A stretch of DNA of 64,000 bases. Origin: an uncultured Solirubrobacterales bacterium (GTDB lineage Bacteria; Actinomycetota; Thermoleophilia; Solirubrobacterales; 70-9). How positions within the stretch are numbered: the stretch's first letter is position 1; the number at the start of each line of letters is the position of its first letter. Shown here one piece after another: positions 1 to 64,000 of this stretch. The stretch covers positions 343,010-407,009 of the forward strand of contig CAWEDL010000003.1 of NCBI GenBank assembly GCA_963807885.1. The letters are read 5' to 3'. The notes under the pieces were generated by a model that was not told the DNA's origin, ran no database searches, and saw only the letters and a list, made by a program, of their open reading frames with translations. Position numbers and translations under genes: made by a program.

Positions 1-389
1 TCCGCTTCGTCACCCTTTACCACCAGATCCTCGAGGGAACGCTGGGCCTGACGTCGTTCAACTTCGTTACCAGCTACCTCGAGCGAGAGGGCCTGCTGCC
101 GGGATTCGTCGCCGGCTACTCAAAGGTCCACCACGACGAGCAGCGCCACATCGGTTACGGCACCTGGTATCTGCGCCAGGCGGTCGCTGACGACCCCGCC
201 CTGGCCGACGTCGTACGCGCGACGCTGCGCGAGTTGCTGCCGGCGGTCGCGGAGTCCCTGACCCCGCCCGACCGGGAGGGGACCGACTGGGACGCCCTGG
301 GCGCCAACGCCGAGGAGATCAGGGATTTCGCCATCGGCGGACTCACCCGGCGGCTGAAAGTGATCGGCGTTCCTCTCTCGACGCTCTGA
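1..389 (+). CDS. ferritin-like di-iron protein, ribonucleotide reductase beta / R2-like ligand-binding oxidase family (C-terminal fragment, 5' end outside window)
   Basis: Frame is open from the window edge to TGA 387-389. Translation ...GFVAGYSKVHHDEQRHIGYGTWYLRQ... carries an E-x-x-H di-iron motif in an R2-like context. Confidence 0.55.
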   Translation, partial: RFVTLYHQILEGTLGLTSFNFVTSYLEREGLLPGFVAGYSKVHHDEQRHIGYGTWYLRQAVADDPALADVVRATLRELLPAVAESLTPPDREGTDWDALGANAEEIRDFAIGGLTRRLKVIGVPLSTL

Positions 390-422
390 TCAGACGGAGA
401 GCAATCTGGGTAGCGGAGAGGC

Positions 423-1355
423 ATGGACGCTCCGGAGAAGGGAGATGTTGGCGCTCTCGCCACGCTGAAGCGCACCGCTTCGGAGTTCATGGAGGACAAC
501 CTCACCGACTGGGCCGCGGCGCTCACCTATTACGGGCTGCTCTCCCTCTTCCCCGCCCTGATCGCGCTGGTCTCCATCATCGGGCTGGTCGGAGACCCGA
601 AAAGCACGACCTCGACCCTGACCGAAATCGTCACCGAAATCGGCCCGGCCTCGGCGGCGGAAACCTTCTCCGGCCCGATCGAATCGATCGCCTCGAACCA
701 GAGCACCGCCGGCTTCACCTTCGTCGCCGGCCTGGCAGTAGCGCTCTGGTCGGCCTCGGGCTACGTCGGCGCCTTCATGCGCGCCTCGAACATCATTTAT
801 GAGACGCCGGAGGGGCGACCGTTCTGGAAGCTGCGCCCACTGCAGCTCGGCGTGACGCTGGCGATGATCGTCCTGCTGGCGTTCCTGGCGCTGGCCCTGG
901 TGCTCACCGGGCCGGTGGTCGAGGCGGTAGCGGGGCCGATTGGGCTCGGCGACACCGCGGTCACGGTCTGGAACATCGCCAAGTGGCCGGCGATGGTGGC
1001 GATCTTCCTACTGATGGTCGCCGTCCTCTACTACGCCTCGCCGAACGCGAAACTGCGCGGCTTCAGGTGGGTGACGCCGGGGAGCCTAGTGGCAATCGTC
1101 GTCTGGGCGATCGCCTCTGCCGCGTTCGCCATCTACGTGGCCAACTTCGGTTCCTACGACAAGACCTACGGCACGCTCGGCGGCCTCGTCGCGCTACTGG
1201 TCTGGTTCTGGATCAGCAACCTGGCGATCCTCTTCGGCCACCAGCTCAACGCCGAGCGCGAGCGCAGCCTCGAGATCGAAGAGGGACGGCCGCGGGCCGA
1301 GCGCGAGATCCAACTCGAGCCGCGCAGCGAGCCGAAGGAACAGAAGACGGTCTGA
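423..1355 (+). CDS. YihY/BrkB family membrane protein
   Basis: 310-aa ORF with ATG preceded by GGAGAGG. N-terminal LTDWAAALTYYGLLSLFPALIAL motif and multiple TM segments are typical of YihY/virulence factor BrkB. Confidence 0.85.
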   Translation: MDAPEKGDVGALATLKRTASEFMEDNLTDWAAALTYYGLLSLFPALIALVSIIGLVGDPKSTTSTLTEIVTEIGPASAAETFSGPIESIASNQSTAGFTFVAGLAVALWSASGYVGAFMRASNIIYETPEGRPFWKLRPLQLGVTLAMIVLLAFLALALVLTGPVVEAVAGPIGLGDTAVTVWNIAKWPAMVAIFLLMVAVLYYASPNAKLRGFRWVTPGSLVAIVVWAIASAAFAIYVANFGSYDKTYGTLGGLVALLVWFWISNLAILFGHQLNAERERSLEIEEGRPRAEREIQLEPRSEPKEQKTV

Positions 1356-1370
1356 TCCAACGGGCCGAGG

Positions 1371-1686
1371 CTATGGCACTTGGGCTCGGTCCCCGGCCTG
1401 GCCCTCGAGCAGGCCCGCGACCGCGCGGGCCAGGCGCTTGCCCCGTTGCGTCAAGGCGTACTCGGTGTGGGGCGGGCGACCGGGGACGAGGCGGCGCTCG
1501 ACGATCCCCTCCGCCTCGAGCTGCTCGAGGCGGTCGGAGAGGGTCGTCGGGGAGACGCCCGGGAGCGACTGGCGGAACTCGTTGAAGCGGGCCGCGCCGC
1601 TAGCGCAGGCGTAGATCGTCGCCAGCGTCCAGCGGCGCTCCAGCAGGCTCGCCAGGGTGCGCAGCTCGGTCGGGACCGGCGTGCAG

Positions 1687-1706
<20 letters not shown>
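1371..1706 (-). CDS. HxlR-family winged-helix transcriptional regulator
   Basis: 111 aa. LERRWTLATIY...ARFNEFRQSLPGVSPTTLSDRLEQLEAEGIVERR is the HxlR HTH pattern. Its start overlaps the lon 3' end by 20 nt. Confidence 0.85.
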
Positions 1707-3987
<2,281 letters not shown>

Positions 3988-4058
3988 AGCTAAGTCCAGT
4001 TTCTGTAGTTAGTCTCAGAACAGGATAGCGCGGCAGTCGGGCCGGGTCCAGCGGACCG

Positions 4059-5945
4059 CTAGGGCGCTATCGCGGAGCGGGCACCGGCTGCCTTCACCGC
4101 GGCTGAGAGTGAATCGATGTCGTAGGCGCCCTCGTGGCGTTTGCCGTTGACGAAGAAGGTCGGGGTGCCGGTGACGCCGCTGATGTCGGCTGAGTCGACG
4201 TCTTCCTCGATCCGCGGCGCGTGGACGTTGTGCTGCAGCTCGTCGCGGAAGCGATCAAGGTCGAGGTCCAACTGCTCGGCGTAGGCCAGCAGGTCCTTGG
4301 CCGTCAGGTCCCCCTGGTGGTCGAGCAGTAGGTCGTGGGTCTCCCAGAACGATCCCTGAGCGGCCGCCGCCTCGGAAGCCTCGGCGGCGAGCTGGGCGTG
4401 CGGGTGGACGTCGGAGAGGGGCAAGTGGCGCCAGACGTAGCTGACGTCGCCGAAGTCGGCGAGCAACTCGCGGACCACCGACTCGGCCTTGCCGCAGTAG
4501 GGGCACTCGAGGTCGCCGTACTCGACAAGCGTCACCGGCGCATCGAGCGGCCCGCGAATGTGATCGCGATCGGGGTCCACCGGCACGGCCAGGTCGGTGA
4601 GCGTCTCCGAACCACCCAGCAGGGCCTGGATGCGTGCCCGGCGCGGAAGCATCGCGGTGACTCGGAAGACCAGCCAGGCCAGGGCCGAGGCGCAGAGTGC
4701 GGCGCTCAACACCCCGAGCTTCGCCTCCTCCAGATCTGCCCCGTCGAAGGCCAGCGTCGCGATCAGCAGCGAGACGGTGAAGCCGATCCCGGCGATCGCG
4801 CCGCCTCCGGCGGTGGCCGCCCAGCCGACGGGCGGGCGCAGCCGGGCGCCGCTCAGCCTCGTCACCAACCATGAGGTCCCGATCACCCCGATCGGCTTGC
4901 CGAGCACGTAGCCGCAGAGGATCCCCAGCGTGATCGGTGAGGCATAGGCGTCCCTGAGGAAGTCCCAATCGATTGCGATGCCGATGTTGGCCAGCGCGAA
5001 CAGCGGCACGATCACGTAGCTCGTCCAAGGGTGGTAGAGGTGGAGCAGACGTGCATTCGGCGAGACCGCCCCCTGCAGGCCGGCGCGGACCGAGCTGGCC
5101 AGCTCCGGCGTCGGCTGCTCGCGGAAGCTGCGAAACAGGTCGGTCGCCCGCTCGAGCTCGCCGCGACCCGCCGGATAGGCCCAGGCGATCAAACCGACGG
5201 CCAGGCCGACCACGACGGGATCGATGCCCGACTCGAACAGCGCCACCCACACGACCGCGGCGAGCATGAAGTAGACGAGCCCCTGGCGGATCCCAACAGC
5301 GCGTGCGAGGAGGATCAGGGCGAAGACCCCGGCGCCGATCAGCAAGGGTTCGACGACGACGTCGCTGCTGTAGGCGATCGCGATGACCAGCAACGCGATC
5401 ACGTCGTCGACGACGATGATCGTCAGCAGGAAGCCGCGCAGGCGATCGGGGAAGCGTGGCCCGACCAGGGCCAGCATCCCCAGGGCAAACGCCGTATCGG
5501 TCGACATCGCCACCCCCCACCCCTGCGCCGAGCCGCTGCCGCCGGTGAAGGCCAGGTAGATGGCGACCGGCACGGCCATCCCTCCCAGCGCGGCCAGCAC
5601 CGGCAGGGCCAGGCGGCGGCGCTCGCGCAGCTCGCCGACGTCGAACTCGCGGCGGACCTCGAGCCCGACAACAAAGAAGAAGAAGGTCATCAGCCCGCTG
5701 TTGATCCAGTCGCGAAGGTCCTGGGATATGCCAGAACCACCGACCTGGATCGAGAGGTCCGTCCGCCAGACGCTCTCGTAAGAAGAGCTGTCGATGTTGG
5801 CCCAGGCCAACGCCGCCACCGCCGCCAAGAGCAGCACGCTGGCGCTGCCGGTCTCGGTGGCAAGGAATTCGCGCAGGGGCGCCTGCAGGCTGCGGGCCCA
5901 GGCGGTTCGTCCGCTAAACGCCGATCGCACCGGGGAGTCGCTCAC
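4059..5945 (-). CDS. nhaA: Na+/H+ antiporter NhaA fused to a C-terminal DsbA/thioredoxin-like domain
   Basis: 628 aa. N-terminal ~400 aa polytopic NhaA-like core. C-terminal ~200 aa carries a CPYC thioredoxin-fold motif (VEYGDLECPYCGKAE). Confidence 0.9.
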   Translation of the reverse strand: MSDSPVRSAFSGRTAWARSLQAPLREFLATETGSASVLLLAAVAALAWANIDSSSYESVWRTDLSIQVGGSGISQDLRDWINSGLMTFFFFVVGLEVRREFDVGELRERRRLALPVLAALGGMAVPVAIYLAFTGGSGSAQGWGVAMSTDTAFALGMLALVGPRFPDRLRGFLLTIIVVDDVIALLVIAIAYSSDVVVEPLLIGAGVFALILLARAVGIRQGLVYFMLAAVVWVALFESGIDPVVVGLAVGLIAWAYPAGRGELERATDLFRSFREQPTPELASSVRAGLQGAVSPNARLLHLYHPWTSYVIVPLFALANIGIAIDWDFLRDAYASPITLGILCGYVLGKPIGVIGTSWLVTRLSGARLRPPVGWAATAGGGAIAGIGFTVSLLIATLAFDGADLEEAKLGVLSAALCASALAWLVFRVTAMLPRRARIQALLGGSETLTDLAVPVDPDRDHIRGPLDAPVTLVEYGDLECPYCGKAESVVRELLADFGDVSYVWRHLPLSDVHPHAQLAAEASEAAAAQGSFWETHDLLLDHQGDLTAKDLLAYAEQLDLDLDRFRDELQHNVHAPRIEEDVDSADISGVTGTPTFFVNGKRHEGAYDIDSLSAAVKAAGARSAIAP

Positions 5946-5984
5946 CGGGCTAGCTTTTCACGCGCGCCTGCTCGTCTTGGTCCG

Positions 5985-7589
5985 ATGGGTAGCCTTGAGC
6001 GGATGGTCGGTCCGGTAAGTCGCGTGCTCTCCAGCTCACAACTCGCGACGCTGGCCAAGCACGGGGAGGAGCGGACCGCAGCGGTCGGCGAGAAGCTGTT
6101 CGAGATCGGCGACCAGAGCTACCCCTTCGTCGCAATCGTCGAGGGCGAGGCCGCGGTCCTCGACGGCGCCGGCCACGAGATCGTCCGCCACGGCGCCTCG
6201 GGCTTCCTCGGTGAGATGAACCTGCTCTCGGGCCAGACCGTCTTCCTCACCGCCGTCGCCACCGAGCCGATGCGCTACATCGCCGTCGATCGCGAGATCC
6301 TCAGGCAGCTCCTCTTCGAGGACGGCTCCCTCTCCGACCTGCTCCTCTCCGCCTTCGTCCAGCGGCGCGAGCTGCTCCAGCAGCGCGACGGGGTCGGGGT
6401 CGAGATCGTCGGCCCGCACGACTCGGGCGAGACCCGCCGCCTGCTCGACTTCGTCAGAAGGATGCGTCTCCCCTACTCCTGGGGTGACCCCGAGGAGAGT
6501 GAGGAGGCCGCGAGCACGATCGCGCAGCTAGACCCGGCCGAGGTGCCGCTGGTGCGGCTCCCCGGCGGACCGGAGCTGCGCCGACCGAGCAACGGCGAGC
6601 TCTCGCGGGCGCTGGGCATCGGGCTCGAGCTCGCCGACCGCGAGGAGGTCGACCTGCTCGTCGTCGGCGGCGGCCCGGCCGGCCTCGGCGCGGCTGTCTA
6701 CGGAGCCTCGGAGGGCCTCGACACGCTGGTGATCGAGAGCACCGTGCTCGGTGGCCAGGCCGGCACCTCGCGCCGGATCGAGAACTACCTCGGCTTCCCG
6801 GCCGGGATCAGCGGTACCGAGCTGACCAGCCGCGCCGTGTCACAGGCGCGCAAGTTTCGCGCCCGCACGGCGACGCCCTACCGCGCTCGCGCACTCGAGC
6901 CTGGCGCCGCACAGCACGTGGTCAAGCTCGAGGAGGGCAACGAGGTCGCGGCCCGGGCCGTGCTGCTCTCCACCGGCGCCGAATACCGCCGCCTTCCCGT
7001 CGCCGACCTCGACCGCTACGAGGGGATCAGCGTCTTCTACGCCGCCGGCCCACCAGAGGCCCATCTCTGCGGCGCCCAGCGGGTCGGTGTCATCGGCGGC
7101 GGCAACTCGGCCGCCCAGGCCGCCGTCTGGCTGGCGCGGGGCGGAGCACTCGTCACCCTCCTGCACCGCCGTGCCGACCTCAGCGAGACGATGTCCCACT
7201 ACCTGATCGAGGAGCTCGAGCGCTACGGGGTCGCCGTCCGCGACCGCAGCGAAGTCGCCGCACTGCACGGCGAGGAGGGTCGGCTCGACACGGTGACCCT
7301 CACCGACGGGACCGAGCTGGCGCTCTCCTTCCTATTCCTCTTCCTCGGCGCCTCGCCCTGCACCGAGTGGCTCGGCGACACGGTCGCCCGCGACGCCAAC
7401 GGATTCATCCTCACCGGCCCAGACGCCGGAGCGGACGGGCTGCTCGAGACCAGCGTGCCCGGCATCTACGCCGCCGGCGATGTCCGGGCCGGCTCGATCA
7501 AGCGCTGCGCCACCGCCGTGGGCGAGGGCGCCACCGTGGTCCGCTTCGTCCACGAGCGCCTCGCCCCAGCTAGCGCCCCAGTCGGGTAG
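5985..7589 (+). CDS. cyclic-nucleotide-binding domain fused to a TrxB-like FAD/NAD(P) pyridine-nucleotide-disulfide oxidoreductase (no CxxC)
   Basis: The track ORF 5031..7589 overlaps nhaA antisense. The conserved protein begins at ATG 5985 (MGSLERMVG). cNMP-binding pattern GFLGEMNLLSG. Two Rossmann motifs, VVGGGPAGLGAA and VIGGGNSAAQAA. Confidence 0.85.
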   Translation: MGSLERMVGPVSRVLSSSQLATLAKHGEERTAAVGEKLFEIGDQSYPFVAIVEGEAAVLDGAGHEIVRHGASGFLGEMNLLSGQTVFLTAVATEPMRYIAVDREILRQLLFEDGSLSDLLLSAFVQRRELLQQRDGVGVEIVGPHDSGETRRLLDFVRRMRLPYSWGDPEESEEAASTIAQLDPAEVPLVRLPGGPELRRPSNGELSRALGIGLELADREEVDLLVVGGGPAGLGAAVYGASEGLDTLVIESTVLGGQAGTSRRIENYLGFPAGISGTELTSRAVSQARKFRARTATPYRARALEPGAAQHVVKLEEGNEVAARAVLLSTGAEYRRLPVADLDRYEGISVFYAAGPPEAHLCGAQRVGVIGGGNSAAQAAVWLARGGALVTLLHRRADLSETMSHYLIEELERYGVAVRDRSEVAALHGEEGRLDTVTLTDGTELALSFLFLFLGASPCTEWLGDTVARDANGFILTGPDAGADGLLETSVPGIYAAGDVRAGSIKRCATAVGEGATVVRFVHERLAPASAPVG

Positions 7590-7623
7590 GCAGCCGGCAC
7601 AGCGAATCACACCCCGGACCCGG

Positions 7624-7639
7624 GTCGGCCTGAGCCGAC
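7624..7639 (+). terminator. GC hairpin (GTCGGC-CTGA-GCCGAC) downstream of the oxidoreductase gene, no U-tract
   Basis: Perfect 6-bp stem seen in sequence 35 nt after the stop at 7589. Function is not established. Confidence 0.25.
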
Positions 7640-7658
7640 ACGATCAACTCCCGCGCCC

Positions 7659-9017
7659 GTGAACCAGCCGTCCAAGAGGGTCCATCACCGCCATCTCGAC
7701 GCAAGACTAATGGCACCCGTGCCCCACCGCCGCGCCCACCGAACCCCGGGCCGCCACACTCACTGGCGCCTTGCGGGACGCCGTCACCTGCTGCTCCGCG
7801 GAGGGACCGCCGCGGCCCTCTTGGCCGTGGTCGGGCCCGGGCTCCTCGCCGGGCTCTCCGACGACGACCCGGCGGGAATCGCCACCTACTCGATCCTCGG
7901 CGCCAAGTACGGCTACGAGCTGCTCTGGGTCCTCTCACTCTCGACCGCGGCGTTGATCGTCTTCCACGAGCTGGGCGTGCGGCTGGGAATCGTCACCGGC
8001 AAGGGGCTACTGACGCTCGTGCGCGAGCAGCACGGGCAGCGCGCCGCCTGGCTCGTGATGACGGCGCTCGCGGTCGCGAACACCGGCACGCTCTGCGCCG
8101 AGTTCGCCGGCGTCGCCGCAGGCATGGAGCTGTTGGGTGGGATGAGCCGCTACCTGAGCGTGCCACTCGCCGCGATCGGCGTCTCGGCTCTCGTCCTGCG
8201 AGAGAGCTTTCGCCACGTCGAGCACTTCCTGCTCGCCCTCAGCTCGGTCTTCGTCGCCTACATCGTCGCCGGCTTCCTCGCACACCCGGACTGGGGCGCG
8301 GCCGCGGAGGGCCTGGTGGTGCCGAGCATGCCGCTGAACCGGGACGCGGTTCTGGTCGCCGTGGCAACTGTCGGGACCACGCTCGCGCCCTGGGGCCTCG
8401 CCTTCATCCAGTCCTACGCGGTCGACAAGCGGCTGCACGTCAAGGACCTGCGCTTCGAGCGGATCGACGTCATCGTCGGCGCCGTCCTCACCGGCGTGAT
8501 CGGGCTGTTCGTCGTCGTCGCCTGCGCCGCGACGCTGCACCCCGCCGGGGTCGAGATCGACGATGCCGGCGACGCCGCGAAGGCGCTCGAGCCCCTCGCC
8601 GGCAGTCTCGCCTCGAGCCTCTTCGGCCTCGGGTTCCTCGGCGCCGCGCTGCTCGCCGCGGCGATCGTGCCGCTCTCCACCGCCTACTCGCTCTCCGAGA
8701 CGCTGGGCCGGCGAGCCGACCTGAACGACGACTTCGACGAGGCTCGGTCTTTCTACCTCAGCTTCGGCGTGGTCGTCGCGATCGCCGCCGCGATCGTCCT
8801 CATTCCCGACGCCCCGCTGATCCCGATCCTCTTCCTGACCCAGGCGCTCAACGCCGTCCTCCTGCTCGTCATCCTTCCCTTCATCCGCTCGCTGGCGAAG
8901 GACGGCGAGCTGATGGGCGAGCACGCGCTGGGGGCATGGGGTCGCTGGGTCACCGGCATCACCTTCGTCCTGATCGCGGCCTCGGTGCTCACGCTGGGGG
9001 TCGTCGCTCTCGCCTGA
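7659..9017 (+). CDS. mntH: Nramp-family divalent metal (Mn2+/Fe2+) transporter
   Basis: 452-aa ORF with Nramp signature GPGLLAGLSDDDPAGIATYSILGAKYGYELLW and ~11 TM segments. The true start may be the internal ATG at 7710. Confidence 0.85.
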   Translation: MNQPSKRVHHRHLDARLMAPVPHRRAHRTPGRHTHWRLAGRRHLLLRGGTAAALLAVVGPGLLAGLSDDDPAGIATYSILGAKYGYELLWVLSLSTAALIVFHELGVRLGIVTGKGLLTLVREQHGQRAAWLVMTALAVANTGTLCAEFAGVAAGMELLGGMSRYLSVPLAAIGVSALVLRESFRHVEHFLLALSSVFVAYIVAGFLAHPDWGAAAEGLVVPSMPLNRDAVLVAVATVGTTLAPWGLAFIQSYAVDKRLHVKDLRFERIDVIVGAVLTGVIGLFVVVACAATLHPAGVEIDDAGDAAKALEPLAGSLASSLFGLGFLGAALLAAAIVPLSTAYSLSETLGRRADLNDDFDEARSFYLSFGVVVAIAAAIVLIPDAPLIPILFLTQALNAVLLLVILPFIRSLAKDGELMGEHALGAWGRWVTGITFVLIAASVLTLGVVALA

Positions 9018-9024
9018 TCGGCGC

Positions 9025-9804
9025 TCAGACTCCGAGCGCGAAGCTGAGGCCGAGCATGAGCGCGGCCCCAGCGAGGAGGCCGACGCTCGGCGCCAGACGC
9101 CCGGCCGGCCCCGCGTAGGCCTTGGGCAGCATCTCGATTGCGATCAACGCCAGCATCGCCCCGGCGGCGAAGGCGAAGGAGAACGGCAGCAGGCCGCTTA
9201 CCTCCTCGACCGCCAGGAAGGCGATCAGGGCGCCGACCGGCTGCGGAGCGCTGGTCGCCACGGCTGCCCAGAACTGGCGGGCGCGGCCGAAGCCGGCCTC
9301 CTGCATCGGGATCGCGACGCTGGTCCCCTCGGGGATGTTCTGGATCCCGATCGCGAGGATCACGAACAGGCTCAGCCCGGCCCGGTCGGAGGCGAAGGCG
9401 GTCCCGATCGCCAGCCCCTCCGGCAGGCTGTGGACGAAGAGAACGAGGAAGACGAGGGCTGAGGTTCGGGTGCCGGGCCCGGTGCGGCCCATGAAGCCGG
9501 CGTCGGGACGCAGCCGTCGACTGACCGCGACCAGGAAGACCATCCCGACCGCGAGTCCGGCGATCACCGCTGCGGTCGAGCCTTCTTCGGAGGCCGGCAC
9601 GAGCAGGCCGGCGATCGCGGCGACCCCCATCACCCCAGCGGCAAGCCCGAGCAGGAAGGGCGTCGCCCACTCGGCGCGCCGTCGCCCGAAGAGGAAGACC
9701 GGAACCGCGCCGATCCCGGTCGCGAGCGCGGTGGCCGAGGCGGCCAGGAGGAGGACGATGACTTCGGGCATGCAGAGGGCGGATCCTCTCAGCTCGAGTT
9801 GCAT
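9025..9804 (-). CDS. ZIP-family metal transporter (ZupT-like)
   Basis: 259 aa. HSLPEGLAIG and QNIPEG motifs, 8 predicted TM segments. Convergent with mntH. Confidence 0.85.
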   Translation of the reverse strand: MQLELRGSALCMPEVIVLLLAASATALATGIGAVPVFLFGRRRAEWATPFLLGLAAGVMGVAAIAGLLVPASEEGSTAAVIAGLAVGMVFLVAVSRRLRPDAGFMGRTGPGTRTSALVFLVLFVHSLPEGLAIGTAFASDRAGLSLFVILAIGIQNIPEGTSVAIPMQEAGFGRARQFWAAVATSAPQPVGALIAFLAVEEVSGLLPFSFAFAAGAMLALIAIEMLPKAYAGPAGRLAPSVGLLAGAALMLGLSFALGV

Positions 9805-9858
9805 CCCTCCCCGACTCGGTGTAGACCATCTCTACACAAACGCAAGGAGGAGATCGAC

Positions 9859-10698
9859 GTGAACGACGGGGCGGAGACGAAAGACGCGAACAGCGAGCTC
9901 AAGGCTCGACACCGGTCGATGTGGGCGTCCGGCGACTACCCGTCGATGGTCGAGACCTTCCTCTTGCCGCTCGGGCCGCGCCTGGTCGAGGCATGCGAGC
10001 TCGGGCCCGGCATGCGCGTCCTCGACGTAGCCGCCGGGACCGGCAACGCGTCGATTCCAGCGGCAGCAAGCGGGGCGACGGTCGTCGCGAGCGACCTGAC
10101 CCCGGAGCTGTTCGACGCCGGCCGCGCCCGCGCCGAGGCCGAGGGAGTGGAGCTCGAGTGGGCCGAGGCCGACGCCGAGGATCTGCCCTTCGAGGACGCG
10201 AGCTTCGACGTCGTCATCTCCTCGATCGGGGTGATGTTCGCGCCCCATCACCAGGCGGCCGCCGACGAGCTCGTGCGAGTCTGCCGCCCCGGCGGGAAGA
10301 TCGGGCTGCTGAGCTGGACGCCGGAGGGGATGATCGGCGGCCTCTTCCGAACGATCGGCCCGTTCGCCCCGACGCCGCCGCCGGGCGCGCAGCCGCCACC
10401 GCTCTGGGGTGGTGAAGATCACCTGCGCGAGCTGCTCGGCGACCGGGTCGAGCTCGAGACGCTAGAGCGCGACGTGCTCGAGGTGACCGCCTTCGAGCGA
10501 CCCGCCGACTTCGCCGAACATTTCAAGCAGCGCTACGGCCCGACCATCGCGGCGCAGGCAAACGCGCGCCGCAACGAGCGCGAGGAGGAGTTCGTGGAGG
10601 CGCTGGACAGCTACTACGAGGAACAGAACCTCGGCAGCGCCGACGATGCCCGCTTCGAGATGGAGTTCCTGCTCGCGGTCGGGCAAAAGCGGGCGTAG
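9859..10698 (+). CDS. class I SAM-dependent methyltransferase
   Basis: SAM motif I VLDVAAGTGN. AAGGAGG lies 7 nt upstream of GTG 9859. The TTG at 9799 in the ORF track would overlap the divergent ZIP gene. Confidence 0.8.
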   Translation: MNDGAETKDANSELKARHRSMWASGDYPSMVETFLLPLGPRLVEACELGPGMRVLDVAAGTGNASIPAAASGATVVASDLTPELFDAGRARAEAEGVELEWAEADAEDLPFEDASFDVVISSIGVMFAPHHQAAADELVRVCRPGGKIGLLSWTPEGMIGGLFRTIGPFAPTPPPGAQPPPLWGGEDHLRELLGDRVELETLERDVLEVTAFERPADFAEHFKQRYGPTIAAQANARRNEREEEFVEALDSYYEEQNLGSADDARFEMEFLLAVGQKRA

Positions 10699-10770
10699 GC
10701 CGCCGGGGCCGCAAACCGCACTTCCCGAAACACCCTAGGCTCAACGGGACCCCGATTAAGGAGCAACTCA

Positions 10771-11046
10771 ATGAGCGTCCTTATCCGCTTTGCCCCCGCG
10801 TCCTTGACTACGGCTCAGTACGACGAGAGCGTCCGCAAGCTCGAAGAGGCAGGTGACTTCCCCCCCGACGGACTCGACTACCACGTCTGCTTCGGTACCG
10901 ACGGCAACCTCCGCGTCAGCGAGATCTGGGACTCCCAGGAGCAACTCGACGCGTTCGGCGAGCGGTTGATGCCCGTCCTGTCCGAGGTCGGAATCGACCC
11001 CGGCGAGCCCGAGCTGATGGAGATTCACAACATCGTCAAGCGCTAG
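10771..11046 (+). CDS. small hypothetical protein (possibly dimeric alpha/beta-barrel, ABM-like)
   Basis: 91-aa ORF with ATG preceded by AAGGAG and coding-like composition. No diagnostic motif recognised. Confidence 0.5.
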   Translation: MSVLIRFAPASLTTAQYDESVRKLEEAGDFPPDGLDYHVCFGTDGNLRVSEIWDSQEQLDAFGERLMPVLSEVGIDPGEPELMEIHNIVKR

Positions 11047-11064
11047 CTGCGACGTGCAGTCTGC

Positions 11065-12240
11065 CTAGCCGGTGGGACGAGCGTCCCATTCGTTCTCCAG
11101 GGCCCAGCGGGCTCCCACAGTCCAAGCCTGCACGCGGTTGGCGATCGAGATTGGCTTCGGCCCTGCGGAGCCGACCGCGAACAGCTCGGGCGCGCGGCCG
11201 ACTGTCCCGATCGCGCTCAGAATCCCGCGGCGGAGCCGCTCCGCCGCTTGGGGACGGACGGCGCGCAGCCCTCCCCAACCGAGCCAGGAGTCGAATGGCC
11301 ACACCGCGCCACGATGGTAGGCCTCCGGCGCAAACTGGGGGTGCTCCGAAGACAGCGTCCGCAAGCCCCAGGGCGTGAGTACGTCGTCACGACAGAGCCG
11401 CTCCGCCGCCCGCTCGCGGGCGGGCGGGGAGAGGGCATCCGCCCATAGCAGCCAGCCGAGGTAGGAGCCGGCGCCGCGAACCTTTTCATCGTCGCCGTCG
11501 AGCGCGATCGTCTCGGAGTCGAACGCCGCCTCGACCCGCGTCGCGAGCCGTGCCGCCTCGGCCGCCCAGCGCTCCTCGCCGGAGAGCCCGGCAAGGGCAC
11601 GAAGGGCGACCACGGCGACAGCTTGGGTATCGGCGTCGGCGAGCGGCGCCCGCGGGACGTCGCCCCCCGCACCCAGGATGCCGCCTCCGTGAAAGGCCGG
11701 ATCGGCGGGATCGATCGCGTCGCGCCAACCCTGCTGAGCAAGACCACCGGGCGCCCGGCGCGGCCCGTGGCGGACCAAACCACCCCCCCGGTCCAGCATC
11801 CGCGCGAGCCAGCTGCCTGCCGCCCTCCTGGCCTCCTTCAGCTCCGCCTCCAGCGCGCGGTCACCGAGCGACGCGAGCAAGACAAGGAACCAAAGGGTCG
11901 AGTCCACTGAGCCGTAGTAGCGAAGCTCGCCATCGCGCACCGGCCAGCCGGCTCGGAGAAGGCCAGCCGGAGCCCGCGGCCACCACTCGTGGACAATCCT
12001 GCCCGGTTCCTCGTCGGTTTCAGGATCATCACGGTGGCCCTGCAGCGCCGCCAACGTGCGGAGGGTGGCGCGGGCGACATCGGGGCGCGCCGGCAGCACC
12101 TCGAGCGAGGTGATTGCGGCGTCGCGGCCGAACAGCGCGTGAAAGCGCCCCGGATCACCGGGCTCGACCGGCGTCGCGCTCGCGTAGGGCCAGCCCGCCG
12201 GCGAGAGCAGCTCATCAAGCCTCGGGACCCCCTCGATCAC
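11065..12240 (-). CDS. (alpha/alpha)6-barrel glycoside hydrolase, amylo-alpha-1,6-glucosidase (GDE_C)-like
   Basis: 391 aa. EAYHRGAVWPFDSWLGWGG resembles the GDE_C YHNG-VWP motif. Last gene of the sugar ABC operon, 4 nt after the permease stop. Confidence 0.65.
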   Translation of the reverse strand: MIEGVPRLDELLSPAGWPYASATPVEPGDPGRFHALFGRDAAITSLEVLPARPDVARATLRTLAALQGHRDDPETDEEPGRIVHEWWPRAPAGLLRAGWPVRDGELRYYGSVDSTLWFLVLLASLGDRALEAELKEARRAAGSWLARMLDRGGGLVRHGPRRAPGGLAQQGWRDAIDPADPAFHGGGILGAGGDVPRAPLADADTQAVAVVALRALAGLSGEERWAAEAARLATRVEAAFDSETIALDGDDEKVRGAGSYLGWLLWADALSPPARERAAERLCRDDVLTPWGLRTLSSEHPQFAPEAYHRGAVWPFDSWLGWGGLRAVRPQAAERLRRGILSAIGTVGRAPELFAVGSAGPKPISIANRVQAWTVGARWALENEWDARPTG

Positions 12241-12244
12241 CGTC

Positions 12245-13083
<839 letters not shown>

Positions 13084-13087
<4 letters not shown>

Positions 13088-14019
13088 CGCTCTTCCTCCG
13101 TCAGGTTGCGGATGTTTCCGCCGATGAAGCGGATGTAGAGGAACGAGACCCCCATCACGGTGAGGAAGGTGAGCACCGAGAGGGCGGAGCCCAAGCCGGT
13201 GTTGCGGTTGGTCACCAGCTCCTCCTGGGCGATCAGGGACAGCGTTTCGGTTCCGTTGGCGCCTTTGGTGAGGACGTAGGGAAGATCGAAGACCCGCATC
13301 GCGTCGAGGGTGCGGAAGATCAGGGCGACGGTGATCGCCGGGACGAGCAAGGGGAGGGTGATGCTGCGGAAGCGCTGCCAGGTGTTCGCCCCGTCCACCT
13401 TCGCCGCGTCGTGGAGCTCGTCGGGAATCCCCTGCAGCCCGGCGAGGATGAGCAGCGCCATGAACGGCGCCGTCTTCCAGACGTCAGCGAGGATCATCAC
13501 GCCCAGCGCGTAACCCCGCTCACCGAGCCAGACGACGTCCCCGCCCGGCAGCGAGAGGGTCGTCAGCATCGTGTTGACGAAGCCGAGTTCGGGCTCGAAG
13601 ATCGTCCGCCAGGTGATCGCGGTGACCACGGTGAGGATCGCCCAGGGGACGAGGACGACTGCTCGCAGCAGCGCCCGCCCTCGGAACGCCTGGTGCATGA
13701 CCAGTGCCATGCCGATGCCGATCGCCAGCTCCAGGCCCACCGAAGCCGCGGTGAACACCAGCGTCGTGATCATCGCGTCCCAGAACTCCGACGATCCGAG
13801 CGCTGCGCTGTAGTTGTCGAGGCCGACGAACCTCGAGAGACCGGGGGTGATCACGCTGTACTCGTTGAGCGACAACCAGACGGCATAGCCGATCGGGTAG
13901 GCGGCGACGAGGACGATGACTACCAGCGATGGAAGGAGCATTGCCGCACCGAGGCGGCGCTCCTCGCGGAAAACGGAGCGGCGCCCGCGGCGGTGCAGGC
14001 TTGCGGCCCCCTCGGCCAC
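13084..14019 (-). CDS. carbohydrate ABC transporter permease
   Basis: 311 aa. EAA loop DAAKVDGANTWQRFRSITLPLLVP. GTG start overlaps the stop of the binding-protein gene. Confidence 0.9.
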
Positions 14020-15299
14020 TAGAACCTCGCCAGTGCCTCCTCGATCTGCGAGTTCATCGTCGTTGCGGCCTCATCGGGTGAGGTCCTCCCGTTGAGGACT
14101 TCGAAGACGTTGTCGTAGATCGCCTGTGAGATCTGCGTGTAGACCGGTGAGACGGGGCGCGCCTCCGCCTGTTCCACCGCTTTCAGCAGTTCCGGCGCGA
14201 ATGGGAGTGCTTCGCGTACTTTGGGGTCTTTGTAGACCTCGGCCACCGTCGCCGGCAGAGTGGCTTCCATCGCCTGCTTCTGCACCGCTGGCGTCACCAG
14301 GAATTCGGCAAAGGCGAGCGAGCCCTCCGGGTTATCGCTGAATGCCGAGATCCCGAGGTTGTAGCCGCCCACCACGCCGGCGCCTTCATTCCCAGCGAAG
14401 CCCGGGAACGTGGCGATGTCGAACTCATCGGCGATCGCCGATTCTTTGCCGAGCGCGTAGGCGTACGGCCAGTTACGCATGAAGGTCGCATTGCCGGCCT
14501 CGAAGGCTCGCCGTGAGCTCTCCTCTTCGTAGGTCGTGACGGCCTTCGGCACCGCCCCGTCTTTGACGCCGTTGCCCATGAACTCGAGCACTTCGCGCGC
14601 CTCGGGCGAGTCGATTTCAACGGTTTCTCCGTCCTCGGAGAGCACCGATCCGCCGGCGCTGAAAAGCAGCTCGAGGAAGCCGACGGTCAGCCCCTCGTAG
14701 CGTTCGCCCTGGTAGACCAGGCCATCCTGTTTCTGGGCCTCTTCGTAGACCTGCTCCCAGGTCGACGGTGGTTGGGACACCTGATCGGTCCGGTAGTAGA
14801 CGAACCCCGCGTTGGTGTTGTAGGGCAGCGCCCACCTCTTGCCTTCGTACTCGACGGTCTCGACGGTCGAGGGGATGAACTCGTCCTCGTGTTGGTCGAC
14901 GACCGGGGTGATGTCGTAGAGCCACCCGGCAGCGGCGTACTCGGCCGTCCAGATCACGTCCATGCCGAGCACGTCGCACTCACTCGATTCGGCCCGCAGG
15001 CGCTGTACCTGCTGTTCGCGCTGCAGATCGGCCGATTCGGGAAGCTCGAGAAGGTCGGCGTTCAGGTTCGGGTTTTCTTTGTTGAAGGCTTCAACCGCGG
15101 CCGTGAAAGCGCCGCTGGTGTCTTTCCCGATGCACCAGGTCACGTCGCCCGATGCACCCTGGGCCTCAGCGGGCTGCAGGGTGTTCGCCTCCGGCGCGGC
15201 GCCGTTGTCGTCACCGCCACAGGCAACCAATCCCAAGCAGGCAAAGCCCGCCATGACTATGAAGGAGATCAAATATCTCCGAGTTCTTTCAGCGTTCAT
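14019..15299 (-). CDS. ABC transporter extracellular sugar-binding lipoprotein
   Basis: The conserved protein starts at ATG 15299 (MNAERTRRYLISFIVMAGFACLGLVACGGDD, a lipobox LVAC). The upstream 117 codons of the track ORF are not protein-like. Confidence 0.9.
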   Translation of the reverse strand: MNAERTRRYLISFIVMAGFACLGLVACGGDDNGAAPEANTLQPAEAQGASGDVTWCIGKDTSGAFTAAVEAFNKENPNLNADLLELPESADLQREQQVQRLRAESSECDVLGMDVIWTAEYAAAGWLYDITPVVDQHEDEFIPSTVETVEYEGKRWALPYNTNAGFVYYRTDQVSQPPSTWEQVYEEAQKQDGLVYQGERYEGLTVGFLELLFSAGGSVLSEDGETVEIDSPEAREVLEFMGNGVKDGAVPKAVTTYEEESSRRAFEAGNATFMRNWPYAYALGKESAIADEFDIATFPGFAGNEGAGVVGGYNLGISAFSDNPEGSLAFAEFLVTPAVQKQAMEATLPATVAEVYKDPKVREALPFAPELLKAVEQAEARPVSPVYTQISQAIYDNVFEVLNGRTSPDEAATTMNSQIEEALARF

Positions 15300-15482
15300 C
15301 ACGGGACTCTCCCCTCTACTCGGGGTACCCGTCCTTTGGTTGAAATACCCGATCCGGGGGAGCCAAAACCTGCCGTGGCCGCGCCACGAAAAGGCGCAGA
15401 CCTTGCAGACTTGGGTTGACCGGCGACATCGATGGGTACCAGACTGATGATCGTCTGCGTACTTCAGAAAGGAGACGAAACG

Positions 15483-15932
15483 ATGCGCGAATCCCCCACT
15501 CCTGCCAGCCTCTATGCCGGACTTGTCGGGGGCATACTGCTGGTTGCTGGCCTCATCGGCTTCTTCTACAGCGCCTCGTTCGGCAGCCCCGGCTCGGTCG
15601 ACGCCGTGTTCGGCGTCCTCGACGTGAACGCCTGGCACAACCTCATCCACATCTTGACCGGAGCGTTGGGCGTGCTTGCCTTCATGTCAGGTGCCCGGGC
15701 AGCCCGGCTCTACGCGCTTGCATTCGGCGCCGTGTACATAGTCGTCGCCATCTGGGGCTTCATCATCGGCGGCGGTGAGTCGATCCTCGGATTCATCCCA
15801 ATCAATGACGAGGACAACGTGCTCCACATCGTGCTCGGCGTGCTCGGCGTCGGCGCCGGCGCCGCCAGCCCGGATGTAGAGACGCGCCACGCGCGGCCAG
15901 AGCCGGGCCATCCAGGCGCCGCCTCCGAGTAG
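15483..15932 (+). CDS. DUF4383-like small membrane protein
   Basis: ATG 15483 is preceded by AAAGGAG. Four TM segments, and the NAWHNLIHILTGALG / NVLHIVLGVLG repeats are typical of DUF4383. Confidence 0.75.
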   Translation: MRESPTPASLYAGLVGGILLVAGLIGFFYSASFGSPGSVDAVFGVLDVNAWHNLIHILTGALGVLAFMSGARAARLYALAFGAVYIVVAIWGFIIGGGESILGFIPINDEDNVLHIVLGVLGVGAGAASPDVETRHARPEPGHPGAASE

Positions 15933-15946
15933 CGAAGGGAGCCGAG

Positions 15947-16020
15947 GGTGGCTGACCGGATTCGAACCGGCGACCGCCTGGACCACAACCAGGAGCTCTA
16001 CCAGCTGAGCTACAGCCACC
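15947..16020 (-). tRNA. tRNA-His(GTG): tRNA-His (anticodon GTG) with encoded G-1
   Basis: Manual cloverleaf: G-1 + GTGGCTG acceptor, D arm GCTCAGCTGGTAGAGC, anticodon stem CCTGG/CCAGG, loop TTGTGGT, T arm GCCGGTTCGAATCCGGT. CCA is not encoded. Confidence 0.9.
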
Positions 16021-16142
16021 ACGCTCTTCCAATCTAGCGTGCTTGTGGCTACGGTTGACGGGTGGCGCGGCGACGCGGGAATTCGGTCTTTCGGTCTGGG
16101 GAACCGCCCTTTGCGGCCAGCGGTGCGCGGGCGCGGGGCGCT

Positions 16143-16322
16143 ATGGCGATCGGGGCGCTGGCCGTTGGCGCTGCCGCAATTGGGGGGTTTGCGATTGGGC
16201 GGCTCAGCGTCGGCCGATTGGCTATCGGTCGAGCGAGCGTCGGCGGGCTCAAGATCGCCGACCTCGAGATCGATCGTTTGCACGTGAGCGAGGACCATTC
16301 CCAGGGACGCAGCCGAGATTGA
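16143..16322 (+). CDS. small hydrophobic repeat protein (AIG-x-L-AIGR repeats)
   Basis: 59 aa from ATG 16143: MAIGALAVGAAAIGGFAIGRLSVGRLAIGRASVGGLKIADLEIDRLHV.... The pattern resembles short conserved hypothetical proteins I recall from other GC-rich bacteria. Not verified. Confidence 0.45.
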   Translation: MAIGALAVGAAAIGGFAIGRLSVGRLAIGRASVGGLKIADLEIDRLHVSEDHSQGRSRD

Positions 16323-16348
16323 CCACACTGGAGTGGGGTCAATGTCGG

Positions 16349-17335
16349 ATGCGGTTGCTGGCAACCGTGGCCTGCTGCTTCGGCCTTGCCGCAACAGCAA
16401 GCGCCTCGACGGCCCAGGCCGTCGGTCCCTACCCCGACCTCGGCAGCTGCCAGGTCTTCCCGGACCCGCCGGCCTCACTCTCCTCCACCGCACCTTCACT
16501 TCCCAACCAGGCCGCCTGGAACCAAAACATCTCCCGTGCGCCGGTCACCGCCAACTCCGCCGCGACGATCGCATACATCGACTCCCACGGCGGCAACTTC
16601 CTCCACCCCGACTTCGGATCCCCGCGCGCCTATGGTTTCCCCTACGCGGTGGTCGGCGCCGGTCAGCCGAAGTTGCCGATCCACTACACCGCCTACGGCA
16701 GCGAGAGCGATCGCGGGCCGTTCCCGATCCCGGCCAGCGCGCCGGTCGAGGGCGGGCGCGGCAGCGACGGCGACCGTCACGTCCTCACCGTCGACCGCTC
16801 GACCTGCACCCTCTACGAGCTCTACCGCGCATTCCCCCAGCGGGGCGGCCGACCACACTGGAACGCCGACTCCGGGGCCAGCTGGGACCTGCGCTCTACC
16901 GCGCTGAGACCCGATTCCTGGACCTCCGCAGACGCCGCCGGACTGCCGATCTTCCCCGGCCTCGTCCGCTATGACGAGGCCGCTTCCGGCCAGCTCGACC
17001 ACGCGATCCGGGTCACCTTCGAGAGCACGCGCGACGCCTGGGTCCACCCCGCCTCGCACTGCGCTGGCGACACCGCCAGTCCGAACGCGCCGGCGATGGG
17101 CACGCGGCTGCGCCTCACGGCGGGATATGGGCTCGGCAGATTCAGCGGACCGGCGAGGACGATCGCCGAAGCTCTGAAGCGCTACGGAATGATCGTCGCC
17201 GACAACGGCTCCAACTGGTTCTTCAGCGGCACCAGCGACCGCCGTTGGGACGACGAGAACCTCAACCAGCTGAAGCGGATTCCCGGCGGCGCCTTCCAGG
17301 TGGTGCGCAGCGCCGCGCGGCCGCATCCCTGCTGA
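16349..17335 (+). CDS. secreted hypothetical protein
   Basis: ATG 16349 gives a signal peptide MRLLATVACCFGLAATASASTAQA. 328 aa with coding-like composition. Family not recognised. Confidence 0.7.
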   Translation: MRLLATVACCFGLAATASASTAQAVGPYPDLGSCQVFPDPPASLSSTAPSLPNQAAWNQNISRAPVTANSAATIAYIDSHGGNFLHPDFGSPRAYGFPYAVVGAGQPKLPIHYTAYGSESDRGPFPIPASAPVEGGRGSDGDRHVLTVDRSTCTLYELYRAFPQRGGRPHWNADSGASWDLRSTALRPDSWTSADAAGLPIFPGLVRYDEAASGQLDHAIRVTFESTRDAWVHPASHCAGDTASPNAPAMGTRLRLTAGYGLGRFSGPARTIAEALKRYGMIVADNGSNWFFSGTSDRRWDDENLNQLKRIPGGAFQVVRSAARPHPC

Positions 17336-17338
17336 GGC

Positions 17339-17938
17339 TCAGCCGCCGTCGAGCACCAGGTGCCGGAACGTGGGCCGCAGCCGCGACTCCAGCTCCGCCA
17401 CGGCAGCCGAGCGGTCCTCCCCACCGCCGCACTCGACCAGCACCACCTCGGTCGCCTCGAAGCTCCCCAGCTGGTCCTCGACCGCCTGGACCACGTCCTC
17501 GTCGCCGACGCGAGCCTCGGCGGCGATCCCGGCCTTGGCCAGAGCGGCAACCGTCGCAACAAGGTTCCGCTGTGCGGTCTGTCGCGCCGCCTCGATGTCC
17601 GACGCCCAGCGATCGAGGAAACCGATCTTCGCGGGCGCGAGGACGAGAACGTCCGCCCCGTCTTGACCATTCCCGAGATGAGCCTCCGCGGCGATCCGGC
17701 GCACCTCGCCGGGCTCCTCCACCGCGCAGGTGACCACCAGCAGCACGCTGCGGGTCGTGCTTGGGGCCGGTTTCGAGCCGAGCGGGCCACGGGGCCGCTG
17801 GCGCACCGCGACGATCACGATCACCCACGCTGCCAAGGCGCCGGCCGCGAGACCCGCGCCGCCTTCGCCCAACGCGAAAGCCGCCACGATCGGCATCGCC
17901 AAGGCGGCGACGATCACTGGCAGCTTCCACGGGGCCAT
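17339..17938 (-). CDS. membrane-anchored USP-like (HUP-class) domain protein, paralog of 49596..50258 and 52421..53294
   Basis: 199 aa with two N-terminal TM segments. Its C-terminal domain (LLVVTCAVEE...VLVLAPA...RWASDIEAARQTAQ...GDEDVVQAVEDQL...EVVLVE) can be aligned by eye with the two other loci. Confidence 0.6.
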   Translation of the reverse strand: MAPWKLPVIVAALAMPIVAAFALGEGGAGLAAGALAAWVIVIVAVRQRPRGPLGSKPAPSTTRSVLLVVTCAVEEPGEVRRIAAEAHLGNGQDGADVLVLAPAKIGFLDRWASDIEAARQTAQRNLVATVAALAKAGIAAEARVGDEDVVQAVEDQLGSFEATEVVLVECGGGEDRSAAVAELESRLRPTFRHLVLDGG

Positions 17939-17962
17939 CGGCCCGATTGTGGCTAAGGACGT

Positions 17963-18109
17963 CTAAACGCGACGCCTGGTGCCACCACCGAGCATCGGCA
18001 CCAACAACATCGCCAACCCGATCAGGATCACGATGATCCCGAGGATGTAGTTGACGAGCAATGCCAACACGATTCCGATGATGATTACGACTATTGAGCT
18101 TGGAGTCAT
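17963..18109 (-). CDS. possible 48-aa two-TM micro-protein
   Basis: ATG 18109 to TAG 17963: MTPSSIVVIIIGIVLALLVNYILGIIVILIGLAMLLVPMLGGGTRRRV. Locally lower GC. No homology evidence. Confidence 0.35.
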   Translation of the reverse strand: MTPSSIVVIIIGIVLALLVNYILGIIVILIGLAMLLVPMLGGGTRRRV

Positions 18110-18119
18110 GGCCGCGTAG

Positions 18120-19490
18120 TTACCCACCCCTCGATTCCCGGAAACTTCTGAACCGGATAGCCCCTTCCTCGTGGTCGACGACCGGGGGCGGGTAATCGAG
18201 CGCCCGCCGTGCCGCGCGGTCCAGTAGCCACGGTTCGTGCACGTCCGACCCCTCCAGCCCGGCGAGCTCGGGGACGTATCGCCGCACGTACTCACCCCCA
18301 GGGTCGAAACGCCGCGCCTGGCGCAGCGGGTTGAGCACCCGGTTCGGCCGCGTGTCGTTGCCGGTGCCCGCCACCCATTGCCAGTTGCCGACGTTGTTGG
18401 CGACATCGGCGTCGGCCAAGAGGCCCGCGAAGTGCGCCGCGCCCAGCCGCCAGTCCAGGTACATCGTCTTGGTGAGAAACGAGGCGACGACCATCCGCGC
18501 CCGGTTGTGCATGAACCCCTCGCGCTCGAGCTGCCGCATGCCCGCGTCGACGATCGGATAGCCGGTGCGCCCCTCTCGCCACGCCTCGGCCAGCCGCGTG
18601 CTGCGGCGCCAGCGATCGCCGCGGCCGCGGTAGTCGGTGTGCGGAAGGTCGGGGCGGGCGGCGAGCACCTGATGGTGGAAGTCGCGCCAGCAGAGCTGGC
18701 GAACGAAGGCTTGGCTGCCGGGCCGCCCGCGAGCCCGGGCCAGGACCGCAGCCGGCGAGAGGCAACCGAAGTGGAGGTCGGCGCTGAGGTGGGAGGTGCC
18801 GTCGTCGTCCGCGAGGACGTCGTGGCTCCGCTCGTAGCCGGCGAGGCCGCGGCTCAGCCAGCTGTCGAGCCGTTTGCGCGCCGCCGTCTCGCCGCCCTCT
18901 CGAAGGTCCGGCGAGCGGGACTCACTGGTCAAGCTGCGCAGCGAGGGGATCCGGCCGCCGCGCGCCTTCATAGGCAGCACCAGCTTGCGCGGCGCGGCCA
19001 ACGGCTCCCGAGGCGTCTGCTGAGACCAAGCCCGCCAGTAGGGAGTGAAGACGCGGTAGTGATCGCCACCGGTCGGCGTCAACTCACCGGGCTCGACCAC
19101 GGTCACGCCGGGATGCACCCGGAGGTCGAGCCGCTCCCGCTCACACTCACCCGCCAGCCGCTCGCGCCGACGCCGCGCGTAGGCGCTGTAGTCGTCGCTG
19201 ATATGGATCGAAGACGCGCCGACCTGGCGCGCCACCCGGATCGCCCCCTCGACCGGATCGCCGCGGCGCACAACCAGCCGCGCTCCCCGCTCGCGCAGCG
19301 AGCCGTCCAGATCCCGCAGGCAATCGAGCAGGAACGAGAGCCGGTTGGGCGAACCGCACCTGCGGGCCAGCAGCGCCTCGTCCAGGACGAAGAGGGGCAC
19401 CATCCGCTCCGCCTCGCGCGCCGCGGCGGAGAGGGCCGGCTGGTCGCGCACCCGCAGGTCGCGGGTGAAGAGCACGAGCGCGCAGCTCAC
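18120..19490 (-). CDS. phr: deoxyribodipyrimidine photolyase (cryptochrome/photolyase family)
   Basis: 456 aa. N-terminal photolyase alpha/beta domain. FAD-binding C-terminal motifs WREFHHQV, TGYPIVDAGMRQL and GNWQWVAGTG. Confidence 0.9.
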   Translation of the reverse strand: MSCALVLFTRDLRVRDQPALSAAAREAERMVPLFVLDEALLARRCGSPNRLSFLLDCLRDLDGSLRERGARLVVRRGDPVEGAIRVARQVGASSIHISDDYSAYARRRRERLAGECERERLDLRVHPGVTVVEPGELTPTGGDHYRVFTPYWRAWSQQTPREPLAAPRKLVLPMKARGGRIPSLRSLTSESRSPDLREGGETAARKRLDSWLSRGLAGYERSHDVLADDDGTSHLSADLHFGCLSPAAVLARARGRPGSQAFVRQLCWRDFHHQVLAARPDLPHTDYRGRGDRWRRSTRLAEAWREGRTGYPIVDAGMRQLEREGFMHNRARMVVASFLTKTMYLDWRLGAAHFAGLLADADVANNVGNWQWVAGTGNDTRPNRVLNPLRQARRFDPGGEYVRRYVPELAGLEGSDVHEPWLLDRAARRALDYPPPVVDHEEGAIRFRSFRESRGG

Positions 19491-20389
19491 CCCCGTGCTT
19501 CCTCTTCCAGCGCGCGGCGCAGGGCGACGTCGAATGGCTCCGGTGTGATCCCGAAGGGCGCCGCGCCCGAGGCATCGGTCACCACGGTTGCGGTCGTCAG
19601 CCCCTCGACCAAAGGCCGTGCCACCTTGGTGTCGACCGGGGTCACCAAGCCGAGCCAGAGCGACGACAGCCAGGGGGTGACGAAGGGGACCGGAAGCTTC
19701 GGCCGCGGCCGGATCCCCATCGCCAGGGCCATCCGATCCAGCATCTCGGCATAGCTGAGCACGTCCGGCCCGCCGATCTGCACCTCACGGCCGGTGGACT
19801 TGGCAACCTCGGGCGCTCGCCGTAGATACTCGACCGTGGCATCGATCCCGATCGGCTGCGTCGGAGTGTGCAGCCAGGCTGGCGCGATCATTACCGGGAG
19901 CCGGCCAACCAGGTAGCGGAGCGTGCGGTAGGACTCGCTGCCGGCGCCCACCACCATCGCGGCCCGAAAGTAGGTCAGGGGTGGACCCTCGTCGGCAAGC
20001 ACCTGCGCCGTCTCGTTGCGACTGCGCAGGTGCTCGGAGGCGCTCTCGTCCCCAAGCCCTCCGAGGTAGACGAGTCGCTCGACCCCCTCCCGCTTGGCCA
20101 TGCGGGCGAAGTTGGACGCCCCCAGTCGCTCGCGCTCGGCGAAGCCGCTGCCGCCGGCCATCGAGTGGACGAGGTAGTAGGCGACCTCGATCCCCCGCCC
20201 GGCGCCCGCCAGGCTCTTCTGGTCGGTGACGTCGCCGACGTGGGCCTCGAACCCTTCCCGCTCGAGCCGTGCCGCCTTCTCGCGGCTGCGCACCAGGCAA
20301 CGTGCCTCGGCTTCGGACCCCCGCAGCGAGGCCGCCAGCCGCGCACCGACGAACCCCGTCGCTCCGGCTATGAGTGTCTTGGCGGCGAT
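19487..20389 (-). CDS. NmrA/atypical-SDR NAD(P)-binding oxidoreductase; Rossmann motif lies upstream of any canonical start
   Basis: The track ORF starts at GTG 20293, but the same frame continues upstream as KIAAKTLIAGATGFVGARLAASLRG (GxxGxxG) until TAG 20399-20401. The only start-like codon there is ATC at 20389. Confidence 0.7.
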   Translation of the reverse strand: MAAKTLIAGATGFVGARLAASLRGSEAEARCLVRSREKAARLEREGFEAHVGDVTDQKSLAGAGRGIEVAYYLVHSMAGGSGFAERERLGASNFARMAKREGVERLVYLGGLGDESASEHLRSRNETAQVLADEGPPLTYFRAAMVVGAGSESYRTLRYLVGRLPVMIAPAWLHTPTQPIGIDATVEYLRRAPEVAKSTGREVQIGGPDVLSYAEMLDRMALAMGIRPRPKLPVPFVTPWLSSLWLGLVTPVDTKVARPLVEGLTTATVVTDASGAAPFGITPEPFDVALRRALEEEARG

Positions 20390-20431
20390 CTTCCCAGGCT
20401 ACCCCGGAGCTTTCTCCTCTACGCCCGGCGA

Positions 20432-20914
20432 CTAGCGCAGCAAGCGAGAACCGAGCCGGTCGCCGATCGAGACCAGCAGCTTCAGTGCCGTGCCGGCGAC
20501 CCGCATGAGCAGGGACAGCAGAGCGCCGTGCCGGCGGCGTGCCATCCCGGGCGCCAGCCCCGCCGCGACTCCAGCCAAGCCGGGAAGCGGGCGGATGAAG
20601 AAGGAGAGCTCGCGGATCCTCCCGTCGACGGCAAGGCGCAGCAACTGCACCTCTTCGATCTCCTCGCCGGCGAGACGGCCACGGTAGACGAGGATCCGGG
20701 TCTCGTCGTCGCCGAGCTCGTCGGTGTAGGTGAATTCCCCAAGCGCCGCGAAGACCACGCCGAACAGCTCGCGAGCCTGCTCGATCCCCGCAAACGCCAG
20801 CCGCGAGCTGACCGGCGAACGGATCACCACGTCAGCCGTCAGCGTGGCAAGGATCGCCTCCAGGTCCCGCCGTTCGGCGGCATCCCGGAAGGCGCTGACG
20901 TGAGAATCGGGCAC
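20432..20914 (-). CDS. SnoaL-like / NTF2-fold hypothetical protein
   Basis: GTG 20914 lies 3 nt from the 3' end of tRNA-Arg. The track ORF N-terminus (QWTERLPSKQRVAGSNP) is a translated tRNA. The region FRDAAERRDLEAILATLTADVVIRSP is NTF2-like. Confidence 0.55.
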   Translation of the reverse strand: MPDSHVSAFRDAAERRDLEAILATLTADVVIRSPVSSRLAFAGIEQARELFGVVFAALGEFTYTDELGDDETRILVYRGRLAGEEIEEVQLLRLAVDGRIRELSFFIRPLPGLAGVAAGLAPGMARRRHGALLSLLMRVAGTALKLLVSIGDRLGSRLLR

Positions 20915-20989
<75 letters not shown>

Positions 20990-21020
20990 GAGCTGCACCA
21001 AGGTTACGGCGTCGCGCCGT

Positions 21021-23199
21021 CTAATCAGCTCCCCCGCCGACGTCGGCGCAGCTCTCGTCGAGCTTGCCTTTCACCTTGAAGACGTAGTCGGGCTGGGGGG
21101 TTATTTCCGGCTCTTCGATCACGAGATCCAGCGCCGGGTCGGTTTTCAGCCAGGCGTAGACCGGATACCAGTATTCGGCCTCGGGCACGTCCTGCGTCGC
21201 CTTGCTGGTGATCAGGAAGTCGTAGTCGCCTCCGTTGATCAACCGTCGGAACTGGTGACAGGTGGTCGCCAGGCGCCAGGTGCCGTCCGAGCCCTTGACG
21301 CCGATGTACTGAACGTAGTTGTCGAGGTTGGCGCCGAAGAAGCCGTACTGGCCAAAGAAGATCTCGCCCGAGCCGGCGATCCCGATCCTCGCCCCGTGCT
21401 GGTTGTGGGCGAACGTGTAGGCCTTGCGCGGCCCGCCGTCCTGCAGGAACGGCAGCGTCCGCGTGTAGTGCTGGTTGTAGTACTGGACCTCCTGGGCACG
21501 CCCGAGGACGACAGCGAGCAGGAGGACACACCCCGCAGCGACCGCGACGTAGGCCCGGCTCACCACCCGCCGGCCGCGCAACAGGCCCAGCGCGGCCGGC
21601 GCCCACACCAGCGCCAAGGTGAGGAACACCGTGCCAACTATGTAGCCGGCATACCAGCGCGGCGTGGTTAAGACCGTGATCGCGTAGACCGCCACTAAGA
21701 AGAGCAGCGTCTGCCAGGCGCGCGAGTCGGGGGCGCGCAGCGGTCGCGCGATCGGCAGCAGCGTCATCGCCAAAACCAGGCCGGGCACGAGGTAGCGGGT
21801 GTTGGTGAAGAACCCCGTCGGGGAGCCCTCCTGCCCGGCCGCGGTGAGCGGCGTGAAGAGGTAGACGGCGGCCGTAAGCAACGCCGCGGCGGCGATCACC
21901 TGCAGGATGCGGTTGCGCGAGCGCACGGCGATAAAGACCACGGCGGCGACGGCGACGATCAGGATCAGCGGCCAGAGCGGGCCGAAGGCGTCCTCGAGTC
22001 GCGGGAAGAACCAGCGGCGGTAGATGGTCGGCTCGGTCAGGTAGTGGGAGACGGCGAAGCGCGGCCGCGGGTCGAGCGGCATCTGATCGGGGCGCGGCAG
22101 GTGCAAGGGGCCGAAGCCGATCTGCGGGATCGGGTTGCCGCCGGTCTTGATCGCCGCCCGCACGTACCAGTAGCCGCCGATTACGAAGGTGGAGAGCCCG
22201 AGCACCCAGGCCGTCGTCAGCCGCCTGCCCTTGCCGCCGAAGATGATCACGCCGAGGCCGATCGCCACAACCGGGACGAGGAAGGTGAGCTTGACCGAAG
22301 CGGCGAGGCCGGCGGCGATTCCGGCCAGCACCAGCGGCCCCTTGTCGAGCAGCGGCGCGTCCTTCTCCGGCGTGTCCTGCACGGCGCCGGCGGCGGGCGC
22401 GCGGCGCTGGTGGCCGTTGATCAGGAAGGCGGCAAAGGCGATCAGGAAGGCGAGGCCCATGATGTCGTTGCGCCCCTCCCCCGGCTGGGTCTCGATCATC
22501 ACCCCCGCGTCGAGCACGATCGCCGCAGCGACCAGGGTCGCCGGGCCGACCTTGTAGGGGCGGCCGATGCACCAGGCGGCGAGCAGCGCGATCGCCAGCC
22601 AGACGAGGTTGATCAGCGGCGAGAGCCAGTCGGTCTTGAAGATGACGATGCCGGCGGCGTGGACCAGCTCCGAGCTCTGCGGGTAGAACCAGGCCGCCAG
22701 CCGCAGCGGATCGGTGTAGTGCAGGTGGACGATCGACGCTTCCTGGGCGATCCGCCCCGCGAAGGGCATGTGGTACCAGGTCGTGTCGCCGCCGAACATG
22801 CCGAAGTCGAGGCTGAGCTGCGAGGGGAAGGTCCACTCGGCGACGGTGAAGGAGGCGACACCGAGGGCGATCAGGAGGGCGACCGTCTGCACACGCGGCG
22901 CCGCGACTTCGCGCTCCGTCGCGCGGCGCCATCCGCCGGCCGAGCCAGGCCGCGCCGAGGCCGACGCCGATGCAGACGAGGACGATCCAGCCAAGGCGCA
23001 GGATGCTGAGCGTGCCGAGCAGCTCGAGCGAGAGGACCAGCAGCGCGACCGCGATCGTCGCGTCGCCGAGCCGGGCCAGCGCGCCGGAGAACTCGGGCAC
23101 GATCCAGCGCCGCAGCCAGTAGCCGCCGAGGCCGAGCGCCGAGACGATGCCGATCGTCGCCAGGCAGCCGACCAGATAGGAGCCGAAGGAGGGGGTCAC
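21021..23199 (-). pseudogene. large polytopic membrane protein (possible GT-C-like glycosyltransferase), one frameshift
   Basis: Two overlapping ORFs (21025..23199 N-terminal ~88 aa; 21021..22994 rest) join if one base is removed at CGCG 22910-22913: ...AWLGRRMAPRDGA|EVAAPRVQTVALLIAL.... More than 12 TM segments plus a soluble C-terminal domain. Confidence 0.65.
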
Positions 23200-23236
23200 C
23201 GGCGCGGGATGCTATTCGCCGCGCCGGGCGTGCGAA

Positions 23237-23873
23237 CTACTCGGTGGCGGCAGCCGGGATACGGCAGGAAACGCCGGTGCCGGCGAGGCCGCAGTAGCCG
23301 TTCGGCACCTTGTGCAGGTATTGCTGGTGATAGTCCTCGGCGTAGTAGAACGGCCCGGCCGGCTCGACCTCGGTCGTAATCGGATCGTGGCCGGCGGCAC
23401 GCAGCGCTTCGTCATAGGCCTGGCGCGCCATCTCCGCCATCGCCTTCTGGGCGTCGTTGGCGAAGTAGATGCCCGAGCGGTACTGGGTGCCGATGTCGTT
23501 GCCCTGGCGCATCCCCTGCGTCGGGTCGTGCTCCTCGAAGAAGATCTTCAGCAGGTCCGCGTAGGAGACGACCTCGCGGGTCGAAGGCGACGAGGACGGC
23601 CTCGGCGTGACCGGTCCGGCCCGTGCAGACTTCCTCGTAGGTGGGATTCGGCGTCGTCCCGTTCATGTATCCGACCGCCGTCGTGGAGACGCCGTCGAGA
23701 ACCCAGAAGAGCCGCTCCGCGCCCCAGAAGCAGCCGAGGGCAAAGTACGCCGTCTCGATCCCATCCGGAAACGGCGGCTTCAGCGGCGTCGAGACGGCGT
23801 GGCGCTCGGGACGCGAAGGCGCTGCTGCGCGGGAGGCATAATCGTCGAGGACTGCGTGTTTCGACATGGACAC
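23237..23873 (-). pseudogene. msrA: peptide-methionine (S)-S-oxide reductase MsrA, one frameshift
   Basis: The N-terminal ORF has the GCFWG active site and ...[12 protein letters not shown]. The C-terminal ORF continues (E)[36 protein letters not shown]. The frame is restored by deleting one base at CGCG 23575-23578. Confidence 0.85.
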
Positions 23874-23945
23874 ACAAGGTAGCGTCTGCGCATCGGCTGC
23901 CTGGTCCTACTCTTCGCTCTGCTCTCGCCGCGGCTGGCGCTGTTC

Positions 23946-24167
23946 GTGCTGTTCCTCTTCAGCGACCTGCTCAGCCGCGCCTTCGACAGCTGGATCGTGC
24001 CCCTGCTCGGCTTCTTCCTGCTGCCCTGGACGACCCTGGCCTACGCGGCGATGTGGGCGTCCTCGGACGGCGTCAACGGCTTCGAGTGGTTCATCGTCGT
24101 CCTCGCCTTCCTGATCGACATCGGCGCCTTCGCCGGCGGCGGCCGTCGCCGTCGCGAGGCCGGCTAG
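23946..24167 (+). CDS. small membrane protein
   Basis: 73 aa from GTG 23946 with 2-3 TM segments. The same frame is hydrophobic upstream ([19 protein letters not shown]) back to TAG 23890, with only CTG/ATC as possible starts. Confidence 0.5.
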   Translation: MLFLFSDLLSRAFDSWIVPLLGFFLLPWTTLAYAAMWASSDGVNGFEWFIVVLAFLIDIGAFAGGGRRRREAG

Positions 24168-24185
24168 CCGAGCAATCGCCTGCGG

Positions 24186-24452
24186 CTAAGGAGCCTCGTC
24201 CAACGGGAAGGCCAGCCGGACGTGCTCCTTGGCAAGCAGCACGAAGTCCCGCCGCGTGGTCTCCCCGCCGGCAAGTGGCGTGATCTCGACGTCAAGCAAC
24301 GGGAGGAAGGCCACATCGGGCCGGTTGACCGCGTCCGAGAACCGGCTCTGATAGCCGTCCGGCGGCAACGTCACGTCGCCGACGACGCGATGCCGGTCGG
24401 TTTCGAAGACGACCCGTTCCCGACGTCGTGGGCTTCCTGATTGCCCCTCCAT
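24186..24452 (-). CDS. hypothetical protein
   Basis: 88-aa ORF with coding-like composition. No motif recognised. Confidence 0.45.
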   Translation of the reverse strand: MEGQSGSPRRRERVVFETDRHRVVGDVTLPPDGYQSRFSDAVNRPDVAFLPLLDVEITPLAGGETTRRDFVLLAKEHVRLAFPLDEAP

Positions 24453-24509
24453 GGCTGCGCTATCGGCATTTCCAGGGATTTCGTGAATGGATACGCGTCC
24501 AGGAAAGAG

Positions 24510-24935
24510 CTAGTTGCCCCGCTCGTCCCCGGCGGGCAGCAGGATCGCGGCGACCAGGGCCACTGCACCGGCGGTCAAGCCCGCGGTGGTGATGCTCAAT
24601 TTCAGCCGGTCCGAAGATCCCTCAGCCAGGACCCAGAGTGCGACAGCCTCGCTGAGCACGAGGGCGAGCAGGGTGGCAGCCGCGTAAGCGGCCCCCACGA
24701 CCCGCACCCGGACCGGGTCTCCGAACAGCAGGCCCAGCACCTTTGGCGGCTCCCGACCCGGCGAGAAGTAACGCAACTCGATCGCCAAGGCCAGGATCAC
24801 GATCGGAATGATCTGCGCGATCGCTTCGAAGTAGGCGATGTCGGCATGCCCCTGCACGAGCACCAGCGCGACCAGGAAGGCAATCGGGGGCAACCCGAAC
24901 GCGACCGATGCAACGGAGATCCCGAGCCACTTCAA
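24510..24935 (-). CDS. hypothetical membrane protein
   Basis: The hydrophobic ORF begins immediately downstream of tRNA-Pro. The track N-terminus (RWFESSRP) is a translated tRNA. The first possible start is TTG 24935; later TTG/GTG starts are also possible. Confidence 0.45.
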   Translation of the reverse strand: MKWLGISVASVAFGLPPIAFLVALVLVQGHADIAYFEAIAQIIPIVILALAIELRYFSPGREPPKVLGLLFGDPVRVRVVGAAYAAATLLALVLSEAVALWVLAEGSSDRLKLSITTAGLTAGAVALVAAILLPAGDERGN

Positions 24936-24936
24936 A

Positions 24937-25011
24937 TCGGGGCGGCTGGATTCGAACCAGCGGTCTCCTGCCCCCAAAGCAGGCGCGATAACCAGGCTTC
25001 GCTACGCCCCG
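24937..25011 (-). tRNA. tRNA-Pro(TGG): tRNA-Pro (anticodon TGG)
   Basis: Manual cloverleaf: acceptor CGGGGCG/CGCCCCG, anticodon stem CCTGC/GCAGG, loop TTTGGGG, T arm GCTGGTTCGAATCCAGC, discriminator A. Confidence 0.9.
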
Positions 25012-25670
25012 AGCTTGGTTGAGTCTAGCCACGTATCTCGCAAGCAATCCGTCCAAGCCTGCATCGCTTCGCGGAAGTAGGTGTCGTCGGCAGTAATTGC
25101 GAGCACACCGTGCTTGGATCGCCAAGTCCGCCCATTCAGACGGCCGCTGTTGGACTTACGCAAGAGTCGAATCTCCTCCGGGGAAACACCGAGCTGCTTG
25201 CCCCAGAAGCCCTGAACGTCAGCTGGCCTCTGGTCGGCGTGGCACTGAACCGAGTAAGTCAGGTAGCTGGCAGACAGGATTCGCATCCATCGAGCCGCCA
25301 ACTGCACCACCGCGGAATCTGAATTCGCGATGGACACCCTGTGGCGAGATCGACGATGGCCCTCGGTGATGAACAGGACTAGAAAATCCCGAAAGCTGGG
25401 AATCTCACTGAGATGAAGGTAAAACTGAAGAGCGTCTTCGTAAGCGGCCTCTCGTAGCGAGCGATACTTCGCTTGCATCGCCTTGGTGCCCTTGCGCCGA
25501 GCCGAGTCGGGCCATCCGTCGTTCGGCTTCCGTGGGATCTCCAGGTCGCGTACCCAGCCATAGACCGTCGTACGTGGAACGGCGAGTCGTTCGGCGAGCT
25601 CGTCGATCGTCAACTTCTTCTTGGTCCGAAGCTCCCTCGCCTTCTCCCTGATGTAGATCGGATAAGCCAT
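25002..25670 (-). CDS. low-GC orphan HTH-domain protein (C-terminal region weakly reminiscent of LAGLIDADG-like proteins)
   Basis: ATG 25670: MAYPIYIREKARELRTKKKLTIDELAERLAVPRTTVYGWVRDL (HTH). 222 aa with visibly lower GC than the flanks. The last 10 nt overlap the 5' end of tRNA-Pro. Confidence 0.6.
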   Translation of the reverse strand: MAYPIYIREKARELRTKKKLTIDELAERLAVPRTTVYGWVRDLEIPRKPNDGWPDSARRKGTKAMQAKYRSLREAAYEDALQFYLHLSEIPSFRDFLVLFITEGHRRSRHRVSIANSDSAVVQLAARWMRILSASYLTYSVQCHADQRPADVQGFWGKQLGVSPEEIRLLRKSNSGRLNGRTWRSKHGVLAITADDTYFREAMQAWTDCLRDTWLDSTKLGA

Positions 25671-25678
25671 CTCGCAGA

Positions 25679-25692
25679 CGAACGTATGTTCG
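25679..25692. promoter_or_regulatory. candidate LexA/SOS box CGAACGTATGTTCG
   Basis: Matches the Gram-positive/actinobacterial consensus CGAAC-RNRY-GTTYC (GAAC-N4-GTTC) at all but the last position. It lies 9-22 nt upstream of ATG 25670 and 42 nt upstream of the divergent DUF1015 gene. Confidence 0.5.
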
Positions 25693-25733
25693 CAACTGCA
25701 CCGGACAATCCGAATCGCTAGCGTGCCAGCCCG

Positions 25734-27194
25734 ATGGCCGACGTGCGCCCCATTTATGCGACCCACTACGACCTCGGCGAGGTCGGCTCTCTGCAGAAGG
25801 TGGCGGCGCCGCCCTATGACGTGATCGACACGGAGATGCGCACGAGGCTGCTCGAGCGCTCCCCCTACAACGCGGTGGCCATCGACCTGCCGAAACCCTA
25901 TGGCGAGACCGGGCCGCAGCAGACCGAAGACGACCCCTACGAGCGGGCGGCGCGGACGATGGACGAGTGGCGAGAGGCCGGCGCGCTCGTCGGCGACTCC
26001 GAGCCGGCGATCTGGGCGATGACCCAGGACTACACCGGGCCCGACGGGGCCGCCCGCACCCGCCACGGCATCCTCGCCCGGGTCCGCGTCGAGGACTTCT
26101 CCGCCGGACAGGTCCTGCCCCACGAGCGCACTCTGCCTGGCCCCAAGAAAGACCGGCTCGACCTCACCCACGCCACCCGCCACAACCTCTCACCGATCTT
26201 CTCGCTCAGCACCAAGGACGCCTGGCCACTGGTCGCTCCCGCGATCGAGTCCGAGCAGCCCTGGGGCGAAGCGACCGACGAAGGCGGCACCGTGACCAGG
26301 GTCTGGCGGGTCGGCGATCCGGCGATCCACGCCGCCGTCACCGAGCTGCTCGCCGACGCCCAACTCCTCATCGCCGACGGCCACCACCGCTACGAGACGG
26401 CGATCGCCTACCGCGACGAGGTCGGCGGCGAGGGCGATCACGAGTTCACCCTGATGGCGCTGACCGGGCTCGACGACCCCGGCCTCACCGTCTTCCCCAC
26501 CCACCGGCTGCTCTCCGGCCTGCGCGATGACCCCGAGCGCCAGCGTCGCCTCGGCGAGGGCCTGCGCGAACTCTTCGACGCCACCGAGGTGCCGATCGAG
26601 CAGCTCGACCCGCTCGGCGAGGAGGGAGTCGGCGTCTTCGGCCTCTTCGACTCCTTCCATAAGAAAGCGTTCCGCCTGCAGCTCAAGGACAGCGCTGTGG
26701 CCGCCCTCGACGAGCAGCTCGCCGGCAAGCCCGAGGCCTATCGCCGCCTCGATGCGGCGATCCTCGAGACCCTGGTGCTGACGGGAATCGCCGGCCTGAG
26801 CGAAGACGACATCCTCGCCAAGCGCGGCCTCGGCTACTCGAAGAGCGTCGAGGACTCCCTCGCCCTACTTGAGAACGGCACCTACGACGTCGCCTTCATC
26901 CTGCGCCCGATCCCCGTCGACCAGGTCAAGGCGATCTGCGAAAGCGACGAGAACATGCCGCCGAAGTCGACGTATTTCTTTCCAAAGGTGCTGACCGGGC
27001 TAGTGTTCAACCCGGTTTGCCGAAAAGATCTACACCAAGAAGGGCGACGACGGCTCAACGTCGCTCTGGTACGGGGGCCGCGTTCCCAAGCATCACGGCC
27101 GCACCGAGGCCTACGGCGCCCTCGACGAAGCCTGCTCGCAGTTGGGGGTTGCCCGGGCTCTCTGCGGTCCCGAGCAGGCCGAGCTGGCGGCTGA
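25734..27194 (+). CDS. DUF1015-family protein
   Basis: PIYATHYD...APPYDVID N-terminus and KSTYFFPKVLTGLVFNPV C-terminus are typical of DUF1015. Conserved sequence ends near 27018; the remaining ~58 codons read through the next gene in another frame. Confidence 0.8.
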   Translation: MADVRPIYATHYDLGEVGSLQKVAAPPYDVIDTEMRTRLLERSPYNAVAIDLPKPYGETGPQQTEDDPYERAARTMDEWREAGALVGDSEPAIWAMTQDYTGPDGAARTRHGILARVRVEDFSAGQVLPHERTLPGPKKDRLDLTHATRHNLSPIFSLSTKDAWPLVAPAIESEQPWGEATDEGGTVTRVWRVGDPAIHAAVTELLADAQLLIADGHHRYETAIAYRDEVGGEGDHEFTLMALTGLDDPGLTVFPTHRLLSGLRDDPERQRRLGEGLRELFDATEVPIEQLDPLGEEGVGVFGLFDSFHKKAFRLQLKDSAVAALDEQLAGKPEAYRRLDAAILETLVLTGIAGLSEDDILAKRGLGYSKSVEDSLALLENGTYDVAFILRPIPVDQVKAICESDENMPPKSTYFFPKVLTGLVFNPVCRKDLHQEGRRRLNVALVRGPRSQASRPHRGLRRPRRSLLAVGGCPGSLRSRAGRAGG

Positions 27195-27585
27195 CCTGCT
27201 TCGCCTCCAGGACGACATCTTCGTCGCCGGCGCCGAGCTGGCAACGGCGCCGGAGGCAGCGGAGCGACTCGAAGACGGCGTCAGCCGCACCACCGAGGAG
27301 ATGGTCGCCGAGCTGGAGGAGGCGATCGACCGCTACATGGAGCGGGTCGAGCTGCCGCCGCAGTTCGTCATCCCCGGCGGCAACCAGCTCTCCGCCCAGC
27401 TCGACGTCGCCCGCACGACGATCCGCCGCGCCGAGCGCCGGATCAGCGAGCTCAACGAAGAGGGCGAGCTGGCCAGCGAGATGGTGATCCACTTCGTCAA
27501 CCGCGCCTCCGACCTGGCCTACGCGATGGCCCGATTCGCCGACGTCGACGACCCGGCTCTCTTCGAGGGTCGCCGGAAGACGTAG
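27022..27585 (+). CDS. ATP:cob(I)alamin adenosyltransferase, PduO type; no canonical start codon
   Basis: Frame gives (A)EKIYTKKGDDGSTSLWYGGRVPKHHGRTEAYGALDEA...IPGG...LDVARTTIRRAER. The conserved N-terminus lies between TAG 27001 and the first ATG (27142) with no ATG/GTG/TTG. The only start-like codon is ATC 27028. Confidence 0.75.
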   Translation, partial: EKIYTKKGDDGSTSLWYGGRVPKHHGRTEAYGALDEACSQLGVARALCGPEQAELAADLLRLQDDIFVAGAELATAPEAAERLEDGVSRTTEEMVAELEEAIDRYMERVELPPQFVIPGGNQLSAQLDVARTTIRRAERRISELNEEGELASEMVIHFVNRASDLAYAMARFADVDDPALFEGRRKT

Positions 27586-27592
27586 GCGCGCG

Positions 27593-27994
27593 ATGAAGGT
27601 CGTCGCCCGCCGGCGTGAGGGATACGTCCACGACGTCGAGATCGAGGGCGGCCACACACTGGTCGTCGACGAGCCGGTCGTCGCCGGCGGTACCGACGCC
27701 GGTCCCGCACCCACCCGCCTGCTCGCCGCCGGACTGGCGAGCTGCATCGCGATCACGATCGAGATGTACGCGCAGCGCAAGGAGTGGGACGTCGGGGCAG
27801 TCGAGGTTGAGGTAGACGTCGCCTACGAGGACTTCACCCCGAGCTCACTCGCGGCAACGATCCGGTTGCCAGCCGAGCTGAGCGAGGAGCAGCGGGAGCG
27901 GCTGCTGGCGATCGCCCGCAAGTGCCCCGTCCACAAGGTGATCGCAAGCGAGACCCCGGTCTCCGACCGAGCAGAGAACCTGCCCAATGCATGA
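27593..27994 (+). CDS. OsmC-family peroxiredoxin-like protein
   Basis: 133 aa with GGTDAGPAPTRLLAAGLASCIAIT and ARKCPVHKV (two conserved Cys of OsmC/Ohr). Confidence 0.85.
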   Translation: MKVVARRREGYVHDVEIEGGHTLVVDEPVVAGGTDAGPAPTRLLAAGLASCIAITIEMYAQRKEWDVGAVEVEVDVAYEDFTPSSLAATIRLPAELSEEQRERLLAIARKCPVHKVIASETPVSDRAENLPNA

Positions 27995-29600
27995 CTACGT
28001 GATCGTCGGCGCCGGCTCGGCCGGCTGCGTGCTTGCCGCGCGGCTCAGCGAGGACCCGAACGTCCGCGTGCTCCTGATCGAGGCCGGCGGTAGCGATCGC
28101 CATCCCAACGTGAAGATCCCGGCGGCCTTCGCCAAGCAGTTCAAAACCAAGCGCGACTGGGACCTCGGCACCGAGCCCGAGCCCCACTGCGACGGCCGCT
28201 CGATCTACATGCCGCGCGGCAAGGGCCTCGGCGGCTCGAGCTCGATGAACGCGATGCTCTACGTCCGCGGCCATCCGCTCGACTACGAGAAGTGGGCTGC
28301 CGGCGGCGCCACCGGCTGGGACTGGGACGGGATCAGGCCCTACTTCCTGCGGGCCGAGGACAACGCCCGCGGGGAGTCCGAGCACCACGCCGTCGGCGGA
28401 CCGCTGCGGGTCGAGGACGAGCGCTCGCCACGCCAGCTCACCAAGCAGTTCCTCGACTCCTGCGCGGCAACCGGCATTCCCCGCGTCGCCGACTACAACG
28501 GCCCCGAGCAGGACGGCGCCGCGCTCGTCCAGGTGACGCAGCGCAAGGGCCGCCGCTGGAGCACCGCCGACGCCTACCTGCGCCCGTCGCAGGGTCGCGA
28601 GAACCTGACCGTCGTCTCCGGCGCCAAAGTGCTCGGCGTCGAGGTCCGCGACGGCCGCGCGACCGGCGTCCGCTACCGCCGCCGCGGCCGTGAGCAGATG
28701 GCCACGGCCGAGCGCGAGGTGATCCTCTCCGCCGGCGCGCTCGGCTCGCCGCAGCTGCTGATGCTCTCCGGCATCGGCCCGGCCGAGCAGCTGCGCGCAG
28801 CTCGGCGTCTCGGTGATCGCCGACCTGCCCGGCGTCGGCGAGAACCTCCAGGACCACCCCTACCAGACCTCGCGTCTGGGACGTCCCGGCGGCGGCTCGC
28901 TCGCCGACGCCGAGAGCCCGCAAGCGCTGCTCGAGTGGCTGCTGCGAGGCAGCGGCCGCTGACCTCCTCGGTCGCCGAGGCGTTCGCCTTCGTGCGCAGC
29001 CGGCCCGGCCTCGCCCAGCCCGACCTCCAGTTCCACTTCGCTCCCGCCTACTTCGTCGACAACGGCTTCCAGGAATACGACGGGCACGCGATCACGATGG
29101 GCCCGGCGCTGGTCGCCCCCCGCAGCCGCGGCTGGGTGCGGCTGCGCTCGGCCGACCCGCCGACAAGCCGCGCATCCTGACCAACTCGCTGGCCGAGCCC
29201 GAGGACGTCGCCGCGCTGGTCGCCGGAGCAGCGCTGGCGCGGGAGATCGCCGCAGCCGAGCCGTTCGCCTCGGTGCTGCGGCCGCGAGCTGTTCCCGGGC
29301 CCGGACGTCGGCAGCGACGACGACCTCGCCGACGACCTGCGCAGCCGCGTCGAGCTGCTCTACCACCCGGTCGGCACCTGCCGCATGGGCTCCGACGAGG
29401 ACGCCGTCGTCGACCCGGAGCTGCGCGTGCGCGGCGTCGACGGGCTGCGCGTCGTCGACGCCTCGGTCATGCCGATCATCCCGAGCGGCAACACCAACGC
29501 GCCGACGATCATGGTCGCCGAGCGGGCGGCCGACCTGATCGCCGGCAGGCCCCTGCTCCGTGACGAGGGCGCGACGCACGGCGCCAAGACGGGCGAGTAG
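27987..29600 (+). pseudogene. GMC-family FAD oxidoreductase (choline dehydrogenase-like), about six frameshifts
   Basis: N-terminus DYVIVGAGSAGCVLAARLSED...GKGLGGSSSMNAM. C-terminus HPVGTCRMG...VVDASVMPIIPSGNTNAPTIMVAERAAD. Conserved segments hop between frames at ~28794, 28871, 28886, 28957, 29160 and 29283. Confidence 0.85.
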
Positions 29601-29604
29601 TCAA

Positions 29605-30417
29605 GTGGATCTCGGGCTGAAAGGGCGGTCCTGCGTCGTCACCGGCGCCAGCCGCGGGATCGGCCGCGAGACCGCCCGCCTGCTCTGTGCCGAGGGAGCA
29701 AAGGTGCTGCTGGTCGGTCGCAACGAGGAGCGCCTCGCGGCGGCCCGGGAGGCGGCTGCTGCCGCCGGCGCCGAGACGGGCGGCAAGGCGGCCACCCTCG
29801 CCCTGGATGTCACCGGCGAGAAAGCCGGCGACCTCATGGTCGAGGCGGCGAACGAACACTTCGGCGCCCTCGACGTGCTCGTCAACAACGCCGGCGCCGC
29901 CCAGTGGCGCCACCTCGACGACGTCCCCGACGAGGACTGGTACGCCCAGTACGAGCTCAACGTTATGGCGCCGCTGCGGGCGATGCGCGCCGCCGCTCCG
30001 CCGATGGCCGAGCGCGGCTGGGGCCGGATCGTCAACGTCTGCTCGACCGCCGGCAAGCGACCTTCGGCGGCGATGCCCGAGTACTCGGTGGCCAAGGCCG
30101 CCGAGCTCTCGCTCTCGCGCCTCTTTGCCGACCGCTACGCGAAGCAGGGCGTCCTCGTCAACGCGATCTGCCCAGGTCCAGTCGAAGCGGAGATGTGGAT
30201 GGAGCCGGGCGGCCTGCTCGACCAGTCGCAGCAGATGTCCGGTGCCGAGAGCCGCGAGGAAGCCTGGCCGACGGCCGGCTCCAAGCGCCCGATCGGGCGC
30301 CTTGCCGAGGTCGGCGAGATAGCCGCCGCGATCGTCTTCCTCTGCTCCGAGCGCGCCTCCTACGTCAGCGGCGCCGCCTGGTCGGTGGATGGCGGCACCG
30401 TCCAGGTGATCATCTGA
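29605..30417 (+). CDS. short-chain dehydrogenase/reductase (SDR)
   Basis: GTG 29605, 5 nt after the GMC stop. TGASRGIG cofactor motif, NNAG, and YSVAKAA catalytic motif. Confidence 0.85.
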   Translation: MDLGLKGRSCVVTGASRGIGRETARLLCAEGAKVLLVGRNEERLAAAREAAAAAGAETGGKAATLALDVTGEKAGDLMVEAANEHFGALDVLVNNAGAAQWRHLDDVPDEDWYAQYELNVMAPLRAMRAAAPPMAERGWGRIVNVCSTAGKRPSAAMPEYSVAKAAELSLSRLFADRYAKQGVLVNAICPGPVEAEMWMEPGGLLDQSQQMSGAESREEAWPTAGSKRPIGRLAEVGEIAAAIVFLCSERASYVSGAAWSVDGGTVQVII

Positions 30418-30446
30418 GCGGCGAGAAGTCGAGGCAGCCGTTCTCA

Positions 30447-30920
30447 TTGCCGCTCTTCGGCTGGCCGGACGAGCTCCCGGCTCTGATCTTCACCGAGCGG
30501 CGCGCCGACATGCGCCGCCACGCCGGCGAGATCTCGTTTCCGGGCGGGCGTAAGGACGAGGTCGACGCCGACTTTGCCGCCACCGCGCTGCGCGAGGCAG
30601 AGGAGGAGATCGGCCTCGATCCCGCGGCGGTCGAGCTCGGCGAGGAGCTGCCGACCACCGGCACCTTCGTCACCGGCTACCGCATCCATCCCTTCGTCGG
30701 CCACATCCCCCACCCCGGCGAGCTGAACCTGGTGCCCAACCCGGCCGAGGTCGAGACCGTCCTCACCTTCTCGCTCGACGTCCTCCGCGACGGCTACGAG
30801 ATGCGCCGCCTGATCCGCCGCGGCGTCCCCATCCACACCCCCACCTACGAGGTCGAAGGCCACCTCATATGGGGAGCGACCGCGCGGATCCTCGGCGACC
30901 TGCTCGATCGCCTCGACTAG
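30447..30920 (+). CDS. NUDIX hydrolase, CoA pyrophosphatase-like
   Basis: Nudix box GGRKDEVDADFAATALREAEEEIGL preceded by RRHAGEISFPGG. Start is uncertain (TTG 30447 or CTG 30414); the track ORF from 29904 overlaps the SDR gene. Confidence 0.7.
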   Translation: MPLFGWPDELPALIFTERRADMRRHAGEISFPGGRKDEVDADFAATALREAEEEIGLDPAAVELGEELPTTGTFVTGYRIHPFVGHIPHPGELNLVPNPAEVETVLTFSLDVLRDGYEMRRLIRRGVPIHTPTYEVEGHLIWGATARILGDLLDRLD

Positions 30921-31585
30921 GCCTCTTTGCTGGGCTGGGGCACGATGCGGATGTAGGGCCGCGGCTCCTCCCAGCCATCCGGGTAGATCTCCTTCGCCTG
31001 GTCGTTGGAGACCGAGCCGGCGATGATCACGTCGTCGCCCTGCTGCCACTGGGCCGGCGTCGCGACTTTGTGCTTGGCGGTGAGCTGCAGCGAGTCGATC
31101 ACGCGCAGGACCTCGTCGAAGTTGCGCCCGGTCGTCATCGGGTAGACGAGGATCAGTTTGATCTTCTTGTCGGGGCCGATGACGAAGACGTTGCGCACGG
31201 TCTGGTTGTCGACCGGCGTGCGGTCCTCGGCGTCGCCGGAGACGTCGGCCGGCAGCATCCCGTAGAGCCTGGCGACGTTGAAGTCGGCGTCGCCGATGAT
31301 CGGGTAGTTGGGCGCCGTGCCCTGGGTCTCCTCGATGTCCTTCGCCCACTCCTCGTGCTTGTCGAGCGGGTCGATCGAGAGGCCGATGATCTTCACGCCG
31401 CGCTTCGCGAACTCGGGCTCGATGCTCGCCATGTAGCCGAGCTCGGTCGTGCAGACCGGGGTGAAGTCCTTGGGGTGCGAGAACAGCACCGCCCAGGAGT
31501 CGCCGATCCAGTCGTGGAACTTGATCCGGCCCTCGGTCGTCTCGGCCTCGAAATCGGGTGCTACGTCGCCAAGTTGCAGCGCCAT
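30917..31585 (-). CDS. 1-Cys peroxiredoxin (Prx6-type)
   Basis: 222 aa. FSHPKDFTPVCTTELG peroxidatic Cys motif. AAAGGAG RBS. Confidence 0.95.
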   Translation of the reverse strand: MALQLGDVAPDFEAETTEGRIKFHDWIGDSWAVLFSHPKDFTPVCTTELGYMASIEPEFAKRGVKIIGLSIDPLDKHEEWAKDIEETQGTAPNYPIIGDADFNVARLYGMLPADVSGDAEDRTPVDNQTVRNVFVIGPDKKIKLILVYPMTTGRNFDEVLRVIDSLQLTAKHKVATPAQWQQGDDVIIAGSVSNDQAKEIYPDGWEEPRPYIRIVPQPSKEA

Positions 31586-31625
31586 CGGACCAGCTCCTTT
31601 CGCGTTCGGCGTATTGCCTTAATTC

Positions 31626-32104
31626 CTATCCGAGTTTAGAGATATGACCTGGGGGAGCGGCCCACTCGTCCGGCATCGCGGAGAGAACCGCCAGGTCGGG
31701 GATCCGCCAGCGCTCGCCAGCGGCTTCGACCGCTTCGCGGCCGCGCGCCGAGGAGGGCCGGATCGACGCTACCCGCCGCCTCGTAGACGAAACGGCGCAC
31801 GGGCGTTTCGACGATTCTCTCCAGCACCCGTTCGAGCGCCGTCCCATGCAGCGCGGAGAGCTCCTCCCCGCTCCCCTGCGCCGAGCCGAGCATCCAGGCG
31901 ATCGCGGTGACGTCGCCGACGAGGTCGAGGACGGTTCCCGGAGCCGGCCGGGATCAGCGAGCGCCGGCTCGATCCCGGCCGTCTCGATCGCGGCCAGGCC
32001 CTCCTCCCGCCGGCTCGTCCCGCGCACCGCCCAGCCCTCGGCAAGCAGGCGCTCGCCCAGCCTCCGCCCCGGCAACCGCAACCGACGATCAGCGCCCGCG
32101 CCAC
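31626..32104 (-). pseudogene. small NAD(P)-binding Rossmann-fold protein, three frameshifts
   Basis: GTG 32104: ARALIVGCGCRG | RRLGERLLAEGWAVRGTSRREEGLAAIETAGIEPALADPG | TVLDLVGDVTAIAWMLGSAQGS...VYEAAGSVDPALLGA | GREAVEAAGERWRIPDLAVL. The segments lie in three frames, with shifts near 32066, 31938 and 31742-31748. Confidence 0.5.
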
Positions 32105-32223
32105 GCCAGCCTGCGCTCAGCCCCCAAACGGGTCGCCCCGCCGCAACCGCTCCAGCTCCTCCTCTTCGACCTCGACTCGCAGCTCGTTCTCGTCGATCTC
32201 GGCGAGCGCCGCGCCGCCGCCGC

Positions 32224-32281
32224 ATCTCGTTCTGCGCCTCGAGCATCTGGCGCACGTCGTCGATCTCGTTCTGCGCCTCGA
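32224..32281. repeat. 19-nt perfect direct repeat ATCTCGTTCTGCGCCTCGA (32224-32242 and 32263-32281)
   Basis: Seen directly in the sequence. On the minus strand it encodes EAQNE(I/M) twice within a small coiled-coil-like ORF. Confidence 0.9.
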
Positions 32282-32288
32282 CTTCGGG

Positions 32289-32408
32289 CTAGCGGGTCGG
32301 CTTCCAGTCGACCAGGTCGGCCGTGCTGCCCTTGTAGCTGCGGTCGATCAGGAAGAGGACGCCGATGATCAGCGCCAGCATGCCGAGGGTGAGCAGGACG
32401 AAACCCAT
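32289..32408 (-). CDS. possible 39-aa single-TM micro-protein
   Basis: ATG 32408 to TAG 32289: MGFVLLTLGMLALIIGVLFLIDRSYKGSTADLVDWKPTR. The frame continues past the TAG into the coiled-coil ORF. Below the track length cutoff. Confidence 0.3.
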   Translation of the reverse strand: MGFVLLTLGMLALIIGVLFLIDRSYKGSTADLVDWKPTR

Positions 32409-32455
32409 CGGGATCAGGATACGGCGCCGGGCCGCTTCACCTTTAATCCCCTGCC

Positions 32456-33657
<1,202 letters not shown>

Positions 33658-33742
33658 GCCGACCCGCCAGCAACTTCTGTCGCCTTTTGATCCCTATGGG
33701 CATAAGAAAGCGACAGAAGTTCGGCGGTAGCCTCGCGCGGCG

Positions 33743-34532
33743 ATGAGCAAGCTCAGGGAACTGGCGAGTGTCGACGGGACGATGACGCCCGACCGCCGAG
33801 GCAACGGTGCCGATGAAGGACGACGGCCTCTACCGCGGCGACGGCGCCTTCGAGGTGATCCGTCTCTACGAGGGCAAGCCGTTTGCGCTCGGCGATCACC
33901 TCGACCGGCTGAGGCGCTCCTCCGCCGCGATCGAGCTCGAGTTCGACCGCGCCGCTCTGGAGCGGGAGATCGACGCGCTGCTCGCCGAGGCCGGCGACCC
34001 CGACGGGCAGCTCCGCCTGATCGTCACCCGCGGCGGCCGTCGCATCGCGGCAGTCGAGCCGATCCCCGCCCACGCCGAGACGCTCAGCGTCGCCACCGTC
34101 ACCTACTCCCCCTCGGTGATCCTCAACGGCGTCAAGTCACTCTCCTACGCCGCCAACATGCAGGCGACCCGGCTCGCCAAAGGACAGGGCGCCGATGAGG
34201 CGGTGCTGGTCAAGCCCGACGGGACGGTGCTCGAGCCGCCGACCTCGGCGATCTTCTGGGTCTCCCCGCAGGGAGCGCTGCGCACGCCTGCCCTCGACGT
34301 CGGCGTGCTCGAGTCGATCACCCGCGACCGCCTGGTCAAGGCCCTCCACGTCGAAGAGGGCGCCTGGCCGGTAGCCGACCTGCGCGCCGCCCAAGAGGCC
34401 TTCCTCGCCTCGACCACGCGCGAGATCCAGGCCGTCGCCGCGATCGACGGCAAAGCGCTGAGCGAGGCACCCGGCCCGCGTACGCGCGAAGCGCAGGAGG
34501 CCTTCGCGGCGACGCTGGGACGCGAGCTTTGA
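33743..34532 (+). pseudogene. class IV aminotransferase (branched-chain amino acid aminotransferase / ADC lyase family), probable N-terminal frameshift
   Basis: GTG 33807 ORF: PMKDDGLYRGDGAFEVIRLYEG...HLDRL. The upstream ATG 33743 frame gives MSKLRELASVDGTMTP, which fits the family N-terminus if one indel near 33790 is assumed. Confidence 0.75.
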
Positions 34533-34563
34533 ATCGAGACGACACCGAGAAAGCAGGGATGAG

Positions 34564-35743
34564 ATGGACTTTCAGCTGACCGACGAGCAGCGCCTGATCT
34601 CCGAAGCGGCGCGCGAATTCGCCGACAAGGAGATCACCCCGAGGGTGCGCGACAACGACCGCGCCGCCCGCTTCGACCGCGAGCTGGCCAGCAAGCTGGG
34701 CGAGGTCGGCTACCTCGGCGCGCCGGTCGCCGAGCAGTACGGCGGCCGCGGCCTCGACTACATCGGCTACGGCCTGATCGTCGAGCAGGTCGGCCGCGCC
34801 GACTCCTCCGCCCGCACCGTCGTCTCCGTGCAGACCTCGCTCGTCGCCGGCTCGATCGAGAAGTGGGGCAGCGAGGAGCAAAAGCAGGAGTGGCTGCCGC
34901 GGCTCTGCTCGGGCGAGGCTCTCGGCTGCTTCGGCCTGACCGAGCCCGACACCGGCTCCGACGCCGCCAACCTGCGCACCCGCGCCACCAAGACCGACTC
35001 GGGCTGGTCGATCAGCGGCCAGAAGATGTGGATCAGCCTCGGCAACTTCTCCGAGGTGGCGCTGATCTTCGCCCAGACCGACCCGGCGAAGAAGCACCGC
35101 GGCCTCGCCTGCTTCCTCGTCCCGACGGCAAGCGAGGGATTCACCACCCAGGAGATCCACGGCAAGCTCGGCCTGCGCTCCTCCGACACCGCGGAGCTCT
35201 CACTCGACTCGGTCGAGGTCGGCGAGGACGCGATGCTGGGCGAGATCGGCGACGGCTTCAAAGTGGCGATGAGCGCGCTCGACAACGGCCGCTACTCGCG
35301 TCGCCGCCGGCTGCGTCGGCATCTGCGACGGCTGCGTCGACGCCTCGGTCGCCTACGCCAAGGAGCGCAAGCAGTTCGGCGTCCCCCTAGCCCGCTTCCA
35401 GCTCGTCCAGGAGATGATCGCCGACATGATCGTCAAGCGCGACGCCGCGCGGATGCTGGTCTACCGCGCCGGCCTCCTCAAGGACGAAGGGCTGCCGAAC
35501 ACGACGGAGACCTCGGTGGCGAAGCTCTACGCGACCGAGTCGGCGGTCGAATGCGCCAACCTGGCGATCCAGGTGCACGGCGGCGCCGGCTACGTCGACG
35601 ACTACCCGGTCGAGCGCTACCTGCGCGACGCGCGGGTGACGACCCTCTACGAGGGCACCTCGCAGATCCAGAAACTGATCATCGGCCGCGCCGCCACTGG
35701 GATCAACGCGATGATGCCCTATGAGCCGAGCGAGCAAACGTGA
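34564..35743 (+). pseudogene. acyl-CoA dehydrogenase, one frameshift
   Basis: ...CFGLTEPDTGSDA...MSALDNGRYS | VAAGCVGICDGCVDASVAYAKERKQFG...LYEGTSQIQKLIIGR. Extra base at CGCG 35297-35300. Confidence 0.9.
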
Positions 35744-35794
35744 CAGTCTGATTCTTCGTGAAGCGAGCGAGGCGAATGCTTGATCGGGGGGCAT

Positions 35795-36569
35795 GTGACT
35801 GAACAGGTGCAGGTCTCTGTCGACGATTTCCACGTCGCGCTGCTGCGACTCAACCGCCCCGAGGCGCGCAACGCCCTCTCGCCGGAGGTGATGGAGGAGA
35901 TCGCCTCCGAGCTGGAGCGGCTCGACCCCGACCCGGAAGTGCGCTGCATGGTCATCGCCGGCTCCGACGACGTCTTCGCCGCTGGCGCCGACATTCGCGC
36001 GATGAGCGAGCGCAGCTTCGCCGAGGCCCTGCGCCACCCCGCCGCTTCTTTCTGGCGGCGGGTCGCCGCGGTGAAGACGCCGCTGGTCGCGGCGCGTCTC
36101 CGGCTACGCGCTCGGCGGCGGCTGCGAGCTGGCGCTTGCCTGCGACATGATCGTCGCCTCCGACACCGCCCTCTTCGGCCAGCCCGAGATCACCCTGGGG
36201 ATCATCCCCGGCGGCGGCGGCACCCAGCGCCTGGCGCGCGTGCTCGGCAAGCAGCGGGCGATGGAGTACGTGCTGACCGGCCGCCGCTTCGACGCCGGCA
36301 TGGCGATGAGGTGGGGCCTCGTCAACCAGGTGGTCGGCAAGAACCGTTGGCTGGAGGAGGCGATGGAGCTGGCGCGCACCGTCGCCGAGCGCCCGCCGAT
36401 CGCCGCCCGCCTGGCCAAGCAGGCGGTTCTGGCCGCGGAGGAGTCGGGCCTCTCGGCCGGACTGGAGAACGAGCGCCGCCTCTACGAGCTGGCGATGGCG
36501 ACCGAGGACCGGGTCGAGGGAATGCAGGCCTTCCTCGAGAAGCGAGAGCCGAAGTTCGAGGGCAGGTGA
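35795..36569 (+). pseudogene. enoyl-CoA hydratase (crotonase family), one frameshift
   Basis: ...LNRPEARNALS...FAAGADIRAM...KTPLVAA | VSGYALGGGCELALACDMIVAS...FGQPEITLGIIPGGGGTQRL. Extra base at CGCG 36093-36096. Start is GTG 35795 or TTG 35780. Confidence 0.9.
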
Positions 36570-37765
36570 GCACCAGACGCGGGGTAGAGCGGGTCGGCGT
36601 CATCGGCGCCGGCACGATGGGCGCCGGCATCGCCCAGATCGCCGCGTTGGGCGGCTACGAGACGCGGCTGCACGACCCGGCGTCGGCGGCGCTGGAGGCT
36701 GGAGTCGAGCGCTTGCGACAGGCGCTGGCAAAGGGGGCGACCAGGGGTCGCTGGAGCGATGACGGATGCGGAAGCCGCCAGTGCACGGGTCGGGCGCCGC
36801 GACAAGCCTCGACGACCTCGGCGAATGCGATCTCGTCGTCGAGGCCGCACCCGAGGACCTGGAGCTGAAGCGCGAGCTGTTCGCCGCTCTCGCTGACGTC
36901 TGCGGCCCGAAGACGATCCTCGCCAGCAACACCTCCTCACTGCCCGTGACCGCAATCGCGAGCCGAGGTTCCGCAGCCCGACCGGGTCGTCGGCATGCAC
37001 TTCTTCAACCCGCCCGCGCTGATGAAGCTGGTCGAGGTGGTGGCGGCGAAGAGCTCGAGCAAGGCGGCACTCGCGACGACGACAGAGGCAGGGCGGCGCA
37101 TGGGCCGCACGCCGATCCTCGCCAAGGACAGCCCCGGCTTCATCGCCAACCGCCTCGCCCGCCCCTTCAGCCTCGAGTCGCTGCGAATGCTCGCCGAGGG
37201 GGTCGCCGACGTGGAGACGATCGACCGGGTCTGCCGCCTCGGCGGGGGCTTCCGCATGGGCCCGTTCGAGCTGATCGACCTGGTCGGACTCGACGTCAAC
37301 CTCAGCGTCGCCCGCTCGTTCTACAGCCAGGGTGGCGAGCCGGAGCGCTGGCGTCCCAGTCCGATCCAGGAAGAGCTCGTCGCCGAGGGACGACTGGGCC
37401 GCAAGAGCGGCCGTGGCTTCTACGCATACGGTGCGAGCCCACACCGCAGCGACGACCCAGACCTCGGCATCGAGGCGCCCACGCTCGACCCGGCGGAGCT
37501 GGCCAAGATCGACCCGGCAGCGGAGACCATCCTGCCTCGCCTCTTCGCCCAGATCGCCAACGAGGCCGCCTTCGCCCTCGAGGAGGAGGTCGGCTCGCCG
37601 CAGGACATGGACACCGCGATGCGCCTCGGCTTCAACTGGCCGCGCGGCCCGCTGGAGCTGACCGATCTGATCGGCCCCGAGCGCGCCATCGTTCTGCTCG
37701 AAGAGCTGCGCACCCGCGGCAACGGCGATGCCTACCTTCCCGCCCCGACGCTCGGCGCACGATGA
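36566..37765 (+). pseudogene. 3-hydroxyacyl-CoA (3-hydroxybutyryl-CoA) dehydrogenase, three frameshifts
   Basis: GTG 36566 overlaps the hydratase TGA. VGVIGAGTMGAGIAQ Rossmann motif; DLVVEAAPEDLELKRELF...ASNTSSLPVTAIAS | EVPQPDRVVGMHFFNPP.... Shifts near 36745, 36793 and 36963. Confidence 0.85.
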
Positions 37766-39589
37766 GCGAGCGGGACTTCGAGGAGGCGCGCCGCGGGCTC
37801 GTCGCCCGCTTCGACCCGCCGGTGGTCGAGGACGAGCGCGGCCGCGTCGTCTGGGACCTGCGCTCCTACGACTTCCTCGACGGCGAGCCGCCGGACAGCG
37901 CCGATCCCAACCTCTGGCGGCAGAGTCAGCTGACCCGGATCGCCGGCCTGTTCGAGCTGGCGCCCGGCTTCTACCAACTGCGCGGCTTCGACCTCTCCAA
38001 CATGCACGTCGTCGAGGGTGACGAGGGAATCGTCGTGATCGACCCCCTGGTCTCTGCCGAGACCGCGGCGGCGGCGCTCGCCCTCTACCGCGAGCATCGC
38101 GGCGATCGTCCCGTCACCGGGCTGGTCTACACCCACAGCCACGTCGACCACTTCGGCGGCGCCAGGGGCGTCGTCTCGGCCGCGGACGTCGAGGCCGGCA
38201 GGGTTCCCGTGCTGGCCCCGACCGGCTTCCTCCATCACGCGGTCAGCGAGAACGTCTTCGCCGGCACCGCGATGGGGCGCCGGGCCGGCTACATGTACGG
38301 AGCGCTGCTCGAGCGCGGTCCCGCGGGGCAGCTCGGCTCCGGCCTCGGGCAGACCGTCTCGCTGGGGTCGATCACGCTGATCCCGCCCACCGTGGAGATC
38401 GCCGAGACGGGCCAGACAGAGGTCGATCGACGGCGTACAGATGACCTTCCAGCTCACCCCCGGCACCGAGGCGCCGGCCGAGATGAACATCCACTTCCCC
38501 GCGGCGAAGGCGCTCTGCGTCGCCGACAACGTCGCCCGCTCGATGCACAACATCCTTACCCCGCGCGGCGCCCTGGTGCGCGACCCGCGCGTCTGGGCGC
38601 AATACCTCGACGAGGCGATCGACCTCTTCGGCGCCACCTCAGAGGTCCTCTTCAGCGGCCACCACTGGGGCCGCTGGGGAGGCGAGGGGATCGTCGAGCT
38701 GCTGGAGAAGCAGCGCGACCTCTACACCTATCTGCACGACCAGACCCTGCGCCTCCTGAACAAGGGCTACACCGGGCCCGAGATCGCCGAGGCGATCGAG
38801 CTGCCGCCCAGCCTCGCCGACGAGTGGCACTGCCGCGAGTTCTACGGCTCGGTCAGCCACAACACCAAGGCGATCTATCAGCGCTACATGGGCTGGTTCG
38901 ACGGCAACCCGGCCCACCTCTGGGAGCACCCTCCCCAGGAGCAGGCTCGCCGCTACGTCGAGTTCATGGGCGGCGCGGAGGCGGTCCTGGAGAAGGCACG
39001 CCGGTCCTTCGAGTCAGGCGACTACCGCTGGGTCGCCGAGGTGGTCAACCACGTCGTCTTCGCCGAGCCCGAGAACGAGGCGGCGCGGCAACTCCAGGCC
39101 GACGCGCTGACCCAACTCGGCCACGGCGCCGAAAACGCCACCTGGCGCAACTTCTTCCTGATGGGGGCGAAGGAGTTGCGGGAAGGGACCGGTGGGACGC
39201 CGACCGCCGCCGCCCCTCCCGACATCGTCGCCAACCTCTCCGTCTCCCAACTCCTCGACGCGATGGCGATCCGCCTCGACGGCCCACGCGCCTGGGAGAG
39301 CGACCTGCGGATCGACTGGGTTATCGCCGCCCCCGACGAGGAGCACGCGCTGACCATGCGCAACGGGGTCCTGCACCACCGCCCGGGACGCCACGAACCG
39401 TCCGCCGATGCCACCCTGCTCCTCGATCGCGATGCCCTCAATCAGCTCCTGCTCAAAACCGCCGACATCGCCCAGCTCGCCGAGAGCGGCCGCCTGCGAG
39501 TCGAGGGCGACGGAGAGAAGATCGGCGAGCTGCTCAGCCTGCTCGACGAGCCTGACCCCGGCTTCGCGATCGTCACCCCGCGCGGCTAG
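37762..39589 (+). pseudogene. MBL-fold alkyl/aryl-sulfatase (SdsA1-like, with C-terminal SCP2-like domain), one frameshift
   Basis: ATG 37762 overlaps the previous TGA. YTHSHVDHFGG metallo-beta-lactamase motif; ...IAETGQTEV | IDGVQMTFQLTPGTEAPAEMNIHFP...; C-terminal LRVEGDGEKIGELLSLLD. Shift near 38424. Confidence 0.85.
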
Positions 39590-39590
39590 C

Positions 39591-39866
39591 TCAACCGGGC
39601 GGCGGCCTGAGCCGGAACATCTCCTGGTCCACGTAGCACCAGCTCCAGTCCTCGCCGGGCTCGACCGAGCGGATCACCGGGTGGCCCGTCACCTCATGGT
39701 GGGCAGTCGCGTGCTTGCCCGGCGAGTTGTCGCAGCAGCCGATGTGGCCGCAGCTCTGGCACATCCGCAAGTGGACCCAGCTCATCCCCAGCTTCAGGCA
39801 CTCCTCGCAGCCGGCAACCTCATCCGGTGGGTCGGCGTACTCGATCGAGTCGATGTGCGAGCAGAT
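39591..39866 (-). CDS. UBP-type zinc-finger protein; conserved N-terminal Cys/His lie upstream of the first ATG
   Basis: The ATG 39785 ORF gives WVHLRMCQSCGHIGCCDNSPGKHATAHH..TGHPV..SVEPGEDWSWCYVD. The same frame upstream reads I-CSHIDSIEYADPPDEVAGCEECLKLG back to TAA 39885-39887 with no ATG/GTG/TTG. ATC 39866 sits 10 nt after GAGG. Confidence 0.75.
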   Translation of the reverse strand: MCSHIDSIEYADPPDEVAGCEECLKLGMSWVHLRMCQSCGHIGCCDNSPGKHATAHHEVTGHPVIRSVEPGEDWSWCYVDQEMFRLRPPPG

Positions 39867-39945
39867 GGAAGCCGTGCCTCGACCTTAGAGCATGGGATGG
39901 CCCGCCTGATCGCATCGGCGCAGCCCCATCTGCAATGGTGAGCGG

Positions 39946-40428
39946 ATGAGCGGCGCAGACGGAGGCGGGGAGCCGATCACCAAGGAGGGGATCGCGGCGC
40001 TGCGCGAGGAAATCGAGCAGCTCGAAGGCCCTGGCCGGACCAAGATGGCCGCCCGGATCAAGGTCGCGCGCGAGGAAGGCGACCTCAAGGAGAACGCCGA
40101 GTACCACATCGCCAAGGACGACCAGGCGCACCTCGAGACCAAGATCAAGCGCCTACGCGAGCGGCTCCGCACGGCGGTTGTGGTCGAGGTGGACGGCAAA
40201 GCGGACAGCTTCAGCTTCGGCCGCACCGCCGAAGTGCTCGACGAGGAGAAAGGCGCCGTCAACACCTGGACCCTGGTCGGCTCGACCGAAGCCGACCTCG
40301 CCGCCGGCCGCCTCTCAGCCGAGTCCCCAATCGGCCAGGCGCTGATGAACGCCAAACCCGGCAAGCCGGTCAAGGTCGAGACCCCGCGCGGCAGCAAAAC
40401 CTTCGTAGTGCAAAAGCTGCTCGACTGA
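39946..40428 (+). CDS. greA: transcription elongation factor GreA
   Basis: 160 aa with DLKENAEYHIAKDDQAHLE coiled-coil motif and C-terminal FKBP-like domain (SAESPIGQALMNAKPG). Confidence 0.95.
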   Translation: MSGADGGGEPITKEGIAALREEIEQLEGPGRTKMAARIKVAREEGDLKENAEYHIAKDDQAHLETKIKRLRERLRTAVVVEVDGKADSFSFGRTAEVLDEEKGAVNTWTLVGSTEADLAAGRLSAESPIGQALMNAKPGKPVKVETPRGSKTFVVQKLLD

Positions 40429-40430
40429 GG

Positions 40431-41447
40431 CTACGAACCCGGGGTCGGAGCGACCTCGGTGGGCTCGCCGCCGGCTACCCAGTGGGCCTCCGGGCTCGGT
40501 GGCGTGTCGCGTAGGTACCACTCGGCGTCGAGGGCGCCCATGCAGCCGGTGCCGGCGGCGGTGACCGCTTGGCGGTAGGTGCGGTCGACGACGTCGCCGA
40601 CGGCGAAGACGCCGGCCAGGTTGGTCTTGGTCGAGCCCGGCTGGGTGCGGATGTAGCCGTCCTCGTCGGTGTCGACCTGCCCGCTGACGATCTCCGATTT
40701 GGGGATGTGGCCGATCGCGACGAAGGCGCCTTCGGTGCTGAAATCCTCGCTCTCCCCCGTCTCGGCGTTGCGCAGCCGCACGTGGTCGAGGTTGCCCCCG
40801 CCGTCGCCGGCGACGAACTCCTCGGGGACGAAGGGCGTCTTGAACTCGATGTTGGGCCGCTCGGCGGCGCGCTCGCGCATGATGCTCGAAGCACGGAACT
40901 CGTCGCGGCGGTTGACGATGGTCAGGTCGCTGGCGAACTTGGAGACGAAGATCGCGTCCTCCATCGCCGAGTCGCCGCCGCCGATCACGATCACTTTTTT
41001 GCCCTTGAAGAAGGCGCCGTCGCAGACGCCGCAGGTGGAGACGCCGCAGCCGCTCAACTCCAGCTCACCGGGGATGCCGAGCCGGCGCGGCTCCGCCCCC
41101 ATCGCCAGGATCACGGTTTTGGCGAGGTGCTCCTCGTCGCCGAGGAAGACCCGGTGCACGCCGCCATCGTCGCTGAGCTCGACCCGGTCGACGTCGTCGG
41201 TGACGAAGCGGGTGCCGAAGCGCTCCGCCTGGGCGCGGAACTGGTTCATCATCTCCGGCCCCATGATCCCCTCGGGGTAGCCGGGGTAGTTCTCGACGTC
41301 GGTGGTGTTCTGCAGCTGGCCACCCCACTGGAAGCCCTCGAAGACGAGCGGCTCGAGATTGGCGCGCGCGGTGTAGAGGGCGGCGGTGTAACCGGCCGGC
41401 CCACCGCCGACGACGATCACGTTCTCGATTCTTTTCTCGTCTGCCAT
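40431..41447 (-). CDS. trxB: thioredoxin-disulfide reductase
   Basis: 338 aa. VVGGGPAGYTAALY, redox-active CGVC (STCGVCDGAFF), VIGGGDSAMEDA, and GVFAVGDV. Confidence 0.95.
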   Translation of the reverse strand: MADEKRIENVIVVGGGPAGYTAALYTARANLEPLVFEGFQWGGQLQNTTDVENYPGYPEGIMGPEMMNQFRAQAERFGTRFVTDDVDRVELSDDGGVHRVFLGDEEHLAKTVILAMGAEPRRLGIPGELELSGCGVSTCGVCDGAFFKGKKVIVIGGGDSAMEDAIFVSKFASDLTIVNRRDEFRASSIMRERAAERPNIEFKTPFVPEEFVAGDGGGNLDHVRLRNAETGESEDFSTEGAFVAIGHIPKSEIVSGQVDTDEDGYIRTQPGSTKTNLAGVFAVGDVVDRTYRQAVTAAGTGCMGALDAEWYLRDTPPSPEAHWVAGGEPTEVAPTPGS

Positions 41448-41495
41448 CAGTGCCGCCAGTCTAGTCAGATCGATCCGCTCCGAACCTGGAAAACA

Positions 41496-42638
41496 TCACC
41501 GGACATCGGCCTCCTGGCCCGCGGTCCTATCCAATACTTCACTTTGTATAGTAACGCCCCGGTCAATCGGCAGGCCCTCCGCTTCCCAGTGCGTAACACG
41601 GCTGCGAAGCTGGAAGAAGGCGACGACGCCGAACGGGATCGGCAGCCAGAAGGCGACCAGGCGGTAGATCAGGATCGCCGGGAAGACCGTCCCCTCGGGG
41701 ATGCCGAAGAGGACGAAGGCGCCGATCATCCCCGCGTCGACCGCCCCCACTCCCGCCGGCGCCAGCGGGAAGAGGTTGCCGACCATGCCGAGGAAGAAGC
41801 CCTGCACGACGACCGCCAGCGGCACATGCACACCGAACGCTTTGAACGAAGCCCAGAGGATGCCGATGTTCGTCGCCCAGTAGCCGACGGCGCCGATCAC
41901 CGCCAGCCCACCCCGGCCGGGGTGGATCAGCAACCGAAAGCCGAACCTGACCCCCTCGCCCACCGTCGCCATCACTTTGGCCGCTTTGTCGGCGACCGCC
42001 CTGGCGCGGGGGCGGTGCACGTGCGAGGTGAGCCGTTCGCGCAGGTCGGCGGGGATCAGGGCGGCGAGCACACCGAAGATCAACACCAAGCCCGAGATCG
42101 CGGCCGGGACGATCGTCAGCTCGACCGAGGCCTTGCCGGGCATGACGCCGGTGCGCAACAGCACGCCGAAGACGATCAGCGCCAGCGGGTAGAAGACGTA
42201 CTGGAGGGTGAGGAAGGCGACCATGCGCCGCGCCACTTCGTGACGGACCATCCCCGCCCGGCGCAGAGCCCAGTAGGTGAGGGCGATCCCGCCGGCGCCG
42301 CCGGCCGAGAAGAGGCGGGTGGCCGCCACGCCGGCGAGGTTGATGTCGTAGGTCTCGCGCCAAGTGAGATCCAGAACGTCACCTCCCACGACCGCCTTGA
42401 AGAGCGCGATGTAGGTGGCTATCGCGGCAAGCTCAAAGCCGATCGCAACGACGATCCAGATCGCCTCCGCTTCGCTGAGCTTGCTCATCGCGTCGCCGAG
42501 GCCGACCAGCTTCGGGAAGAGGAAGTAGATCCCGATCAGCAGGAGGAGGACGACGAGCAGCGTCTGCGCTACCCGCCGCCGGGTGAGCAGCGGCAGCTCG
42601 AAGCCGCCGTTGTCGTTCACCGGCTGCTCGGGAGACAC
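41496..42638 (-). CDS. UPF0104 / lysyl-phosphatidylglycerol-synthase-TM (flippase-like) family membrane protein
   Basis: 380 aa, ~8 TM, with family-like layout and motifs (FPKLVGLGD...; GGAGGIALTYWAL). Confidence 0.7.
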   Translation of the reverse strand: MSPEQPVNDNGGFELPLLTRRRVAQTLLVVLLLLIGIYFLFPKLVGLGDAMSKLSEAEAIWIVVAIGFELAAIATYIALFKAVVGGDVLDLTWRETYDINLAGVAATRLFSAGGAGGIALTYWALRRAGMVRHEVARRMVAFLTLQYVFYPLALIVFGVLLRTGVMPGKASVELTIVPAAISGLVLIFGVLAALIPADLRERLTSHVHRPRARAVADKAAKVMATVGEGVRFGFRLLIHPGRGGLAVIGAVGYWATNIGILWASFKAFGVHVPLAVVVQGFFLGMVGNLFPLAPAGVGAVDAGMIGAFVLFGIPEGTVFPAILIYRLVAFWLPIPFGVVAFFQLRSRVTHWEAEGLPIDRGVTIQSEVLDRTAGQEADVR

Positions 42639-42647
42639 ACCCGCAAG

Positions 42648-43589
42648 CTACCCGTTGGCCAGGCGCTCCAGACCCTGCAGGCGACGATTCACCGCTTCCA
42701 CCGCCGGCTCGCCGAGCGCCTCACCCCGTTGCACGGCGGCGACGAGGGCCCCACCGGCAGCGAGGTCGGTGACGTAATGCTCGCCCAGATAGACGAGCGC
42801 AAAGCCCAAGGTAAGGGCATACGCCCAGCCCGCCGCCCCGGCGCGGCGCCCCGTCTCGGCAAGGGACATCGCCGCCGAAACCGACGTCGCGAAGTGCAGC
42901 GAGGGCATCGCCGCCCAGGGATTGCCGCCCAGTGCCTTGTACATACCCGGCCAGGCCGATTTCCAGGTGTCTTCCCCGACCTCGACCATGATCCGCCGCA
43001 CCTGCTCACCGCTGTGGCCGTTCTCCGAGGCCCACCAGGGCGGGGCGGTCGGAGCGGAGAAGTAGACGGCGCAGCCGACGTCGAAGACCGCGGCGAGGCG
43101 GCGCGCCGCGCGGGGGAAGTGCTCGGGGTGGCGGAGCAGGATGAAGGCGAGCGCCGCGTAGGGCTCGATAAACCAGAGCCAGTGCACCCAGGTCAGGAAG
43201 CGGTTGAGGATGCCGACGCCGCCAATGCGCGCGAGGGCGCGCTGCAACCGCACGTTGGGCAGCCGGCCGAAGCCGACGAGCCGGTCGGCGACGATCGGGT
43301 AGCGGATCCGCAAGCGGGCGCGGAGTCGCTCCGGATCGTCGTAGGGCAGCTCGTGGACCATCGTGAAGGCCCACATCTGCAGCGCGTACATCGCCACGTC
43401 GCGCTTGCGGGATCGCGGATAGAGGACGGCAAGCCCGAGGGGCCCAGCGGCGCAGGCGGCGACGGTCGCCGGGGCGGGGATCCGCGCCCGGCGGCGCAGC
43501 AGCGGTACCGCGATCGCCGCCCCGATCGCGGCGGCTGCTCCGGCACGCACCGCCTTGCGCAGCGCCGGAGATGGCGAGGTCCCTTTCAT
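42648..43589 (-). CDS. PAP2-superfamily membrane phosphatase/phosphotransferase (IPC-synthase-like PAP2_C)
   Basis: 313 aa. MPSLHFATSV (PSxH) and GEHYVTD (HxxxD) motifs. Polytopic. Confidence 0.75.
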   Translation of the reverse strand: MKGTSPSPALRKAVRAGAAAAIGAAIAVPLLRRRARIPAPATVAACAAGPLGLAVLYPRSRKRDVAMYALQMWAFTMVHELPYDDPERLRARLRIRYPIVADRLVGFGRLPNVRLQRALARIGGVGILNRFLTWVHWLWFIEPYAALAFILLRHPEHFPRAARRLAAVFDVGCAVYFSAPTAPPWWASENGHSGEQVRRIMVEVGEDTWKSAWPGMYKALGGNPWAAMPSLHFATSVSAAMSLAETGRRAGAAGWAYALTLGFALVYLGEHYVTDLAAGGALVAAVQRGEALGEPAVEAVNRRLQGLERLANG

Positions 43590-43590
43590 G

Positions 43591-43618
43591 AGCGCGGCGA
43601 GTATAGGATGGCCGCGCT
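43591..43618. repeat. 8-bp perfect inverted repeat AGCGCGGC-N12-GCCGCGCT filling the divergent intergenic region (candidate operator or stem-loop)
   Basis: Seen directly. The AT-rich centre GAGTATAGGATG lies between the PAP2 start (43589) and the CoxII-like start (43619). Confidence 0.8.
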
Positions 43619-44317
43619 TTGACGCCTCACAGTCCTGGCACCGACCAGATCGACACGCTGTTGTGGATCGGCTTCGTCGCCGCGACGATTCTCATCGTCG
43701 CGGTCGTCGGCGGGTTGCTCTACATGCTGCGCCGCTACCGCGCCGAGCGCGGCGCCGAGCCGCACCAAATCACCGGCGGCCGCCGGATCCAGGTTCGCGT
43801 CGGCGCCCTGCTGGGAATCTTCGCCGTGGTGCTGTTCGTGCTCAGCGTCGCCTACACCGACAGGGCCCGCGAGACGCCAGCCACCGGCAGCGCCGGGCTG
43901 CAGGTCTCCCACTCCGAGCCGCTGAAGATCGCGACGACCGGGCAGCAGTGGCTATGGCGCTACGACTACCCGAACGAAGCCTTCTCCTATTACAAGCTCG
44001 TCGTTCCGGTCGATACCGCGGTCGAACTGGACCTCGTCTCGACCGACGTCGTCCACACCTGGGACGTGCCGGCCCTGGCCGCCAAGAGCGACGCGGTACC
44101 CGGCAAGACCAACCACGTCGTCTTCCGCGCCGACGAGGAAGGCACCTACTTCGGCCGAGCGGCAACCCTCTCGGGCCAGGCTTACGCCTCGATGCGAACC
44201 GAGGTGGAAGTCGTCTCGCCCGACGAATACAAAGCCTTCATCGCGGGCGAGAAGAAAGACATCCAGTCGGCGCAGGACCGCGTCGTCGGCCTGATCGAAG
44301 AAGGGAAGACCCCATGA
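43619..44317 (+). CDS. cytochrome oxidase subunit II-like protein lacking the CuA site
   Basis: 232 aa (TTG start) with two N-terminal TM segments plus a cupredoxin-like domain. The canonical H..C.E.CG..H..M motif reads DVVHTW...YFGRAATLSGQAYASM, so both Cys and the second His are replaced. Confidence 0.75.
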   Translation: MTPHSPGTDQIDTLLWIGFVAATILIVAVVGGLLYMLRRYRAERGAEPHQITGGRRIQVRVGALLGIFAVVLFVLSVAYTDRARETPATGSAGLQVSHSEPLKIATTGQQWLWRYDYPNEAFSYYKLVVPVDTAVELDLVSTDVVHTWDVPALAAKSDAVPGKTNHVVFRADEEGTYFGRAATLSGQAYASMRTEVEVVSPDEYKAFIAGEKKDIQSAQDRVVGLIEEGKTP

Positions 44318-45999
44318 GCGCGCCCGTGCGGAATCCCGAGCTGGTCATCGACGGCTTCCCGCCGCGCCGCCCCCGCTGGGTGCAGATCGCCACCAGCGCC
44401 GACCACAAGGACCTCGGTCGGATCCTGATCAGCGGCGCCCTCGGCTTCCTCTTCATCGCCCTGGTCGAGCTGTTGATGATGCGGCTGCAGCTGGCGATCC
44501 CCGAGAACACCTTCCTCAACCCGGTCACCTTCAACCGGATGCTCTCGCTCTACGGCGCGACCGCGATCTTCTTCTTCGCGCTGCCGCTCGCCGTCGGCTT
44601 CTTCTACTACGTGGCGCCGCTGCAGATCGGCGCCCGCGGCACGGCCCTGCCGCGCGTCGGCCAAATCGGCACCTGGCTCTTCATCGCCGGCGCCACCGTG
44701 CTCTACGCGGGCTTCCTCTTCACCCCGACCGAGGCCGGCGTGAATCCCCTGCCGCCGCTTTCCGGGATCACCTTCCTGCCCAACAACGGCGTCGACGCCT
44801 GGGCCGCGGCGACCGGGCTGGCGACGCTCGGCTTCGTGCTGATCGCCGTCGACCTGGTGGCGACGCTGCGCCGCCTGCGCGCCCCGGGCATGGCCTGGCG
44901 ACGCCTACCGGTCTTTTCCTGGGCGGCGGCAATCAGCTCCTCGCTGCTCCTGGTGATCGGCCCGGTGATGCTGGCCGCGATCACGATGCTGCTGATCGAT
45001 CGCAACTTCGACGGGATCTTCTTCGCCGGCGACGCGGGCGGCTCGCCGCTGCTCTGGCAGCACCTCAGCTGGATCTTCTTCACCGGCGCCTACATGCTGG
45101 TCCTGATCTTCGCCCTCGGCGCGATCGCCGAGATCGTCCCGGCCCTCTCGCGCAAGCCGCTGTTCAACCGTGGCGCCGTGATCGGCTCGCTGGTCGCGAT
45201 CGCCGTTCTCGGCACGCTCGCCTGGATGCAGAACATGTACACGGCGCCGATCGGGATCGGCTGGAAGTACTTCGCGATGGCGATGTCACTGGCCCTGATC
45301 GTCCCCTTCGGGCTGATCTTCTTCAACCTGATCGCGACGCTCTCCGGCGGCACGGTGAAGATGCGGGCGCCGCTTCTCTTCGCTACCGGCGCGCTGGTGA
45401 TGATCTCGATCGGCCTGGCCTCGGAGACCTCGCACGCGATGGTCGCCCTGGGCTGGCGCCTGCAGCACACCACCGACAGCACTGCGGCAACCCATTTCGC
45501 CCTCGTCGGCGGCGCTGTCTTCGGCGGCTTCGCGGCGCTGCACTGGTGGTTCCCGAAGATGACCGGCCGTGCCATGGGCGAGACCCTCGGGCGCTTCTCC
45601 TTCTGGACGATGGCCGTGGGATCGTTGCTCGCCTTCTTCCCCCTGTTTCCCGCCGGCGGCTTCGAGGATCAGGTGGTCGACGCCTACAAGTTCTTCAACG
45701 ACAGCGATCTCAACGCCTACAACCTGATCGCCACGATCGGCTCCTTCATCCTCGCCGTGGGGATCGTGATGGGCGTGGTCAACGCGATTCTCAGTCGCGA
45801 GGGCGGCGCTCCCACCGGGCACGACGCCTGGGGTGGCGACTCGCTCGAGTGGTTCGCCCTTTCGCCGCCGGACCCGCATAACTTCGACGTCCTGCCCGAC
45901 GTGCGCAGCCCCAGGCCGATGCGCGACATTCGCGAGGCGATCGCCCATCGCAGTGCCCGTGCCGAGCGTCCGGCCCGCGAATCGCAGCCGGTAGCGTAG
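44314..45999 (+). CDS. heme-copper oxidase subunit I-like protein lacking 5 of 6 canonical metal-ligand histidines
   Basis: ATG 44314 overlaps the previous TGA (ATGA). 561 aa, 12-TM COX1-like, and can be aligned by eye to the window's own CtaD. THAVLMIF becomes LYGATAIF, WFYSHPAVY becomes WIFFTGAYM, WAHHMF becomes WMQNMY, and AHIHF becomes AATHF. Confidence 0.75.
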   Translation: MSAPVRNPELVIDGFPPRRPRWVQIATSADHKDLGRILISGALGFLFIALVELLMMRLQLAIPENTFLNPVTFNRMLSLYGATAIFFFALPLAVGFFYYVAPLQIGARGTALPRVGQIGTWLFIAGATVLYAGFLFTPTEAGVNPLPPLSGITFLPNNGVDAWAAATGLATLGFVLIAVDLVATLRRLRAPGMAWRRLPVFSWAAAISSSLLLVIGPVMLAAITMLLIDRNFDGIFFAGDAGGSPLLWQHLSWIFFTGAYMLVLIFALGAIAEIVPALSRKPLFNRGAVIGSLVAIAVLGTLAWMQNMYTAPIGIGWKYFAMAMSLALIVPFGLIFFNLIATLSGGTVKMRAPLLFATGALVMISIGLASETSHAMVALGWRLQHTTDSTAATHFALVGGAVFGGFAALHWWFPKMTGRAMGETLGRFSFWTMAVGSLLAFFPLFPAGGFEDQVVDAYKFFNDSDLNAYNLIATIGSFILAVGIVMGVVNAILSREGGAPTGHDAWGGDSLEWFALSPPDPHNFDVLPDVRSPRPMRDIREAIAHRSARAERPARESQPVA

Positions 46000-46004
46000 G
46001 CGCC

Positions 46005-46907
46005 ATGAGCGGCGCCCAAACGGCTGCCATCCCGCAGAGTGCCGTCGCGCCCTCGCTGCTGCGCGACTTCCTCACGCTGACCAAGCCGAAGGTGCAGTCG
46101 CTGCTGCTCTTCACCACGGTGACGACGATGTACGTCGCCGGCGACCCCTCGCTTGGGCTGGTCTTCCTGACCTGCCTGGGCGGTGCTCTGTCCGCCGGCG
46201 GGGCCGGCGCGATCAACCACGCGATCGACCGCGACATCGACCTCACCATGGCCCGCACCGCCACCCGCCCGGTGGCCAGCGGCCGCATCTCGGCGCGGAC
46301 GGCGATCGGCTTCGGCGCCCTGCTGGAGCTCTGCTCCTTCACCCTGCTGGCGCTGGCGGTCAACCCACTGGCCGCGGCGCTCTCCTTCTCGGGCTTCGCC
46401 GGCTACGTCTTCGTCTACACCCTTTGGCTGAAGCGCACGACGCCGCAGAACATCGTCATCGGCGGCGCGGCGGGCGCGGTCCCGCCCCTGGTCGCCTGGG
46501 CGGCGGTTACGGGCAGCCTCAGCGGCACCGCCTTCTACCTCTTCGCGATCATCTTCTTCTGGACCCCGCCGCACTTCTGGGCGCTCTCGCTGCTGATGGT
46601 GGACGAGTACGCGAACGCGAAAATCCCGATGATGCCGGTGGTCCGCGGTGAGGACGAGACCCGCCGCCAGATCCTCCTCTACACGATCCTGCTCTACGCG
46701 GTGACGCAGCTCCCCTTCTGCGCCGGCGGTTTCGGGGTCGAGTACCTCGTCGCCTCGATGGCCCTGGGCGCCGGCTTCATCTACTGCGCCGTGCGCCTGC
46801 TGCGCAGCGCCGACCGCCGCTGGGCCCTGCGCACCTACCTCTTCTCTCTCGCCTACCTGGCCCTGCTCTTCCTGGCGATGCCACTCGACCGGCTGATCGG
46901 GACCTAG
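46005..46907 (+). CDS. ctaB: protoheme IX farnesyltransferase (heme O synthase)
   Basis: 300 aa UbiA-family protein. GAGAINHAIDRDID and WTPPHFWALS motifs. Starts 5 nt after the CoxI-like stop. Confidence 0.9.
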   Translation: MSGAQTAAIPQSAVAPSLLRDFLTLTKPKVQSLLLFTTVTTMYVAGDPSLGLVFLTCLGGALSAGGAGAINHAIDRDIDLTMARTATRPVASGRISARTAIGFGALLELCSFTLLALAVNPLAAALSFSGFAGYVFVYTLWLKRTTPQNIVIGGAAGAVPPLVAWAAVTGSLSGTAFYLFAIIFFWTPPHFWALSLLMVDEYANAKIPMMPVVRGEDETRRQILLYTILLYAVTQLPFCAGGFGVEYLVASMALGAGFIYCAVRLLRSADRRWALRTYLFSLAYLALLFLAMPLDRLIGT

Positions 46908-46936
46908 CGCCCTGCCTGCCTGATAGAAATCCAGCC

Positions 46937-47050
46937 GTGGATCGCGAGACCGCCAGACGAGACATGGGTGCCGGCCTGCTGGCCGGTGGGATCGCCGCGG
47001 GCATCTTCGCCCTCTGCTTCGTCGCCGCCATGCTCTACATCGCGTCATGA
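46937..47050 (+). CDS. possible 28-37-aa single-TM micro-protein
   Basis: GTG 46937 or ATG 46964 to TGA 47048-47050: (VDRETARRD)MGAGLLAGGIAAGIFALCFVAAMLYIAS. No homology evidence. Confidence 0.3.
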   Translation: MDRETARRDMGAGLLAGGIAAGIFALCFVAAMLYIAS

Positions 47051-47114
47051 GCGCGGAGCGACCAAGCGTGCATATCTGGTTCTTCGCGCCGGGAGCGGAG
47101 CGCGAAGCATTGTG

Positions 47115-47405
47115 ATGAGCGCGGAGCGCAAGATCCCCGAGCCCGGCGAGATGGTCTACGCCACACGCCCCTCCTGGGCGCCCGCCTTCTTCGCCTTCGC
47201 CGCCGCTCTCGCGGTCTGCGGAGTCTTTGCCGAGGGCTTCATGGTCCGCGGCTGGATCTACTCGATCATCGGCATCGTCGTCGCACTCTTCGCCCTGCGC
47301 GCCATGATCAGGAGCGCGACGCGAGATTACTTCCGCCTGCCGCGTCGGCAGAAGGCGCGCGGCGGCGTATTGCCGGTGGAAACCATTTCTCCGCCGCGCT
47401 CCTAA
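47115..47405 (+). CDS. hypothetical two-TM membrane protein
   Basis: ATG 47115: MSAERKIPEPGEMVYATRPSWAPAFFAFAAALAVCGVF...IYSIIGIVVALFAL. The upstream part of the track ORF is not protein-like. Confidence 0.5.
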   Translation: MSAERKIPEPGEMVYATRPSWAPAFFAFAAALAVCGVFAEGFMVRGWIYSIIGIVVALFALRAMIRSATRDYFRLPRRQKARGGVLPVETISPPRS

Positions 47406-47415
47406 GCGCGAGCGT

Positions 47416-47817
47416 TCAGTCTGGCGTCATCCCCGACGTCGCTCCAGCGCTCGTCCACACCCTGACAATGTCGCGGATCGAGAGGACCCCGACCAGATTC
47501 CCCTCGTCGAAGACGACCAGGTGGCGGATGCCGCGCCTCGACATCTCCGAGGCGGCATGCTCGAGGCTCCAGTCGGGCGAGGCGGCCACGACGCCCTCGC
47601 TCATATGCTCGGAGACCAGCTCCTCATCGGGATCCTCACCATGGCCGAGCGAGTTGAGGATGTCGCGCTCGGTGACGATGCACGGCACCGGGCGCTCGTC
47701 GTCGGTGACCAGGGCCGCCCCGATGCCCTTCTCGACCATCATCGCCGCCGCCTCGCGCAACGTGTGCGATGGCCCGACGGTCAACACCACCTCCGACATC
47801 CCGTCCCGTACCTGCAT
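47416..47817 (-). CDS. CBS-domain pair protein
   Basis: ATG 47817 is preceded by AAGGAGG. 133 aa with two CBS repeats (...GIGAALVTDDE..., ...RHLVVFDEGNLVGVLSIRDI). Confidence 0.85.
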   Translation of the reverse strand: MQVRDGMSEVVLTVGPSHTLREAAAMMVEKGIGAALVTDDERPVPCIVTERDILNSLGHGEDPDEELVSEHMSEGVVAASPDWSLEHAASEMSRRGIRHLVVFDEGNLVGVLSIRDIVRVWTSAGATSGMTPD

Positions 47818-47948
47818 TCCCGTCCGCCTCCTTCGTCTTTCGCGGGTTAGTGATGATCGCCTCAAGCCTACCCGACGGGAGGCACTCCACACGCAGCTTG
47901 GGAGCGGCCCCGACGTATAGACTCCGGCGCGCTTCGCGCCGCACGACG

Positions 47949-48665
47949 ATGCTCAAGCCAACGACCCCGATCCGACCCCTTCTCGCCCTTGCCGCCCTGG
48001 TCGCGGTGGCCCTTGCGGCCTCCGGCTGTGGCACCAGCACGGCGGACGAGCAGCGTGGCCGCGTCCTCTTCGTGCAGAAATGCGGCACCTGCCACGCGAT
48101 GGCGCAGGCGGGCACGACGGCCCAGATCGGGCCCGACCTCGACGACGCCTTCGCCGCCGCCCGCGAAGCCGGCGAGGGTGGCGAAACGATCGAAGGGATC
48201 GTCGAAGCGCAGGTCGAGTTCCCACGGCCGAGCAACAGCAACCCCGCCGCCTCGATGCCGGCTGACCTGGTCACCGGCCAGGACCTCGAGGACGTCGCCG
48301 CCTACGTCGGCATGTACGCCGGCGTCCCTGGCGCCGCCCCGCCGAAAGTCCCGGGTGGCCCTGGCGCTCAGGTCTTCGCCAGCAATGGCTGCGGTGGCTG
48401 CCACACGCTGGCCGAGGCCGAATCGGGCGGAACCGTCGGACCGAACCTCGACGAAGTCCTGCCCGGGCAGTCCCTGGCGATGATCGAAGAGGACATCGCC
48501 GATCCCAATGCCGCAATCGCCAAAGGCTTCCCACCGAACGTGATGCCCGCCGATTACGAGCAAACGCTGACGCCGAAAGAACTCAAGGACCTGGCCCAGT
48601 TCCTGCTGGAAAGCACCCAGTCCGGCGGCGGCAAGGGCGGCGGCTCGAAAAGCCAGGGCGGCTGA
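47949..48665 (+). CDS. di-heme c-type cytochrome lipoprotein
   Basis: ATG 47949: signal/lipobox LAASGCG. Two CxxCH motifs (CGTCH, CGGCH), each followed by a distal Met region. Confidence 0.85.
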   Translation: MLKPTTPIRPLLALAALVAVALAASGCGTSTADEQRGRVLFVQKCGTCHAMAQAGTTAQIGPDLDDAFAAAREAGEGGETIEGIVEAQVEFPRPSNSNPAASMPADLVTGQDLEDVAAYVGMYAGVPGAAPPKVPGGPGAQVFASNGCGGCHTLAEAESGGTVGPNLDEVLPGQSLAMIEEDIADPNAAIAKGFPPNVMPADYEQTLTPKELKDLAQFLLESTQSGGGKGGGSKSQGG

Positions 48666-48672
48666 TCCACCC

Positions 48673-48690
48673 GCGGCCGCTCCCGGCCGC
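48673..48690 (+). terminator. GC hairpin GCGGCC-GCTCCC-GGCCGC between the cytochrome c gene and ctaA, no U-tract
   Basis: 6-bp perfect stem seen 8 nt after the stop. Function is not established. Confidence 0.2.
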
Positions 48691-48709
48691 TGACATCATC
48701 TGAGGACGC

Positions 48710-49738
48710 ATGGGGACCCGCCTCAAAGACCGCCTCGACATCTCTCCTCAGCGCTATGCCCAGGTCACCTCGGTCGCGCTCGCGGCGCTGGCGCTGATCG
48801 TGCTGACCGGCGCCGGCGTGCGGATCACGGGGTCCGGCCTCGGCTGCCCGGATTGGCCCAAATGCTACGGCGGCACGGTGCCCCCGCTCGACACCCACGC
48901 GGTGATCGAGTACGGCAACCGGGTGCTCACCGGCTTCGTCGGCCTCGCCGTGATCGCAGCCAGCGTCCTCGCCTGGTTTCGGCGCCCCTTTCGCTGGCAC
49001 CTCGCCTTCTTCGGCGCCCTGCTGCCACTCGGCGTGATCGGGCAGGCGATCCTCGGCGCCCTGGTCGTCAAGTACCACCTCGCCCCCGGGCTGGTGATGA
49101 GCCACTTCATCCTCTCGATGCTGTTGCTCGACGCCGCCTTCGCCCTCGCCTGGTGCTCGCGCTACGAGCCGGGCGAGCGGCGCTTCTCGACCGACCGGCT
49201 CGGCGTCTGGGCGGTGCGGACGCTGATTCCCATCGGCCAGCTGACGATCCTCGCCGGGACGATCGCCACGGCTTCCGGGCCCCACGCCGGCGCCCACGAC
49301 GGCCAGCTCGTCCACCGCTTCACCTTCGAGGGCACGGGCACCCTGGAGTGGGTCGTGCAGCGCCACTCGGCAATCGCAGCCGTGTTCGGCTTTGCCGCGG
49401 TCGCCGTCTGGCTGTTTCTACGCCGTCCTGACGGCGACAGACGCGCCGTAAGACCCCTGACCGCGGTAATCGGCCTGCTCGCCCTCCAGGGCGCTGTAGG
49501 GGGACTGCAGTGGGCCCTGGAGCTGCCCGGCGAGCTCGTCTGGATCCACGTGGCCCTGGCCACGATCACCTGGCTGGCGATGCTGTGGACGGTGGCTACG
49601 GCGGGGAGGCTGGAGCCGCGGGCTCAGCCGTCAGGTCGACGACAACGTGGGTTATCGGCAGATCGATCTCCGCACGCGCCCGGTCGACCACGCCGTGCTC
49701 CAGCCAGCGCGAGCGGTGCGGCGGGTGGGTCGAGATGA
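48710..49738 (+). CDS. ctaA: heme A synthase (COX15/CtaA family)
   Basis: 342 aa with VRITGSGLGCPDWPKCYG motif and 8 TM. The last ~45 codons overlap the convergent gene and may not be genuine. Confidence 0.85.
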   Translation: MGTRLKDRLDISPQRYAQVTSVALAALALIVLTGAGVRITGSGLGCPDWPKCYGGTVPPLDTHAVIEYGNRVLTGFVGLAVIAASVLAWFRRPFRWHLAFFGALLPLGVIGQAILGALVVKYHLAPGLVMSHFILSMLLLDAAFALAWCSRYEPGERRFSTDRLGVWAVRTLIPIGQLTILAGTIATASGPHAGAHDGQLVHRFTFEGTGTLEWVVQRHSAIAAVFGFAAVAVWLFLRRPDGDRRAVRPLTAVIGLLALQGAVGGLQWALELPGELVWIHVALATITWLAMLWTVATAGRLEPRAQPSGRRQRGLSADRSPHAPGRPRRAPASASGAAGGSR

Positions 49739-50258
49739 CGATCTCGTCCGCGGGGAAGACGCGCAGCGCGTCCTCGATCGCCACGTTCGGGTCGGAATCG
49801 CCGATCTCACCCCTTGCCTCGAGGCCCTGCCTCTCGATCTCGATCCGCGAGAGCTCCATCCGCTGCCGCGCCAACTCGATCGCTTCGTCGACGTCGGAAG
49901 CCCAGTGCTCGGCGCGCGAAACACCGAGAGCCGGCGTGACGACCAGGATCTCGCAGTCCCGGTTACGGCAGCGCTCGCGAATCTCATCGAACAACGCCTC
50001 ACCACCGACGGTCTCGTTGGCGACGACGAGCAGCCTGTGCTTGCCGTCCCCGCCCCGGGTCAAGGCAACGCTGCGCGGCAGCGAGCCACGCGAGTTCCGA
50101 TAAGCGACACCAGCCCCAAAGCCAAGCAGCAGCGCCGCCCACACGACTCCGATGACCGGCCGGGTCAGCAACGTCAGCAAGATCACCGACACCGCCGCGA
50201 CCCCGATCACAACCACCCACCGAAACGCATCAGCCTCGGATCTCAGCGGATTGTGCAT
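49596..50258 (-). CDS. membrane-anchored USP-like (HUP-class) domain protein
   Basis: 220 aa with two TM segments, then HRLLVVANETVGGEALFDEI...ILVVTPAL...HWASDVDEAIELARQR...GEIGDSDPNVAIEDAL...DEIVISTHPPHRSRWLE...PITHVVV. Paralogous to 17339..17938 and 52421..53294. Confidence 0.6.
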   Translation of the reverse strand: MHNPLRSEADAFRWVVVIGVAAVSVILLTLLTRPVIGVVWAALLLGFGAGVAYRNSRGSLPRSVALTRGGDGKHRLLVVANETVGGEALFDEIRERCRNRDCEILVVTPALGVSRAEHWASDVDEAIELARQRMELSRIEIERQGLEARGEIGDSDPNVAIEDALRVFPADEIVISTHPPHRSRWLEHGVVDRARAEIDLPITHVVVDLTAEPAAPASPP

Positions 50259-50298
50259 ACCCCTAGTTTTACCGCGTGGCTAAGAGATGTAAACAGCC

Positions 50299-51795
50299 TT
50301 AGCCAATACGGAACCGGCTTATCGCATCGTCGCCCACGTCCAAGCCGTAGAGCCAGCGCCCGTCGGGGCTGAGCAGCAGCTGGCTCACCTTGTAGAGGCC
50401 CGAGCCGTAGCCGCGGCGGCTGCCGGTCTTGAGGACCTTGGAGCAGGCCCCGTTACCGTCGGGACCGAATTTCGCGTCCGCGGTCATGCAACCGAGATAC
50501 GAGAGCTTCCCGTTTGCGGGGTTGCGCTTGAAGGCCGCGAGCGCGGAGTCCGCGCCCGCCGCGACGTAGAGACGGCGGCCGTTCCTGCTCACCACGACAC
50601 CGCGGGCGCCGCTCAGGCCGGTGCCGTCCGCCAGGCGGCGGGCGGCCGGGATGATCGTGCAGGTGGGCGATTCCCGCGTAGCGGCGATGCACGCCGTCGC
50701 GGTCAGGTCACCGGTCCCTCGGTTGCGCTTGAACACCTCCAGCGACCCGAACATCGAGGTCGCGTACAGCGAGCGGCCGTCTGGGCTCAGCGCCAGGCCG
50801 GTGGGCGCGTCGAGCCCGCCGTAGGAGTGGCGCCCCGCGGTCCGCGCCAGCGTGCAGGATGGCTGCAGGCGCTTGTTCTCGGTGATGCAGCTGCGAAAGG
50901 CGATCTTGCCGCTTGCGCGGTTGAGGTCGAAGGTGACGACGCTGCCGCCGTGCTGGTTGGCCAGGTAGAGGGTTCGCCCACCCGGCGCGATCAGCGGGCT
51001 GCGCGGATCGTCGATCACGTCCTTCTTCGTGCGTACGCACGGCGGCGAGTCGCTGGGCAGCGCCGTCAGGCAACCGGCGTAGCTGAGCGCGCCGCTGCCG
51101 GGGTCGCGCTGGAAGGTGGTGATGGCGAAATCCTGCGCGACGTAGACGAAGCGATCGTTGGGGCTGATCACGATCCCCACTGGATCGCTCAGGGCAGGGC
51201 TCGACATGGTCGGGTTCGGCGGGGCACCGGGAAGCATCGTGCACACCCCGGGGTTGTCGTTGTTCATTTCGGTGCTGCCGGTGACACAGCTGCGGAAGCT
51301 GAGCGAGCCGGTGAGCGGATCTCGGGCGAACGCCATGACCGTGCTGTCGCCGCCGTTCACGCCGCTGGTCGTGTAGGCGAAGCGGCCGTCGTGGCTGACG
51401 GCGAGCGCGTTGACCAGGTTGAGTCCCGAGCCGGTCGTCGTCTTGACCGTGGCGAGCTCGGTGCACGGCCCGCCGAAGTTCCCGGTGAGACAGTCCACGA
51501 AGGAGAGCGCCCCACTTGCCGCCGTGCGCCCGTAGTTGACCACGGACGAGGTGGACGATCCGGTCGCGTACAGCGACGAGCCATTCGCTGCCAGCGCCAT
51601 CGCGCTCGGACGGTCCATCGCTTTGCCGGAGTTGCTCGGCGGAGGCGCGAGCCGACAGCCACCCTTTTGTGCCACATCCGGGTGGGCGGTGACGCAACCG
51701 GCAAAGGAAACACCCAGGTCGCCGTGCGCAACTGCCGGCCAAACGAACAGGGCCACGGCCGCGAAGAGCAATGCGCCCCTTTGCAGCGACCGCAT
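50299..51795 (-). CDS. secreted seven-repeat beta-propeller-like protein with two Cys per repeat
   Basis: ATG 51795 shares a base with the ctaE TAA (TAATG). Signal peptide MRSLQRGALLFAAVALFVWPAVAHG. Seven ~60-70-aa repeats of the form L-S-F/Y-x-x-C-hydrophobic-T ... C ... SPDGR-LY. Confidence 0.7.
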   Translation of the reverse strand: MRSLQRGALLFAAVALFVWPAVAHGDLGVSFAGCVTAHPDVAQKGGCRLAPPPSNSGKAMDRPSAMALAANGSSLYATGSSTSSVVNYGRTAASGALSFVDCLTGNFGGPCTELATVKTTTGSGLNLVNALAVSHDGRFAYTTSGVNGGDSTVMAFARDPLTGSLSFRSCVTGSTEMNNDNPGVCTMLPGAPPNPTMSSPALSDPVGIVISPNDRFVYVAQDFAITTFQRDPGSGALSYAGCLTALPSDSPPCVRTKKDVIDDPRSPLIAPGGRTLYLANQHGGSVVTFDLNRASGKIAFRSCITENKRLQPSCTLARTAGRHSYGGLDAPTGLALSPDGRSLYATSMFGSLEVFKRNRGTGDLTATACIAATRESPTCTIIPAARRLADGTGLSGARGVVVSRNGRRLYVAAGADSALAAFKRNPANGKLSYLGCMTADAKFGPDGNGACSKVLKTGSRRGYGSGLYKVSQLLLSPDGRWLYGLDVGDDAISRFRIG

Positions 51796-52421
51796 TAGAG
51801 GATGTATACAGCGGTGTAGACGATGATCCACATGACGTCTACGAAGTGCCAGTAGATGCCGGGGACCTCTACGCCGAGGTGATCCTTTGCCTTGGGGCCG
51901 AAGTGGCCTCGGAAGGCGCGGATCGTGGCGAAGCTGAGCAGCATCAGGCCGACGAAGACGTGGGCGCCGTGCAGGCCGGTGAGGCCGTAGAAGATCGAGC
52001 CGAAGGCGAGGTCGCGGGCGCTGAAGCCGATGTGCACGTACTCGTTGATCTGGATGAAGAGGAAGGTCGCGCCGAGCAGCCAGGTGAGCACGAGGCCGAG
52101 CTTCAAGCCGTTGCGGTTGCCGCGGCGGATCGACTCCAACGCGTAGTGGATCGTGAAGCTCGAGGAGACCAGGATCGCGGTGTTGATGCCGGCGACGGCG
52201 ACGGGCAGCTCGTAAGGCTCGGGCGGCCAGGTCGGCGGGTCGACGACGACGCGAAGGAAGAAGTAGGAGGCGAAGAACGCCCCGAACAGCATGATCTCCG
52301 AGACGATGAAGAGCAGGATGCCCAGCGTCTGCCGGTCGATCCGCGAGCTCTCATGGGCCTCGGGCGGGCCGTGGTGCTCCTCCTCGTGGGCGTGGCCGAG
52401 TGCGACCGTCGCGCTCTCCAT
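51795..52421 (-). CDS. ctaE: cytochrome c oxidase subunit III
   Basis: 208 aa with ILLFIVSEIMLFGAFFASYF and HGAHVFVG...YWHFVDVMWI motifs. Its ATG shares a base with the upstream TGA. Confidence 0.9.
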   Translation of the reverse strand: MESATVALGHAHEEEHHGPPEAHESSRIDRQTLGILLFIVSEIMLFGAFFASYFFLRVVVDPPTWPPEPYELPVAVAGINTAILVSSSFTIHYALESIRRGNRNGLKLGLVLTWLLGATFLFIQINEYVHIGFSARDLAFGSIFYGLTGLHGAHVFVGLMLLSFATIRAFRGHFGPKAKDHLGVEVPGIYWHFVDVMWIIVYTAVYIL

Positions 52422-53294
52422 CAGGACTCCTCTCCCCCGGCCACGGCGGCGGCGACCGCCTCCGCGGGTCGGCCGACCTCGAGGTGCTCGACCTGCTTGT
52501 CGGTGATCTCCCGGGTGCGCCCGATCAGGTCCTCGTCGAGCCAGCGCGAGCTCTCGCCGGCGAAGGTCGAGATCAGCACCTCGTCGATCCGGTAGTGCTC
52601 GATCGCGTTCTGCACGGCGTGGAAGGGATCGGGGCTCATCGGTTGGCCGGTGGCGTCGATGTCGGCCCGGTAGAGCTCGGCGAGGGTCGAGGCGAGGTCA
52701 CGGACGATCTCCGGCTCGGAGACGTCCTCGGCGCGCGGGCAGATGATCGTGTAGCGGTGCGGATGCCCGGCGGCACGCTCCTTCAGCCTCGCGACCAGGT
52801 CCGGTGCGGCGACCGTCTGGGTGGCGACGACGAGGGTGTGGCTTTTCTCCCAGCTGATCGAGTCGTCCTGGACGCGCACCGGGATGTGCGTCACCGTCAC
52901 ATCGGGCTCGACAGTGGTCCTTCGCCCACTCGACGAGGTCCTTGCGGGTGAAGCCAAAGCGCGTTCCGGAGCGGCAGGAGAGCAGCACCTCGCCCGGTTC
53001 GTGGGCGCGCACCGCGTCGTCGAGGGCTAGCGCCGGATCGCGGTCCATGACCTCGCCGACCGACTCGACCCCGTACTCGGAGAGGATCGACATCGTCACC
53101 TCGACCCGCGCCCTGGCGGCGTCGCGCAGCTCGCCGGCGTCGATCAACTGGCCGACGGCGGGCTGGTTCTGCGGCGCGGCAACGGCGACGAACGGCACCT
53201 TCTCGGCCCGCTCGGCGACGGCCTGCAGCAGCTTGCGGCCACCGGCGACCTCGTTGAGGAAGACCAGCAACGGCCGGCCGGTCTCGTCGCTCAC
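52421..53294 (-). pseudogene. tandem USP-like (HUP-class) two-domain protein, one frameshift
   Basis: GTG 53294 overlaps the ctaD TGA. Domain 1 reads PLLVFLNEVAGGRKLL...FVAVAAP...GEVMDRDPALALDDAV...GEVLLSC...DLVEWAK. Domain 2 continues in another frame: TVEPDVTVTHIPV...HTLVVATQTVAAPDL.... The indel is near 52916-52924. Confidence 0.6.
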
Positions 53295-55197
53295 GTCTGC
53301 CCCACCACGGTCGGCTCGGGCTTGGCGACCTCGGTGCCCTCGCCGGCCATGATCGCGTGGCGAGCACCGGGAACGCCGAACTCATAGGGGCCGCCGACGA
53401 CCCGCGGGATCTCGTCGAAGTTGAAGATCGGCGGCGGCGAGGAGACCTGCCACTCGATCGTGTTCGCCCGCCAGGGATTGGCGTCGGCGCGAGGCCCGAA
53501 GCGCCAGCTGACGACCATGTTGTAGAGGAAGACGAGCTGGACGGCGCCGAGCATGAAGGCGCCGCAGCTGATCAGGAGGTTCCACTCGCCGAACTGGGTC
53601 GCGTAGTCGGCGACGCGGCGGGGCATGCCGTCCATCCCCACCCAGTGCATCGGGATGAAGGTGATCCAGGTGCCGATCACGGTCCCCCAGAAGTGGACCC
53701 GGCCCAGTTTCTCGTCGTACATCCGCCCGGTCATCTTCGGGAACCAGTGATAGATGCCGGCGAAGATCGTGAAGACCGAGCCGCCGAAGAGGACGAAGTG
53801 GATGTGGGCGACGATGAAGTAGGTGTCGGAGACGTGGATGTCGATCGGCACCATGCCCAGCATCACGCCACTGATCCCGCCGATCGTGAAGGTGACGATG
53901 AAGGCGAGCGCGAACAGCATCGCCGTCGAGTAGGTGTGGATCTTGCCGAAGTAGAGCGTGCCCAGCCAGGAGAAGATCTTGATCCCGGTCGGCACCGCGA
54001 TCAGCAACGTGGTGATCATCATCGGCACACGCAGCCAGCTGAACATCCCGGCGACGAACATGTGGTGCGCCCAGACCGAGTAGCTGAGCACGACGATCCC
54101 GATCAGCGCCAGCGCCATCAGCCGGTAACCGAAGATCGGTTTACGGGCGTGGGTGGAGATGACCTCGGAGATGATCCCGAAACCGGGCAGCATCATGATG
54201 TAGACGGCCGGGTGCGAGTAGAACCAGAAGATGTGCTGGTAGCTGATCACGTCACCGCCTCCGGCAAAGCCTGGAAGAACTGGGTGCCGAGGGCGCGGTC
54301 GAAGAGAACCATGAACTGGGCGCCGGCGATGAAGGGCGTCGCGGCGACGACCAGCAGCGAGGTCGAGAGGTTGGCCCAGACCAGCAGCGGCATGCGCCAG
54401 AAGGTCATTCCGGGCGCACGCATGGTGATGATCGTGACTAAGAAATTGAGCGCGGTGGCGATCGAGGAGGCGCCGGCGAACTGGACGCCCAGGTTGAAGA
54501 AGGACTGGCCTAACGGAGCCCCGGTGGAAAGCGGCGCGTAGCCGGTCCAGCCGGCGTCGAAAGCGCCGCCAGGGGCGAGGAAGCTGCCGATGAAGAGCAG
54601 CCCGGCAAGCGGCAGCATCCAGAAGCTGAGCGCGTTGAGGCGCGGGAAGGCCATGTCCGGCGCGCCGATCATCAGCGGCAGCACGTAGTTGGCGATCCCG
54701 GCGAAGACCGGGATCACGAAGACGAAGATCATCAGCACGGCGTGGGTGGAGAAGAGGCTGTTGTAGGTGGCGGCATCGACGATCTGGGTGCCCGGCTGCG
54801 CCAGCTCGGCCCGGATCAGCATTGCCATCAGCCCACCCACGAAGAAGAAGAAGAAGGTCGTGCAGATGTACTGGATGCCGATCACCTTGTGATCGGTGTT
54901 GAAGCGGAAGTAGTCCTTCCAGCTCTTCGCGCCGTGCTGGGAGTGATCCTCGGGGATCGTCGGCATCCCGGCAGCCCAGCGCAGCCAGTAGTCGAAGCAG
55001 CCGAAGCCGGCGAGGAAGCCCAGCGGGCCGGTGACGAGCGGCACGACGACGTGCGGGTAGCCGGTCTGCTCGGTCTGCCAGATCGGCAGGCCGGAGATGT
55101 CGCGCAGGACGACGACCAGGCCGACGCCGAAGGCGGCAGCCAACACGGCACCGAGCAGGCCTCGGATCCATCCCGGTTGCTTGATCGCGGCGACCAT
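53291..55197 (-). pseudogene. ctaD: cytochrome c oxidase subunit I (A-type), one frameshift
   Basis: The N-terminal ORF (54247..55197) has STHAVLMIF. The C-terminal ORF has all remaining ligands: WFYSHPAVY, WAHHMF, VAHIHF. The junction ...GTQFFQ | (G)FAGGGDVISYQH needs one missing base near 54262-54272. Confidence 0.9.
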
Positions 55198-55213
55198 CAG
55201 ATCTGCTCCTCCA

Positions 55214-56005
55214 TTATGCCCCGCCCGCTCCTAGGGGAATCGGGTCGGTTTCGGTGTCCTGGCGGATCGTTTCAAGATAGGGATCCGGCACTTTGTCTTT
55301 CAGCCCGGCGACCCATTTGCGGAAGTCGGCCGCCGGTTCGACCACGACCTTCGCCCGCATCGAAGCGTGGCCGAAACCGCAGAGCTCGGTGCAGATCAGC
55401 TGATAGGTCCCCGGCTTGTCGGGGGTGACGATCGCGGTCGTCGTGATGCCCGGGACATTGTCTTTCTTGATCCGCCACTCCGGCACCCAGAAGGAGTGGA
55501 TCACGTCCAGCGCGTGCATCTTGAACTGGACCTGGCGATCGAGCGGGACGTGCAGCTCACCCTGGGAATAGGCGTTGCCCTTGCCGGGATAGCCGAAGCT
55601 CCAGGCGAATTGCTGGGAGAAGACGTCGACGGTGAGCGGATTTTCGGCCGGTTCTTCGATGTCGTTGAGGACGGCCCAGCTGTAGCCGGCGCCGAAGAGG
55701 ACGATGATCGTCGGGATCAGCGTCCAGGCGACCTCGAGCCGCGTGTTGCCGTGGATCGGCTCGCCGTCGGATTCGTCGCCGGGCTTGGCTTTGAATTTCC
55801 ACAGGGCGTAGAAGAGCATCACCATCACCAGCGAGAAGACGAAGGCCGAGAGGACGATCATCACGTTGAGCAGCTCGTCGATCTTGGGGGCCGCCGTCGA
55901 GGCGCCCTGGCCGTCCCAGTTGATCGGCACCATCACCGCCGAGATCACCACGGTCAGGACAATGGTGGCGGCGAACATCTTCGCTATCGGCAGACGGCCC
56001 ATCAT
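55214..56005 (-). CDS. ctaC: cytochrome c oxidase subunit II (intact CuA site)
   Basis: 263 aa with two TM segments. CuA motif DVIHSFWVP...CTELCGFGHASM. Confidence 0.9.
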   Translation of the reverse strand: MMGRLPIAKMFAATIVLTVVISAVMVPINWDGQGASTAAPKIDELLNVMIVLSAFVFSLVMVMLFYALWKFKAKPGDESDGEPIHGNTRLEVAWTLIPTIIVLFGAGYSWAVLNDIEEPAENPLTVDVFSQQFAWSFGYPGKGNAYSQGELHVPLDRQVQFKMHALDVIHSFWVPEWRIKKDNVPGITTTAIVTPDKPGTYQLICTELCGFGHASMRAKVVVEPAADFRKWVAGLKDKVPDPYLETIRQDTETDPIPLGAGGA

Positions 56006-56020
56006 CGGCGGCCCGGCATT

Positions 56021-57361
56021 CTATGCAAGCGGCAGACGGTCAAGCTCGCCCCGCGAAGCGGCGATCACCCCACGGGCCACGCCCTCCCAGCTCCAGAGCC
56101 GCCCCGCGGTGGCAACAAGCGCCTCGCGCGCCTCCTCCCGCTCCCCCTCGGGAAGCTCGAGCCAGCGGTTCAACCGCTCCGCAATCCCCTCCACAGCTCC
56201 CTCCTCGACAGGGAACGAAGTCAGCTCCCCCACCTCAGCCGGCAGCGCAGCGGCCAGCTCCCTGGAGACCTCCTTCATGCCCGAGTGCCCAGCGGAAACC
56301 GGCAGCACCCCACAGGCCGCGGCCTCGGCAGCCACCATCCCAAACGCCTCAGGAAAAGTGCTGGGCATAACCAACGCCTCCGCACCAGGCAGCAGCTCAG
56401 CAACCTCATCGTGCTCCAGCCGACCGATGAATTCGACCGACCCCGCGACGCCCTTAGCCGCCTCTAGATAGCCCTCGGGCGGATCAGCCAGAAACGCACC
56501 GAGAATCGACAGCGGCTCGGCAATGCCGCCCTCAAGCCCCCGCCCCAGCTCCGCGACCTCCCGCGCATCATCCAGATCCCCGCGATCGAGAGCCGCCAGC
56601 AACCGCCGCAGCCCATCCTCGTACTCGCCATAGCCCGCGATTTCCAACCTCGCCTCCGGGCGCGCAGCCCTGACCAACGGCCACGCGGCCAACAACAGAT
56701 CGACGCCCTTGGAGACGATCAGCTTGCCGACAAACACGACCCTTCCGGCCTGCGACAGGACCCGCGGGCCGAATGCCTCCGTATCTACGCCAGGCGGTCC
56801 CAAGCGCGTCTTCTCTTTGAGCCCCTCCACCTCAGGCAACGCCGCCCAGAGCGACTCAGCCGTATGCCGCGAGCCAACCAGGACGCAACTCGCGGCATTC
56901 ATCCCCTCTTCGGCGTAGGGAAGGAACCGCGGATGCGGTTTGACCGTGTACTCCAGCGCCGACCCGTGGATCTTGGCGGCAAACTGGCCGATCCCGGCCC
57001 GGGCGAGGATCGCGGGGCCCATGACCAGGTGGCCCGCCAGCGCGACGTCGAAGCCGCCAGCCGTCTCGGCAACCTCGCGAACGGCGGCGACGTTGGCATC
57101 GACGTAGCGATCGAGCTCCTCGTCGGTCATCTCCGGAAAGGCCTTGACCTCGAATCCCTCATAGGGGTCCTTGACATAGACGGGCAGCAACCCGTGGATA
57201 TCCGGATTGTGGATCTGGACACCCTCGATCCGGACCTGCCGGTCCTGGCAGAGGAGATGGACCTCGTGGCCCAGGCCGGCCAGGGCACGAGCGAGGTTGG
57301 CGTTGTAGATGTTGCTGCCAGTGCCGCGCAGCATGTAGCCGTGGAACAAGAGGACGCGCAT
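56021..57361 (-). CDS. GT4-family glycosyltransferase
   Basis: 446 aa with GT-B layout and C-terminal E-x7-E region (PSTFPEAFGMVAAEAAACGVLPV). Confidence 0.85.
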   Translation of the reverse strand: MRVLLFHGYMLRGTGSNIYNANLARALAGLGHEVHLLCQDRQVRIEGVQIHNPDIHGLLPVYVKDPYEGFEVKAFPEMTDEELDRYVDANVAAVREVAETAGGFDVALAGHLVMGPAILARAGIGQFAAKIHGSALEYTVKPHPRFLPYAEEGMNAASCVLVGSRHTAESLWAALPEVEGLKEKTRLGPPGVDTEAFGPRVLSQAGRVVFVGKLIVSKGVDLLLAAWPLVRAARPEARLEIAGYGEYEDGLRRLLAALDRGDLDDAREVAELGRGLEGGIAEPLSILGAFLADPPEGYLEAAKGVAGSVEFIGRLEHDEVAELLPGAEALVMPSTFPEAFGMVAAEAAACGVLPVSAGHSGMKEVSRELAAALPAEVGELTSFPVEEGAVEGIAERLNRWLELPEGEREEAREALVATAGRLWSWEGVARGVIAASRGELDRLPLA

Positions 57362-57415
57362 GTGCCGGAGAAGCTATTAGTGTTCCCGGCCGTGAACTCG
57401 AAGCAGCTCTACCGG

Positions 57416-57655
57416 ATGCGCGCGCCGGCCTCGGGCCGTGAGGCGCTGGCCTACGCCGAGCCCGGCTCGGTCTACGTCGATCGCGAGACCGACGAGGAGA
57501 TGGTCCCCGTGGCGATGGTCCTGCCGCTAGCCCCCTCCGCGTCGTCCCTCCCCCGCACCCCGGAGAACCTGCGCTCCTGCCGCCGCTGCGACCAGCTGAT
57601 CGGGCTTGACGTGAGCGACTGCCCGTACTGCGGCCTGCGCCAAGAAGCCCTCTAG
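57416..57655 (+). CDS. small hypothetical protein with C-terminal zinc-ribbon (CxxC-x11-CxxC)
   Basis: CRRCDQLIGLDVSDCPYCG at the C-terminus. Start is uncertain (ATG 57416 or GTG 57362). Divergent from the GT4 gene. Confidence 0.4.
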   Translation: MRAPASGREALAYAEPGSVYVDRETDEEMVPVAMVLPLAPSASSLPRTPENLRSCRRCDQLIGLDVSDCPYCGLRQEAL

Positions 57656-57661
57656 CTCGCG

Positions 57662-58423
57662 CTAGGGCGTCTTGACGACCGTCGCCGTGTACAGCAGCCG
57701 CGCGTTCGAGTAGTAGCAGCCGTAGGTCTTGGTCTTGCCGACGCCCTGCTGGGGGTGGCCGCCCTGGATGTCTTCCTTGGAGGAGCAGTGCTCGGGTAGG
57801 CGGCTGCCGCGCCAGGTGTTGTCTTCGTCGACGTTGAAGGCGAACATCGGCGCCCAGGTCGGGACCGTCAGGGCGACCACCTGGCCCTGGAGGACGCTGA
57901 GCGGGTGGTCGAGGGCGAAGATCACGGTGCTTCCGAAGTAGGGGTTGAGGACCTGCAGCGGGCTCTGGCGGACCAGGGTGAACTGGGGCGGCTTCGAGCC
58001 CTCGACCGGGCGCAGGACGCCGATCCGCGCCTGCGAGGGCTTGCCGAGGAATTCGTTGAAGAAGCCGACCTCGTTGGTCATGTTGTCGGTGTCGGTGCGC
58101 GAGGGGCGCGAGAGGGTGATCGACCAGGCGACGATCTTGCCGTCGAAGGGGACCTCGTAGGGGCGGGGAACGCCGCCGGCGATGGCCTGGAAGCCGCTCA
58201 CGTGCCCCTCGACCCGACAGGGGATGACCTCGACGTTGTTGACGATTTTGCCGGGGCAGGAGGGCGGCGGCGTCGAGTCGGTCTTACCGAGGACGACAAC
58301 CGGGGCCGGGGCTGAATCGGCCGCGCCCGGCCAGGCGACGGCAACGAGCAGCGCCAGCGCGCAGGCGAAGCCCAGCGCGACCAGCGCGCGGCTGTGGCGG
58401 ATTGATTTTTCTGCTGCTATCAC
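57662..58423 (-). CDS. secreted hypothetical protein
   Basis: GTG 58423 is preceded by GGAG. Signal-peptide-like N-terminus ...RHSRALVALGFACALALLVAVAWPGAADS. The upstream 104 codons of the track ORF are low-complexity. Confidence 0.6.
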   Translation of the reverse strand: MIAAEKSIRHSRALVALGFACALALLVAVAWPGAADSAPAPVVVLGKTDSTPPPSCPGKIVNNVEVIPCRVEGHVSGFQAIAGGVPRPYEVPFDGKIVAWSITLSRPSRTDTDNMTNEVGFFNEFLGKPSQARIGVLRPVEGSKPPQFTLVRQSPLQVLNPYFGSTVIFALDHPLSVLQGQVVALTVPTWAPMFAFNVDEDNTWRGSRLPEHCSSKEDIQGGHPQQGVGKTKTYGCYYSNARLLYTATVVKTP

Positions 58424-58577
58424 AAAGTTCTCCAGCGTCAACCCGGTCTTTCGGCCAGGGTTGCGCAAACGGATTCTGTCCTTCGCCGTCACTTTGCGGG
58501 GTCCTCCGCCGCCTGTGCACGATCGCGGCCACCCGACGATTGGCCAGTTGGCCAATCGTCTAGGGTTGCCAGCCGAG

Positions 58578-58775
58578 ATGGAGAGCGCGGCTCCAGAAAC
58601 CGAGTTCATTCCCGCCGGCCTCGCCTCGCTCGGCATCGAAGCCGACGAGATCGACCTGGCGGTGATGGCGGCCGTGCACGGCTTGCTCTGGTCGCCGCTG
58701 CTAGAGCTGCTTGCGCTCGACACCGAGGACGTCACTCCGGAGCGCTATCCCGACCTGTCGAGGGCGCCGGAGTGA
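58578..58775 (+). CDS. small AtzG/GatC-like protein preceding the amidase (tentative)
   Basis: 65 aa from ATG 58578: MESAAPETEFIPAGLASLGIEADEIDLAVMAAVHGLLWSPLLELLALDTEDVTPERYPDL. Its TGA overlaps the amidase GTG (GTGA). Size, position and acidic helical character resemble AtzG-like partners of amidase-signature enzymes. Confidence 0.5.
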   Translation: MESAAPETEFIPAGLASLGIEADEIDLAVMAAVHGLLWSPLLELLALDTEDVTPERYPDLSRAPE

Positions 58776-60145
58776 ATGCGGGACTCGACATAGGCCTGCG
58801 CGCGCAGGCGGCGGCGATCGCCGCTGGAGAAGTCGATGCCGGCGATCTGCTCGACGCCACCCTGGAGCGGATCGAGCAACGCAATCCCGCCCTCAACGCC
58901 GTGGTCGAGACCTTCCCGGAGCGCTCGCGCGAGATGCTCGCCGCCGCTCCGGAGGGGCCGCTGCGCGGGGTGCCGATCGTGATCAAGGACGAGTGGCCGC
59001 TGCCCTGGCGCGCGCAGCGCTTCGGCGCCGCCCAACTCCTCTCCCCCACTTCTCCTGGCGAGTCCGGCCCCTACCGCGCCCTGCGCGACGCCGGCGCCGT
59101 GATCGTCGGGGTCGGCAACATGCACGAGCTCGGCGCCGGCAGCACGGGCAACGTCTCGGTCTACGGCGCGGCCCGCAACCCCTGGAACACCGAGCGCTGC
59201 CCAGGCGGCTCCTCGAGTGGGCCCGCGTCATCTGTCGCCGGCCGCCTGGTCGCCGGCGCGGTTGGCGCCGACGGCCTCGGCTCGGTCCGCTTCCCCGCTG
59301 CCTACTGCGGGCTGACCGGCCTCAAGCCGACCTTCGGCCGCTCGGCGATGGAGGGCCACCACATGGCGCCGGTGACGACGCTGATCGTCTCCGGCCCGCT
59401 CTGCGCCGACGCGGCGGACTGCCGGCTGCTCGGCTCGGTGCTCTTCGGCGAGGAGCTCGCCGCGGGTGACGTGGCCGGGCTGCGGATCGGCGTAGTCCGC
59501 GACCCGGTCTCAGAAGACGTGACGCCTGAGGTCGGCAAGGCCTGCGAGGAGGCGGTCGAGACACTGAGCGCCGAGACCGGCGGCACGGTGAAGGAGATCG
59601 CCCTGCCGGACCTGGAAGCGGCGACCCTCGCCGCGATCCTGATCATCAACTCGGAGAGCATGAGCGGCACCAGGCCGGAGCAGCTCAACCAGCTCGACCC
59701 CGAGCTGAGCCCGATCGCCCGCGGCACCCTCAAGTACCGCATGCTGCTGCCGGCGGCCGCGACCGTGCAAGCCACTCGTGTGCGCACCCTGATGCGGCGC
59801 CGCCTCGCCGCGCTCTTCACCGAGGTCGACGTGATCGCCTGGCCGACCATCCCGGCCCCCGCCCCGCCGCTCGACGCACCCCTGGTCGAGCTGCCGTCCG
59901 GCACCCAGACCGCCGACCAGGCCAACGTCCGCGGCGCCGCCCTCGCCAATCTGACCGGGATCCCCTCGATCAGCATGCCGGTCGGGCTGAGCGACGAGGG
60001 GCTGCCGATCGCGCTTCAGCTTCAGGCCGCCTGGGGCCGGGACGAGTTGCTGCTCGACGCCGCCGAGGCGCTGGAGCGCGCCAACGCGCGTCGCTGGGTC
60101 GAGGCATTGCCGCCGCTGGCGGCAGTCGAGCCTACGGAGGCTTAG
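58772..60145 (+). CDS. amidase-signature (AS) family amidase
   Basis: 457 aa with IKDEW, the Gly/Ser-rich AS stretch GGSSSGPASSVAG, and the Ser-cisSer-Lys context. Confidence 0.9.
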   Translation: MNAGLDIGLRAQAAAIAAGEVDAGDLLDATLERIEQRNPALNAVVETFPERSREMLAAAPEGPLRGVPIVIKDEWPLPWRAQRFGAAQLLSPTSPGESGPYRALRDAGAVIVGVGNMHELGAGSTGNVSVYGAARNPWNTERCPGGSSSGPASSVAGRLVAGAVGADGLGSVRFPAAYCGLTGLKPTFGRSAMEGHHMAPVTTLIVSGPLCADAADCRLLGSVLFGEELAAGDVAGLRIGVVRDPVSEDVTPEVGKACEEAVETLSAETGGTVKEIALPDLEAATLAAILIINSESMSGTRPEQLNQLDPELSPIARGTLKYRMLLPAAATVQATRVRTLMRRRLAALFTEVDVIAWPTIPAPAPPLDAPLVELPSGTQTADQANVRGAALANLTGIPSISMPVGLSDEGLPIALQLQAAWGRDELLLDAAEALERANARRWVEALPPLAAVEPTEA

Positions 60146-60148
60146 GGG

Positions 60149-61123
60149 ATGGCCGCCATCGAGGTCGAGGGGCTGGAGCGGGCCTTTGACGAAGTGCGCG
60201 CGGTTCAGGGCGTCGACCTCGAGGTGGGCGAGGGCGAGATCTACGGCTTCCTCGGCCCCAACGGGGCCGGCAAGACGACGACGGTGCGGATGCTGACCAC
60301 GCTGCTGCTGCCGACCGGGGGCCGGGCGACGGTGGCCGGCCACGACGTCGTCAGCGAAGCCCGCAAGGTCCGCGCCTCGATCGGCGTCGCCCTGCAGGAG
60401 GCCGCCCTCGATCCGCTGATGACCGGCCGCGAGCTGATCCGCCTGCAGGCCACGCTGCAGGGGCTGCCGGGCGGCGAGGGACGTCGCCGCGCCGACGACC
60501 TGCTCGAGCGGGTCGACCTCGTCGCCGCCGCCGATCGTCGCGTCGGCGGCTACTCGGGCGGGATGAAGCGACGCCTCGACCTCGCAGCCGCACTCGTGCA
60601 CGAACCGCGCGTGCTCTTCCTCGACGAGCCGACCACCGGTCTGGATCCCGTCAGCCGCAAGACGATCTGGGAGGAGGTGCGGGCCCTCAACGACGAGGGC
60701 ACGACGGTCTTCCTCACCACCCAGTACCTGGAGGAGGCCGACCAGCTCGCCGACAACGTCGGCATCATCGACAGCGGCAGGATCGTCGCCGAGGGAACGC
60801 CCGCCTCGCTCAAAGCCGAAATCGGCCACCCCCACATCCGCCTGCAGATCGAGGAGGGCTCGATCGCCGACGCCGAGGAGATCTGCGGCCGGATCGGGCC
60901 ATTGCTGCCACCGGTCGACGGAAAGACGGTCCTGGTCGAGGTCGAGCACGGCGCCGCCGACATCCCTCGCGTGGTGCGGGCGCTCGACGAGGCCAGCATC
61001 GCCGTCGGCTCGCTGGAGCTGGTCCACCCCAGCCTCGACGACGTCTTCGTCGCCAAAACTGGCCACCACCTCGAGCACGAGGAAGAGGAGAGCGGCGAGG
61101 GCGAGGAGGCGGTGACGGCGTGA
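60149..61123 (+). CDS. ABC transporter ATP-binding protein (DrrA-like, ABC-2 type)
   Basis: Walker A GPNGAGKTT, signature YSGGMKRRL, Walker B LFLDEPTTGLD. Confidence 0.9.
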   Translation: MAAIEVEGLERAFDEVRAVQGVDLEVGEGEIYGFLGPNGAGKTTTVRMLTTLLLPTGGRATVAGHDVVSEARKVRASIGVALQEAALDPLMTGRELIRLQATLQGLPGGEGRRRADDLLERVDLVAAADRRVGGYSGGMKRRLDLAAALVHEPRVLFLDEPTTGLDPVSRKTIWEEVRALNDEGTTVFLTTQYLEEADQLADNVGIIDSGRIVAEGTPASLKAEIGHPHIRLQIEEGSIADAEEICGRIGPLLPPVDGKTVLVEVEHGAADIPRVVRALDEASIAVGSLELVHPSLDDVFVAKTGHHLEHEEEESGEGEEAVTA

Positions 61124-61905
61124 GCGGGCCGGCGACGAATCTGCGCGTCGTTCAGGCGCTCGGCATGCGCTCGATCCGGCAGACCTTCCGCCGGCCGCAG
61201 CTGATGGCGCCGATCGTCGTCTTCCCGACGATCCTCCTGGCGATCCAGACCGGCGGCGCGGGCGGCGCGGTCAACCTGCCCGGCTTCCCGCCCGTGCAGA
61301 GCTTCCTCCAGTTCATGCTCGCCGGAGCGATGATGCAGTCGTTGATGCTGGCCGGCAACAGCGGCGGCATCGCGCTCGCGGTCGACATCGAGATGGGCTT
61401 CACCGACCGCCTCTTCGCGGCGCCGATCTCCCGCTACACGATCGTGCTCGGCCGCCTCGCCGGGACCGCGGCCCTGGGCCTTTTCTCGGCGCTCTGGTTC
61501 CTCGCGATCGGCCTGGTCTTCGGCGCCGAGATCGAGGGGGGCGTGCCCGGCGCCCTGCTGGCGATCGCCCTGGTCACCGCGACGGCGATGGCGGTCGGTG
61601 GGATCGGCGCGGCGATCGCCCTGCGCACCGGCAGCGCCAGCGTCGTCCAGGGCCTCTTCCCGCTCGTCCTCGTCGTCCTCTTCCTCTCCTCGGCGTTCTT
61701 TCCGGTCGAGCTGATGATCGAGCCGGCCAAGACGATCGCCGAATACAACCCGCTCAGCTTCGTCGTCGAAGGCGTGCGCGAGCCGATCATCTCCGGCATC
61801 GACGCCTCCGACACCGCCGCCGCGCTGCTGGCGATCTTCGGCATCGTCGTCCTCGGCCTGGTGCTCAGCGCCCGGGCATTACGGCACCGCTTGAGAGTGG
61901 GCTGA
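61120..61905 (+). CDS. ABC-2 type transporter permease
   Basis: 261 aa, 6 TM. Overlaps the ATPase stop by 4 nt. Confidence 0.85.
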   Translation: MSGPATNLRVVQALGMRSIRQTFRRPQLMAPIVVFPTILLAIQTGGAGGAVNLPGFPPVQSFLQFMLAGAMMQSLMLAGNSGGIALAVDIEMGFTDRLFAAPISRYTIVLGRLAGTAALGLFSALWFLAIGLVFGAEIEGGVPGALLAIALVTATAMAVGGIGAAIALRTGSASVVQGLFPLVLVVLFLSSAFFPVELMIEPAKTIAEYNPLSFVVEGVREPIISGIDASDTAAALLAIFGIVVLGLVLSARALRHRLRVG

Positions 61906-62696
61906 TGGAAGCCGCCGTCCAGATCCCGGCCTGGCGCGCCAACCTGGCGACGATCGGCGCGCTGATGTCGCGGGCCAAGAACGAGCTGCTGCGCGTGCCC
62001 GGCGCGGCGATCCCGGGGGTGCTGGCTCCGACCATCTTCTTCCTCGGCCTCAACGGCGTCTTCGGCGCCCTCACCCAACTGCGCGGCTTCGACACCAATA
62101 CGTACGAGAGCTTCATCGTCCCGGTCAGCATGCTCCAGGGGGCCGGCTTCACCGGCGCCGCGGCGGGCGTCAACCTGGCCCGCGACATCGAGCAGGGCTG
62201 GCTCGACCGGCTGCTCGTCTCCCCCGCGCCCCGCTGGGTGCTGCTCGCCGGCACGGTGCTCGCCGCGAGCGCGCGGGCGCTGATCCCCGCCAGCTTCGTG
62301 CTGGCGATCGCCCTGGCGCTCGGCGCCGGCTGGCCGGGAATCGACGGGCTGCTCGTCACCTACTCGATGGTCGCCACGATGGCCGCGGTCGCCGCCTGCT
62401 GGGGATCGTTCTTGGCGCTGCGCTTCAAGAGCCAGTCCGCGGCGCCGCTGATGCAGGCGGGAATGATGGCGCTGATCCTGACCACGACCGCCTACGCCCC
62501 GCTCGCCCTGCTGCAGGGCTGGCTGGCCGACATCGCCCGCGTCAACCCCGTCACCCAGGTACTCGAAGCGGCACGGCAGGGCTTCGTCGGCGAAGTCACC
62601 TGGGCCGAAACCTGGCCGGGGATCTTGGCGCTCGCCGGCCTGCTGGCGATCCTCGGCGCGCTGGCGCTGCGCGAAATGCGCCGCACCGGAGCGTGA
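61905..62696 (+). CDS. ABC-2 type transporter permease
   Basis: 263 aa, 6 TM. Its ATG shares a base with the previous TGA. Confidence 0.85.
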   Translation: MEAAVQIPAWRANLATIGALMSRAKNELLRVPGAAIPGVLAPTIFFLGLNGVFGALTQLRGFDTNTYESFIVPVSMLQGAGFTGAAAGVNLARDIEQGWLDRLLVSPAPRWVLLAGTVLAASARALIPASFVLAIALALGAGWPGIDGLLVTYSMVATMAAVAACWGSFLALRFKSQSAAPLMQAGMMALILTTTAYAPLALLQGWLADIARVNPVTQVLEAARQGFVGEVTWAETWPGILALAGLLAILGALALREMRRTGA

Positions 62697-63874
62697 CCTC
62701 GGCGAGAGAGCTTGCCGAGGACGTGCTGCGGCGGGGTTGGTTGGAGGGAGCACGCGGGGGCACTCGGTTCGCCTACACGCGGCCGAGTCCGGGGCGCTAC
62801 CCGTGGCAGTGGTATTGGGACTCCTGCTTTGCCGCGATCGCCCGGCGGCACTTCGACCCCAAACGTGCACAGATAGAGCTGGAGACCCTGCTTGCCGCCC
62901 AGCGCGAGGATGGCTTCATCGGCCACACGGTCTTCTGGGACCGGCCCGTCTCACTGCAGCGCTACCTCTTCTACAACGTCACCTCGCGCGGTTCGTTGCA
63001 GACCGAGACGATCCAGCCGCCGCTGCTCGCCTGGGCCTGGCGGATCGCCGTCGGCGACCCGGCGGCGGAGCCCCGCATCGCCGCTCAAGCGGACTGGCTG
63101 CTCGCCAACCGAGACCTCGACGGCGACGGCTTGCTCTGGATCGTCCAGCCGGACGAGTCCGGGCTCGACGCCTCGCCGAAATTCGAGCCGGTCTGGGGCC
63201 GGCGGGCCAACGGGCTCGGCTTCCCCCTGCTCGTGCAGCGCAACCGGCGGCTTGGCTTCGACGCCCGCCGGATCCGCGAGCGCGGCGGCCCGGTCCTCTG
63301 CGAGACCCTGGCCAACACGCTCTGGTCGCTCTCGCTCCAGGCGCTCGGCCGCCGCTCGGCAACTCCCGCCTTGGTCGATCGACTCTGGGACGAGCGCCGC
63401 GGCCTCTTCCTCGACGAGGCCCAACCTGGAGGCGATCGGCCCGTCGTCACCACCTGGGCGGCCCTTGCCCCACTCGCCCTGCCCGACCTGCCCGAGGAGA
63501 TCGGCCGGCGGATGGTCGAGGAGCACCTGCTCTCCCCGCGCGAGTTCCTCACCCCCGTCGCCCCGCCCTCGGTCGCCCTCAGCGAGCCCAGCTACGAACA
63601 GGGCGACGGCCACGGCCTGATCCGCCGCTACTGGCGCGGCCCCACCTGGATCAACGCCGCCTGGCTGCTCTGGCTGGGCCTGCGCCGCCTCGGCTACCAC
63701 CAGGAGGCCGACAGAATGGCCAGCGGTCTGATCGATGCGGTAGAGCGAGAAGGCCTACGCGAGTACTACGACCCGCACACGGGAAGAGGGATGGGCGCCA
63801 AGGACTTTGCCTGGTCAGCGCTCATCGCCGAGATGGCGGATCCGAACCCAAAGGCAGCCGGCAGTTATTTGTAG
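62693..63874 (+). CDS. (alpha/alpha)6-barrel glycoside hydrolase, GH63 / MGH1-like
   Basis: 393 aa with [13 protein letters not shown] and [20 protein letters not shown] motifs. 4-nt overlap with the permease. Confidence 0.7.
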
Positions 63875-64000
63875 CGATAGGTGATACGACCTCGGTCGAG
63901 GTCGTATGGAGACAACTCGATCTTCACCCGGTCGCCGGGGAGGATGCGGATGTAGTGGCGGCGCATCTTGCCCGAGATATGGCCGAGGACCTCGTGGTCG
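63865..64000 (-). CDS. infA: translation initiation factor IF-1 (C-terminal part, 5' end outside window)
   Basis: The reverse strand gives ...[44 protein letters not shown], stop TAA at 63865-63867. Confidence 0.9.

Follow-up and report, generated by a model that had tools for sequence, protein, structure and literature searches.

A single-gene cassette with a LexA-type box beside tRNA-Pro(UGG) in Solirubrobacterales: a candidate SOS-induced, free-standing homing-type endonuclease

WhiA is a transcription factor of Gram-positive bacteria that is encoded by a conserved core gene, carries its HTH at the C-terminus and has lost its catalytic acids. SegB of phage T4 is a free-standing GIY-YIG homing endonuclease encoded inside the T4 tRNA gene cluster (PMC2330249). 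Selfish or mobile genes under LexA control include the colicin operons and SOS-induced prophages such as GIL01 (PMC4551915). In these the LexA operator lies over a promoter, thus the harmful or selfish function is expressed during DNA damage only. The locus described here shares features with each of these systems.

The locus is found in an uncultured Solirubrobacterales bacterium (assembly GCA_963807885.1), in a stretch of 64,000 nt of contig CAWEDL010000003.1 (forward strand positions 343,010–407,009; termed the window, whose numbering is used throughout). An open reading frame on the minus strand at positions 25002–25670 (termed P0001; ATG at 25670) is intact and encodes a protein of 222 amino acids, which from the N- to the C-terminus consists of an HTH, a long helix and an undescribed domain. 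It is followed on the same strand by a gene for tRNA-Pro(UGG) (24936–25012, by ARAGORN). The other edge of the insertion site is formed by a divergent neighbor on the plus strand, a DUF1015 gene (25734–27017; Pfam DUF1015, E-value = 7.5e-71). The stop codon of P0001, TAG (25004–25002), coincides with positions 8–10 of tRNA-Pro. An earlier note on this DNA, made from the sequence alone, had reported a 10-nt overlap with the 5′ end of the tRNA gene; the open reading frame and ARAGORN coordinates agree with this, the overlap being 10 nt when counted from the mature 5′ C at 25011 and 11 nt by the ARAGORN coordinates.

The last codons of P0001 (Leu-Asp-Ser) contain TAGACT (25022–25027, minus strand), the −10 promoter box of tRNA-Pro. 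A TAGACT, TAGAAT or TAAACT box is present ~10–17 nt 5′ of tRNA-Pro both at sites filled by the gene and at empty sites, and in many orthologs the TAG of this box doubles as the stop codon of the open reading frame. In the Pro-type proteins the bases that encode a conserved C-terminal W-L-D double as TAGACT. W-L-D also ends paralogs that are not sited before a tRNA promoter, thus the tRNA −10 box is not the sole cause of this motif.

The earlier note had also described the 25.0–25.7 kb interval as AT-richer than its surroundings, and the G+C content is indeed 0.58–0.61 there versus 0.67–0.73 on either side (~10 points lower). P0001 has 58.9% G+C (GC3 70%) and the DUF1015 gene 68.9% (GC3 91%). 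Since the G+C content of the gene is below that of DUF1015 in 75 of 76 orthologous loci, low G+C is a family trait, and it is ruled out as a mark of recent foreign acquisition.

Nine nt 5′ of the P0001 ATG is a palindromic LexA (SOS) box that can be read directly, CGAACGTATGTTCG (25679–25692). The earlier note called it near-consensus; it is a perfect GAAC-N4-GTTC box of the LexA type. The 1.68-Mb assembly was scanned for LexA boxes, including the recA and lexA upstream regions. The bare GAAC-N4-GTTC core occurs 17 times (~15 expected), thus a lone site of this kind carries little weight. The extended form CGAAC-N4-GTTCG occurs 7 times (~1.7 expected), and one of these copies precedes lexA. 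The host lexA (C2:237183-237785) is preceded by TCGAACACTTGTTCG, the same type of motif as the P0001 site, and this motif type is also found 5′ of DUF5131 and radical-SAM genes. The recA gene of the host has no upstream box at one mismatch or fewer. The recA operator was therefore dropped as a calibrator; lexA took its place and, with a few other genes, is the basis for calibrating the regulon.

The box is conserved well outside the source genome. Of 80 orthologous loci in Thermoleophilia, 68 have an exact GAAC-N4-GTTC box 13–28 nt 5′ of the start codon, with constant arms and a variable 4-nt spacer. A LexA-type box also recurs 5′ of the paralogs associated with tRNA-Glu, tRNA-Val and, in part, tRNA-Lys. 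Since the box agrees with the operator of the host lexA and is kept in the family, P0001 is, as had been suggested, a credible member of the host SOS regulon, and its box is predicted to be bound by LexA. A candidate −10 hexamer, TACGTT (TANNNT type; 25681–25686, minus strand), can be read by eye inside the box, with a candidate −35 hexamer, TTGTCC (25703–25708, minus strand), 16 nt 5′ of it. A strict sigma-70 consensus scan gave no promoter in the P0001 upstream region; a GTCCGAC-like element related to the candidate −35 recurs 5′ of the box in paralogs. A −10 element inside the box would yield a leaderless or near-leaderless mRNA. The DUF1015 gene, which had been thought to share the operator, has a promoter-like segment of its own and displays no box in the inspected genomes that lack the cassette.

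P0001 had been regarded as an orphan, but at least 1,793 homologs at E ≤ 1e-3 and a large superfamily rule this out. Within Thermoleophilia, 79 of the 80 orthologous loci have tRNA-Pro(UGG) after the gene, with a distance from stop codon to tRNA of −23 to +41 nt in intact copies, and DUF1015 is present at 73 of the 80, mostly as the divergent upstream neighbor. Box, gene and tRNA are thus conserved as a unit.

A comparison of the site covered 29 further genomes from the GTDB family of the host. In 22 of these DUF1015 directly adjoins tRNA-Pro(UGG), with neither the gene nor the box between them; the gap, measured in 18 of the 22, is 28–198 nt. The remaining genomes comprise three with box and gene, one with a decayed copy and three that have no tRNA gene near DUF1015. 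With the source genome included, the Pro-type cassette is present in 4 genomes of the family, decayed in 1 and absent from 22, between the same flanks. Since gene and box are both missing from most genomes of the family, box plus gene form a cassette that is either present or absent between fixed flanks. Where the gene is missing in close relatives, tRNA-Pro and its promoter are unchanged. When tRNA-Pro positions were compared between filled and empty alleles none separated the two, thus no immunity polymorphism in tRNA-Pro is visible. Degenerate copies are also found: a pseudogene with stop codons (genome G017), a 32-aa remnant (G137) and a decayed copy (G236), and early stop codons are present in three orthologous loci (L033, L034 and L074).

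At the cassette junctions neither terminal repeats nor target duplications can be seen. There is one copy per site, with no extra copies within a genome, and no integrase or other element gene lies near P0001. Searches of phage, plasmid and viral-contig collections (INPHARED, PLSDB and IMG/VR) yielded no relatives, and carriage by a phage or plasmid was rejected on this ground.

Distant paralogs of P0001 are spread across the Actinomycetota and form at least 4,255 clusters (50% identity) at E ≤ 1e-10; in the sources they are labelled “hypothetical”, “transposase-like” or “HTH regulator”. A tRNA gene adjoins every one of the 45 paralog copies inspected (17/17 in the class and 28/28 in the phylum). 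The tRNA partners are Glu, Gly, Val, Lys, Asn, Gln, Met and Pro. There are at least eight paralogous subfamilies, in varying orientations, each with a tRNA of its own. Most are located directly 5′ of the tRNA gene in the same orientation, 20–94 nt away or overlapping it, whereas genes of the Glu and Val subfamilies are oriented divergently to their tRNA, and those of the Gly subfamily lie downstream of theirs. A restriction to tRNAs with U34 is ruled out by the partners Lys(CUU), Asn(GUU) and Met(CAU). Filled and empty sites also occur for the Glu type: tRNA-Glu is 142–210 nt from the flank at empty sites (10 genomes) and 745–1210 nt from it at filled sites, where the gene is present (7 genomes, 6 of them with the box).

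The amino acid sequence of P0001 was analyzed for conserved domains and predicted structure. Residues 5–40 (25551–25658, minus strand) form a three-helix HTH DNA-binding domain according to Pfam HTH_17 and HTH_3, TIGR01764 and the structural model. Pfam HTH_17 (MerR/excisionase type) matches residues 20–48 with 27.6 bits (curated cut-off 27), in keeping with the 222-aa protein with an N-terminal HTH of the earlier note; TIGR01764 (excisionase-type HTH) reaches 26.4 bits and so falls short of its 28.8 cut-off (E-value = 6.8e-6). In the AlphaFold2 model (mean pLDDT 88) the helices of the HTH are at residues 5–17, 22–29 and 33–40.

The C-terminal domain (residues 88–215; 25026–25409, minus strand) displays a LAGLIDADG-like motif at the sequence level, L-F-I-T-E103-G104-x-[KR] followed by V-S-I-A-N116-S117-D118. 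Residues E103, G104, N116, D118, W156, G188 and W214 do not vary across the superfamily, E103 and G104 being the same in all 28 of its sequences compared; Ser117 is not invariant, as it is Ala in one paralog. Searches of Pfam, NCBIfam and PHROGs matched the HTH only and left the C-terminal domain unmatched. Neither P0001 nor six paralogs match a Pfam LAGLIDADG model at E ≤ 1, and a search of the whole genome with PF14528 found as its sole match an intein elsewhere. The hhalign comparison of A2 with an intein LAGLIDADG_3 alignment gave a probability of 0.7%. The superfamily profile gave a weak match to I-DmoI, at its second LAGLIDADG motif (E-value = 0.005), placing E103 on Glu117, G104 on G118 and K/R106 on Lys120; Glu117 and Lys120 are residues that we take to belong to the I-DmoI active site. 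Profiles of single subfamilies gave no match to I-DmoI.

In two AlphaFold2 models (pLDDT 88 and 91.6) the elements follow each other as helix, strand, helix, strand, helix, strand, strand, helix; the strands are short. Foldseek searches of the PDB with these two confident models returned no match at E ≤ 1e-3, and the top 50 contain no LAGLIDADG entry. The best fold matches in BFVD include phage proteins annotated as LAGLIDADG (E-value = 0.015–0.02) or as endonuclease, with TM-scores below 0.25. Profile and fold searches therefore do not identify a known nuclease, the I-DmoI and BFVD signals being weak. The impression in the earlier note of LAGLIDADG-like HTH proteins receives weak support from the I-DmoI and BFVD signals and none, as regards membership in the LAGLIDADG family, from Pfam, hhalign or the PDB folds.

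Values of dN/dS against orthologs are 0.08–0.15. The gene is thus under purifying selection, alongside occasional decay. The earlier note had proposed a remnant of a mobile or selfish element. A selfish or mobile nature fits the presence or absence at a fixed site, but with an intact open reading frame and these dN/dS values P0001 is not a remnant. The HTH protein evolves faster than its DUF1015 neighbor, e.g. 52% versus 78% identity, and closely related hosts carry two divergent alleles (HTH protein 54–60% identical, DUF1015 87–89%). The gene tree and the DUF1015 tree agree on a coarse scale and show several supported conflicts. In AU tests, for which the groups were picked after the trees had been seen, the HTH data reject the group {WIN, L028, L031, L096} (p = 5e-5) and the DUF1015 data reject L084+L092 (p = 2e-6), whereas neither of the reciprocal tests gives a rejection (p = 0.27 and 0.13). 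Given the strong and lasting purifying selection and the synteny, vertical inheritance with repeated loss fits equally well.

The reading we prefer, to which we give about an even chance, is that P0001 and its box are an SOS-induced cassette for a free-standing endonuclease of the homing type. We infer LexA binding, nuclease activity, the cleavage target and actual movement. The arguments for this reading are the conserved operator, the presence or absence at both Pro and Glu sites, the tRNA association, the low G+C content, the fast evolution and divergent alleles, the invariant E103/G104/N116/D118 core and the precedent of SegB. Because the superfamily is tRNA-adjacent and patchily present among relatives, its members are most likely selfish enzymes of the homing type. 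Counted against homing are the lack of a recognized nuclease domain and of a LAGLIDADG fold among PDB matches, the hhalign result, the mixed AU tests, the missing immunity polymorphism, the lack of phage or plasmid relatives and the recA gene without a box.

The locus would then be a compact selfish cassette of ~690–700 bp, placed between the promoter of DUF1015 and that of tRNA-Pro(UGG) and made up of one gene and a promoter that LexA represses and that is probably leaderless. The protein would combine the HTH with an undescribed LAGLIDADG-like domain of catalytic appearance. In undamaged cells LexA on the box would silence the gene. During an SOS response the protein would be made while RecA-mediated recombination is also elevated; it may then recognize and cut DNA at or beside tRNA-Pro in an incoming copy that lacks the cassette. 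Recombinational repair from the cassette-bearing chromosome would copy the cassette in, i.e. homing without an intron. The tRNA gene would serve as an invariant landmark, which the open reading frame approaches so closely that it traverses the tRNA −10 box and ends on a TAG inside the tRNA. A doubtful extension of this reading is a phylum-wide guild of damage-induced nucleases of unsolved fold in Actinomycetota, with one subfamily homing beside each tRNA gene (Pro, Glu, Val, Gly, Lys, Asn, Gln or Met) and cassettes woven into tRNA expression. RNase P trimming of read-through transcripts might remove the stop codon and lead to tmRNA-mediated disposal, a built-in limiter.

Other explanations assign P0001 a function without homing. 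It may be a host DNA-binding protein of the SOS regulon without nuclease activity, i.e. a domesticated factor that, like WhiA, joins a LAGLIDADG-like domain to an HTH. It would be vertically inherited and often lost, and would bind at or near the adjoining tRNA gene and, for example, alter tRNA transcription or shield a highly transcribed site during damage. This is rather unlikely in our estimate. A dN/dS of ~0.1 over a large divergence, the coarse agreement of gene and neighbor trees with AU tests that do not force transfer, the recognition of the HTH alone by domain libraries and the absence of any match to a solved nuclease fold argue for it, and bacterial regulators are often encoded beside their targets. 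It leaves unexplained, however, why at least eight subfamilies sit against different tRNA genes in varying orientations, and why the gene is absent from most close relatives whose tRNA and promoter are unchanged. The persistently low G+C content, the pseudogenes and remnants, and the invariant acidic/polar core (E103, N116, D118) also speak against it; domesticated proteins of the WhiA type have lost such a core. An SOS-induced factor that acts on RNA, binding, cleaving or modifying the adjoining tRNA or its precursor encoded on the same transcript, is quite improbable. SOS-induced toxins that cut tRNA are known (colicins D and E5), and co-transcription with the tRNA is likely in most subfamilies because they lie directly 5′ of it in the same orientation. 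Co-transcription is not general, however, given the divergent Glu and Val and the downstream Gly subfamilies; the HTH is of the DNA-binding type, an enzyme acting in trans need not sit beside the gene of its substrate, and no RNase-like domain was found.

Two further explanations retain mobility by other means. A minimal element with its own recombinase or transposase that targets tRNA flanks, similar to IS607 (N-terminal MerR/Xis-type HTH and a small catalytic domain), would fit the order of HTH and catalytic-looking domain, the ~220 aa, the ~700-bp cassette and the strict association with a target site; the predicted succession strand-helix-strand-helix-strand-loop-strand-long helix loosely recalls serine-recombinase cores. 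We regard it as improbable, since no solved recombinase is among the fold matches, no Resolvase or transposase catalytic model in Pfam or NCBIfam matches, and one paralog has Ala in place of Ser117, the residue that would serve as nucleophile; on the last two grounds a serine recombinase was rejected. The junctions without evident repeats or duplications and the single copy per site do not suit such an element either. Least probable, and largely refuted, is descent from a prophage or integrative element with tRNA-Pro as its attachment site, of which an excisionase- or regulator-type gene was kept by chance. The sub-threshold TIGR01764 match, the tRNA adjacency and the lower G+C content would be expected of it. 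The cassette, however, is at the 5′ side of the tRNA, within the promoter region, and integrases usually act at the 3′ end. Neither an integrase or other element gene nearby nor phage relatives were found, and the explanation is contradicted by the recurrence of the one-gene unit, intact and under purifying selection, in at least 80 species.

If the homing reading is correct, the at least 4,255 clusters represent a large, entirely unannotated family of selfish genes in chromosomes, for which tRNA genes serve as landmarks and whose expression LexA confines to the SOS response. Homing endonucleases would gain a new catalytic domain, a possible source of DNA cutters with long sites, and intron-free homing would be common in bacterial chromosomes, beyond phages. 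It would also explain a LexA-boxed gene that recurs in comparative studies of the SOS regulon in soil Actinobacteria. Should P0001 be a regulator instead, it would still connect the SOS response with tRNA loci in a new way, as a DNA-binding protein that is induced by damage and acts at tRNA genes.

Among the known systems, SegB resembles P0001 as a stand-alone gene that sits outside introns and inteins, amid tRNA genes or close against them, and whose presence varies between relatives; the proposed spread by cutting a cassette-free allele and being copied in during repair is also the same. SegB however belongs to the GIY-YIG family, in contrast to the HTH and undescribed LAGLIDADG-like domain found here, and is a phage gene, whereas the P0001 family is chromosomal in Actinomycetota, phage relatives not having been found. 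The LexA operator is a property of the P0001 cassette. Cutting and homing have been demonstrated for SegB, while for P0001 they are predicted.

The LAGLIDADG enzymes (I-DmoI, I-CreI; Pfam LAGLIDADG_1/_2/_3) share with P0001 a hydrophobic helix that ends in an invariant acidic residue and Gly (..L-[FY]-I-[AT]-E-G-x-[KR]); the strand and helix that follow align with I-DmoI residues 113–145 in the match described above (E-value = 0.005). Selfish behavior at conserved RNA genes would be a further resemblance. P0001 differs in having no significant match to Pfam LAGLIDADG or intein LAGLIDADG_3, in a model that has helices between short strands instead of the two long hairpins of the four-stranded DNA-binding saddle in the alpha-beta-beta-alpha-beta-beta-alpha fold, and in its N-terminal HTH and location in neither intron nor intein. 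WhiA shows that a LAGLIDADG-type scaffold combined with an HTH occurs in Actinobacteria and that such proteins can be regulators and not nucleases. In contrast to WhiA, P0001 is accessory and tRNA-adjacent, its HTH is N-terminal and its acidic residue is invariant. With the colicin operons and GIL01 P0001 shares a LexA operator that overlaps a promoter, in this case a candidate one. Those are multi-gene systems of plasmids or phages, whereas the P0001 cassette is chromosomal, has one gene and is tied to a tRNA gene.

The open reading frame of the 222 amino acid protein (starting MAYPIY) is at positions 25002–25670 on the minus strand, the same strand as tRNA-Pro(UGG) at 24936–25012 (ARAGORN). 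A LexA-type palindrome, CGAACGTATGTTCG, at 25679–25692 is 9 nt from its ATG. The 3′ end of the open reading frame reads CTC GGG GCG TAG and the mature tRNA-Pro starts at the final C of CTC, thus the stop codon occupies tRNA positions 8–10 and the overlap is 10 nt. G+C over the gene is 0.58–0.61, vs 0.67–0.73 on either flank. Domain libraries detect an N-terminal HTH only (HTH_17, HTH_3, excisionase-type), with no match for the C-terminal 130 residues. The low-G+C interval at 25.0–25.7 kb, the near-consensus box before the ATG, the tRNA overlap and the HTH had been read from the sequence in an earlier note, and these observations stand.

The gene is not the orphan it had been called: there are 1,793 homologues at E ≤ 1e-3, and relatives are encoded in 278 species genomes. 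The best 80 of the 278 are all Thermoleophilia (Solirubrobacterales, Thermoleophilaceae, Conexibacteraceae), with 48%–80% identity. tRNA-Pro(UGG) is downstream on the same strand in 79 of these 80 loci, starting −23 to +41 nt from the stop codon in intact copies, and an exact GAAC-N4-GTTC is found 13–28 nt 5′ of the start codon in 68. Box, gene and tRNA-Pro thus recur together as a conserved unit of three parts. The box arms are constant across loci and the spacer differs (ATAC, ATAT, ATGT, GTAT and others); some gene callers extend the protein N-terminally through the box (..CEHMFD..). All 80 loci display TAGACT, TAGAAT or TAAACT about 10–17 nt upstream of the tRNA; many of them use the TAG of this −10 box as stop codon. 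In the window's subgroup the −10 box is translated as Leu-Asp-Ser and the frame continues to the TAG within the tRNA; because the stop lies there, it may be speculated that RNase P, in processing read-through transcripts, would cut it off.

One Pro-type copy (L009, genome G119) has an IS1595-like transposase fragment (by eye) as upstream neighbor instead of DUF1015, and the left arm of its LexA box is degraded (CACAC for CGAAC). Immediately downstream of tRNA-Pro in the window is a 155-aa hydrophobic open reading frame (24510–24977, minus strand). It is found in the closest relatives only (4 of 80 loci, 77%–89% identity, one being a 26-aa fragment), thus the region past tRNA-Pro is variable too.

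The host assembly (1.68 Mb, 61% complete) has 17 sites with the bare core GAAC-N4-GTTC, about the chance number, and seven with the extended CGAAC-N4-GTTCG, where about 1.7 are expected. One extended copy is just upstream of lexA. The host LexA motif is thus of the classical Gram-positive/actinobacterial type, and the predicted box in the window is a perfect example of it. The comparison with the host's own SOS genes that the earlier note proposed therefore agrees at lexA, but recA has no comparable box upstream.

The lexA box, TCGAACACTTGTTCG (contig C2:237839, outside the window), is only 118 nt from tRNA-Leu(GAG). Another of the extended copies, the perfect box CGAACATATGTTCG, precedes a DUF5131 (Gp37/Gp68) gene at C2:76133 (L004, about 1200–2040 and 81–1211). 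The open reading frame that follows is TcmP-like, named by eye only, and the pair is apparently SOS-wired. Further perfect boxes, at C3:712669 and C1:237177, stand ahead of a radical-SAM gene, SplB-like by eye (Pfam gives Radical_SAM only), and of a Pfam-negative 241-aa open reading frame that by eye resembles the C-terminal portion of an ImuB/Y-family polymerase.

With DUF1015 as anchor, 60 further genomes of the host's GTDB family were searched and the best 29 loci read. In 22 of the 29 the site is empty, with DUF1015 directly adjoining tRNA-Pro(UGG), mostly divergently; the gap is 28–198 nt in the 18 measured. None of the 22 has the gene, or a LexA box in the gap. Box and gene are present in three of the 29, with the box decayed in one; one more genome has a decayed copy, and at three loci there is no tRNA near DUF1015. 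Outside these, G017 has a pseudogene with stop codons and G137 a 32-aa remnant. The insert sits exactly between a promoter-like segment of DUF1015 (..gctagcggtt..) and the tRNA −10 box. Since it lies beyond that segment and empty sites are boxless, DUF1015 appears independent of the box, and the suggestion that it shares the operator is not supported. The DUF1015 frame (25734–27194) is 486 aa, vs ~428 aa in orthologues, behind which PduO-type Cob_adeno_trans is a gene of its own; in one relative a 609-aa product contains both DUF1015 and Cob_adeno_trans. Near 27.0 kb there appears to be a frameshift or an assembly indel, in agreement with an earlier sequence-only remark on many single-base indels at 22.9–38.4 kb.

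The mobile or selfish element that the earlier note had proposed is compatible with a cassette found or missing at one set position. Its description as a remnant is not supported: the window's gene is intact and, by its dN/dS of 0.08–0.15 against orthologues (dS 0.3–1.7), is under purifying selection. Nor does composition mark a recent acquisition: in 75 of 76 loci the gene is poorer in G+C than DUF1015 (62.8% vs 70.7%; GC3 78% vs 92%), thus low G+C is a family trait and no sign of recent arrival.

The HTH protein evolves faster than its DUF1015 neighbor. Some close hosts (DUF1015 87%–89% identical) have divergent HTH-protein alleles (54%–60%), whereas alleles in other equally close hosts are 73%–78% identical. 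The two gene trees agree coarsely, with several supported conflicts. In AU tests, on groups picked after inspection of the trees, the HTH data reject one DUF1015-tree grouping (p = 5e-5) and the DUF1015 data reject one HTH sister pair (p = 2e-6), but the reciprocal tests give no rejection (p = 0.27 and 0.13). With these mixed results and post hoc groups, horizontal spread of the cassette is a tentative suggestion.

Weak hits in the class search are full-length paralogues (~25% identity) with core motifs in common, and 17 of 17 have a tRNA gene at most about 260 nt away. Glu(UUC) paralogues are divergent from the tRNA with a box in 8 of 9, Val(UAC) paralogues are divergent with a box, Gly(UCC) paralogues are downstream of the tRNA with the exact box absent, and Pro(UGG) has one additional copy. 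The superfamily profile matched 44 of 301 phylum genomes. At each of the 28 loci inspected, a tRNA gene lies no more than 100 nt away (Lys(CUU), Asn(GUU), Gln(UUG), Val(UAC) or Met(CAU)), the paralogue being mostly immediately upstream in the same orientation. Four Lys(CUU)-type loci (L195, L203, L209, L210) have the exact box, and in this type an ATG within it (..GAACNCATGTTC..) is in frame, a possible start codon that would place the operator over the beginning of a leaderless message. The Gln(UUG) subfamily (L190, L199–L204; genomes of 7.5–9.9 Mb) has the conserved HTH and core behind an extended N-terminal region in the same frame (open frames 284–1026 aa long) and no exact LexA box within 250 nt, thus regulation, and perhaps architecture, differ in these large genomes.

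The Glu-type site shows the same polymorphism (10 genomes empty, seven filled). It also seems to collect other small inserts: in place of the cassette or an empty site, L215, L216 and L218 have a different insert of 480–680 nt, in L218 with a 151-aa open reading frame of membrane-embedded appearance (by eye). Glu-type homologues alone number 4,584, and the superfamily profile gives 7,781 cluster representatives at E ≤ 1e-3 (4,255 at E ≤ 1e-10). A literature search yielded no published description of the family.

Two independent AlphaFold2 models (Pro-type, pLDDT 88; Glu-type, 91.6) have the same topology: three-helix HTH, long helix, helix, strand, helix, strand, helix, strand, basic loop, strand, long helix. 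R73, E103, G104, N116, D118, W156, G188 and W214 are invariant superfamily-wide. The combined superfamily profile matches I-DmoI (E = 0.005 whole sequence, 0.04–0.06 domain), aligning L-Y-I-A-E-G-x-K ... N-S-D and the next helix to I-DmoI 113–145. This pairs E103 with Glu117 and K/R106 with Lys120, which we take to be active-site residues. Among the best fold matches in BFVD (E = 0.006–0.04, TM-scores low) are phage proteins that carry an endonuclease or LAGLIDADG annotation. However, single-subfamily profiles do not hit I-DmoI, Pfam LAGLIDADG models do not match, hhalign against an intein LAGLIDADG_3 alignment gives 0.7% probability, and a Foldseek search of PDB has no match at E ≤ 1e-3, the top ones being weak OmpA-like and IspF-like. 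The initial LAGLIDADG impression is thus kept as a lead rather than as membership; the domain is probably LAGLIDADG-like.

In the best-supported reading, for which the chances seem about even, the unit is an SOS-induced, free-standing homing-type cassette with the tRNA gene as conserved landmark. This reading draws on a one-gene unit with its own predicted LexA-controlled promoter, found or missing at one set position and now and then decayed, with G+C below and evolutionary rate above those of the neighbor, an invariant acidic core, and the tie of each paralogous lineage to a different tRNA gene. Made during SOS, the protein would appear when RecA activity is high. The main rival, a non-cutting SOS DNA-binding protein that serves the host at tRNA loci, gains from the strong purifying selection and from gene trees that mostly agree, and has perhaps half that likelihood. 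A recombinase-type mobile element is improbable and an RNA-directed function of the protein slightly more so. The least likely is a prophage remnant, a very slim chance; searches of phage, plasmid and viral-contig collections gave no family member.

For a homing-type cassette, the nearest precedent is T4 SegB, whose gene is located in the tRNA cluster of phage T4 (PMC2330249).

Follow-up and report, generated by a model that had tools for sequence, protein, structure and literature searches.

A conserved gene pair resembling cytochrome oxidase subunits II and I, but lacking nearly all cofactor ligands, adjoins the haem o synthase gene in Solirubrobacterales

Gene content of the locus

The window, i.e. 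the whole stretch of 64,000 nucleotides of DNA from an uncultured Solirubrobacterales bacterium that was analysed here, carries two overlapping genes whose products have the architecture of cytochrome oxidase subunits II and I. The first of these, cox2L (43619..44317, + strand), starts with TTG and encodes a subunit II-like protein of 232 aa with two N-terminal transmembrane (TM) helices and a cupredoxin domain without a CuA site, and the second, cox1L (44314..45999, +), encodes a subunit I-like protein of 561 aa with 12 TM helices. An earlier interpretation of this DNA made from its letters and translations (hereafter the sequence-only reading) had described two uninterrupted frames of this kind, and their coordinates, their Pfam COX2 and COX1 matches and a fold model bear this out. 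The ATGA overlap of the two genes at 44314-44317 and the spacing of 5 nt (gcgcc) between the stop codon of cox1L and the ATG of ctaB at 46005, both part of the same description, can be read directly from the sequence. The ctaB product (46005..46907, +) passes the CtaB/CyoE equivalog models of NCBIfam (NF003349, 344.8 vs 246; TIGR01473, 324 vs 210.3) and is thus a bona fide haem o synthase.

Further downstream, the sequence-only reading had listed small TM frames, a di-haem cytochrome c and ctaA. Only one of the small frames is conserved, namely a gene for a 95-aa protein with two TM helices (47118..47405, +), which is kept in 72 of the 80 related loci that were compared and in the additional loci L081, L082 and L084. 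Nine of the 15 members of this small protein family match PF12270 (Cyt_c_ox_IV) below threshold, with a best E value of 0.0019, a hint that the protein may be related to the C-terminal half of the actinobacterial oxidase subunit IV (CtaF). Between this gene and the cytochrome c gene lies a minus-strand gene that the earlier list had omitted, encoding a CBS-domain protein (47416..47892, -); it is a conserved neighbour, detected by tblastn in 69/80 loci, and Pfam CBS genes occupy the same position in L081, L082 and L084. The di-haem cytochrome c (47949..48665, +; Pfam Cytochrom_C in two stretches, 4.5e-19; 69/80 loci) and the haem A synthase gene ctaA (48710..49738, +; Pfam COX15-CtaA 6.3e-26, 91.6 bits vs 29.9; 69/80 loci) are present as had been described. 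The cytochrome c frame is open from 47769, but at 47949 a Met precedes the lipobox LAASGC, suggesting that this protein is probably a lipoprotein.

On the other side of the pair, a gene for a PAP2_3 family membrane phosphatase or transferase (42648..43589, -; Pfam PAP2_3 3.3e-23) is divergent from cox2L, with 29 nt between the two starts, and is kept in 76/80 loci as well as in L081 and L082. It is followed by a gene for an LPG_synthase_TM/flippase-like membrane protein (41496..42638, -; PF03706 2.2e-23; TIGR00374 62.5 vs 43.2), which is kept in 75/80 loci and in L082, L084, L088 and L091. No subunit III gene adjoins cox2L-cox1L, and a promoter and terminator scan of the region from 41.4 to 50.4 kb returned no informative signal.

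The same window also encodes a canonical aa3 oxidase (51795..56005, -), comprising ctaC (55214-56005), ctaD (53291-55197), two unnamed frames and ctaE (51795-52421; COX3 Pfam 6.1e-41), with ctaD at a distance of about 7 kb from cox1L. Apart from one frameshift near 54265-54275, this ctaD has every ligand in place together with the A2-type YSHPAVY motif, and its ligand signature in a MAFFT alignment is HHYHHHH / RDAKRR. Sequence identity between cox1L and this CtaD amounts to 31%, and between cox2L and the CtaC of the window to 30%.

Loss of cofactor ligands within a complete oxidase fold

In Pfam and NCBIfam, the two proteins match solely the COX1 and COX2 families and not Surf1, Cox11/CtaG, Sco or CtaM. 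The match of cox2L to Pfam COX2 (PF00116) has an E value of 1.5e-20, and its score against TIGR02866 (CoxB) is borderline (149.3 vs a cut-off of 147.7). For cox1L, the match to COX1 (PF00115; 3.9e-86) covers profile positions 3-436 of 436, but the protein remains below the curated CtaD equivalogs (TIGR02891 CtaD_CoxA, 376 vs 670.75; NF050116, 330 vs 880) and likewise below the quinol oxidase models QoxB and CyoB (TIGR02882, 313 vs 1015; TIGR02843, 310 vs 1020). An AlphaFold model of cox1L based on a 132-sequence alignment, which replaced an earlier run on a shallow alignment of close orthologues (pLDDT 58.6), reached a pLDDT of 86.1 and a pTM of 0.89. Superposition on solved oxidases, a check that had been proposed at the outset, gave a Foldseek TM score of 0.90 and an rmsd of 1.8-3 Å for subunit I of 2yev, 7n9z and 9gy6, which represent aa3, caa3 and bo3 types. 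In addition, cox1L keeps loop and C-terminal motifs common to canonical CtaD (WQHL, WFPK and DPWG..LEW..SPP.HNF). Judged by homology and predicted fold, cox1L is therefore a member of the haem-copper oxidase (HCO) superfamily.

Ligand positions were assigned in three independent alignments: a phmmer alignment to the CtaD of M. smegmatis (6hwh), a MAFFT alignment that included bovine COX1 together with canonical CtaDs, and the match of a family profile of 132 sequences to the PDB. The ligand columns of cox1L agree across all three, and this concordance rules out a misalignment that masks the ligands; the sequence-only reading had aligned the proteins by eye, and none of the positions that it flagged as substituted holds a His or Cys. 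In bovine numbering, the low-spin haem position H61 on helix II is Y80, whereas H378 is retained as H394; the CuB ligands H240, H290 and H291 are T257, Q306 and N307; and the high-spin haem a3 ligand H376 is A392. As had been noted, only one of the six metal-binding His residues (H394) is thus kept. The cross-linked Y244 is replaced by M261, and although a Tyr that had been overlooked (Y260) stands one residue earlier, its His partner is absent. Nor does cox1L hold the ligand set of the nitric oxide reductases (NOR) of the superfamily, which consists of the haem ligands and, for FeB, three His and in most cases a Glu. In cox2L, the CuA set H...C.E.C...H..M reads H146, A181, T183, S185, Y189 and M192, so that the first His and the Met are retained while both Cys and the second His are replaced, in agreement with the earlier description.

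Substitution also extends to positions that the sequence-only reading had not covered, namely D91, K319 and the haem-propionate pair R438/R439. The proton-pathway residues D91, E242 and K319 are G109, A259 and I335 in cox1L, the Arg pair is V455/D456, and W126 and Y54 are changed too. Given that five of the six His, the cross-link Tyr, D91, E242, K319, R438/R439 and the CuA Cys residues are all replaced, the residues at these positions indicate that the pair cannot be an oxidase, and that cox1L is not a catalytic A-family haem-copper O2 reductase subunit I.

Conservation and selection

The pair is intact and in the same gene order in all 80 species-level Solirubrobacterales genomes examined, with cox1L aligning free of stops and ctaB adjoining it in every one, although these genomes belong to a single order and the conserved synteny therefore partly reflects shared descent. 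Since 80 independent assemblies show the same arrangement, the locus is not mis-assembled, a concern that the sequence-only reading had itself raised. Estimates of dN/dS were 0.33 for cox1L and 0.35 for cox2L compared to 0.21 for ctaB and 0.23 for ctaA, the absolute values being rough because GC3 bias compresses dS; together with the intact orthologues, they place the pair under purifying selection rather than among decaying genes, the outcome that an orthologue survey had been expected to decide. Frame length by itself proves nothing in DNA of 69% GC, where frames of 929 and 1017 aa arise spuriously nearby, but the HMM scores, a GC3 of 0.93 and the conservation in 80 genomes put coding status beyond chance.

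Conservation also concerns the residues that replaced the ligands. Among 79 close orthologues, Y80 and H394 of cox1L are invariant, and in the CuA columns of cox2L the first His and the Met are retained in 79/79, the first Cys is A or S, the second Cys is S in 78/79, the second His is Y in 78/79 and the Glu position holds T. In the wider cox1L family, Q occupies the H290 position in 114/121 members, N or S the H291 position in 117/121 and D the R439 position in 112/121, and the G355 position is E in 92% and the G352 position L in 98%. Because the replacement residues are themselves conserved, the substituted core is re-engineered and not a product of drift.

The cox2L-cox1L-ctaB order persists in relatives that are 41-50% identical (L081, L082), most of which are without any ligand His, and the commonest signature in the wider family, ATLQNDL, contains none. 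Family members with the same synteny have mostly A or S and L at the positions of bovine H61 and H378. In a rare, partly degenerate and 38% identical relative (P0128 in L084), ctaA lies between cox1L and ctaB. Other degenerate COX1 lineages from metagenomes (P0152, P0165, P0154 and P0186) adjoin haem o synthase/UbiA and assembly-type genes, and the UbiA-family genes beside degenerate COX1s all score as true haem o synthases; the neighbour-joining tree is crude and is not used to count independent origins.

A possible role in haem A supply or oxidase assembly

Our tentative preference, held with somewhat less than even confidence, is that cox2L-cox1L constitutes a non-redox pseudo-oxidase module that works with CtaB and CtaA in haem A supply or oxidase assembly. 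In such a scheme, the two proteins would form a non-catalytic membrane heterodimer with the complete HCO subunit II and I fold, complex formation being assumed, which would be unable to bind haem a3, CuB or CuA and would have neither a D nor a K proton pathway. It would be produced from the same transcript as CtaB, in apparently fixed proportion, and would serve as a docking platform, mimicking apo-subunit I for the haem O and haem A synthases and possibly also for the small CtaF-like protein, thereby stabilising or gating haem A production and its hand-over to the real CtaD. Retention of the full fold means that a surface recognised by partners can be retained as well. The sequence-only reading had left scaffold or assembly factor, proton or ion channel and sensor side by side as speculation; a scaffold or assembly function is now favoured, and the proton channel drops out with the loss of the key residues of the D and K pathways.

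It is genomic linkage that suggests contact of cox1L/cox2L with CtaB and CtaA and a role in oxidase biogenesis. Adjacency to ctaA or ctaB is not in itself discriminating, as a canonical COX1 used as a control (P0138) adjoins a CtaA-CtaB fusion, and given that normal oxidases are also found beside these genes, the linkage may have been inherited from an ancestral operon rather than being functional. No degenerate COX1 fused to CtaB or CtaA occurs among the unusually long family members, which match COX1 only; the four longest match it in two separate stretches and therefore look like frameshift chimeras. Surf1 was likewise not found among the window ORFs that were profile-scanned, which cover part of the window. 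A more specific proposal, which we consider rather doubtful, is that the HCO scaffold has been repurposed, apparently more than once when other lineages are included, as a cofactor-free partner of haem o synthase that would channel or control farnesylated haem between CtaB, CtaA and the oxidase.

The closest competitor, which is unlikely but deserves consideration, regards the pair as a structural and non-catalytic subunit of the respiratory chain, within an aa3 oxidase or a bcc-aa3 supercomplex, where it might, for instance, form the silent half of a dimer; co-regulation with haem A synthesis would then reflect nothing more than a shared involvement in aerobic respiration. A complete oxidase fold and the retained CtaD loop and C-terminal motifs would suit such a subunit, the relatives of solved structure that come closest belong to obligate actinobacterial III2-IV2 supercomplexes, the cluster contains the CtaF-like small protein and the di-haem cytochrome c, and the canonical cta genes are found 6-10 kb away both in the window and in locus L053. 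However, the tight coupling is to ctaB and not to ctaC/D/E or qcr genes, and the other degenerate lineages lie beside ctaB and assembly-type genes and not inside oxidase operons. We know of no precedent for a silent pseudo-oxidase as a subunit of a respiratory complex.

It is improbable, to a greater degree, that the pair is a neofunctionalised transporter or ion-binding protein in which the former binuclear cavity has become a polar or Met site for a cation, Cu(I) or a lipid-like molecule. Candidate residues for such a site are Q306, N307 and E371, the Met residues M305, M308 and M322, and residue 392, which is D in most members. Highly conserved polar residues specific to the family are indeed located inside TM helices VII, IX and X, at the former sites of haem a3 and CuB, and the conserved PAP2_3 and flippase-like LPG_synthase_TM neighbours are membrane-lipid enzymes. 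On the other hand, position 392 is Ala in the subclade of the window itself, and the polar cluster could merely hold the helices together now that haem is missing. Two versions of this idea fare worse: a proton channel or pump is rejected on account of the loss of D91, E242 and K319, i.e. key residues of both known proton pathways, and a Met-triad Cu(I) site is weakened by M308 being canonical and M322 being Met in 4 of the 13 canonical sequences compared.

Slightly less probable again is a single-haem carrier, restricted to the subclade of the window, in which Y80 and H394 would provide His/Tyr ligation of one haem at the former haem a site and thereby serve in the storage or chaperoning of haem O or haem A. 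This type of ligation is typical of haem-trafficking proteins, the position beside ctaB and ctaA would fit, and the invariance of both residues in the 79 close orthologues is accompanied by retention of R57 (bovine R38, near the haem a formyl) in 120/121 members. Against this, the propionate Arg pair has become V/I-D, W126 and Y54 have changed, and the wider family, in spite of the same synteny, has mostly A/S and L in place of the two ligands, so that any haem binding would be a late and lineage-specific addition. For the family as a whole, haem carriage by ligation is unlikely, since most members are without a plausible axial ligand.

Finally, decay into a pair of pseudogenes, or an artefact of assembly or sequencing, might come to mind because the window is rich in indels, with frameshifts in many other genes, among them the canonical ctaD, and fragmented genes at 33.8-39.6 kb. 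The comparative data refute this reading, and it can be given practically no weight, as both genes are intact here, cox1L is free of stops in the 80 other genomes, GC3 is 0.93 and dN/dS about 0.33, the replaced residues are invariant in orthologues and the family with the same synteny extends to 41-44% identity.

Relation to known systems and significance

The known systems closest to the pair include the aa3-type CtaC/CtaD of Actinomycetota (e.g. 6hwh, 8hcr, 7qhm), with which it shares the 12-TM fold of subunit I (TM 0.90, approximately 32-33% identity), a subunit II of two TM helices and a cupredoxin domain, overlapping genes in the order II-then-I and the motifs mentioned above. It differs from them in the absence of the haem a3, CuB and CuA sites, in holding one of the two haem a ligands, and, for cox1L, in the absence of the cross-linked Tyr, the D/K residues and the Arg pair and in scores far below the equivalog cut-offs. 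Quinol oxidases of the bo3 and aa3-600 types (cyoABCDE) resemble the pair in their CuA-less subunit II and in the position of cyoE/ctaB downstream of subunit I in the same operon, and cox1L obtains similar PDB and NCBIfam scores against them and against CtaD. However, in quinol oxidases the six His and the Tyr of subunit I are all retained, both proton channels are present, and subunits III and IV are part of the complex; cox2L-cox1L thus shares with these enzymes the subunit II without CuA but not the fully liganded subunit I.

Substituted active sites on an HCO scaffold have been described in gNOR and other NOR families, which are still redox enzymes: NOR families are without the active-site Tyr, gNOR swaps one active-site His for Asp, and its cupredoxin subunit is, as in cox2L, without CuA ligands (Murali et al. 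2024, PMC11214002). In cox2L-cox1L, by contrast, the whole cofactor set is gone. With established biogenesis factors, i.e. Surf1, CtaM and the CtaA-CtaB complex (PMC9145763), the pair has in common the genomic association with ctaA/ctaB, and the role proposed for cox1L would fall at the unsolved step by which haem A, once synthesised, is inserted into subunit I, but there is no sequence or fold relation between them. Moreover, Surf1 binds haem A via a conserved His, whereas most members of the cox1L family are without a candidate ligand.

The sequence-only reading knew of no described function for such a pair, and full-text literature searches and curated families yielded no description of a ligand-less HCO, with Murali et al. 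2024 (PMC11214002) covering redox-active variants only. As the superfamily is regarded as defined by its six invariant His, a cofactor-less member will be unexpected to specialists, and the pair indicates that an oxidase I/II scaffold can stay under selection in the long term with essentially no redox cofactor sites. The step that carries haem A on from CtaA into subunit I is a recognised gap, with no subunit-I-like factor known for it (PMC9145763), and the fixed coupling of the pair to haem o synthase, and to haem A synthase in relatives, makes it a candidate for this step. If this proposal is correct, an apo-subunit-I mimic would be the first biogenesis factor derived from an oxidase and would offer a genetic handle on haem A delivery.

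Carriers number at least 80 among soil Solirubrobacterales genomes, and probably several hundred, and many metagenome proteins belong here as well. In databases, relatives of cox1L are labelled 'cytochrome c oxidase subunit I', 'ctaD' or 'cbb3-type oxidase subunit I', and because of these annotations they are overcounted as terminal oxidases, which inflates both terminal-oxidase counts and inferences of respiratory capacity.

Oxidase architecture without oxidase chemistry

The subunit II-like gene cox2L and the subunit I-like gene cox1L constitute a pseudo-oxidase branch of the haem-copper oxidase (HCO) superfamily, which is real and conserved, is apparently undescribed so far, and has a function that can be proposed from sequence. 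By homology the pair is nearest to the actinobacterial aa3 and quinol oxidases, and it fails all tested defining functional features of these enzymes. Both ORFs of the sequence-only reading are present, cox2L at 43619-44317 (+; 232 aa, TTG start; Pfam COX2, 1.5e-20; GC3 0.88) and cox1L at 44314-45999 (+; 561 aa; Pfam COX1, 3.9e-86, covering the whole 436-position profile; GC3 0.93), overlapping by ATGA, and the start codon of the haem o synthase gene ctaB lies 5 nt past the cox1L stop, as had been described. A purine-rich stretch, GAAGGGAAG, stands directly 5' of the cox1L start. A long ORF alone is little evidence at a G+C of ~69%, and some genuine genes in the vicinity are overlapped by spurious frames of 929 and 1017 aa; cox2L and cox1L, however, show the codon usage of genuine genes.

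Three independent alignments of cox1L, namely phmmer against M. smegmatis CtaD (PDB 6hwh), MAFFT with canonical bacterial sequences and bovine COX1 (its numbering correct at 34 known residues) and a PDB comparison with a profile built from 132 family members, placed the same residues at the cofactor positions and bore out the subunit I substitutions reported earlier. In bovine numbering, the haem a ligand H61 is replaced by Y80 while H378 is kept as H394, the haem a3 ligand H376 becomes A392, the CuB ligands H240, H290 and H291 become T257, Q306 and N307, and the cross-linked Y244 becomes M261. The D channel has G109 at its entry (D91) and A259 at its end (E242), the K-channel residue K319 is I335, and the haem-propionate arginines R438/R439 are V455/D456. 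The loss of CuA from subunit II likewise held, both Cys and the second His being substituted (A181, S185, Y189), with the first His (H146) and the Met (M192) left as remnants. AlphaFold modelled cox1L poorly when given only close orthologues (pLDDT 58.6) and confidently from 132 family sequences (pLDDT 86.1, pTM 0.89, twelve TM helices); the second model can be overlaid on the solved subunit I structures of caa3, bo3 and actinobacterial aa3 oxidases (TM-score 0.90, rmsd 1.8-3 Å). The pair is thus an oxidase architecture without oxidase chemistry. Oxygen or NO reduction by the pair, electron entry via CuA in cox2L and proton pumping via the D or K pathways in cox1L are all ruled out by sequence.

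On curated subunit I equivalog models cox1L scores below the cut-off (376 vs 670.75). Quinol oxidases share with the pair a CuA-less subunit II and a haem o synthase in the operon, but keep all subunit I ligands, and recently described NOR families with one or few changed active-site residues are still redox enzymes (PMC11214002). A full-text literature search found no description of a ligand-free HCO, NCBIfam holds no dedicated model for such a family, and source annotations call its members cytochrome c oxidase subunit I, ctaD or cbb3-type subunit I.

A wider family with its own signature

An exhaustive search of 50%-identity representatives with cox1L yielded the full-length relatives P0122, P0124 and P0128 (51%, 44% and 38% identity), and a second search, centred on P0124, brought up 118 more 90%-identity clusters, all named ones belonging to Solirubrobacterales or Actinomycetota. 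Across seven positions (bovine H61, H240, Y244, H290, H291, H376 and H378) the commonest signature of the wider family is ATLQNDL, and most of its members lack every ligand His. The replacements are themselves conserved, with Q at H290 (114/121), N or S at H291 (117/121), D at R439 (112/121) and a near-universal G at D91, while R38 is kept in 120/121. In helix IX, G352 is changed to L (98%) and G355 to E (92%); these glycines, which pack against haem a3, are shared by all 13 canonical sequences in the comparison. PDVR...DIR forms a family-specific cytoplasmic C-terminal motif. Judged by these columns, the family has a re-engineered core with a conserved signature of its own, as would be expected if a pseudoenzyme had kept a function.

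On the P0122 and P0124 contigs the genes are ordered as in the window, including PAP2_3, ctaB, the small ORF, CBS and cytochrome c. P0128 belongs to a rare lineage with just two clusters and is otherwise related to normal A1-type CtaDs of Thermoleophilia; its locus (L084 3378-8051) has the same neighbourhood, followed by ctaA (the haem A synthase gene), ctaB and a canonical caa3 operon. Only two His ligands are left in its subunit I, and the CuA motif of the accompanying subunit II is still complete; P0128 may be an evolutionary intermediate, at a middle stage of decay.

Coupling to haem synthesis and possible functions

The gene 3' of cox1L encodes a true haem o synthase (344.8 on NF003349 vs cut-off 246), and ctaA lies within 3 kb downstream of it. 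Several other representatives are subunit I homologues with degenerate ligand signatures, and four were looked up. P0152 (L085 4008-13677) keeps both haem a His and has lost the a3/CuB ligands, in the order ctaA(-), ctaB, COX1-like, COX3-like, cupredoxin-like protein, TlpA-like thioredoxin and canonical caa3 operon; P0165 lies in COX2-like, COX1-like, ctaB; P0154 in LPG_synthase_TM(-), COX2-like, COX1-like, ctaB; and in P0186 the COX1-like gene overlaps a UbiA gene. All testable UbiA-family neighbours exceed haem o synthase cut-offs. P0135 (L091 3182-5300), an orphan COX1 with all seven active-site residues and without the propionate Arg pair, shares 8 nt with a haem o synthase gene whose product has ~100 extra N-terminal residues. 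As a control, the normal COX1 P0138 also adjoins a CtaA-CtaB fusion, which makes ctaA/ctaB adjacency alone not discriminating; the informative point is that the coupling outlasted the loss of all catalytic potential, down to 41-50% identity. As separate observations, the cupredoxin-like neighbour of P0152 (330 aa) has a weak cupredoxin match and a C..H..M motif, and genes of the TENA_THI-4 family, whose fold is haem-oxygenase-like, closely precede the degenerate COX1-ctaB genes at two other loci (L087 4303-4968 and the JGI contig of P0186).

After the exclusions there remains what appears to be a stable 12+2-TM membrane module with oxidase-like surfaces, predicted to be co-transcribed with ctaB. 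We tentatively propose that the pair is a scaffold for CtaB and CtaA, an interaction that we infer: by mimicking apo-subunit I it would offer both synthases a docking partner and would stabilise or gate the synthesis of farnesylated haem and its hand-over to the true CtaD. How haem A is delivered to subunit I is an acknowledged gap (PMC9145763), into which such a role would fit. It is less probable that the pair is a silent structural subunit of an aa3 or bcc-aa3 assembly. The small 95-aa protein encoded after ctaB, which could be a third component alongside the pair, gives sub-threshold matches to actinobacterial subunit IV in 9/15 members.

Rather unlikely is a new ion, Cu(I) or lipid-related function via the polar cluster at the former binuclear centre, for which the conservation of that cluster speaks and which the conserved PAP2_3 and flippase-like neighbours keep open. 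The flippase-like LPG_synthase_TM gene, usually with PAP2_3, is divergent from the COX2-like/COX1-like genes in the window (41496-43589, -) and in L082, L084, L088 and L091; the neighbourhood is kept even where identity to the window protein has fallen to 33-44%, and also beside the fully liganded orphan COX1 of L091, and this link may be functional or no more than conserved synteny. Slightly more doubtful still is a single haem held by Y80/H394, which would apply to the window's subclade only, where alone this residue pair is found; the lost propionate Arg pair weakens it, as does the fact that most of the family has neither residue.

Conservation and selection

The closest relatives of the window are metagenome-assembled genomes of Solirubrobacterales (Thermoleophilia, Actinomycetota). 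A scan with one genome per species gave 382 loci coding for a relative, of which the best 80 (75-92% identity) were examined, all Solirubrobacterales except three labelled only Actinomycetota or Actinomycetes. These 80/80 loci have in common the gene order LPG_synthase_TM(-), PAP2_3(-), cox2L, cox1L, ctaB, small TM ORF, CBS(-), di-haem cytochrome c, ctaA; ctaB adjoins cox1L in 80/80, and the other flanking genes were each identified in 69 to 76 of the 80. The cox1L alignment is stop-free in all 80, 78 of 79 rebuildable cox2L ORFs are intact, and the cox2L/cox1L junction is usually a 4-, 7- or 10-nt overlap. All 79 orthologues share Y80, N307 and H394, and 78/79 have Q306. Median pairwise dN/dS (Nei-Gojobori) was 0.33 for cox1L, 0.35 for cox2L, 0.21 for ctaB, 0.23 for ctaA and 0.39 for the cytochrome c gene, rough values that are meaningful only as a comparison between genes because GC3 bias certainly compresses dS. 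By this orthologue survey cox2L and cox1L are maintained by selection, their intactness is notable in itself given the many frameshifts elsewhere in the window, and that the pair is a pseudogene or artefact is very improbable.

The divergent starts of PAP2_3 and cox2L are only 29 nt apart (43589-43619), and a TAGGAT element (TANNNT-type -10) ~10 nt before the TTG start of cox2L suggests a leaderless or very short-leader transcript. Further downstream, the di-haem cytochrome c ORF (47769-48665) opens within the CBS gene of the opposite strand; at 47949 a Met with a lipobox (LAASGC) indicates that the cytochrome is probably a membrane-anchored lipoprotein.

Canonical oxidase genes and indels in the window

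The canonical CtaC/CtaD (53.3-56.0 kb, -) have every ligand present and are only 30-31% identical to the pair, which is therefore an old paralogue and no recent copy. Canonical ctaD (53291-55197, -) carries an A2-type YSHPAVY motif. A 1-nt indel near 54265-54275, within ...ttcttccaggctttgcc..., divides this gene between two frames, probably through an assembly error, the alternative being a true pseudogene. Several genes at 33807-39589 are also fragmented or frame-split, including an acyl-CoA dehydrogenase C-terminus (109 aa), an enoyl-CoA hydratase, a 3-hydroxyacyl-CoA dehydrogenase and an alkyl sulfatase divided between two frames, and the window seems indel-rich, as is typical of an uncorrected long-read assembly. 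An unnamed domain without a Pfam match occurs in three copies (49596-50258, 52421-52957 and 52698-53294, all -; 28-30% mutual identity); the copy adjoining ctaA has N-terminal TM helices, the two in tandem between canonical ctaD and ctaE are probably one gene with a frameshift, and this family flanks oxidase genes in relatives also.
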